This document shows positions 1-23,235 of a DNA stretch of 23,235 nt, one piece after another. Under the pieces are notes generated by a model. It was given only the letters and a program-made list of their open reading frames with translations. It had not been told where the DNA came from and did no database searches. This DNA comes from Bdellovibrionales bacterium (lineage in GTDB: Bacteria > Bdellovibrionota > UBA1018 > JADZFF01), in contig JADZFF010000084.1 in NCBI GenBank assembly GCA_020850015.1, forward strand, positions 1-23,235, read 5' to 3'. The position numbers and the translations under genes are program-made. How positions within the stretch are numbered: the stretch's first letter is position 1; the number at the start of each line of letters is the position of its first letter.

Positions 1-12
1 CCATGCGCCCGA

Positions 13-80
13 GTCTGGTCCGCAATGGTGCGGGTCAGACGCTTAAGCCCACCCTCCGGGGTTGCCGAGACCTCGGAGGG
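13..80 (+). ncRNA. 3' part of a structured RNA or leader: two stable hairpins just upstream of the terminator
   Basis: Hairpin 1: 13-24 pairs with 29-40 (GTCTGGTCCGCA/TGCGGGTCAGAC, 12 bp with two G-U). Hairpin 2: 52-61 pairs with 71-80 (CCCTCCGGGG/CCTCGGAGGG, 10 bp with one G-U). No recognised RNA family. Confidence 0.45.
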
Positions 81-91
81 AGCTTTCTTAA

Positions 92-126
92 GGCCCCGGT
101 TTCCGAAAGGAAGCCGGGGCCTTTTT
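92..126 (+). terminator. Strong intrinsic (rho-independent) terminator
   Basis: GGCCCCGGTTTCC-GAAA-GGAAGCCGGGGCC-TTTTT: 13-bp stem with one G-U wobble, GAAA tetraloop, immediate T5 tract. Confidence 0.9.
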
Positions 127-144
127 ACGTTCGTTCGCAGAGTG

Positions 145-427
145 GGAGGGGTCTTCGCGTTGTCCCCCCACGGCAGCGTCGGACTTCCTGTCCTACTCGC
201 TTGCGCCATCCTGGCGCTCGCATGCTGCGTTGGGGGGACAGAGCCCTCCAAGAGGCATCAAGCCGCGAAGGACCAGGAGGGTCCGAAGCGGGTTTGTTGT
301 GGCCCACGGAAAGCGAGGCAGGAGCCGAGCTTCCGCCAGTCCTGTGGACTGTCCCGGAGGAGGATGCGGAGGGAAGGGCCCCCGCCTCCCCAGGCCCCAG
401 GCGGTCCCTTACCTCCCTCAACTCCGG
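145..427 (+). ncRNA. Putative structured RNA / long structured 5' leader
   Basis: Several nested perfect helices: 145-150/244-249, 161-170/231-240, 173-177/224-228, 203-208/212-217, 263-266/288-291 with 270-274/280-284, 338-342/346-350, 354-359/422-427, 382-387/399-404. Overlapping ORFs look non-coding. Strand is inferred from the downstream gene. Confidence 0.35.
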
Positions 428-472
428 ACGGGATTGTGCCGATCAGAGGGTTGAGACAGGGGGTCTGCCGCC

Positions 473-859
473 GTGAAGCTCACGCGGGTCGCCGAAAACA
501 TCCGAGTCCAGGAACGCGCGACGGCCGGCCGCGTGGTGCAGGAGCGCCCTGAAAAAGAGGGGTTCCAGCAGTTCGCCCAGGACCGCCAGCAGGATGACGC
601 AAGCCCGGACTCCAAGAAGGACAGACGCGAGCCTTCCCGTGAAGAGGTGGAGGACGCCATCCAGCATTTCGCCACGGAACGCCTCGCACGGGAGCGCGGC
701 TTCCAGGCCGACCTCGTCGGGTCGGGCCCCGGACTGAGGGTGGTCCTCAAAGACGGCACCGGCGCGGTGGTGCGCCAGTTCACGGGCGACGAGTTCGTGA
801 AGCTGAGGGAGTCCGTCGCTGCAGGCCCCTCGGGCGCCCTCCTGGACCGAAAGCTCTGA
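473..859 (+). CDS. Small protein with FlaG-like C-terminal region
   Basis: GTG start; C-terminal GPGLRVVLKDGTGAVVRQFTGDEFVKLRESV resembles the FlaG pattern of a conserved 'D..tG.vvrqip.ee.lkl' segment. Confidence 0.55.
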   Translation: MKLTRVAENIRVQERATAGRVVQERPEKEGFQQFAQDRQQDDASPDSKKDRREPSREEVEDAIQHFATERLARERGFQADLVGSGPGLRVVLKDGTGAVVRQFTGDEFVKLRESVAAGPSGALLDRKL

Positions 860-877
860 TTCGCGTATCCCTGAGGG

Positions 878-1633
878 GTGCGCCTCTTCGTGCTTTCGGA
901 TCTCCACATCGAAGACGATCGCGACCCGACTCTCGCGGCGCTGATCCGCTTCCTCGATACCGAAGCGCGCCCGGGCGACACCGTCGTGCTCGCGGGCGAC
1001 ATCTTCGACCTCTTCGTCGGCGCGAAAGCCGTATTCCTCGCCCGTTACGCGGGACTCCTGAGCGGGCTCCGGAACGCGGGTGAACGCGGAGTCGTGCTTC
1101 ACTACATCGAAGGCAACCACGACTTCCACCTGCGGGGCGCCCTAACGGCCATCCCCGGGCTAACCCTTCACGATGCTGAAGTCCCGCTCGAGCTCGGCGG
1201 ACGCCGCTTCTACGTGGCCCACGGGGATCTCGTGGACCGGAAGGACACCGGCTACCTGGCGCTTCGGCTCTTCTTCCGAAGCCCCCTCATGAAGGCCTTC
1301 GTGGCCGCCGCTCCATCAGCATGGATCGAGCGGATCGGCGACTTCAGCCGCGACCGCAGCAAGGGGCGCAACGCGCGCCTGTCCACGCAGCTCCCGCTCG
1401 ACCGGCTCGAGCGCCTCCGGTTGGCCTACCGGAACTTCGCCTGCGAGAAGATGCGCGAGGGCTACGACCACATCATCCTTGGCCACTGCCACGACCTCGA
1501 CGAGAAGGCCTTCATCATCGACGGGCGAAGGGGGCAGTACATCAACATGGGTTACCCCAAGGTCCACAAGAGCATCCTGGCCTGGGAAGCGGGCGAGGAG
1601 CGCGTGAGCCGCGTCCCCTTCGCGGCGAACTAG
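878..1633 (+). CDS. Calcineurin-like metallophosphoesterase, UDP-2,3-diacylglucosamine hydrolase (LpxH)-like
   Basis: GTG start; SDLHIEDD, LAGDIFDLF, EGNHDFH, HGD and ILGHCHD metal-binding motifs; LpxH-like length and order. Confidence 0.85.
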   Translation: MRLFVLSDLHIEDDRDPTLAALIRFLDTEARPGDTVVLAGDIFDLFVGAKAVFLARYAGLLSGLRNAGERGVVLHYIEGNHDFHLRGALTAIPGLTLHDAEVPLELGGRRFYVAHGDLVDRKDTGYLALRLFFRSPLMKAFVAAAPSAWIERIGDFSRDRSKGRNARLSTQLPLDRLERLRLAYRNFACEKMREGYDHIILGHCHDLDEKAFIIDGRRGQYINMGYPKVHKSILAWEAGEERVSRVPFAAN

Positions 1634-2538
1634 CGCGAGCCCGCTTCGCTTCGGTGATGCCCGGCCCGCTCGGGGTGCCAAGCCAGCTCCGCCAGCACGG
1701 CGAAGTGATCGGAGAGGTGGCGGCCCGCCACGGTCTCGTCGAAAGCTAGCTGAGTCGCCAGCACCTCGAGCCGGCCGCGGGAACCTGAGTCGCCCATCCA
1801 GATGTAGTCGAACCGGACCGACCCCTTCCGTCCGGGGATGTTGGAGTTGCGCGCGGGATTCCAGGAGTAGCCGTCGCGCGCGGCGGGGGGCAATGCCGGG
1901 TTCTGCTCCACGAACTCCCCATGCGCGTCCCGAAGCCCCGCCCAGCCCGAGAGGAAGGCGTGCGAATCCGAGCCTGGCTCGGTGTTAAAATCCCCGAGCA
2001 GGAGCAGCGGGCTTCCATCCGACCGCTCGGCGATGAACTCCCAAAGCTCCTGCGCCTGGAGCAGGCGGATGCGCTCGTTCCCGGAATGCGCGTTCAGGTG
2101 CGTGACGAACACGTCCACCGTTTCCCCATCGGGGACCCGCACCCGCGCGTGCAACATCCCCTTCGGAGTGAAACAGTCGTTCCACGAACACCTGGCGTAG
2201 GCGCGCCAAGCCGAGGCAACGATCGGCCAACGCGAAAGCACGAGCAGCCCGTCTCCGCCCAGGGGCCCCTTCCGGTTGCCCCGGGCCAGGTGAGGATAGG
2301 CCGGAATCCGCTCCAGAAGCGCCGTGCTCGGGTCGAAGGCTTCCTGGATCCCGATGATGTCCGCGCCCGTGGCTTCGATGCGCTCGGCGATCCTTGGAAT
2401 CCGGGAGGGCCGGATCAAGAAGGGGCTCTTGAGCCCCCAGATGTTAAAGGTCAGAACCCGGAGCTCGCGGGCCTCCACTGGCGCCGCCACTGCGCACCCC
2501 AAACCCAGAATCACGCCCCAAAGCCTGGCGAGCTTCAT
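1630..2538 (-). CDS. Secreted endonuclease/exonuclease/phosphatase (EEP) superfamily hydrolase, possibly sphingomyelinase-like
   Basis: Signal peptide MKLARLWGVILGLGCAVAAPVEA; motifs LTFNIWG, GIQEAF, VTHLNAH, LGDFNTEP, SDHFAV. The track ORF begins at 2580; ATG at 2538 fits the signal peptide better. Confidence 0.85.
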   Translation of the reverse strand: MKLARLWGVILGLGCAVAAPVEARELRVLTFNIWGLKSPFLIRPSRIPRIAERIEATGADIIGIQEAFDPSTALLERIPAYPHLARGNRKGPLGGDGLLVLSRWPIVASAWRAYARCSWNDCFTPKGMLHARVRVPDGETVDVFVTHLNAHSGNERIRLLQAQELWEFIAERSDGSPLLLLGDFNTEPGSDSHAFLSGWAGLRDAHGEFVEQNPALPPAARDGYSWNPARNSNIPGRKGSVRFDYIWMGDSGSRGRLEVLATQLAFDETVAGRHLSDHFAVLAELAWHPERAGHHRSEAGSR

Positions 2539-2687
2539 CCTCCGTCCCTTCCCCATCAGCGAGCTTACCCATTGTAGCAAAAGGAAAAAATAGCCCTAGT
2601 CGGAAACCTTGTCTTTAGAGTCCGACCGTATTACTCAGAACTTGGGCGAGGATGCCGCACCCAGCGGTAGAAGCGGAGCCCTGTCCC

Positions 2688-3704
2688 GTGAAAACGCTCC
2701 CCGCCCTCCTTGCCGGAATCGCCCTGCTGGCAACCCTGCCTCGGGCCTCTTCTGCCAGCGAGTCAGACCAATATTTCGCCTGGATCGAGGGCGTGGCCGA
2801 ATCTGGCCAGGCCCTCGACGAGCGTCTCCGCACCGTGATCCGCCGTAGTTTGCGAGGGATCAATCAGCGCACGATCCTGGGGCCGCGATCCTGCGAAGAG
2901 GTGGCGCTCAGAATCGCCACCGACCTGGGCAACGAGGCGGGCGCGATGGAGTTCCTTCCCGGTTCATTGGGAAATCTCCCCACCCAGCCAGGAACCCCCT
3001 GGGAGCACGCCCGGTACCGCCGGGTGAGCTACCTTGGCCCAATCCAATTCCGTGACTTCACGCTCATGCTCGCCTCCGCACCCACTCTGCGCGCCCACGG
3101 CGTGCTCTTCGGGATCGACAAGCTTCAGCACCTCTTCTCGACGGGCGCCATAGTCTACCGGAAATACCTCCGAGCGAGGGAAAGGGGCAGTTCTCCCGAG
3201 CATGCAGCCGCGGCTGCCGCGGATTTCGCGATCTGGACCGAGAACCACACCCTCGGCTACAGGAGCGATGGCGTGTTCTCCTTCGCCGACATCCACGCCG
3301 ACCTGATCGGGCTTCGTCTCCTGCGAAGCTGGTGCGAGGGCAACGAACCGGGGCTCGTCGAGGACCCCTTCGCCGGCTGGATCCTCAGCCGAGGGTTCAC
3401 GCTCGCGGGACTGCTGAGCCCCTACCTCGACGAGGCCTTCAACCCCTCCGTGCGGAGGCCGGCCTACTATGCCTTCACGCGCAATAGGGTGCGCGCCCAC
3501 TACTGCGCCCCGCTCCTGGGCGAAGCCTTGGACTCGATCCGGAGCGGTTACGAAGCTCGCCTTTCCCCACCGGATCTTGTGATCGAGGAAAGAATCGCGC
3601 GCGCGATCCGGGAAGGCGACGCGCCCGACCCCGGCCCTTACCGGTTGGAGAGCCTTTGCGCCGAGGAGCCCCACAAGGTCAGCCACCATCCTGCCGGGCG
3701 CTGA
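2688..3704 (+). CDS. Uncharacterised secreted protein with DKLQHLFSTGA motif
   Basis: In-frame GTG at 2688 gives signal peptide VKTLPALLAGIALLATLPRASSA; internal GIDKLQHLFSTGAIVYRKYL and FSFADIHADLIGLRLL segments; no family confidently recognised. Confidence 0.75.
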   Translation: MKTLPALLAGIALLATLPRASSASESDQYFAWIEGVAESGQALDERLRTVIRRSLRGINQRTILGPRSCEEVALRIATDLGNEAGAMEFLPGSLGNLPTQPGTPWEHARYRRVSYLGPIQFRDFTLMLASAPTLRAHGVLFGIDKLQHLFSTGAIVYRKYLRARERGSSPEHAAAAAADFAIWTENHTLGYRSDGVFSFADIHADLIGLRLLRSWCEGNEPGLVEDPFAGWILSRGFTLAGLLSPYLDEAFNPSVRRPAYYAFTRNRVRAHYCAPLLGEALDSIRSGYEARLSPPDLVIEERIARAIREGDAPDPGPYRLESLCAEEPHKVSHHPAGR

Positions 3705-3816
3705 GCGGGAGGGTCGCCGCCGACACTCTTCTCGCATCAGGGAGGGTGATATCCTGAACACGTCTCCTCACGGAGCGGGCGCGGCTTCCTGATCTCGGCA
3801 AGACCCGGAGGTTCCC

Positions 3817-4374
3817 ATGTCCACTGCTCCCGTGATGAAACCACAGTCCTATCCGGCTCCGCAGCAGCGGCCTCCGCTCGGTCTCGTGCCCCAGCCCGCG
3901 GCCCTGCAACCCGCCGGGTTCTGGGAGCGCTTCGCCGCGGCTTTCATCGACGGCCTCATCATCACGGCCGTTCAGGCCCCGTTCCAGTACCTGATGGACA
4001 GCTCGGTGGCCGTTGCCCAGCGGGAGATGGAAAGCGGCGACCCGGAACGCGTGCAACAGGCCACGATGATGCTTCTGGTGCTCGCGATCGGCAAGATCGG
4101 CCTCGTGGCCGTGCTCACCTTCGCCTACTACGGCCTCTTCTACCGCTCCAAGGGCGCCACGCCGGGGAAGCTGGCGCTGGGTCTGCGCGTGATCGACATG
4201 CGCCGGCAGGAGTACCCAGGGCTCGGGGCGACCTTCCTTCGAGAGTTCGTCGGCAAGACGCTCTCGGCGATCTTCTTCATGATCGGTTACCTCATGGCGG
4301 GCTTCCGCTCGGACAAGCGCGCCATGCACGACCTGATGGCGGGCACGCAGGTGATCCGCAAGCCGCGGGCCTGA
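3817..4374 (+). CDS. RDD family membrane protein
   Basis: AGFWERFAAAFIDGLIITAVQ, YYGLFYRSKGATPGKLALGLRVID and AGFRSDKRAMHDLMAGTQVI are RDD-family signatures. Confidence 0.88.
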   Translation: MSTAPVMKPQSYPAPQQRPPLGLVPQPAALQPAGFWERFAAAFIDGLIITAVQAPFQYLMDSSVAVAQREMESGDPERVQQATMMLLVLAIGKIGLVAVLTFAYYGLFYRSKGATPGKLALGLRVIDMRRQEYPGLGATFLREFVGKTLSAIFFMIGYLMAGFRSDKRAMHDLMAGTQVIRKPRA

Positions 4375-5160
4375 TCACTCCGCGGCGGGCATGGCGGCGG
4401 GGTCGCGGGCGCCGTCCCAGGGGATGGTGTCCGTGGCCGGCTCCAGGATCCTGAGCACCACGCGGCGGTTCCGCATCGTGGCGTTCGAATCCACCTTGCC
4501 GTCGTTCAGCCGCTCCGGGACCCAGGGCCTCGTGTCGCCATACCCGATCGCCAGAAGGTTTTCCGGATCGAATCCACGCTCCACGAAGAGACGTACCACG
4601 CGAGAGGCGCGCGCGGCGCTGAGCTCCCAGTTCGTGGGGTAAGGGCCGCTCAACACGGGCCTGCCGTCGGTGTGGCCCTCCACGACGATCCGGAATTTTT
4701 TCATCTCCATGTACTGGCGCTCGCTCAGGGCGTCCATGATCGAGCGCAGGACCGACCGGCCTTGCTCCGTGACGTTGGCGCTCAGCGTGTCGAAAAACAG
4801 CGTGCTGTGGAAGACCATGGCCACGCCCTCTGGCTCCGAATAGATCACGACGTCCTTCTCGACCCCGTTGCTCTCGACGAGTTGGGTAACAAACCGCGCG
4901 GTCTCCGCGCTCTCGCTCTTGTAGTCGCCGCCGAAGGCCTGGGCCACGGACTCGCGCACGGGCTCGAATTTCCGCTTGTCCAGCGTGGACATGCTGAACA
5001 TCATGATGAAGAAGCCGCAGAGAAGGGTCATCATGTCGGCATAGGAAACGAGCCAGTTCGACTCGTCGTCCGCCGCCTTCTTGGGCGGCTCCTGGCCCTT
5101 GCGGGCCTGGAGATCGTCCTGGATCGCCTGGGCTTTTTTCAGGAAGGAACTGATCGCCAT
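4375..5160 (-). CDS. motB: MotB-type stator protein with OmpA-like peptidoglycan-binding domain
   Basis: N-terminal TM with the proton-channel Asp context NWLVSYADMMTLLCGFFIMMFSMS; C-terminal VEGHTDGRPV and TNWELSAARASRVVRLFVERG. Confidence 0.9.
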   Translation of the reverse strand: MAISSFLKKAQAIQDDLQARKGQEPPKKAADDESNWLVSYADMMTLLCGFFIMMFSMSTLDKRKFEPVRESVAQAFGGDYKSESAETARFVTQLVESNGVEKDVVIYSEPEGVAMVFHSTLFFDTLSANVTEQGRSVLRSIMDALSERQYMEMKKFRIVVEGHTDGRPVLSGPYPTNWELSAARASRVVRLFVERGFDPENLLAIGYGDTRPWVPERLNDGKVDSNATMRNRRVVLRILEPATDTIPWDGARDPAAMPAAE

Positions 5161-5182
5161 GAGCCCTCCCGCGCGCAGAGGC

Positions 5183-5968
5183 CTAGGCGGCCTTGCGCAC
5201 CACCCTGTCTTTCGGCAGCACGAACGAGTTGAGCGTCTCGCGCATGCTGATCGGGTTGGTCTGGGACCTCAGCATCACGCAGCCCTCCACCACCATCCGG
5301 CGCAGCGCCACCTCCTCCTCCGTCCGCACGGTGAGGTTCTCCGCAATCGGGAGAAACACGAAGTTCGCGATCGCGATCCCGTAGAGCGTGCCCACGAGAC
5401 CGATCGACATCGCCGGACCGATCATGGCCTCAGCGCCCGGTTTCCCGAGCTGCTGAAGAAGCGCGATCATTCCAAGAGTCGTGGCCAGAAGCCCGAACGC
5501 CGGCGGGAATTTACCGATCGCGCGGAACATGTTGGCCTCGTACATGTAGCGGTGCTCCACGGTCTTGATCCTCTGCTCAAGCGCGTCGCGGATCTCGCGC
5601 TCCGAAAGCACCCCGCCGGCCACGAGCGATACGGCCTCTCGGAGGAAAGGGTGCCTAATGCCGGGCAGCATGTCGTTCAGCGCCGTCACGCCGCCGATCG
5701 AGGCTTTCTTGTTGAGATCCAGGATCTGCTCGATCACCTGGTGATACTCGTTCCTGTGCGTGCCCAGAACCCTCAGAAAAAACACTTTCAAGAGGGCGAC
5801 CAGCTTCGAAACCGGGAACATGATCGACGCCGCGGCCATCGTGCCCCCGCAGACGATCACGACGCCGTGGAAGTTCAGGAAGAACTTGGCATCCATTCCA
5901 CTCTCGTGGATCGATGCGCCCACGATCCCGAGCCCAAGCAATACTCCGAAGAAGGACGAAAAATTCAT
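5183..5968 (-). CDS. motA: MotA-type stator protein
   Basis: MotA layout: N-terminal TM pair (FFGVLLGLGIVGAS / FLNFHGVVIVCGGTMAAA), cytoplasmic loop SIGGVTALNDMLPGIRHPFLREAVSLVAGG, C-terminal AFGLLATTLGMIALLQQL / IGLVGTLYGIAIANFVFLPIAENL. Confidence 0.9.
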   Translation of the reverse strand: MNFSSFFGVLLGLGIVGASIHESGMDAKFFLNFHGVVIVCGGTMAAASIMFPVSKLVALLKVFFLRVLGTHRNEYHQVIEQILDLNKKASIGGVTALNDMLPGIRHPFLREAVSLVAGGVLSEREIRDALEQRIKTVEHRYMYEANMFRAIGKFPPAFGLLATTLGMIALLQQLGKPGAEAMIGPAMSIGLVGTLYGIAIANFVFLPIAENLTVRTEEEVALRRMVVEGCVMLRSQTNPISMRETLNSFVLPKDRVVRKAA

Positions 5969-5969
5969 A

Positions 5970-6494
5970 TCAGGCCGACTCCTTACGGCTCCGCATGCGG
6001 TCCACGGCGGTCTGCCAGAGCTGGTACTGACTCACGACGTAACTTCCGTCCAGCTCCCTCAGACGCATCACCAGATCCTTCACGCAACTCTCGTAGAAGC
6101 GCACCTTCCGATCTCCAGACTCGTTGAGAAAGTGCTTGAACGCCTCCTTCGAAATGAAGAAGGTCCTGCACCTGGACTTCGCCCGAACAGTCGCGGAACG
6201 CGGCTGGTCGTCCACGAGCGACATCTCCCCGAAGTAGCTTCCCGCCGCAAGCTCCCCCACATCGTAGATCTCCTCGGTGCTCGGGTTCTTCTTGAAAACA
6301 CCCACCGCCCCCTCGGCGATGAGGAAAAGGCCCCAGGAAAACTCGCCCTCGACCACGACGTTCGAATAGGCCTCGAAGTCCCTGGCATTTCCGAGCTTGA
6401 GGAGCGCATCAAGCTCGGGGTTCGTGAACGGTGCGAAAAGCTTGATCTCGCGGAGCCACTGCACAGAGGGTTGCGTGAAGTTCGGGTCTACCAT
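5970..6494 (-). CDS. Cyclic nucleotide-binding (CRP/PKA-type) domain protein without DNA-binding domain
   Basis: VVVEGEFSWGLFLIAEGAVGVFKK and GSYFGEMSLVDDQPRSATVRAKSRC cNMP-binding cassette; no C-terminal HTH evident. Confidence 0.87.
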   Translation of the reverse strand: MVDPNFTQPSVQWLREIKLFAPFTNPELDALLKLGNARDFEAYSNVVVEGEFSWGLFLIAEGAVGVFKKNPSTEEIYDVGELAAGSYFGEMSLVDDQPRSATVRAKSRCRTFFISKEAFKHFLNESGDRKVRFYESCVKDLVMRLRELDGSYVVSQYQLWQTAVDRMRSRKESA

Positions 6495-8902
6495 CCGGCC
6501 ACCTTCTTGATTTTGGCGAGCGTGCCATCAGAGCTCGGAGGTGGCGGAGCGGCCTGGAAAGCGTTGGGAGCGGTGCCGTCGCCGTATCCATTCGAGGCAA
6601 ACATGCGTTCGTTGGTTTCCACCAGGTTGATCTTGCCGTCCGTGGACATCTTCTTGATGCGGTTGAGGATCTTGCGCTCCACGCCCGCGTAGGAGTCGCG
6701 ACCCTGCACCTGCACGGCCTCGAGCTCCTCCTCGAGCTCCGCAACCAGGTCGCGCGGGCACTTGCTGAATACCATCTGCCGAATCTCGGCAGTGGTGCCC
6801 TTCAGGAACTGCAGGAGCTCGTCGTGCCTGAGGCTCAGCACCACCTCGAGCAGGTGCTGGTCGCGCAGGTAACGGAGCGTCTCCAAGCTGATCAGCTTGT
6901 TCTTCACGCTGTGCGCGCTGTCCGGGTTGCTGCTCTCCAGGTGACCCACGACGCTTTTCTGTACGTCGAGCCCGGTCTTTTCGAGCAGGCTCACGAGCAC
7001 GTCGGTTCCCGGCAGGGCCTCCGTGTTCAGGCGCGGGTTCTCGTGCCGCTTGCGCTTGAGGGCGCTCGCCACATTGCTGATGTAGTCCTTAGGCAGGTGG
7101 TCGATCCGCGAAAGCTCCGTGAGGATGCTGGTCTTCGTCGTCTCGTCGAGCCGGCGATACACGGCGTCGCGCTTCTGGGGATCGCACTGCGTGAGCACGA
7201 TCGCCTTCACGGTCAGGGACTCGTTGCGGACCAGCTCCAGGACCTGCATGTCGTCCATGTCCACCATGAACTCGAACAGGGCCGTGGATCGGTTACCCAT
7301 GACATAGAGCTTGGACGCGACCGTGATGTTGTGGAGCGCGCGCAGGAGCTCGAGCTTCTCCTCGTCGGAGAGCTTGATCGTGTTCCTGGCGTAGAACTCA
7401 AGAAGCTCGGTCACGTCGCGCTGCAGGCTCGGGTCGCGAAGCATGTCGACGACGATGCCTTCACCGAAGATTTCGATGTACTGCGCGGTGGCTTCCACGC
7501 CCTCCTCGGTGAGGATTCGGCTGAATACCTGCTTCGCCACCTTGGGATTCTCGGCGTAGACCTTAGAGAGGGATTCGATGAAGCCTTCGATCTCGTATCT
7601 GAGCTTCACGCGCGAGGCGCGGTCGTCGCTGCCGGACCCGGACGAGGCCTGAGCGGCGTTGCCGTTGCCCAGGGGGTCTGAGATCAGGTTCTGGAAAATT
7701 CGCTGCACCGGACCTGCGGCATCCGGGTTGCCGTGCGGGCGGTAGGCGGCGAGCGCAAGGAAGATCAGAAGAGAGAGAATCGCGCAGGCAAGCACGAGCC
7801 CGTAGACCTTGAACTTGTTGAGCTCGGCCTGGACGGCGTCGCCGCTCTCCACCCGCTCGATCTTCTCGAATCGCTCGAACTTCTCAGAGCGATTCGTATT
7901 GTCCTGTGAGGAATTGGACGAATTGTTCTGGGACACGGTCTGGTTCTTCTCGGAGCTCGAGAGGCTGCGCTGGTCGAGATACCTCGAACGCGCGTCCCGC
8001 GTGAGCTTCGATGCGGCGTCGGAGCCCCCCTGGCCCACCGAGGCGATACCCCGCGAGACACGGCTCCTGAACTCGGCCATGCGCTCGGGCGACGGGAACT
8101 GCACGGAGCTTCCGTCCACCTCGACGTTCTTGTACATCGCGTTGCGGAGACGGGCCATCTCGAGGATCGAGGAGCGCTCGTCGGGGAAGAGGCCGGAATC
8201 CATCAGGATCTTCGCGCCGATCTTCCGCACGCGCACGGCGGTGTCGCCGTCCTGGAGGAACTCTCCCGTGGATCCGTACTGGGCCTCCTCGAGGTTCACG
8301 GGATCCAGAGCCACGTCGAGGTCGCTCAGCAGGCAGCGGTCCGGGCAGTACTTGTTGAACAGCTCCTCGAGGTTGGAACGGATCTCTTTCGTGACCTTCT
8401 CGCGGATCTCGGCCACCTTGCGGCTGCTCGAGGCCGGCTGCGGGAAACGGATCACCTTCTGCTCGATCGTCACGGGGTAGGAGAGCGCATCGAGGTGCTG
8501 CTGCACGAGGTCCATCACCTTGCCACGCGACACTGGCCCAAGCATCTCGTCCACGAGGATCTTCAGAAGGACGCTCGACGCCCCGATCTCGAGGGATCTG
8601 CTCTGAATGGACTCATCGAAACCCGGCGCGATGGTGTCCGGAATCAGCGTGTCCACGGACGACTCCACCGCCAGTACCTTGCAGTGATCGGAGCAGTAGC
8701 GCTCCAGGAGCGGTTCCACCAACGAGCGAACCTGATTCTCCGCCTCGCGCTTCGCCCGATCCACGGAGCCGGGCCCCGGGGCGCCCGACGCGGGCTGGGA
8801 AAGGGCCGCGAGGGCCAGCGCCGTCCCGGCGAGGCCCGCGCACGCGGCCGTCAGTTTTCTGAAAGAGAAATCCGTTCTCATTCGGAGCTTACCTTCCTCC
8901 AC
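6488..8902 (-). CDS. Membrane-anchored FliG-like protein (signal peptide, duplicated periplasmic domain, TM, cytoplasmic FliG-like region)
   Basis: Signal peptide-like N terminus; TM VYGLVLACAILSLLIFLALAAY; FliG_M-like DMQVLELVRNESLTVKAIVLTQCDPQKRDAVYRRLDETTKTSILTELSRI; FliG_C-like LLQFLKGTTAEIRQMVFSKCPRDLVAELEEELEAVQVQ...VERKILNRIKKMSTDGKINLVE. Confidence 0.82.
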   Translation of the reverse strand: MEEGKLRMRTDFSFRKLTAACAGLAGTALALAALSQPASGAPGPGSVDRAKREAENQVRSLVEPLLERYCSDHCKVLAVESSVDTLIPDTIAPGFDESIQSRSLEIGASSVLLKILVDEMLGPVSRGKVMDLVQQHLDALSYPVTIEQKVIRFPQPASSSRKVAEIREKVTKEIRSNLEELFNKYCPDRCLLSDLDVALDPVNLEEAQYGSTGEFLQDGDTAVRVRKIGAKILMDSGLFPDERSSILEMARLRNAMYKNVEVDGSSVQFPSPERMAEFRSRVSRGIASVGQGGSDAASKLTRDARSRYLDQRSLSSSEKNQTVSQNNSSNSSQDNTNRSEKFERFEKIERVESGDAVQAELNKFKVYGLVLACAILSLLIFLALAAYRPHGNPDAAGPVQRIFQNLISDPLGNGNAAQASSGSGSDDRASRVKLRYEIEGFIESLSKVYAENPKVAKQVFSRILTEEGVEATAQYIEIFGEGIVVDMLRDPSLQRDVTELLEFYARNTIKLSDEEKLELLRALHNITVASKLYVMGNRSTALFEFMVDMDDMQVLELVRNESLTVKAIVLTQCDPQKRDAVYRRLDETTKTSILTELSRIDHLPKDYISNVASALKRKRHENPRLNTEALPGTDVLVSLLEKTGLDVQKSVVGHLESSNPDSAHSVKNKLISLETLRYLRDQHLLEVVLSLRHDELLQFLKGTTAEIRQMVFSKCPRDLVAELEEELEAVQVQGRDSYAGVERKILNRIKKMSTDGKINLVETNERMFASNGYGDGTAPNAFQAAPPPPSSDGTLAKIKKVAGW

Positions 8903-9660
8903 TTGGACTGGTCTGACTTGCGCTCGAGGTAGGCCTTGAGCGCAAGGTTGTTCGGGTCGAGCTTCACGGACTGCTGCCAGGAACGGATCGCAAGATCGCG
9001 GTAGCCGAGTCGGTCGAGCAGGGTCCCGCGCATCTCGTAGAGGCGCGGGTCGGTTGGGAAGCTGCGCAAGAGCGCGTCGGTCTCGAGCAGACCCGCCTCG
9101 TAACGGCCCAGGCGGAAAAGCTGTTTCACCTTGTCGAGCGAGGCGAGATAGCTCGTGCCTCCGCGCGGGCCCGGGTCCTCCACGGGCCGAAGCCCGAGGC
9201 CCTGCTCAATCTCCTGCCGCTCGCGGTCGTCGGCCGGATTGCCCTGCGGCATGCGGTTCACGATCTCCAGATCCGTGGCCGTGGGTTTGCGCTCGGTGTA
9301 GCTCTGATCCATGGGTACGCCGTCGGCGTCGAGCGAGGCCGGCCTCCGGCCTTCGCCGCCTTCGATCGACTCGGCGAACTGAGGCGTGAGCGGCACCATG
9401 AAGTCCTGGAACTCCGGCTGGTCGCCCGGCAGCTCCACCTCGAGCGAGCGATGGCCCTTCTTGGTGCGGAACACCACGCGGTCCTGGCTCTGCTTCTGAA
9501 TCCACGCGGTATCGAGGAATGGGTTCTCGATCACTCCCTTCCCCGCCCCGCCATTCGGGGAGGGGCCGAGCCCGATCGATGAGCATCCGGAGGCGATGCT
9601 CAGTACGACCAGGGCGCAGAGGGTCACCGCCGCGGTCATCACCGCGTCCATCCGGGCCAT
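8878..9660 (-). CDS. TPR-containing lipoprotein
   Basis: Lipobox VVLSIASGC; C-terminal TPR-like YEAGLLETDALLRSFPTDPRLYEMRGTLLDRLGYRDLAIRSWQQSVKLDPNNLALKAYLERK. The track ORF starts at 9720; internal ATG at 9660 or 9651 is more plausible. Confidence 0.8.
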   Translation of the reverse strand: MARMDAVMTAAVTLCALVVLSIASGCSSIGLGPSPNGGAGKGVIENPFLDTAWIQKQSQDRVVFRTKKGHRSLEVELPGDQPEFQDFMVPLTPQFAESIEGGEGRRPASLDADGVPMDQSYTERKPTATDLEIVNRMPQGNPADDRERQEIEQGLGLRPVEDPGPRGGTSYLASLDKVKQLFRLGRYEAGLLETDALLRSFPTDPRLYEMRGTLLDRLGYRDLAIRSWQQSVKLDPNNLALKAYLERKSDQSKWRKVSSE

Positions 9661-9691
9661 ACGGGCCCGCCGGCGATCCTGATGAGCCCCC

Positions 9692-10882
9692 TCAGAAGAG
9701 GGCACTGATTCCCAAGCCAATCTCCACTCCCGTCACTGATCCCGCCTCGCTGCCGTCGATGAACCGGGTGGCCTTGGGCCTGAAACCCAGGTTTCCGTTC
9801 ACCGCCCAGTGCTTTCCCAATCGCCATTCGTAACCCGCGCGCACCAGTCCCCCGAGGAATCCCGAGGCATAGGTGCCCCCGATCCCGGCGAAGATGCTGT
9901 GCCTCACCTGATTGAAGTTCTCGAGCTCCCCGATGAGGTTCCACGCATGCACGAAGAGCAGCGTGAGGTTGAAGCTCGCGTAAAGCTTGTTGTCCGCGTC
10001 GGTGGTGTTTCCCACCAGCTGGTTCGCGTCGAGGAGGTAGTTCAACTCGAATCCGACTTCCTTCTTCCGGTTGTCGTACCGCTCCATCATCCGGAACCCG
10101 ATGCCCAAGGTGCTGGAGTACTCTTCCACGTCCCGCTCGAAGAAATAGTAGATGGTCGGCCGGTAGAGGATCGTGGGCACGTAGTCCACGCTCTTCCTCG
10201 CGTCCTCGACCTGCGAGTAGTCCACGCCCCGGCGGAAGGCGGCGGCGCGCGAGGTCTCGGAGTTGTAGCTCTTCGACCACACCACGGCCCCAGTCTCGGA
10301 GTCCGTGATGAACATCGAGAGCATCAGACCGGTGGGCTGGTAGGCGAAGGCCACGTCCATGAAGTTCGAGATCCCGCTCTGCGAGGCCAGACGTGAGAGC
10401 TCCTGCGGGTTGCTCGTGGGCGTGGTGATCACGACGTAGTCGTTGTTGAGGCGCGCCTGCTTGGACTTGCAGGGCAGGCACTGGATGATCTTGCTCTTCG
10501 TATTGTTTAGGATCCGCTCGGTGACGAGCAGCTCGAGGTGGCTCTTGAACGACGGCGGGATGTTCTCGCTCGTGGCCACGTTGCGGATCGAGAGGTTCTT
10601 CAGCCCCTCGACCTCGCCGTTCTTCAGGTCGTACTCGAAATCGGACACGACATCGTCGAGCACCTGGTAGAAATTGCGGACGCGCTCGTCTTCGCTTGCG
10701 GCCGGCGCGGGCGCCACCGGGCCCTGCTGAAGCGGAGCTTCGGCGGTAGTGGAGGCGGCCTGGCTGGACTTCACCGCATCTGCTGCCCCCGCAGAGGGCG
10801 GAAGGAGGGCGCAGAGGGCCATCAGCCCTCCCAAGACGCCCGAAAACTTTAACGTGATGCGGCAATGCACGTGATGCTTCAC
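9692..10882 (-). CDS. Secreted protein with CsgG/FlgO-like N-terminal domain and probable C-terminal outer-membrane beta-barrel
   Basis: GTG start preceded by GGGGAGGAAGG; signal peptide ending PPSAGA; TERILNNTKSKIIQC and GLMLSMFITDSETGAVVWSKSY segments; alternating barrel-like strands ending in aromatic Phe (GLGISALF). Confidence 0.65.
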   Translation of the reverse strand: MKHHVHCRITLKFSGVLGGLMALCALLPPSAGAADAVKSSQAASTTAEAPLQQGPVAPAPAASEDERVRNFYQVLDDVVSDFEYDLKNGEVEGLKNLSIRNVATSENIPPSFKSHLELLVTERILNNTKSKIIQCLPCKSKQARLNNDYVVITTPTSNPQELSRLASQSGISNFMDVAFAYQPTGLMLSMFITDSETGAVVWSKSYNSETSRAAAFRRGVDYSQVEDARKSVDYVPTILYRPTIYYFFERDVEEYSSTLGIGFRMMERYDNRKKEVGFELNYLLDANQLVGNTTDADNKLYASFNLTLLFVHAWNLIGELENFNQVRHSIFAGIGGTYASGFLGGLVRAGYEWRLGKHWAVNGNLGFRPKATRFIDGSEAGSVTGVEIGLGISALF

Positions 10883-10937
10883 CCTTCCTCCCCAGGCTCT
10901 TCGGCGAAGTTCCTAATAGCTTGAATACGTTAGGGTT

Positions 10938-10965
10938 TTGACTGACTCATTTAATCTACTATAAG
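10938..10965 (+). promoter_or_regulatory. Candidate sigma70-type promoter for the lipoprotein gene at 10986
   Basis: TTGACT (10938-10943), 16-nt spacer, TATAAG (10960-10965) in the AT-rich divergent intergenic region. Confidence 0.45.
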
Positions 10966-10985
10966 ACCGATAAGAAAGATGAGGT

Positions 10986-11984
10986 ATGGGGGGAAGAACC
11001 ATAAAAACAGCCGCAATCCTGGGAAGCACCCTGCTTGCCGGCTGCTCTACGCCCCAGGGTGCCATTCCCCTGCCGGAGCTGCCCGAGGTGCCGGCCTACG
11101 TACGGGTTCCCCACCCCGGCAACGCCGATTTGAACGAGGTCCGGGCCCTATTCCAGAGCCCCGAGGCCCCAACTCCTGAAACCCTCGCCGCCTGCACCGC
11201 CGACTACGAGCGGATCCAGACGATGACCCAGAGCAAGGAAGACCACTCGCAGGCCGCGCAGGAGCTCGTGGGCCTGCGTCCCGAGGCCTATCACTGGTGC
11301 CTGTACTGGCAGTTCGTGCGCCTCGAGGACCGCATCAAGGAACTCCCGTACCATGACGAGCGCCAGGCCGAGGTCCTCAAGGCCTATGCCTTCATTGTTC
11401 CCGTGGCCCGCGCATTCCGCGAGGTCTACCAGGACTCGCGGTATTTGCGGATCGCCGCCTTCCGCTACCAGAAGGTCAGCGAACGCATCTTCTTCAGACA
11501 GGTGGCCCTGACCTCCGAAGGGGCACGTGACCTGCTGGCCGCCCAGTCGCTGGATCCGCACTCGGTGTGGCAAGCGATGAAAGACACTCAGTCTCCCACT
11601 TTGGAGCGGCTCGGGTTCGTGCCCCCGCCCTCCGAGGTGGACACCTTGATCAAAGAAGCCCCAGCCGGACCCGCCACGGCTGACGTGCCCGCTCCCGCGG
11701 GTGATGCGCCTCCGGCGGCCGCGACGGAACCCGCCGCTGCGCCCGCCGAAGCCGAAGTGGACTCGGAATGGGAGAAGGAGCTCCAGGCGATGGGGGACAA
11801 GGCAGAACCTCCAGCCGCGGCTCCGGTGGACCCCGCGGCGCCTCCCGCGCCCGAGGCCACCGCCCAGGCCGCGCCCCCACCGGCTGATCCGGCCCGCGCC
11901 CCCAGCGCGACGACCGAGCCCTCCCTCGAAGGAATCGAGGAGTTCTCGGCACCGACCGACCCTCCGGCAAACCCTGCCGATTGA
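10986..11984 (+). CDS. Lipoprotein of unknown function with Ala/Pro/Glu-rich C-terminal tail
   Basis: N terminus MGGRTIKTAAILGSTLLAGCST has a good lipobox (LLAGC); C terminus is PA/E-rich low complexity. Confidence 0.78.
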   Translation: MGGRTIKTAAILGSTLLAGCSTPQGAIPLPELPEVPAYVRVPHPGNADLNEVRALFQSPEAPTPETLAACTADYERIQTMTQSKEDHSQAAQELVGLRPEAYHWCLYWQFVRLEDRIKELPYHDERQAEVLKAYAFIVPVARAFREVYQDSRYLRIAAFRYQKVSERIFFRQVALTSEGARDLLAAQSLDPHSVWQAMKDTQSPTLERLGFVPPPSEVDTLIKEAPAGPATADVPAPAGDAPPAAATEPAAAPAEAEVDSEWEKELQAMGDKAEPPAAAPVDPAAPPAPEATAQAAPPPADPARAPSATTEPSLEGIEEFSAPTDPPANPAD

Positions 11985-12026
11985 CCCCTCACGCGCCGCG
12001 CCTGACCCTCTGGATTGGGGGACTCT

Positions 12027-12998
12027 ATGCGCTGGAATTGCCCGCACTGCTCGATTGAACTGTACCTGGACGACGCTCGCGTCGGGAACGGCTGGTCCTT
12101 CGCGCGCTGCTACAGCTGCGCGGGATTCAGCCTGGTCCGCAAGTCCAACGTGAATACGATCCGGATCGACCAGGCCCCGACGCCGGAAACGATCCTTCAG
12201 CCCCAACCTTCCGTTCCGCGCGTCGAGGTCCCCGCGCAGGGGCCGGTGGCGAACGCGCTGACCCGCCTCGGCGTGGCTCAGAAGAACCTCGGAGAGGCCC
12301 AGACCTCAAGGCCGCAGGTGATCCCCGGCCGCCGCACTCAGCCGCCCGGCCAGACCACGGCGGCGGCTGCCGCCCCGGCCGCGAAAAACATCTTTGGCAC
12401 CCGAACTTTGCCTCAACCGCTTCCGCTCAACCCGCGCACCAGCTCCACTCCTAAGGCTGCGGCGGCCCGCCGTTCGCGCGGGCTGATTCCAGTCGTGCTC
12501 GGGATCATGGCCGTGCTGGTCACAGGCAGCGGCGCCTTCCTTTACGTCCAAGGGCAGAACATGTGGGACCGCGCCCGCGCGGAGCTGGGCCCGGACACCG
12601 ATGGCGTGAAGCTCGGCGCCTCGGCGCCTCAGCGCGCGGCCGGAGCCAAGGCCAGGAAGTCGCAACACAAGGACGCGACGATCTTCTCCGACCGCATCGG
12701 CCAGGGCGCCATGGCCCCCAACCGGGAAATGGGACCCGGAGCCGTGGTCCGCGCCGACGAAGAGACCGACGGGATCCCCGGCCGCATGGTGGTGCGGCCC
12801 ATCCAAAACGCGGTGAACCTGCGGATGGGCCCGGGGACGAAGTACCCCATCGTGGGCCAGGCCGACGCGACGATCACCTACACCGTGACGGAATGGCGCG
12901 AACAGTGGTTCCGCATCATCCCGAACACGGGGCCTGCGGAAGAGGCCTGGATCCGCAACGACTACGTGAACACGGTCAAAGAGACTTCGCAGGAGTGA
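12027..12998 (+). CDS. MJ0042-like zinc-ribbon, single TM, bacterial SH3-like domain protein
   Basis: MRWNCPHC...CYSCAGFSLV zinc ribbon; TM LIPVVLGIMAVLVTGSGAFLYV; C-terminal AVNLRMGPGTKYPIVGQ...WFRIIP...EEAWIRNDYV SH3b-like. The track ORF starts at 12015; ATG 12027 fits better. Confidence 0.8.
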   Translation: MRWNCPHCSIELYLDDARVGNGWSFARCYSCAGFSLVRKSNVNTIRIDQAPTPETILQPQPSVPRVEVPAQGPVANALTRLGVAQKNLGEAQTSRPQVIPGRRTQPPGQTTAAAAAPAAKNIFGTRTLPQPLPLNPRTSSTPKAAAARRSRGLIPVVLGIMAVLVTGSGAFLYVQGQNMWDRARAELGPDTDGVKLGASAPQRAAGAKARKSQHKDATIFSDRIGQGAMAPNREMGPGAVVRADEETDGIPGRMVVRPIQNAVNLRMGPGTKYPIVGQADATITYTVTEWREQWFRIIPNTGPAEEAWIRNDYVNTVKETSQE

Positions 12999-14508
12999 TC
13001 GGCTCGCAGGCCCAGATCAGGATCTCCTTGGCCTTGAGGCCCCAGCGCAGGATCTCATTTCTCTGGGCCACGGCGCATCTCGCGTTCTTGAACCGGGGCT
13101 CGCCGGAGTACCGGTTGTCCGAGACGTAGAAGACGGAGCGCTCAAGCCGCGGCCAGGTTTGCGGGGTGTCGGCTGGCAAGTCGCCGTCCAGCCCGAAGAA
13201 CCGCGGCCATTCGTCCCAGTCGCGAATCGTCTTCGGAGAAAGCGTCGCTCGGTTGGGGTCGCCGCCTGCCCGCGCGATCGCCGCGGCCGCCTGCGAGGCC
13301 GTCTGGTAGCGGGATCCGATCACGGGCACCTCCGATTTCGCGAGCGGCTCGAGCGCCTGCCTCCAGCCGTAGAGGTCGTTCGTCACGTCCCACTTCGGGT
13401 CGGGCGCGTCCTTTCCCCGCGCGAGGATCGATGCCGCGGCCGTGAACACGGGCGCGTGGCATGCCAGGAGCATCAGCGCCACCAAGGGAAAACCCCAGGC
13501 CAGGTGCAGGCGCGCCAGGCTCCGCTCGCCCGTCGATGCAAGGCCCGAGGCCGCGCGGTAGCCGAGCTCCCAAGCCAGCGGAATCCACACCACCATCGGC
13601 CAGTGGGGCTTGAAGTCCGCGATCAGGGGCTGGAAAAAATAGACGAGCGCGGGCGGCGCCACCCAGATCGCCGTGAACCTCGCCACCTCGTTTCGACGGT
13701 CGATCCACAGCCTCCTCCCGAACCAGATCAGGTACAGCACGAGCGCCGGGCCGCCGAGCCCCAACTGACTTCCCCAGAAGCGCAGCCAGCGCAGGATGGA
13801 GAAACCGCCGGAATGGCGATCCTTCAATTGGTAAAGCAGCGACACCCACTCGTGTTCGAGATTCCAGGCCACCGTCGGCGCCGCGGCCACGAGCCCCCCC
13901 AGGAAGATCGCCGCGAGCGCGGGAACCCTCCGCTTGCGCGCAGGCCAGACGCAGACCGCGGCGGAAAGGGCCACGAGCACCCCGGAGTGCTTCGAGAGCG
14001 TGGCGATGAGCACGCCGGCGAAGAGCAGCGCCGCGCCGGGAAGGTTCTGGGCGGACACCCGCCAGGCACCCCAGAAGGCCAACGCCCAGCCCAGCAGGAG
14101 CGGAAGGTCCGGCACCATCATCCAGCCCGCGGCGCCGAAACCAGGAAGCGTGAGCAACATGGCACCGGCGGCCCAGGCGTAGTGCCGGTGCACGCCCAGG
14201 CTCAGAAGCCAGCGGGAGCCGATGAAGGCCAAGCCGCCCGCGCAAAGCGCGGCGGGGAGGCGGACCACGAAGGGGTGCGCGGAGCCGAACAGGGGGCGCA
14301 GGAGCCCCTCCGCGGCCGCGATCAGCCAGGCCACGAACGGAGGGTGGTAGGCGTAGCCCAGGGCGGGGCGCTGAGAGAGCACCCAGTAGTAGGCTTCGTC
14401 GTCGGAGAGCCCCAGCAGCGCGCCGTGCGCGGCGAAGAGAGCGAAGATCAGCGCGGCGATGCCCGCGCCCGCGGGAAGCCTGGGCTCAGTTGACTGAGCC
14501 ACCGTCAC
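12976..14508 (-). CDS. Glycosyltransferase family 39 / ArnT-like membrane transferase
   Basis: Multi-TM protein; GLSDDEAYYWVLSQRPALGYAYHPPFVAWLIAAAEGL matches PMT_2/ArnT-type acidic loop; MVPDLPLLLGWALAFW. Confidence 0.85.
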   Translation of the reverse strand: MTVAQSTEPRLPAGAGIAALIFALFAAHGALLGLSDDEAYYWVLSQRPALGYAYHPPFVAWLIAAAEGLLRPLFGSAHPFVVRLPAALCAGGLAFIGSRWLLSLGVHRHYAWAAGAMLLTLPGFGAAGWMMVPDLPLLLGWALAFWGAWRVSAQNLPGAALLFAGVLIATLSKHSGVLVALSAAVCVWPARKRRVPALAAIFLGGLVAAAPTVAWNLEHEWVSLLYQLKDRHSGGFSILRWLRFWGSQLGLGGPALVLYLIWFGRRLWIDRRNEVARFTAIWVAPPALVYFFQPLIADFKPHWPMVVWIPLAWELGYRAASGLASTGERSLARLHLAWGFPLVALMLLACHAPVFTAAASILARGKDAPDPKWDVTNDLYGWRQALEPLAKSEVPVIGSRYQTASQAAAAIARAGGDPNRATLSPKTIRDWDEWPRFFGLDGDLPADTPQTWPRLERSVFYVSDNRYSGEPRFKNARCAVAQRNEILRWGLKAKEILIWACEPITPAKSL

Positions 14509-15520
14509 CGCCCTGCTCGCGGAACACGTAGGCGGGAACCTCGAACCGGATCACGGTGCTGATGCCTTCCTTGAACCGCTCCCAGTACCCGTGCGCGTGC
14601 CGTGCGTCCGCCGTGGGAAGCTCCAGGGTCAGCGTGGGAATCCCACGCTCCTGCCCGGCGTAGTTTCCGAGACTGCCGGGGAAAAACCCGCCATGCTGGG
14701 CTTTCACACGGGAGCGGAGCTCCAGGCACTTGTGCACGTACTCCTTGGGAAACTGCTTGAGGGCGATGGACATCGGGCCGTCGTAGTCCATGAAGTTCAG
14801 GGGCGAGTGCACACTCAACACTTTGTGGGGCTGCACCTCCTCGATGAGCCTCACCTGGAAGCGGGTCTCGGGCTCCGAGTTAGGCCCGGTGCCCGGATAG
14901 CGGCGCGGATTTCCGCCGAAGCGCTTGCGCCACTTCTGGAGCGCCTCGCGCGACCAGTCGGCCGTGCCGAAGTTGCGGTTCACGTCCACGCCGTTTGCGT
15001 TGGTGCGGGTGCGCCTCTCAGCGTAGAAGCCGTCCGGGTTCACGAGCGGAGCCACGATCACGCGAGCCTCCGTGAGGCTCTGCGGATGCTCTCCGAGCCA
15101 CTGCACGAGTTGGAGGGCCACGTAAAGAGGGGTGATCTCATCCGGGTGCACCATGGAGAAGATGAGCGTGGTGTTCTCCTCCGCCTGGGCGTTCCCGAAC
15201 TCCGCGTAAACCAGCGGGCGGCCCCGGACCGAGGTCCCGCCGAGCTTCCACCTGCGCCAGTCACAGGGGGGCAGGGTCCATCCCAGCCTGTTCACCTCGG
15301 CATCGAGGTCCGCGCACCAGCTCTTGAGCGCCGCTTCGTCGCTGGCGCGGCCGATTGCAGGAGCCGAACCCGTGGTCCCGGCCGTGGTCTCAGGCACCTC
15401 GTCCGTGGACGCGGCCTTCTTGCCGCCGAAAGCCCAGGCATCGCCCGCCGCGAGCGCGAACACACCCAGCCCGGCGGCCCCGGCGCAGAGTGCGGCTGCG
15501 ATGGTTCTCCCAAGGATCAT
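14486..15520 (-). CDS. Secreted M14-family zinc carboxypeptidase (murein peptide amidase-like)
   Basis: Signal peptide; zinc motif VHPDEITPLYVALQLV; VNPDGFYAERRTNANGVDVNRNFG; catalytic-Glu context GIPTLTLELP. Confidence 0.85.
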   Translation of the reverse strand: MILGRTIAAALCAGAAGLGVFALAAGDAWAFGGKKAASTDEVPETTAGTTGSAPAIGRASDEAALKSWCADLDAEVNRLGWTLPPCDWRRWKLGGTSVRGRPLVYAEFGNAQAEENTTLIFSMVHPDEITPLYVALQLVQWLGEHPQSLTEARVIVAPLVNPDGFYAERRTRTNANGVDVNRNFGTADWSREALQKWRKRFGGNPRRYPGTGPNSEPETRFQVRLIEEVQPHKVLSVHSPLNFMDYDGPMSIALKQFPKEYVHKCLELRSRVKAQHGGFFPGSLGNYAGQERGIPTLTLELPTADARHAHGYWERFKEGISTVIRFEVPAYVFREQGGDGGSVN

Positions 15521-15538
15521 GGTTCCCGTCTCCGACGC

Positions 15539-16168
15539 CTAGGCCGTCTTTCCCGCGTTTCCGAGCTTCCGGCGCCCCAGATACCATTTTGCCACAAACA
15601 CGAGGATGATCGCCCCGATGAGGCCGAAGATCCCGAACTGCACCCTTTTGATCACCCGGATGATGGAATCCACCTCGGCCCCAAAATAAAAGACGGAATA
15701 AACGATGGCCGGAACGGAGAGCACGGCTGCCAGGCCGTCATAGGTGAAAAACACCCGGGGCGGCAGCTTCAGGGTGCCCGCCGAAAAATAAATGGCGGCG
15801 CGCATGCCCGGCATGAACCTGGCCATGAAGACGACCTTGTTCCCCCTCCGGTGCAGCTGACTCTGGACGTAATCCAGCCGCTCCGGGGAAAGCACCTTCC
15901 GGAACAACCACCTGTTCGCGAGCTTCCGGCCGTACTTGCGTCCCAACAGAAAAATGGCGCTGTCCCCGAACATCACGCCCGCGAAGCAGACAAAGATCGT
16001 CACCCAGACGTTGGCCTCGCCCATGTAGGCGATGTAGCCGGCGGCGAAGAGCGTGACGTCCTCCGGGATCGGGAGCCCGAATCCGCAGGCCAACAGAATG
16101 AGGAAGATCGACAGGTAGATGGCCAGGGGCCCGGAGAACTGAGTGAGCATGTCGACGAGCCAATCCAC
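15539..16168 (-). CDS. DedA family (SNARE-associated / VTT domain) membrane protein
   Basis: GFGLPIPEDVTLFAAGYIAYMG, GVMFGDSAIFLLGRKYG, FMARFMPGMRAAIYFSAGTL; GTG start. Confidence 0.9.
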   Translation of the reverse strand: MDWLVDMLTQFSGPLAIYLSIFLILLACGFGLPIPEDVTLFAAGYIAYMGEANVWVTIFVCFAGVMFGDSAIFLLGRKYGRKLANRWLFRKVLSPERLDYVQSQLHRRGNKVVFMARFMPGMRAAIYFSAGTLKLPPRVFFTYDGLAAVLSVPAIVYSVFYFGAEVDSIIRVIKRVQFGIFGLIGAIILVFVAKWYLGRRKLGNAGKTA

Positions 16169-16174
16169 GTGCCG

Positions 16175-17095
16175 CTACTCCTCTTCCTTCCTGCTCAGGG
16201 GATGAGCCCCACGATACTGATCCAAAAGCTCCCCGAGGTCCACATGCGTATAACGCTGAGTGGTGGAAAGCCGCGAATGTCCTAGCATTTCCTGAATCGA
16301 CCTCAAATCTGCCCCAGACGAAAGCAGATGGGTAGCGAAACTGTGCCGCAGGCCATGAGGTGAGATTTTCCCGCCCAGCGCCGCCATGCCCTCGACGCTG
16401 GCCGCGAGCCGCACCAGATGCCGGGCCAGGATCCGAGCCACACTCCTAGAGGTCAGGCGCCCGCCCCGGGAGTTCGTGAACGCGGGTACCGCCCCGCGAT
16501 CCGCGAACGCGGCCTCCAAGGCCTCTCTCGCGGGCGGACCGAAGGGAACCTGGCGCACCTTGTTTCCCTTGCCCAGCACCCTCACCCAGCCCCCGGAGAG
16601 GTCGATATCGGTGCGGTCCAGGCCCACCGCCTCGCTCACCCGGAGGCCCGCGCCGTAAATCAGCTCGAAGAGCGCGCGGTCGCGCCGGCCCAGCGCCGTG
16701 GAGCTGTCGACGGTTCGCAACAGCTCCACGACCTCTTCAATCCGCAGATAACGGGGAAGCGGCCGTTGAACGCGGGGCGTGGGAACAAGCTTGCCGATCT
16801 CGCGCTCCATCGCGCCCTTGCGCTTGAGGTGCCGGAGAAATCCCCGAATGGCGGCCAGCCTTCGGCCGAGGGAGCTCCGATTGAGCCGGCCGTCGAGCCC
16901 CGCCAGGTAACGCCGCAAGAGCGCGGGCGTGAGCTCACGCTCCAGATCCTGGGCCAGTCGGATCCCCTCCGTCCGCTCCAGACTCGCTAGCCAGTCCTCG
17001 AGGTCGCTGCGGTAGGCGCGAAGGGTGTGCTCGCTCCAGGTCCGCCCAAAGCGCCCCTCCTCCAGATAGCCTTCCATGGCCTCGCTCAACCTCAT
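16175..17095 (-). CDS. xerC: Tyrosine recombinase XerC/XerD family
   Basis: IYGAGLRVSEAVGL, SPHGLRHSFATHLLSSGADLRSIQEMLGHSRLSTTQRYTHVD give the catalytic R/K/H-R/H/Y set. Confidence 0.92.
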   Translation of the reverse strand: MRLSEAMEGYLEEGRFGRTWSEHTLRAYRSDLEDWLASLERTEGIRLAQDLERELTPALLRRYLAGLDGRLNRSSLGRRLAAIRGFLRHLKRKGAMEREIGKLVPTPRVQRPLPRYLRIEEVVELLRTVDSSTALGRRDRALFELIYGAGLRVSEAVGLDRTDIDLSGGWVRVLGKGNKVRQVPFGPPAREALEAAFADRGAVPAFTNSRGGRLTSRSVARILARHLVRLAASVEGMAALGGKISPHGLRHSFATHLLSSGADLRSIQEMLGHSRLSTTQRYTHVDLGELLDQYRGAHPLSRKEEE

Positions 17096-17140
17096 GGTTG
17101 ACCAGTGTAATCATCCAAGAAGGTGTGGTAAAGCCGCCGG

Positions 17141-18459
<1,319 letters not shown>

Positions 18460-18463
<4 letters not shown>

Positions 18464-19548
18464 GCGAGGAAGGGCCCGACTGGAAAACGGAAGAGAAAGC
18501 GGGAGAAACGCCGTCTGAGTCTCTCTCTCCGTCTGAGTCATCGTCGCCGGCCCAGTCCGCGGTCACGGTCTCGGATTCCGCCCCTGAGACGGCGACAGGA
18601 ACTCAGACCGCGACCGACCCCGAGTCCCTAGTTCCCGGCCCCTGGTCCCAGAAGCTCTGGGGCCCTTTGCTCGTGGCGGCGGCCGCCTCGCTTTGGGCCA
18701 CCGACGCGCTCTTCCGGTTCCCCGCGCTCCAGAGCCTGAGCCCGGTGACGCTCGTCCTGGCCGAGCATACGATCGCCCTCCTGGCGCTCCTGCCCTGGGT
18801 GTTCTGGCGCCGGCATACGGTGCTCGATCTGAATTGGAAGGAGTGGATCGCGGCCATCGTCACTGGGGCCGGCGGATCGGCGCTCGCCACGGTGATGTTC
18901 ACGGCGAGCTTCAAGTACGTGAACCCTTCCGTCGCCATCCTCCTGCAAAAGCTTCAGCCCGTGCTCACCGTGCTCCTGGCATTCCTGATCCTGGGCGACC
19001 GCCCGCGGCTCGCGTTCTTCGCCTGGGCCCCGCTCGCTCTGCTCGCGGGACTCGTGATCAGCTTTCCCGAGCTCGATTTCCGCTTCCTGGTCACCGACCT
19101 CGAGTTCAACCCCCATTCGCGCGGGGTGATCTACGCGCTCGGCGCGGCCGGCATCTGGGCGGCTTCCACCGTCGCGGGCAAGGTGCTGCTGAAGCGCATC
19201 CCTTCCATGCGCGGCACCTTCTGGCGCTTCTGGTTCGGCTGGGTGGCGCTCCTGGGGCTTCAGCTCTTCGGCGAGATCGAGACCTCCTGGAAGTCCTTCA
19301 CTGACTTCGCGCTCCTCCAGACGGTGGGCTACATGGCGCTCGGGCCCGGCCTGGGCGCGGTGGTGTTCTACTACCTCGGCCTGAAACGCACGCACGCCAG
19401 CACGGCCACATTCGTCGAGCTGGTATTCCCCGTGGCCGCGGTGGTGCTCAACACGTTTTTCCTCGATCTGCCGCTGTTGCCCGTGCAGGTGCTCGCGGGC
19501 GCGCTCCTGCTGCTTTCCGTAACCCAGATCTCCGTGAAGGGGCACTAA
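18460..19548 (+). CDS. EamA/DMT family transporter with Ser/Glu/Thr-rich N-terminal extension
   Basis: Ten-TM pattern with two EamA halves. GTG at 18460 overlaps the trmFO stop (GTGA); the track ORF starts at 18445. Confidence 0.85.
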
Positions 19549-19598
19549 GCCGCGCTCAGGGCTCGAAGTCGCGCTGGCGGACACGCAGTGTTGCCAGC

Positions 19599-19635
19599 CG
19601 TTCAAGAGCCATACGGCTCTCGATCGCCTTGAACG
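19599..19635. other. Imperfect nested inverted repeat between convergent genes (possible bidirectional terminator/3' stabiliser)
   Basis: CGTTCA-AGAGCC-ATAC-GGCTCT-CGATCGCCT-TGAACG: outer 6 bp and inner 6 bp perfect, 9-nt bulge on one side, no T-tract. Confidence 0.4.
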
Positions 19636-19668
19636 CCGCCCAGCTCTCGATGGGCGTCGGGATCTGAG

Positions 19669-21498
19669 TCAGCCCGCCCTGAGGTGGTAGCGCACGCTCG
19701 TGATCACCTTGCCGCGCCTGAAGAGCAGTGCCGCGCGGATCATGAAGGCCGTCTGGTTGTGGAGGAAGTTGTGCCACCAGACCCTCGTCACGAACTCCGG
19801 GATGATGACGGTGATCGCCTCGCGGGTGGCGGTCTGCTCCAGGTCGTCGAGATACTCGATCAAGGGGCCGATCACCGAGCGGTAAGGAGACTTCAGGATC
19901 ACCAGCGGGATGTCGTGCCCCCAGCGCATCCACTCCTTCTGCATGCGGTCGGCGGCGGCCGCGTCGATCTCCACGTAGACGGCGCGCACGTCGTCAGTGA
20001 TGGAGAGCGCATACCGGAGGGCGTCGATCACCCCGCGATGCACGCCCGAAACCGGCACCACGGCGGTGTGGCGCATGGGCGCGAGGTGCGGAGGCGCGTC
20101 CACGTGCGAGAGCGTAAGCTCTTCGCCCACGCACAGGTAATGTAGATGAATCTTCCGAAAGAGCGCAACAATCAGAGGCACCACGAGCGCGACGATCCAC
20201 GCGCCATCCTGGAACTTGGTCACGCCCACCACCAGGAACACCACGCCCGTGGTGACCGCGCCGAGGAGGTTCAGCGCGAGCCCCGTTCGCCAGCCCGGTT
20301 GCCGCTCCCTGCGGTGGTGAACGACCATGCCGGCCTGCGAGAGAGTGAAGCCCAGAAAAACGCCCACCGCGTAGAGCGGAATCAAGGAGTGGGCGTCGCC
20401 GCCGAAAAGCGCCAGCAGAATGAACGAAGCGCCGCTCAGCCAGAGAATGCTGTTCGAGAACACCAGGCGGTCGCCCTGCACGGCGAGCTGGCGCGGCAGG
20501 TAGCGGTCGCGCGCGAGAACCGCCGCGAGCCAAGGAAGGCCGTTGTAGCTTGTGTTTGCGGCGAGAATCAGGATCAGCGCGGTGGCCACCTGAATGAGGT
20601 AGTACCAGGGGCCGGTTCCGAACACGGACCGCGCGAGCTGCGAGATCGAGGTCTCCGCGGCCTGGGGCGTGATCCCATACGCGTGCGAAACTGCGGTGAT
20701 ACCAAGGAACATCACGCCCAGAATGAGCGTCATCCAAACGAGAGTGGTGCGGGCATTCTGCGCTGAGGGGTGCTTGAAGGCGGGAACGCCGTTGGAGATC
20801 GCCTCGATCCCGGTCAGCGCCGCGCATCCCGAGGAGAAAGCACGGAGAATCAGGAACAGGGGCACCGCCTCCGAAACGGGTTCAAGGATGGGCGCCGCAT
20901 GCGGCACGTCGCCCGAGGCGATCCGCCAGGCGCCGAATCCGATCAGCGCGAGAAGAGAAAAAATGAAGACATAGGTCGGATACGCGAAAAAAGTGGCGCT
21001 TTCCCTCACGCCCCGCAGGTTGAGCCAGGTCAGGATCGCGATGAAAGCCCCGCCCAGGAGCACACGGTGCTCGGCGATTTCGGGAAAGGCCGATGTTACC
21101 GCGCCCACGCCGGCGGCTACGCTCACCGCCACTGTCAGCAGGTACCCGAACAGCAGGGCGGCACCCGCCGTGAGCCCGGCGAGCGGGCCGAGATTTTCGT
21201 TCGCCACCACATAAGCGCCGCCGCCGTTGGGGTAGGCCTGGATGGTCTGACGGTAAGAGAGGGTGACGATCACCATGAGCGACACGATGGCGAAGGCCAC
21301 CGGTACCGACCAGGTCAGGGCGAGCGCCCCGAAGGCCGCGAGGGGAATCAGGATCTCTTCCGTGGCGTAAGCCGTGGAGCTCAGGGCGTCGGAGGAGAGG
21401 ACGGCGAGCGCTTTCCACTTCGGAATCTTCTCCTCGCTCGCCTGCGCGTTTGCGAGAGGCCGACCCAGGAGAAGACGTTTAATCCCCGTGATGCCCAT
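19669..21498 (-). CDS. kimA: APC superfamily permease of the KimA/YdaO potassium transporter type
   Basis: IKRLLLGRPLANAQASEEKIPKWKALAVLSSDALSSTAYATEEILI and LSYRQTIQAYPNGGGAYVVANENLG closely match the KimA/YdaO N-terminal pattern; ~600 aa with soluble C-terminal domain. Confidence 0.85.
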   Translation of the reverse strand: MGITGIKRLLLGRPLANAQASEEKIPKWKALAVLSSDALSSTAYATEEILIPLAAFGALALTWSVPVAFAIVSLMVIVTLSYRQTIQAYPNGGGAYVVANENLGPLAGLTAGAALLFGYLLTVAVSVAAGVGAVTSAFPEIAEHRVLLGGAFIAILTWLNLRGVRESATFFAYPTYVFIFSLLALIGFGAWRIASGDVPHAAPILEPVSEAVPLFLILRAFSSGCAALTGIEAISNGVPAFKHPSAQNARTTLVWMTLILGVMFLGITAVSHAYGITPQAAETSISQLARSVFGTGPWYYLIQVATALILILAANTSYNGLPWLAAVLARDRYLPRQLAVQGDRLVFSNSILWLSGASFILLALFGGDAHSLIPLYAVGVFLGFTLSQAGMVVHHRRERQPGWRTGLALNLLGAVTTGVVFLVVGVTKFQDGAWIVALVVPLIVALFRKIHLHYLCVGEELTLSHVDAPPHLAPMRHTAVVPVSGVHRGVIDALRYALSITDDVRAVYVEIDAAAADRMQKEWMRWGHDIPLVILKSPYRSVIGPLIEYLDDLEQTATREAITVIIPEFVTRVWWHNFLHNQTAFMIRAALLFRRGKVITSVRYHLRAG

Positions 21499-22213
21499 GG
21501 ATCTCGTCTTCGAGCTCGGCCAGGTACCGCTTCATCCGCTCGATCCGGGACTTCGCCAAACGGAAGCCGGTGAGCGTCTGCATGCGCTCGCCGAGGGCGA
21601 AGAGCTTGGTGAAAAAATGATCAACGGAATAGGTCTTGTCGTCCGGCGCGCGCTCCGTGCGGAGAAAGGGGTCGTCGGCGTGGTAGAGGCGCGCGCCGAA
21701 GCCGCCGCCGGTCGCAAAACAACGCGCGATCCCGATCGCGCCGAGCGCGTCGAGCCGGTCGGCGTCCTGGAATACGCGGCCCTCGAGGGTCCCAGGGGCC
21801 TGGCCCCGCGAGAAGCTGTGACAGAGGATCGCGTCGCAGACCCTCTCGACTTGGGAGGGCGTGAACCCTTCGGCGACGAGGAGCCGGCGAGCCGCTTCGG
21901 CCGAACGCTCGGAGCTGAGCCGCGCTTCCGGGTGGTTCTTGGGGAGGTTCGCGATGTCGTGCAGGAGAGCTGCAGCGGCCAGCAGCTCGGGTTCCCCGCC
22001 CTCGGACTCGGCGATCACGAGCGCGTTGGCCAGCACTCGCAGGGAGTGTGAGAGGTCATGCGCGCCGTCGGAGTCGGTGGCCGCGGCCTTCGCCGCAAGG
22101 TGCAGCCGCAGAATCCGGGGAAGCTCCATCAAGCGCTGAATGGGAGTGAGCTCGGTTGCCTCCCCTGATGCGGCCGGACGGCCGTGAGTGGGCAGTTCTG
22201 AGAAGAGATTCAT
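21479..22213 (-). CDS. HD-domain phosphohydrolase (YedJ/YpgQ-like)
   Basis: AHDLSHSLRVL, LLAAAALLHDI, CHSF, DADRLDALGAIGIAR; ATG at 22213 (MNLFSELP) is likely the true start; the track ORF starts at 22369. Confidence 0.85.
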   Translation of the reverse strand: MNLFSELPTHGRPAASGEATELTPIQRLMELPRILRLHLAAKAAATDSDGAHDLSHSLRVLANALVIAESEGGEPELLAAAALLHDIANLPKNHPEARLSSERSAEAARRLLVAEGFTPSQVERVCDAILCHSFSRGQAPGTLEGRVFQDADRLDALGAIGIARCFATGGGFGARLYHADDPFLRTERAPDDKTYSVDHFFTKLFALGERMQTLTGFRLAKSRIERMKRYLAELEDEIHGHHGD

Positions 22214-22425
22214 AGGGTTGAAAGGGAATCTGCCACAAAGGCGCCCCAAAGGCGACAGAGGGCCCACGGAGCGGGTCGGGGGCGACTCATGAGGGGATTC
22301 GACAGTGTCCAAGGCCTGGTCATCGATGAAGCTGAAATTATTGAGTTTTATTGGGCGCAGGCGTTGCAATCCCAGGGGTGAACGGTTCGTTGTCTCTTGG
22401 TCTTGGGATCTTGGGGAATCGGGGG

Positions 22426-23235
22426 ATGCCCATGAATGCCGTCGGATCGTCGCGCGCCTGTCGCTGGCTTGGAACGCTATTGGGGTTCGTCCTGGTCGTC
22501 CTGCACGGAGACGCGCTGGCCTCCGCGAGAGGGAGCAGCCTGGAGGCCTACGAGCAGGAGCTCGGCGCGGCCCAGGAGCTTTACACCGACGCCTGCGGAA
22601 ACATCAGTGCCACGCTCTACGCGGACGGGCCGAGCTCGACGGTGGCCGTGGCCGAGTCCTTGAACCGCCGGCTGGCGTCGCAGTCCACGCGGATCGACCG
22701 CGAGCTGGGGACCTACCTCCGCTTCCTGGAGAATCCGGAGGCCGAGCTCCCGTCTTATTATAATCGCAGGATCGGCACCGCGCAGGCCGAGCTGGTGCAG
22801 GAGCAGGACGAGCTCGACGGTCTCTACCACCGCCTTCACCGGACCTCCGAAGCCCGCCTCGCCGCCAAACGCGCGCGCGTGGGCGAGATCCGCTCCGGAC
22901 TCCAGCGCCTCACTCACGATGCCCGCGATCCAGAGGCCTTTCACTCATTCAAAGCCGAGCAGATCCGGCTGGCCCAGGAGCGAGTGGCGGGCCTGAATCG
23001 GCTTGGCGTCCGCGTGAACGCGCTTCAGCGGCGCACGCAGTCCTGCCTTGCCACCGCCACCGGAAACGCCCGTTTCGCCGAGCACCCGCGTGGGCACTAC
23101 AACCGGGCCATCCGCGATACGCAGGAATATCAGGACTACGATCCCTTCCAGGACAGCGCGGCGGGGCCGGTGGACACCGCCGAGGAAGTCGTGCCTGCCG
23201 CACGGCCAGCCAATGGTGGCTCGGGCGCGCTGTAA
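22426..23235 (+). CDS. Uncharacterised secreted coiled-coil-rich protein
   Basis: Signal-peptide-like CRWLGTLLGFVLVVLHGDALASA; long charged helical stretches; ends TAA exactly at the window end. Start could be 22426 or 22432. Confidence 0.65.
   Translation: MPMNAVGSSRACRWLGTLLGFVLVVLHGDALASARGSSLEAYEQELGAAQELYTDACGNISATLYADGPSSTVAVAESLNRRLASQSTRIDRELGTYLRFLENPEAELPSYYNRRIGTAQAELVQEQDELDGLYHRLHRTSEARLAAKRARVGEIRSGLQRLTHDARDPEAFHSFKAEQIRLAQERVAGLNRLGVRVNALQRRTQSCLATATGNARFAEHPRGHYNRAIRDTQEYQDYDPFQDSAAGPVDTAEEVVPAARPANGGSGAL

What the first reader, a model, noticed from the sequence alone, without database searches (positions are those of the whole stretch)
4375..10882. Candidate undescribed MotAB-powered trans-envelope machine
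Six co-directional genes with overlapping or nearly abutting ends run: OM-barrel-like protein, TPR lipoprotein, TM-anchored FliG-like protein, cyclic-nucleotide-binding protein, MotA, MotB. This supplies an outer-membrane component, periplasmic parts, an inner-membrane coupling protein with a cytoplasmic FliG-like torque region, a regulatory input, and a proton-channel stator pair. None of the usual flagellar neighbours (fliF, fliM, fliN, flh, flg) is within the cluster. The parts suggest a rotary or force-generating apparatus distinct from the standard flagellum, conceptually comparable to other stator-driven systems such as Myxococcus Agl/Glt gliding but built around a FliG homologue.
Basis: partly seen in the sequence, partly recalled or inferred. 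Interest (0 to 1): 0.85.

Follow-up and report, generated by a model that had tools for sequence, protein, structure and literature searches.

The report
Flagellum-free FliG–MotAB envelope motor candidate
An uncultured Bdellovibrio relative has a conserved gene cluster that pairs a flagellar-type proton motor (MotA/MotB) with a single protein combining a ring-building periplasmic part and the flagellar torque receiver FliG, plus two outer-membrane proteins; this looks like a compact, undescribed rotary machine separate from the flagellum.

Summary
Six co-directional, abutting or overlapping genes on the minus strand (4375-10882) encode:
- an outer-membrane protein (TolB-N/LpoB-like periplasmic domain plus 8-stranded barrel);
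- a TPR lipoprotein;
- an 804-aa membrane protein;
- a cyclic-nucleotide-binding protein;
- MotA;
- MotB.

The 804-aa protein is more than a TM-anchored FliG. It has a signal peptide, two periplasmic alpha-beta-beta-alpha-beta domains whose fold matches FliF/YscD ring-building motifs, one TM helix, and a near full-length but deeply diverged FliG (22% identity to a canonical FliG of the same bacterial class).

All 58 related genome loci that carry the five core genes keep the window's order. These loci are all Bdellovibrionota, mainly GTDB class UBA1018. Five distant relatives (GC 36-63%) keep the same five genes in a different order, so this is a module and not inherited synteny.

A member of the class (FG-1) also has a complete canonical flagellar gene set and several other MotAB pairs.

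Best reading: a dedicated rotor-stator motor, derived from flagellar parts, with no filament or export apparatus. It is coupled to outer-membrane proteins and gated by cAMP/cGMP. Its output is unknown.

Main rival: an accessory of the sheathed flagellum, since flagellin genes lie nearby in 30 of 79 loci.

I found no prior description.

The parts
9692..10882 (-). Outer-membrane protein (396 aa by the GTG at 10882; NCBI aa from the ATG at 10822). It has a signal peptide, a periplasmic alpha/beta domain of TolB-N/LpoB type (aa ~70-207), and a C-terminal 8-stranded beta-barrel (aa 238-394) ending in ...GISALF.
   Evidence: The AF2 model has mean pLDDT 72, and 80-94 in the barrel. Foldseek matches: TolB 6e-6, OmpA-TM 7e-5, NspA 1e-4, OmpW 1e-4, LpoB C-domain 6e-4. 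The C-terminal residue is Phe in 58 of 63 homologues. Found upstream of the TPR gene in every locus where the contig reaches that far and in distant loci L081, L084, L085 and L086.
8878..9720 (-). TPR lipoprotein (280 aa from the TTG at 9720; the likely true start is the ATG at 9660 or 9651). It has a lipobox LSIASG-C with Ser at +2, a central low-complexity region and C-terminal TPRs (aa ~196-258).
   Evidence: Pfam TPR_2 E 1e-4 and TPR_14 E 4.5e-4, both below gathering score. Lipobox seen in the sequence. The family HMM finds the same gene in distant loci at E 1e-16 to 1e-26.
6488..8902 (-). Rotor candidate: an 804-aa fusion-type protein (797 aa from the ATG at 8881). Layout: signal peptide, two RBM-fold domains, Ser/Asn-rich linker, invariant juxtamembrane motif, one TM helix, then FliG-like N, M and C domains.
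   Evidence: Pfam FliG_M and FliG_C above cutoff. AF2 model. Foldseek matches FliG (3hjl 2e-6, Salmonella C-ring FliG) and FliF MS-ring (7bk0_B 3.3e-4, 6scn 2e-3) plus YscD (4alz 1.8e-2). hhalign to canonical FliG gives 97.4%. 175 homologues at E<=1e-5.
8450..8770 (-). Periplasmic RBM-like domain 1 (aa 45-151), topology alpha-beta-beta-alpha-beta, with invariant C70-x3-C74.
   Evidence: DSSP elements H45-69, E74-85, E106-118, H123-137, E144-151, pLDDT about 90. Invariant columns in A1.
8102..8434 (-). Periplasmic RBM-like domain 2 (aa 157-267), same topology, with invariant C186-x3-C190.
   Evidence: DSSP elements H157-185, E190-202, E221-235, H240-253, E260-267. Invariant columns.
7829..7885 (-). 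Juxtamembrane periplasmic motif EKFERFEKIERVESGDAVQ (aa 340-358), the most conserved stretch of the protein. It is preceded by a variable Ser/Asn-rich disordered linker (aa 284-339, nt 7886-8053).
   Evidence: Invariant E340 E346 I348 E349 R350 V351 E352 G354 D355 A356 V357 in 25 sequences. Linker pLDDT is below 50. Coordinates checked.
7745..7813 (-). Single transmembrane helix (aa 364-386).
   Evidence: Hydrophobic run FKVYGLVLACAILSLLIFLALAA, inside predicted helix 355-386.
6593..7633 (-). Cytoplasmic FliG-like region (aa 424-770). FliG_M is aa 553-622 (nt 7037-7246) and FliG_C is aa 654-760 (nt 6623-6943). The torque-helix equivalent KCPRDLVAELEEEL is aa 714-727 (nt 6722-6763).
   Evidence: The family consensus for the helix is K-x-P-(K/R)-(D/E)-L-x-x-(E/D)-L-E-(E/D)-E-L in 70 sequences. 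The FliM-binding EHPQ motif is replaced by NESL.
5970..6494 (-). Stand-alone cyclic-nucleotide-binding (CAP-effector type) protein, 174 aa, with no DNA-binding domain.
   Evidence: Pfam cNMP_binding E 7.6e-18. The phosphate-binding cassette FGEMSL..PRSATV is invariant in 59 homologues. The gene is present in 48 and absent in 10 of the 58 complete loci. A homologue lies 2.7 kb from the cluster in distant locus L080.
5183..5968 (-). MotA, 261 aa, of the short PomA/MotP-like flagellar stator type.
   Evidence: Pfam MotA_ExbB. Best NCBIfam models are MotP, MotA and PomA at 135-150 bits, all below equivalog cutoffs. The only PDB hits at E<=0.01 are flagellar MotA/PomA (2e-33 to 4e-8); no ExbB or TolQ appears. 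Residues equivalent to E. coli R90 and E98 are S/A and N in 68 family members.
4375..5160 (-). MotB, 261 aa, with a plug region, a TM helix carrying the invariant Asp42, and an OmpA-like peptidoglycan-binding domain.
   Evidence: Pfam MotB_plug 2e-18 and OmpA 9e-15. D42 is invariant in 64 homologues.
10986..11984 (+). Possible seventh component: a divergently transcribed lipoprotein (332 aa, lipobox LLAG-C) with a Pro/Ala-rich tail.
   Evidence: No Pfam family. A homologue sits next to the barrel gene in most UBA1018 loci. It stayed with the six genes through the inversion seen in the window and L001. It is not found in the distant loci, so membership is uncertain.
10883..10985 (.). AT-rich 103-bp divergent intergenic region between the barrel gene and the lipoprotein gene. 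It is the presumed promoter region. A purine-rich stretch (GGGGAGGAAGG) lies just before the GTG at 10882.
   Evidence: Read directly. The sigma-70 consensus scan found nothing, so this is uninformative.

Best explanation
The cluster most likely encodes a self-contained, ion-driven rotor-stator machine built from flagellar-motor parts, without a flagellum's export apparatus, rod, hook, filament or switch.

Shown:
- MotA/MotB are flagellar-type stator proteins with the proton-binding Asp, a plug and a peptidoglycan anchor.
- The 804-aa protein places a near full-length FliG homologue on the cytoplasmic face of the inner membrane. It is joined through one TM helix to two periplasmic domains with the ring-building-motif fold seen in FliF, SctJ and SctD.
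- These genes are invariably linked with an outer-membrane-anchored periplasmic protein and a TPR lipoprotein.

Inferred:
- The fusion protein oligomerises into a ring, an MS-ring and FliG ring in one polypeptide. Engineered FliF-FliG fusions are known to form such rings.
- PG-anchored MotA5B2 units turn this ring through the FliG C-terminal helix.
- The periplasmic ring hangs on a long flexible linker and passes torque or force to, or is held by, the barrel protein's TolB-N/LpoB-like domain and the TPR lipoprotein at the outer membrane.
- The small cyclic-nucleotide-binding protein acts on MotA or the FliG domain as a cAMP/cGMP-dependent clutch or brake, by analogy with c-di-GMP-PilZ proteins such as YcgR.

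The canonical charge pairs are changed on both partners. MotA R90 and E98 become S/A and N. FliG R281 becomes D/E. This fits a private interface that does not cross-talk with the cell's own flagellar motor.

The mechanical output is unknown. Candidates are surface movement, envelope or prey-entry work, or outer-membrane remodelling.
For: - Domain identities.
- Structure models and fold matches to both FliG and FliF/YscD in one protein.
- Barrel protein model.
- hhalign to a canonical FliG of the same class gives 97.4% over FliG residues 38-327, at only 22% identity, so it is an old paralogue and not a recent copy.
- All 58 loci carrying the five core genes are colinear.
- Five distant loci (GC 36-63%) keep barrel, TPR, MotA, MotB and the RBM-TM-FliG protein together in a different order.
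- FG-1 has a full canonical flagellar cluster, one FliF, a strong FliG (309 bits), weak extra FliG hits, and about 10 MotA hits.
- The FliM-binding EHPQ and MFxF motifs are present in FG-1 FliG but absent in the fusion.
- Charge changes occur on both MotA and the FliG helix. The canonical pairs R90-D289 and E98-R281 are as stated in PMC7564593.
- The CNB cassette and MotB Asp are invariant.
- Engineered FliF-FliG fusions form rings: PDB 8z4d and PMC11481574.
Against: - There is no experimental or imaging evidence, and no cultured host was found.
- Ring formation is inferred from fold only. The periplasmic profile has no sequence match to FliF or SctJ, and the whole-protein model has pTM 0.36.
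- The canonical torque-generating charges are not conserved. The MotA-FliG contact may therefore work differently or not at all.
- Flagellin genes lie 2-7 kb away in 30 of 79 loci.
- The only members with a described phenotype have a thick polar flagellum, so a flagellar role is not excluded.
- Wider synteny around the cluster is also conserved within the class. Within-class colinearity alone is therefore weak evidence.
Confidence: 0.55

Rival explanations
1. The cluster is an accessory of the sheathed polar flagellum. The barrel protein, lipoproteins and RBM ring would form a periplasmic or outer-membrane collar or disk, like the Vibrio H/T rings or the Campylobacter PflA/PflB scaffold. The extra MotAB would be one more flagellar stator set. 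The FliG-like domains would sit beside the C-ring, for example as an outer ring contacting the far side of the stators.
For: - FG-1/FG-2 cells have a single, unusually thick flagellum.
- Flagellin genes lie within 2-7 kb in 30 of 79 loci.
- The stator is of flagellar type.
- TPR and outer-membrane proteins are typical of flagellar periplasmic scaffolds (general knowledge of PflA/PflB and FlgO/FlgP/FlgT).
- Bdellovibrio uses several MotAB pairs on one flagellum (from my own knowledge of that literature, not checked here).
Against: - The protein carries its own ring-building domains and a whole FliG, duplicating FliF and FliG that the genome already has.
- FliM-binding motifs are lost.
- MotA and the FliG helix have both lost the canonical charge pairs, which argues against interaction with the normal rotor.
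- No fli, flg or flh structural gene is ever inside the block.
- The window and L001 have lost the flagellin neighbourhood but kept the block.
- No named cultured Bdellovibrio or Bacteriovorax genome appeared among the 85 genome hits, 80 of which were kept.
Confidence: 0.25
2. The cluster is not a rotary machine. The membrane-anchored FliG-like protein would be a docking or decoy platform that recruits and activates, or sequesters, its MotAB units. They would then act as a regulated ion leak, a PMF or cyclic-nucleotide signalling device, or a Tol-Pal/TonB-like linear force transducer pulling on the outer-membrane partners.
For: - The canonical torque charges are altered.
- A long disordered tether separates the RBM domains from the membrane.
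- A TolB-N/LpoB-like domain and a TPR partner recall Tol-Pal/CpoB.
- A cyclic-nucleotide sensor is present.
Against: - The whole FliG architecture (N, M and C domains) is retained under strong conservation, not just a MotA-binding helix.
- RBM folds are best known as ring formers.
- The CNB gene is dispensable in 10 of 58 loci.
Confidence: 0.1
3. The cluster is a decaying remnant of a second flagellar system, left with a fused fliF-fliG and a motAB pair.
For: Its components are flagellar homologues.
Against: - There are intact ORFs in 79 species-level genomes plus distant lineages.
- Identity to the window protein averages 48% across 69 homologues, and there are many invariant columns.
- The architecture is constant and the non-flagellar partners are constant.
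- Start/stop overlaps typical of coupled translation are retained.
Confidence: 0.03

Closest known systems
Flagellar motor core (FliF MS-ring, FliG, MotA5B2 stators)
   Same: It has FliG middle and C-terminal domains with a charged C-terminal helix. The periplasmic domains have the ring-building-motif fold, followed by a TM helix. The stator is a flagellar-type MotA plus a MotB with plug, invariant Asp and OmpA-like anchor.
   Different: - Rotor functions sit in one polypeptide with a cleavable signal peptide instead of FliF's first TM helix.
- There are only two RBM-like domains and no RBM3 or beta-collar.
- There is no sequence match to the YscJ/FliF family.
- FliM, FliN, the type III export gate, rod, hook and filament are all absent.
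- The EHPQ and MFxF motifs are lost.
- The equivalents of MotA R90/E98 and FliG R281 are not conserved.
- It has obligate outer-membrane barrel and TPR lipoprotein partners.
Engineered or spontaneous FliF-FliG fusion proteins (Salmonella; Vibrio, PDB 8z4d/8z4g, PMC11481574)
   Same: A covalent MS-ring-FliG fusion assembles into rings, which shows the architecture is mechanically viable.
   Different: Those are laboratory fusions of canonical FliF and FliG inside a complete flagellum. This one is a natural, ancient and strongly diverged family with its own stators.
Type III secretion inner-ring lipoprotein SctJ (PrgK/EscJ/YscJ)
   Same: The topology matches: signal peptide, two periplasmic RBM domains, a C-terminal TM helix.
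   Different: SctJ is lipidated, has only a short cytoplasmic tail, and has no link to FliG or MotAB. No sequence similarity was detected here.
Myxococcus/Bdellovibrio Agl-Glt gliding machinery
   Same: An inner-membrane ion-driven motor is linked through periplasmic TPR and lipoproteins to outer-membrane beta-barrel proteins.
   Different: Agl motors are TolQR/ExbBD-type, the 'generic ion transporter' clade of PMC12505986, and no FliG is involved. Here the motor is of the flagellar clade type and the coupling protein is a FliG homologue.
Tol-Pal with CpoB, and TonB-ExbBD
   Same: A 5:2-type motor energises outer-membrane-associated partners. A TolB-N/LpoB-fold domain and a TPR protein are present.
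   Different: There is no TolA- or TonB-like extended coupling protein. Coupling here would run through a FliG-type cytoplasmic interface and RBM domains.
Flagellar periplasmic scaffolds (Vibrio H/T rings FlgO/FlgP/FlgT/MotX/MotY; Campylobacter PflA/PflB)
   Same: Outer-membrane proteins, lipoproteins and TPR proteins are associated with MotAB-type stators.
   Different: Those scaffolds contain no FliG or RBM-TM protein and are encoded with, or regulated as, flagellar genes. No sequence match to them was seen.
YcgR/MotI/FlgX PilZ-type motor regulators
   Same: A small cytoplasmic nucleotide-sensing protein is encoded next to the stator genes. This role is inferred.
   Different: The sensor here is a cAMP/cGMP-type CAP-effector domain, not a c-di-GMP PilZ domain. 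No interaction has been shown.

Membership tests
FliG (flagellar rotor/switch protein) | FliG middle and C-terminal domains detectable by profile | tested here: met
   Pfam FliG_M 32.7 bits (cutoff 25) and FliG_C 58.9 bits (cutoff 23.3). PDB FliG matches at 1e-12. Foldseek 3hjl 2e-6. hhalign 97.4% to FG-1 FliG residues 38-327.
FliG (flagellar rotor/switch protein) | Orthology-level score (NCBIfam TIGR00207 equivalog) | tested here: not met
   56.9 bits against a cutoff of 226.7. Identity to the canonical FliG of the same class is 22%.
FliG (flagellar rotor/switch protein) | FliM-binding EHPQ motif and MFxF hinge | tested here: not met
   EHPQ is replaced by NESL and MFVF by LISL in alignments to T. 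maritima and FG-1 FliG. FG-1 FliG keeps both motifs.
FliG (flagellar rotor/switch protein) | Torque-helix charges (E. coli R281, D288, D289) | tested here: inconclusive
   The acidic pair is kept as E725/E726. The R281 position is D/E, with a K/R one residue earlier.
FliF / SctJ (YscJ_FliF family, MS-ring / inner ring) | Sequence membership (Pfam PF01514 or an HMM match to solved FliF/SctJ) | tested here: not met
   No Pfam hit at E<=0.1. The periplasmic-domain profile finds no FliF or SctJ in PDB sequences at E<=10.
FliF / SctJ (YscJ_FliF family, MS-ring / inner ring) | Tandem alpha-beta-beta-alpha-beta ring-building-motif folds in the periplasm followed by a TM helix | tested here: met
   DSSP topology of aa 45-151 and 157-267. 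Foldseek matches FliF 7bk0_B 3.3e-4, 6scn 2e-3, YscD 4alz 1.8e-2.
FliF / SctJ (YscJ_FliF family, MS-ring / inner ring) | Assembly into a ring | not testable with these tools
   No multimer prediction or experiment was available.
Flagellar-type stator MotA/PomA | MotA_ExbB channel domain, with flagellar stators rather than ExbB/TolQ as closest relatives | tested here: met
   Pfam hit at 1e-19. Top NCBIfam models are MotP, MotA and PomA. All ten PDB matches at E<=0.01 are flagellar MotA or PomA.
Flagellar-type stator MotA/PomA | Rotor-contacting charges equivalent to E. coli R90 and E98 | tested here: not met
   The positions are S/A and N in 68 family members. The flanking KK and D/E are retained.
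MotB | Plug, TM helix with the conserved Asp, OmpA-like peptidoglycan-binding domain | tested here: met
   Pfam MotB_plug and OmpA. D42 is invariant in 64 sequences.
Cyclic-nucleotide-binding (CAP effector) domain | Domain profile and intact phosphate-binding cassette (G-E-x-S/A-L ... R-S/T-A) | tested here: met
   Pfam hit at 7.6e-18. FGEMSL..PRSATV is invariant in 59 sequences. Ligand binding itself was not tested.
Eight-stranded outer-membrane beta-barrel (OmpA/OmpX/OmpW class) | Eight antiparallel strands closing a barrel, with a C-terminal aromatic residue | tested here: met
   Eight strands at aa 238-394. Foldseek matches OmpA-TM, NspA, OmpW, OmpX and PagL. The terminal residue is Phe in 58 of 63. 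There is no Pfam sequence hit.
Zorya (ZorABCD) anti-phage system | ZorA with a long tail, plus ZorC/ZorD | tested here: not met
   PADLOC finds no ZorA, ZorC or ZorD hit. MotB gives only a generic MotB-family match to ZorB. MotA is 261 aa with no tail.
Agl-Glt gliding machinery | TolQ/TolR-type AglRQS motor | tested here: not met
   The stator is flagellar-type with a MotB plug and OmpA domain.
Ordinary flagellar gene cluster | Neighbouring fliF, fliM, fliN, flh or flg genes | tested here: not met
   None were found among the ORFs of the window scanned or in annotated neighbourhoods. Only flagellin genes occur nearby, in 30 of 79 loci.

The most novel reading that the evidence does not exclude
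This is a free-standing, filament-less rotary motor. A ring of RBM-TM-FliG fusion proteins would be spun by private flagellar-type MotAB stators and coupled across the periplasm to outer-membrane proteins. That would make it the first non-flagellar machine to use the FliG-MotA torque interface. It would be either a simplified offshoot of the flagellar motor or a surviving example of the kind of rotor-stator device that could have preceded the flagellum. In these probable predators it may drive surface movement or prey entry at the non-flagellated 'bottlenose' pole.
Probability: 0.35. Interest if true: 0.95.

Novelty: new variant of a known kind. Interest (0 to 1): 0.8.

Why it matters
Every known use of FliG and of flagellar-clade MotAB stators is inside a flagellum. 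Recent phylogenies treat that stator clade as flagellum-specific (PMC12505986).

A conserved module that joins a FliG homologue, ring-building domains and its own stators to outer-membrane proteins, with no export apparatus, rod or filament, would show two things. The rotor-stator core can work as an independent unit. It can also be wired to other outputs.

That bears on an old question: what a proto-flagellar rotor could have been useful for. It would also provide a minimal natural system of five or six genes for studying torque generation.

It also flags a systematic mis-annotation. JGI and KEGG label these proteins 'flagellar motor switch protein FliG'.

The system can be approached experimentally. 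Two carriers, FG-1 and FG-2, are magnetotactic and can be enriched magnetically for cryo-tomography without cultivation.

Tried and rejected
(1) I guessed that the ~570-620-aa proteins matching only the first periplasmic domain were FliF. Pfam shows they are not. They are short one-RBM variants of the same architecture with a very diverged FliG-like region, and they are also next to MotAB.

(2) A sequence-level link between the periplasmic region and FliF/SctJ was not found. Only fold similarity remains.

(3) Zorya or Pycsar defence systems are excluded.

(4) I looked for a cultured host and found none. All 175 and 346 homologue hits, the 79 genome loci, and the ten relatives of the Silvanigrellales-type protein come from MAGs or metagenomes.

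(5) Literature searches on combinations of FliG-like, non-flagellar MotA, Bdellovibrionota, FliF-FliG fusion, gene neighbourhood, UBA1018 and Silvanigrella found no description of this cluster.

(6) Promoter and terminator consensus scans were uninformative: zero promoters, and terminators at chance level.

(8) Colinearity within class UBA1018 alone is discounted as proof of function, because unrelated flanking genes (M14 peptidase, VTT, XerC-like, TrmFO) are also syntenic. The argument rests on the rearranged distant loci instead.

Full report
**What is in the window.** The window is GC-rich (about 66%). It is essentially identical to a contig of a Bdellovibrionales MAG: the 804-aa protein matches IT285_06935 at 100% identity.

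Pfam confirms four of them outright:
- FliG_M and FliG_C in the 804-aa protein, both above gathering score;
- a cNMP_binding domain (E 7.6e-18);
- MotA_ExbB (E 1e-19);
- MotB_plug plus OmpA (E 2e-18 and 9e-15).

The TPR assignment rests on sub-threshold TPR hits plus a clear lipobox.

The barrel has no Pfam family. Its model has eight C-terminal strands ending in Phe, and it matches OmpA-TM, NspA, OmpW and OmpX. Its N-terminal periplasmic domain matches TolB-N and LpoB.

The genes overlap or nearly abut: an ATGA overlap, a 7-nt overlap, then gaps of 1 and 22 nt. None of the 25 window ORFs scanned against Pfam or NCBIfam is a flagellar structural gene.

**The central protein is more than a membrane-anchored FliG.** An alignment of 25 homologues (A1) and an AlphaFold2 model (mean pLDDT 72) show the following layout:
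- a cleavable-looking signal peptide;
- two periplasmic domains (aa 45-151 and 157-267), each with alpha-beta-beta-alpha-beta topology and an invariant CxxxC;
- a variable Ser/Asn-rich disordered linker;
- an invariant juxtamembrane motif, EKIERVExGDAVQ;
- one TM helix;
- an all-helical cytoplasmic region.

Foldseek against the PDB returns two kinds of match for this one protein. The first is full-length FliG (Aquifex 3hjl 2e-6; Salmonella C-ring FliG). The second is the FliF MS-ring (7bk0_B 3.3e-4; 6scn 2e-3) together with the YscD periplasmic domain.

The periplasmic part therefore has the ring-building-motif fold. There is no sequence-level link to FliF or SctJ, so I claim a shared fold, not family membership.

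The cytoplasmic part aligns with a canonical FliG from the same bacterial class (FG-1; sequence from the supplement of PMC13200544). hhalign gives 97.4% probability over FliG residues 38-327, at only 22% identity. It is an old, diverged paralogue covering the N, M and C regions.

The FliM-binding EHPQ motif and the MFxF hinge are present in FG-1 FliG and absent here. That fits the absence of any FliM or FliN partner.

**The stator and a possibly private interface.** MotA is of the short PomA/MotP-like flagellar type. All PDB matches are flagellar MotA or PomA (2e-33 to 4e-8), and none is ExbB or TolQ. All NCBIfam equivalog cutoffs are missed. MotB keeps the plug and the PG-binding domain, and Asp42 is invariant in 64 homologues.

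The canonical electrostatic pairs are MotA R90 with FliG D289, and MotA E98 with FliG R281 (PMC7564593). In 68 family MotAs the R90 and E98 equivalents are S/A and N. In 70 family rotor proteins the R281 position is D/E with a K/R one residue earlier, while the acidic pair is kept.

Loss of the E98-R281 pair on both partners fits a co-evolved interface that does not cross-talk with the flagellar motor. This is an inference from alignments, not a demonstrated contact.

**Distribution and linkage.** The rotor protein has 175 relatives at E<=1e-5. A scan of one genome per species found 79 loci, all in Bdellovibrionota MAGs.

In all 58 loci that contain the five core genes, they are colinear on one strand. 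The CNB gene is present in 48 and absent in 10.

Colinearity within this group is weaker evidence than it looks, because flanking housekeeping genes are also syntenic.

The stronger evidence comes from remote relatives. These were found with a profile of the periplasmic region alone, searched against 1.8 billion representative proteins (158 hits). In five such loci, with GC 36-63% and one lineage labelled Silvanigrellales, the same five genes occur in a different order: barrel, TPR, MotA, MotB, then the RBM-TM-FliG protein.

There are three architectural variants:
- about 800 aa with two RBMs;
- about 910-990 aa with an N-terminal extension;
- about 570-620 aa with one RBM and two extra conserved downstream genes.

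A module that survives gene-order shuffling across this divergence is a functional unit.

**Relation to the flagellum.** Two carriers, FG-1 and FG-2, are described in PMC13200544. They are magnetotactic vibrios of GTDB class UBA1018, with one thick polar flagellum and a pointed 'bottlenose' opposite pole.

The KEGG table for FG-1 lists:
- a standard flgB-flgC-fliE-fliF-fliG-fliH-fliI...fliM-fliN-fliP cluster;
- one FliF;
- one strong FliG (309 bits) plus weak extra FliG hits (for example 114.7 bits);
- about ten MotA and five MotB hits.

The cluster is therefore additional to a complete flagellar set, and its MotAB are not the sole stators.

One caveat stands. Flagellin genes lie 2-7 kb upstream of the barrel gene in 30 of 79 loci. 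In the window and its closest relative L001, the block plus a divergent lipoprotein gene has been inverted away from that neighbourhood.

**Mechanism proposed.**
- Shown: the parts list and its linkage.
- Inferred: the fusion protein forms a ring, an MS-ring and FliG ring in one chain. Engineered FliF-FliG fusions do this (PDB 8z4d; PMC11481574).
- Inferred: PG-anchored MotA5B2 units turn the ring through the FliG C-terminal helix.
- Inferred: the periplasmic RBM ring, held on a long flexible linker, engages the barrel protein's TolB-N/LpoB-like domain and the TPR lipoprotein at the outer membrane.
- Inferred: the stand-alone CNB protein, whose phosphate-binding cassette is invariant, gates the motor in response to cAMP/cGMP, much as PilZ proteins do with c-di-GMP.

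The output is unknown. I give this reading 0.55. The alternatives are a flagellar accessory (0.25), a non-rotary docking, signalling or force-transducing device (0.10), and a decaying remnant (0.03).

**Novelty.** I found no description in the searchable literature. Databases call these proteins 'hypothetical', 'FliG C-terminal domain-containing' or, wrongly, 'flagellar motor switch protein FliG'. It is not Zorya or Pycsar.

I class it as a new variant of a known kind, namely ion-driven stator-powered envelope machines and flagellar-motor derivatives. There is a substantial chance that it is something more distinct: the first non-flagellar FliG-MotAB rotary device.

Noticed in passing
L082 3766-5886; also L009, L012, L014, L016, L018, L019, L024, L025, L031 and others (30 of 79 loci): One or two flagellin genes lie 2-7 kb upstream of the barrel gene, separated from it by an M48 peptidase and the divergent lipoprotein gene. 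The window and L001 lack this neighbourhood.
   Followed up: partly
window 4375-11984 compared with L002-L079: In the window and L001, the six genes plus the divergent lipoprotein gene are inverted relative to the SH3 / 510-aa / M14-peptidase genes. In most relatives those genes follow MotB. The seven genes moved as one block.
   Followed up: partly
window 12015-15520 (SH3 protein, 510-aa protein with no Pfam hit, M14 carboxypeptidase): This trio directly follows MotB in most UBA1018 genomes. The SH3 protein has an N-terminal CxxC...CxxC zinc-ribbon-like segment and a TM helix. With the M14 peptidase this hints at peptidoglycan work. The trio is absent from the distant loci, so it is probably not part of the module.
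   Followed up: partly
L062 and L063 (Bdellovibrionota bacterium FG-1): FG-1 has two copies of the barrel-TPR-rotor genes on two contigs. Both contigs break at the same rotor residue (595), as if a shared downstream sequence collapsed the assembly. One copy is more diverged (TPR 29% identity). These may be paralogous clusters or mixed strains.
   Followed up: no
window 8689-8703 and 8341-8355 (rotor protein C70-x3-C74 and C186-x3-C190): Each periplasmic RBM-like domain carries an invariant CxxxC at the helix-1/strand-1 junction. These could be disulfides or metal sites.
   Followed up: no
window 7829-7885: The periplasmic juxtamembrane motif EKIERVExGDAVQ is the most conserved stretch of the whole rotor protein, more so than the FliG domains. 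It may contact the MotB plug/linker or another partner.
   Followed up: no
L080 4100-5610 and L084 11885-13620: The short one-RBM variant is always followed by two extra conserved genes with no Pfam family: a lipoprotein of about 314-372 aa and a protein of about 190-200 aa.
   Followed up: partly
L043, L044, L046, L049, L051-L053, L055, L061, L066, L069, L072: This sub-clade lacks the cyclic-nucleotide-binding gene. MotA directly follows the rotor gene, and no CNB homologue lies within 10 kb.
   Followed up: partly
proteins P0003, P0005, P0390-P0395; FG-1 gene OOOAGBFP_04250: JGI and KEGG pipelines label these 750-990-aa proteins 'flagellar motor switch protein FliG' (K02410). This inflates FliG counts in these genomes.
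   Followed up: yes
window 16175-17095: A XerC/XerD-type tyrosine recombinase sits in a conserved housekeeping block (VTT-domain protein, TrmFO/GidA-family protein, EamA transporter). It is syntenic across the class, so it is probably chromosomal Xer and not a mobile-element integrase.
   Followed up: partly

What the first reader, a model, noticed from the sequence alone, without database searches (positions are those of the whole stretch)
6488..8902. FliG-like region fused to its own TM helix and periplasmic domain
Canonical FliG is soluble and docks on FliF. Here the N-, M- and C-like FliG segments (roughly 6540-7650) follow a TM segment (about 7744-7806) and a ~320-aa periplasmic region after a signal peptide. 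The protein would be a natural membrane-anchored rotor-like unit, replacing the FliF-FliG interaction by covalent anchoring. The C-terminal part FLKGTTAEIRQMVFSKCPRDLVAELEEELEAVQ...ILNRIKKMSTDGKINLV aligns by eye over its full length with the FliG_C helix set.
Basis: partly seen in the sequence, partly recalled or inferred. Interest (0 to 1): 0.8.

Follow-up and report, generated by a model that had tools for sequence, protein, structure and literature searches.

The report
Membrane-anchored FliG rotor with own stator
An uncultured Bdellovibrio-like bacterium fuses the flagellar rotor protein FliG to a membrane helix and two ring-building-type periplasmic domains, in a conserved operon with its own MotAB stator; this looks like a stripped-down, undescribed relative of the flagellar motor.

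Summary
ORF 6488-8902 (-), which more likely starts at ATG 8881 (797 aa), encodes these parts in order:
- a signal peptide;
- two homologous alpha-beta-beta-alpha-beta periplasmic modules;
- a disordered linker;
- one TM helix;
- a complete cytoplasmic FliG N/M/C region with a conserved charged torque helix.

First, the periplasmic modules have the ring-building-motif (RBM) fold, and their best structural matches are the FliF MS-ring and T3SS ring proteins. The protein is therefore FliF/SctJ-like plus FliG, not FliG on an arbitrary anchor. Second, the gene sits in a tightly coupled operon: OM protein, TPR lipoprotein, fusion, cNMP-binding protein, MotA, MotB. That operon is conserved in about 70 Bdellovibrionota MAGs, and a five-gene core recurs in Bradymonadales-like genomes with a one-RBM version of the fusion. 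A FliA (sigma-28)-type promoter precedes the operon.

The FliM-binding EHPQR motif, RBM3 and all export-apparatus genes are absent.

Best reading: the fusion is a rotor-like partner of a dedicated flagellar-type stator. Whether this is an autonomous motor or a flagellar add-on is unresolved. I found no description of it in the literature searched.

The parts
10900..10924 (-). FliA (sigma-28)-type promoter-like element, TCAAG-N15-CCGAA, upstream of the first operon gene
   Evidence: The motif T[ACT]AA[AG]-N14-17-CCGA[AT] occurs upstream of the OM396 homologue in 34 of 56 loci. Shuffles give 0.63 +/- 0.75 and the reverse complement gives 0. It matches the B. bacteriovorus attack-phase/FliA consensus TTAAG-N16-CCGATA (PMC3627812). 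The same motif lies upstream of flagellin genes in related loci.
9692..10882 (-). OM396: signal peptide, conserved periplasmic domain with a CxxC motif, and a C-terminal beta-barrel-like region ending in Phe. Putative outer-membrane partner.
   Evidence: Present in 54 of 54 related loci that hold enough upstream DNA. Homologues occur in Bradymonadales-like clusters (HMM E 3e-26). Pfam and PDB give nothing significant: only a sub-threshold DUF3575 hit (E 0.014, below the cutoff) and chance-level PDB matches (E >= 0.16). The barrel and OM location are inferred from the sequence pattern.
8878..9720 (-). TPR lipoprotein (lipobox SIASGC). The real start is probably downstream of the TTG at 9720.
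   Evidence: TPR_2 and TPR_14 hits. The lipobox is visible in the sequence. Syntenic in 54 of 54 loci. Homologue in L080/L082 (HMM E 9e-30).
6488..8902 (-). RBM-RBM-TM-FliG fusion protein (probable CDS 6488..8881, 797 aa)
8780..8881 (-). Signal peptide (aa 8 to about 41 in GTG numbering)
   Evidence: Hydrophobic segment at aa 17-35. Family N-termini are all signal-peptide-like, mostly with AxA-type sites.
8450..8773 (-). Periplasmic module 1 (aa 44-151): alpha-beta-beta-alpha-beta, with a conserved CxxxC
   Evidence: AF2 pLDDT about 90. Foldseek best matches are FliF and YscD. C70 and C74 are invariant.
8102..8434 (-). Periplasmic module 2 (aa 157-267): a duplicate of module 1
   Evidence: hhalign of module 1 against module 2 gives probability 96%, E 2.7e-9 over 111 columns. 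C186 and C190 are invariant.
7886..8047 (-). Low-complexity Ser/Asn-rich disordered periplasmic linker (aa 286-339)
   Evidence: pLDDT below 50. Length and sequence vary across the family.
7811..7885 (-). Near-invariant juxtamembrane periplasmic motif E-x-F-E-R-x-EKIERVExGDAVQAEL-x-KFK (aa 340-364)
   Evidence: Column counts over 41 sequences. Function unknown.
7739..7810 (-). Single transmembrane helix (aa 365-388)
   Evidence: Kyte-Doolittle maximum of 2.78. The AF2 helix 355-386 covers it.
7289..7627 (-). FliG_N-like helical domain (aa 426-538)
   Evidence: Foldseek aligns 319 columns with the 321-residue full-length FliG 3hjl. The PDB profile match begins at FliG residue 63. The Pfam FliG_N hit is weak: 7 of 41 members, best E 0.014.
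7037..7273 (-). FliG_M domain (aa 544-622). The EHPQR motif is replaced by N-E-S-L-T.
   Evidence: Pfam PF14841. Column counts.
6596..7009 (-). FliG_C domain (aa 632-769)
   Evidence: Pfam PF01706, E 6.7e-16. Matches to FliG structures.
6719..6763 (-). Charged torque helix (aa 714-728, K-C-P-R-D-L-V-A-E-L-E-E-E-L-E)
   Evidence: The HMMER alignment to T. maritima FliG puts E. coli R281 at D718 (with K/R717 adjacent) and D288/D289 at E725/E726. These positions are near-invariant in 41 sequences.
6491..6511 (-). Conserved C-terminal tail motif I-K-K-V-A-G-W, after a disordered segment
   Evidence: Function unknown.
5970..6494 (-). Stand-alone cyclic-nucleotide-binding protein. Its start overlaps the fusion gene's stop.
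   Evidence: Pfam cNMP_binding, E 7.6e-18. The phosphate-binding cassette FGEMSL...PRSAT is intact in the sequence. Present at this position in 52 of 62 loci.
5183..5968 (-). MotA, a 4-TM flagellar-type (PomA/MotP-like) stator A subunit
   Evidence: Pfam MotA_ExbB. NCBIfam MotP/MotA/PomA full-length hits at 4e-44 to 3e-39, below the equivalog cutoffs. P173 and P222 are invariant, and the R90 equivalent is K/R in 55 of 68.
4375..5160 (-). MotB, with plug and OmpA-like peptidoglycan-binding domain
   Evidence: Pfam MotB_plug and OmpA. The Asp32 equivalent is invariant in 66 of 66.
10986..11984 (+). Conserved divergently transcribed lipoprotein (u332). Membership in the system is uncertain.
   Evidence: Next to the cluster in 55 of 77 loci. 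The lipobox LLAGC is in the sequence.
12015..12998 (+). Zinc-ribbon / TM / SH3_3 protein. It lies directly downstream of motB in most related loci and is relocated here.
   Evidence: Pfam SH3_3. Synteny in 50 of 77 loci. The CxxC...CxxC motifs and the TM are in the sequence.

Best explanation
The gene encodes a one-polypeptide equivalent of the flagellar MS-ring/FliG rotor unit. After signal-peptide cleavage, two tandem RBM-fold domains lie in the periplasm. One helix crosses the inner membrane, and a complete FliG (N, M, C) hangs in the cytoplasm.

Proposed mechanism (inferred):
1. The RBM domains and the FliG ARM domains oligomerise the protein into a membrane ring.
2. The ring presents its charged torque helices to the cytoplasmic domains of the co-encoded MotA5B2-type stator units.
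3. The stator units are anchored to peptidoglycan through MotB and driven by ion flow through the invariant MotB Asp. They turn the ring.
4. The periplasmic RBM part couples this movement to the co-encoded TPR lipoprotein and the outer-membrane-type protein.
5. The small cNMP-binding protein encoded between rotor and stator genes gates or brakes the rotor-stator contact.

The operon is transcribed from a FliA-type (motile or attack-phase) promoter.

The machine has no export apparatus, no RBM3 or beta-collar, and no FliM-binding motif. It is therefore not a flagellar basal body. I favour an autonomous second rotor-stator machine of unknown output.

Shown: domain identities, topology, conserved residues, synteny and the promoter motif. 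Inferred: ring formation, rotation, coupling to the outer membrane, and the role of cNMP.
For: - FliG_M and FliG_C score above the Pfam cutoffs. A family profile hits FliG structures. Foldseek's top 13 hits are all FliG, spanning almost the full length of 3hjl.
- The torque-helix charges are near-invariant.
- AF2 gives two alpha-beta-beta-alpha-beta modules with pLDDT 90. Their best PDB matches are FliF 7bk0_B (4.1e-6), FliF 6scn_A (2.7e-5) and YscD (2.4e-4). The two modules are an internal duplication.
- The N-terminal region is exported: signal peptides are found throughout the family, there are conserved Cys pairs, and there is a single later TM helix.
- The genes are translationally coupled (overlapping or abutting stops and starts).
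- motAB follow directly in 61 of 62 loci, and the OM396 and TPR genes precede the fusion in 54 of 54 loci.
- The same five-gene core (OM396-like, TPR, MotA, MotB, RBM-TM-FliG-like) occurs with a one-RBM, roughly 600-aa version of the fusion in Bradymonadales-like genomes and with a 969-aa version.
- MotB Asp32, the plug and the OmpA domain are present. MotA P173 and P222 are invariant, and the basic R90 equivalent is conserved.
- MotA is the flagellar 4-TM type.
- A FliA-type promoter is present in 34 of 56 loci.
Against: - The RBM assignment rests on fold only. No sequence-level link to FliF or SctJ was found: Pfam YscJ_FliF has no hit in 41 members, the PDB profile search found nothing, and hhalign against a 9-sequence FliF alignment gave probability below 1%.
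- Foldseek TM-scores are low (0.27), because only the two-module pattern matches, not their relative orientation.
- A disordered linker of about 55 residues separates the RBM modules from the membrane. That is unlike FliF or SctJ and is awkward for rigid torque transmission.
- The MotA E98 equivalent is not conserved.
- Carriers are flagellated: flagellin genes lie within about 8 kb in 25 of 77 loci, and the FG-2 lineage has a polar flagellum (PMC13200544). Together with the FliA-type promoter, this makes a flagellum-associated role plausible.
- No multimer model or experiment supports ring formation.
Confidence: 0.5

Rival explanations
1. Flagellar add-on. The module is part of, or docks onto, the host's canonical flagellar motor. 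The MotAB pair would be an extra flagellar stator set. The RBM-FliG protein, the TPR lipoprotein and the OM protein would form accessory rings or scaffolds, such as an outer FliG-like ring, a stator-recruiting scaffold or a stator reservoir. This would be comparable in role to PflA/PflB/FlgP, MotX/Y or FlgX in complex motors.
For: - A FliA-type promoter is shared with flagellin genes of the same loci.
- Flagellin genes lie within about 8 kb in 25 of 77 loci.
- Carriers are flagellated (PMC13200544).
- MotA and MotB are flagellar-type.
- TPR and OM or lipoprotein scaffolds are typical of complex motors (PMC12054838 abstract, listed).
Against: - In B. bacteriovorus FliA drives two thirds of attack-phase promoters, including non-flagellar genes, so the promoter is not specific to flagella (PMC3627812).
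- No basal-body, C-ring or export gene is adjacent in any of 77 loci.
- A fixed ring bearing a functional torque helix next to the stators would oppose MotA rotation.
- MotA and MotB score far below the flagellar equivalog cutoffs.
- The Bradymonadales-like version sits in an 11-gene cluster of lipoproteins and OM barrels with no flagellar genes.
Confidence: 0.28
2. TonB/TolA-like force transducer that does not form a ring. Single or few copies of the protein would use the FliG_C domain as a cytoplasmic handle on a rotating MotA pentamer. Pulling or winding force would pass through the TM helix and the long disordered periplasmic linker to the N-terminal domains, which would bind the TPR/OM396 complex at the outer membrane.
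For: - The layout is a globular periplasmic domain, a long low-complexity linker (Pro-rich in the short family; P0254 even hits the TonB_N polyproline model), one TM helix, and a neighbouring 5:2-type motor genes.
- OM and lipoprotein partners are conserved.
Against: - Both domain types used (RBM and FliG) are ring formers in every characterised system.
- TonB and TolA couple through their TM helix inside or beside the motor, not through a cytoplasmic torque helix.
- The stator is the 4-TM flagellar type with plug and PG anchor, not the ExbBD/TolQR type.
Confidence: 0.17
3. Zorya-like anti-phage defence, or another non-motility use of a MotAB homologue.
For: MotB hits ZorB models at 1.7e-17, and the cNMP protein hits the cNMP-binding domains of Pycsar effectors.
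Against: - There is no ZorA hit for MotA, and no ZorC or ZorD.
- The matches are generic to the MotB and cNMP-binding domains and weaker than those to flagellar MotB models (147.5 against 61.5 bits).
- The cluster lies in a stable syntenic chromosomal position across about 70 genomes, unlike a defence island.
Confidence: 0.02

Closest known systems
Flagellar rotor-stator core: FliF (MS-ring) + FliG + MotA5B2
   Same: - RBM-fold periplasmic domains, a TM helix and FliG N/M/C are arranged in the same order across the membrane.
- The charged torque helix is conserved.
- The stator is a flagellar-type 4-TM MotA with a MotB carrying plug, the Asp32 equivalent and an OmpA domain.
- The promoter is FliA-type.
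   Different: - One polypeptide replaces two proteins.
- A cleavable signal peptide replaces FliF TM1.
- Only two RBM modules are present, with no RBM3 or beta-collar.
- There is no sequence similarity to FliF.
- The EHPQR (FliM-binding) motif is lost.
- There are no fliM/N, flhA/B, fliPQR, rod or hook genes nearby.
- There are extra partners (OM396, TPR lipoprotein, cNMP-binding protein).
- A long disordered linker separates the RBM modules from the membrane.
Chlamydiaceae FliF-FliG fusion (Bergeron 2016, PMC4768692)
   Same: It is a natural single protein with a signal sequence or TM, two RBM-like periplasmic modules, a TM helix and a cytoplasmic FliG-like domain. It occurs in an organism where it is not part of a full flagellum.
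   Different: The chlamydial protein is about 330 aa and, according to that paper, carries only a FliG_M-like region. It is discussed as a possible injectisome partner, not as the partner of a dedicated stator. The protein here has full FliG N/M/C with a torque helix and its own motAB.
Engineered or spontaneous FliF-FliG fusions of Salmonella and Vibrio (e.g. PDB 8z4d; PMC11481574, PMC6079021)
   Same: These have a covalent MS-ring-to-FliG link and still assemble rings and motors. They show that such a fusion can work. The profile here hits the FliG part of 8z4d (1.1e-5).
   Different: Those are full-length FliF joined to FliG inside a complete flagellum. This one is natural, lacks RBM3 and stands outside any flagellar gene cluster.
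SctJ (T3SS inner-ring lipoprotein)
   Same: An exported N-terminus, two tandem RBM domains, a C-terminal TM helix and ring formation at the inner membrane. T3SS ring proteins (YscD, PrgH, PrgK) appear in the Foldseek list.
   Different: There is no lipobox, no sequence similarity and no T3SS genes here, and the cytoplasmic tail is a whole FliG.
Other 5:2 ion-driven motors with dedicated partners (ExbBD-TonB, TolQR-TolA, GldLM, AglRQS-Glt, ZorAB)
   Same: A MotAB-family motor is encoded next to a single-pass inner-membrane partner and to OM, lipoprotein and TPR components that span the envelope.
   Different: Those motors are 3-TM ExbB/TolQ-type, or have their own periplasmic shaft (GldM), and none uses FliG. 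Here the coupling element is the flagellar torque-helix domain and the stator is flagellar-type (PMC12505986).
Second-messenger brakes and clutches of the flagellar motor (YcgR, MotI/DgrA, FlgX)
   Same: A small nucleotide-binding protein is encoded with the stator and rotor genes, and could act at the FliG-MotA interface.
   Different: The domain here is a cAMP/cGMP-type cNMP-binding domain, not PilZ. Its role is inferred only from gene position (52 of 62 loci).

Membership tests
FliG (flagellar motor switch protein) | FliG_C domain (PF01706) above the Pfam gathering score | tested here: met
   58.9 bits against 23.3, aa 654-760. All 41 members match.
FliG (flagellar motor switch protein) | FliG_M domain (PF14841) above the gathering score | tested here: met
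   32.7 bits against 25, aa 553-622. All 41 members match.
FliG (flagellar motor switch protein) | FliG_N domain | tested here: inconclusive
   PF14842 matches only 7 of 41 members, best E 0.014. However, Foldseek aligns 319 columns with the 321-residue 3hjl, and the PDB profile match starts at FliG residue 63.
FliG (flagellar motor switch protein) | Charged torque helix (E. coli K264, R281, D288, D289, R297) | tested here: met
   K701, K/R717-D/E718, E725, E726 and R735 are near-invariant. The basic residue is shifted by one position.
FliG (flagellar motor switch protein) | EHPQR motif of FliG_M that binds FliM | tested here: not met
   The equivalent positions read N-E-S-L-T. Only the Glu is kept (alignment).
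FliG (flagellar motor switch protein) | Equivalog-level score (NCBIfam TIGR00207) | tested here: not met
   56.9 bits against a cutoff of 226.7.
FliG (flagellar motor switch protein) | Soluble protein that docks non-covalently on the FliF C-terminus and is encoded with fliF/fliH/fliM | tested here: not met
   It is covalently joined to a TM helix and an exported domain. No flagellar basal-body genes are found in 77 loci.
FliF / SctJ (YscJ_FliF, ring-building-motif proteins) | alpha-beta-beta-alpha-beta RBM fold in tandem, in the periplasm | tested here: met
   AF2 pLDDT 90. Best Foldseek hits are FliF (4.1e-6 and 2.7e-5) and YscD (2.4e-4), with PrgH and PrgK lower.
FliF / SctJ (YscJ_FliF, ring-building-motif proteins) | Sequence match to PF01514, or profile-profile similarity to FliF | tested here: not met
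   No PF01514 hit at E<=10 in 41 members. hhalign against a 9-sequence FliF alignment gives probability below 1%. The PDB profile search is empty. A profile search of 1.84 billion proteins listed 140 hits: lengths of the strong hits, and Pfam scans of 10 sampled ones, fit the long or short RBM-FliG architecture. None of those sampled matched the FliF model; the other hits were not scanned.
FliF / SctJ (YscJ_FliF, ring-building-motif proteins) | RBM3 with beta-collar (FliF-specific S-ring) | tested here: not met
   Only two modules are present, followed by a disordered linker.
FliF / SctJ (YscJ_FliF, ring-building-motif proteins) | Assembly into a closed ring at the inner membrane | not testable with these tools
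   No multimer prediction was available.
MotAB flagellar-type stator (the neighbouring genes) | MotB with plug, conserved channel Asp and OmpA-like PG-binding domain; MotA with 4 TM helices and conserved P173 and P222 | tested here: met
   Pfam MotB_plug, OmpA and MotA_ExbB. Asp32 is kept in 66 of 66, and P173 and P222 in 68 of 68. Full-length hits to MotP, MotA and PomA.
MotAB flagellar-type stator (the neighbouring genes) | MotA charged pair R90 / E98 facing FliG | tested here: inconclusive
   The R90 equivalent is K/R in 55 of 68. The E98 equivalent is variable, but D74, E84, K87 and K88 are conserved nearby. The alignment in this loop is uncertain.
MotAB flagellar-type stator (the neighbouring genes) | Equivalog-level score to a named flagellar stator family | tested here: not met
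   Best scores are 150.6 bits against 394 (MotP) and 147.5 against 283 (MotD).
Zorya defence system | ZorA (MotA-like with a long cytoplasmic tail) plus ZorC/D or ZorE | tested here: not met
   No PADLOC hit for MotA or for any non-MotB partner.

The most novel reading that the evidence does not exclude
The operon builds a second kind of FliG/MotAB rotary machine that is not a flagellum. It would be a ring of RBM-TM-FliG subunits spun by its own stators, with no export apparatus and no C-ring, linked through a TPR lipoprotein to an outer-membrane protein. Predatory-type Bdellovibrionota and Bradymonadales-like bacteria would use it for some envelope or surface task, such as surface movement or prey contact. 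It would be either a radically reduced offshoot of the flagellar motor or a relative of its pre-export ancestor.
Probability: 0.35. Interest if true: 0.92.

Novelty: new variant of a known kind. Interest (0 to 1): 0.78.

Why it matters
FliG and flagellar-type MotAB are known to work together only inside the flagellum. This is a conserved module found in two phyla. In it, a FliF-like ring-building part and a complete FliG are one protein, paired with a private stator and with outer-membrane partners, but with no export gate, rod or switch complex.

If it is real, there are two outcomes. It could be the simplest natural rotor-stator pair available for structural and single-molecule work on torque generation. 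Or it could be a new accessory architecture of fast predatory-bacterium motors.

Either way it bears on how the MS-ring/FliG/stator core relates to the secretion part of the flagellum, which is a long-standing question in flagellar evolution. It also offers a natural test of covalent MS-ring-to-FliG coupling at a 1:1 ratio.

Tried and rejected
- An exact look-up of the window's own product (P0001) found no record.
- Sequence links between the periplasmic region and FliF/SctJ were sought four ways, and all were negative:
  - a Pfam scan of 41 members;
  - hhalign of the full-length family alignment A1 against E. coli FliF;
  - a PDB profile search;
  - hhalign against a 9-sequence FliF alignment built from E. 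coli and plasmid-borne fliF genes.
- The last large protein search, with E. coli FliF as query, returned only relatives at 85% identity or more. It was of no use for a diverse profile.
- The sigma-70 promoter and terminator scan of the operon gave nothing above shuffles.
- Zorya and other defence readings were rejected.
- PDB profile and Pfam searches of the OM396 family found nothing significant: only chance-level PDB hits and a sub-threshold DUF3575 match.
- Five literature searches for FliG-like, non-flagellar or membrane-anchored FliG found no description of this system. The MotAB evolution paper does not mention it.
- I first took the roughly 600-aa second-tier hits of the periplasmic profile to be FliF. 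They are not. They are a shorter RBM-TM-FliG-like family.

Full report
**What is there.** The minus-strand ORF 6488..8902 is real. It belongs to a MAG annotated as Bdellovibrionales: the 100%-identical NCBI product P0001 is 797 aa. The junction with the upstream gene reads ...GGAGGAAGGTAAGCTCCGAATGAGA..., so an ATG at 8881 overlaps the upstream stop as ATGA. That ATG is the likelier start than the GTG at 8902. GC3 of about 0.82 and more than 120 full-length homologues at about 50% identity show it is a real, conserved gene.

**Cytoplasmic half: FliG.**
- Pfam gives FliG_M (aa 553-622) and FliG_C (aa 654-760), both above their gathering scores. All 41 aligned family members match both.
- A family profile hits solved FliG structures: 3ajc at 4.6e-11, and full-length 3hjl residues 63-327.
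- The AF2 model is helical from aa 426 to 769. Its 13 best PDB matches by Foldseek are all FliG, and 319 columns align with the 321-residue 3hjl. N-, M- and C-like parts are therefore all present.
- In the HMMER alignment to T. maritima FliG, the family segment S-P-[KR]-[DE]-L-V-x-E-L-E-E-E-L lies on the torque helix. E. coli D288/D289 correspond to E725/E726, R281 to D/E718 with K/R717 next to it, R297 to R735, and K264 to K701. These positions are near-invariant in 41 sequences.
- The EHPQR motif that binds FliM is replaced by N-E-S-L-T, and the MFXF hinge by L-V-S-[ILV].
- The NCBIfam FliG equivalog score is far below its cutoff: 56.9 against 226.7.
- This is a true FliG homologue, but it is not the flagellar switch protein.

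**Topology.**
- Hydropathy finds only two hydrophobic segments, aa 17-35 and aa 361-390.
- Every family member starts with a signal-peptide-like sequence, mostly ending in an AxA-type site.
- The region between the two segments carries two invariant CxxxC pairs.
- The N-terminal 320 residues are therefore exported, and the FliG part is cytoplasmic.
- One caution: FliG/MgtE_N-like ARM domains do occur in the periplasm in the E-ring protein FlgY (PMC13023049). Topology should therefore be confirmed experimentally.

**Periplasmic half: two RBM-fold modules.**
- AF2 of aa 40-290 (60-sequence alignment, pLDDT 90, pTM 0.69) gives two consecutive alpha-beta-beta-alpha-beta modules. The two are homologous to each other: hhalign probability 96%, E 2.7e-9.
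- Foldseek against PDB ranks the Salmonella FliF MS-ring first (7bk0_B at 4.1e-6, 6scn_A at 2.7e-5). Next comes the T3SS ring protein YscD (2.4e-4). Further MS-ring, PrgH and PrgK entries lie lower, among generic two-layer alpha/beta hits. FliF also appears directly after the FliG hits when the whole model is searched.
- TM-scores are low (0.27), because the relative orientation of the two modules differs.
- No sequence-level link to FliF or SctJ could be found by any route.
- The statement is therefore that these have the ring-building-motif fold. Demonstrated homology to FliF cannot be claimed.
- After the modules come a disordered Ser/Asn-rich linker of about 55 residues, a near-invariant charged juxtamembrane motif (EKIERVExGDAVQAEL) and the TM helix.

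**Surroundings.**
- On the same strand, with overlapping or abutting stops and starts, lie in order:
  - a 396-aa exported protein with a CxxC motif and a beta-barrel-like C-terminus ending in Phe;
  - a TPR lipoprotein;
  - the fusion;
  - a 174-aa cNMP-binding protein;
  - MotA;
  - MotB.
- MotA is the 4-TM flagellar type. It gives full-length NCBIfam hits to MotP, MotA and PomA at about 1e-40, below the equivalog cutoffs. P173 and P222 are invariant.
- MotB has the plug, an invariant Asp32 equivalent and an OmpA domain.
- The MotA loop keeps a basic pair at the R90 position and conserved D74, E84, K87 and K88. The E98 equivalent varies.

**Conservation of the cluster.**
- A scan of one genome per species found 73 loci, all in Bdellovibrionota-type MAGs. 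One of them is FG-2, from a magnetotactic lineage with a single thick polar flagellum (PMC13200544).
- motA-motB follow the fusion directly in 61 of 62 loci with enough downstream DNA. The OM protein and the TPR lipoprotein precede it in 54 of 54. The cNMP gene is present in 52 of 62.
- A zinc-ribbon/TM/SH3 protein usually follows motB. In the window, and in its closest relative L005, that gene has been moved to the other side of the cluster.

**A wider superfamily.**
- A profile of the periplasmic region alone, searched against 1.84 billion representative proteins, found 140 hits. About 70 are full-length family clusters of 700-990 aa.
- A second tier of proteins of about 570-620 aa matches only the first module.
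- These second-tier proteins are not FliF. They have a signal peptide, one RBM-like module with a CxxRC motif, a Pro-rich linker, a TM helix and a FliG_C/MgtE_N-like C-terminal half.
- One member is labelled Persicimonas (Bradymonadales).
- In three such genomes the gene lies directly after motA-motB. Profiles built from the window's cluster find homologues of the OM396 protein (3e-26), the TPR lipoprotein (9e-30), MotA and MotB in two of them, L080 and L082; in the third (L084) genes of matching size sit upstream but were not tested.
- A 969-aa variant has the same order, with two uncharacterised genes of matching size (403 and 208 aa) upstream of MotA-MotB-fusion.
- The pairing of an RBM-TM-FliG protein with a private MotAB, and in the clusters tested with the two envelope proteins, is therefore ancient or repeatedly retained across two phyla.

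**Regulation.**
- Upstream of the first gene sits TCAAG-N15-CCGAA (10924-10900).
- The pattern T[ACT]AA[AG]-N14-17-CCGA[AT] is present at this place in 34 of 56 loci. Shuffles give 0.63 +/- 0.75, and the reverse complement gives none.
- The same pattern precedes flagellin genes in the same loci.
- It equals the FliA/sigma-28 consensus TTAAG-N16-CCGATA mapped in B. bacteriovorus. There it drives two thirds of attack-phase promoters, including many non-flagellar genes (PMC3627812).
- The operon is therefore probably expressed in the motile or attack state. This does not by itself make it flagellar.

**Interpretation.**
- The parts are those of the flagellar rotor-stator core, reduced to one rotor polypeptide and a stator. 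There is no export gate, rod, RBM3 collar or FliM/FliN switch.
- The most economical mechanism is that the fusion oligomerises through its RBM and FliG ARM domains. It then offers its conserved torque helices to the co-encoded MotA pentamers, which turn it.
- The periplasmic modules would connect to the TPR lipoprotein and the OM protein. The cNMP-binding protein would modulate engagement.
- I give this reading 0.5 overall, with an autonomous machine favoured over a flagellar add-on.
- Rivals, with my probabilities:
  - a flagellar accessory ring or scaffold (0.28), supported by the promoter type, nearby flagellins and flagellated hosts;
  - a non-ring, TonB-like force transducer (0.17), suggested by the long periplasmic linker;
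  - a defence system (0.02), rejected by PADLOC.

**Comparison with what is known.**
- The nearest natural precedent is the chlamydial FliF-FliG fusion of about 330 aa, with two RBMs and a FliG_M-like tail. It is not described with a stator of its own (PMC4768692).
- Engineered FliF-FliG fusions in Salmonella and Vibrio show that such fusions can assemble rings.
- Five literature searches, plus a reading of the 2025 MotAB evolution paper, found no description of this system.
- I rate it a new variant of a known kind. It would rise to a new kind of machine if it proves independent of the flagellum.

Noticed in passing
window 8878-8902: The listed GTG start (8902) is probably wrong. An ATG at 8881 overlaps the upstream stop codon (ATGA), follows a GGAGGA motif and reproduces the 797-aa NCBI product.
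   Followed up: yes
window 6491-6511: A conserved C-terminal tail motif, I-K-K-V-A-G-W (terminal Trp in 27 of 41), follows about 30 disordered residues. Flagellar FliG has no equivalent and the short family lacks it. It may be a docking peptide.
   Followed up: partly
window 7811-7885: The most conserved stretch of the exported region is a charged juxtamembrane motif (E-x-F-E-R-x-EKIERVExGDAVQAEL), not the folded modules. Its partner is unknown; the MotB plug region is one guess.
   Followed up: partly
window 10986-14508 against L001/L004: The block holding the u332 lipoprotein, the zinc-ribbon/TM/SH3 protein and a 510-aa multi-TM protein lies upstream of the operon in the window and in L005. 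In most loci the SH3 protein and the 510-aa protein lie downstream of motB. This is a local rearrangement that leaves the six-gene core intact.
   Followed up: partly
L080 1120-13365; L082 890-13292; L084 1627-13423: Bradymonadales-like genomes carry an 11-gene cluster. It has two pairs of a large lipoprotein and a small OM beta-barrel, then the OM396-like protein, the TPR lipoprotein, MotA, MotB, a one-RBM FliG-like fusion, a 317-388-aa lipoprotein and a 168-180-aa TM protein. By eye, the C-terminus of that last protein resembles a TonB C-terminal domain. Pfam gave no hit, so this is untested.
   Followed up: partly
L080 6226-8295: The 689-aa gene call joins the OM396-like and TPR lipoprotein genes. 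An internal lipoprotein signal peptide (…LMGASWLAGGCSS) shows these are two genes merged by a frameshift or assembly error in a long-read contig.
   Followed up: partly
L009 (contig CAZGCK010000167.1): This is the only locus with enough downstream DNA where motAB do not follow the fusion gene. The SH3-protein and 510-aa-protein homologues follow instead. It may reflect a deletion or a chimeric contig.
   Followed up: no
L047, L048, L051, L054, L056, L057, L059, L067, L074: A subclade, with the lowest identity to the window (41-46%), lacks the cNMP-binding gene. motA starts about 110-140 nt after the fusion gene. The regulator is therefore optional.
   Followed up: partly
window 8878-9720: The TPR lipoprotein ORF starts at a TTG 40 codons before its lipobox. 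An internal Met (MARMDAVMTAAV...) about 20 codons in would give a normal lipoprotein signal peptide, so the annotated length is probably too long.
   Followed up: no
L001 2634-4948 and about 24 other loci: One or two flagellin genes lie 3-6 kb upstream of the cluster, separated from it by an M48 peptidase and small unknown genes. Several carry the same FliA-type promoter motif.
   Followed up: partly
window 14486-18463: M14 carboxypeptidase, a VTT-domain protein, a XerC/D-type tyrosine recombinase and a 440-aa GidA-family protein form a block that is syntenic with L001-L004. This is ordinary chromosomal context, not a mobile element.
   Followed up: partly
L032 (Bdellovibrionota bacterium FG-2): One carrier is a MAG from magnetically sorted, magnetosome-forming vibrioid cells. 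They have a single thick polar flagellum and a pointed anterior pole (class Bdellonasia; PMC13200544). These cells can be enriched physically and would suit cryo-ET.
   Followed up: partly
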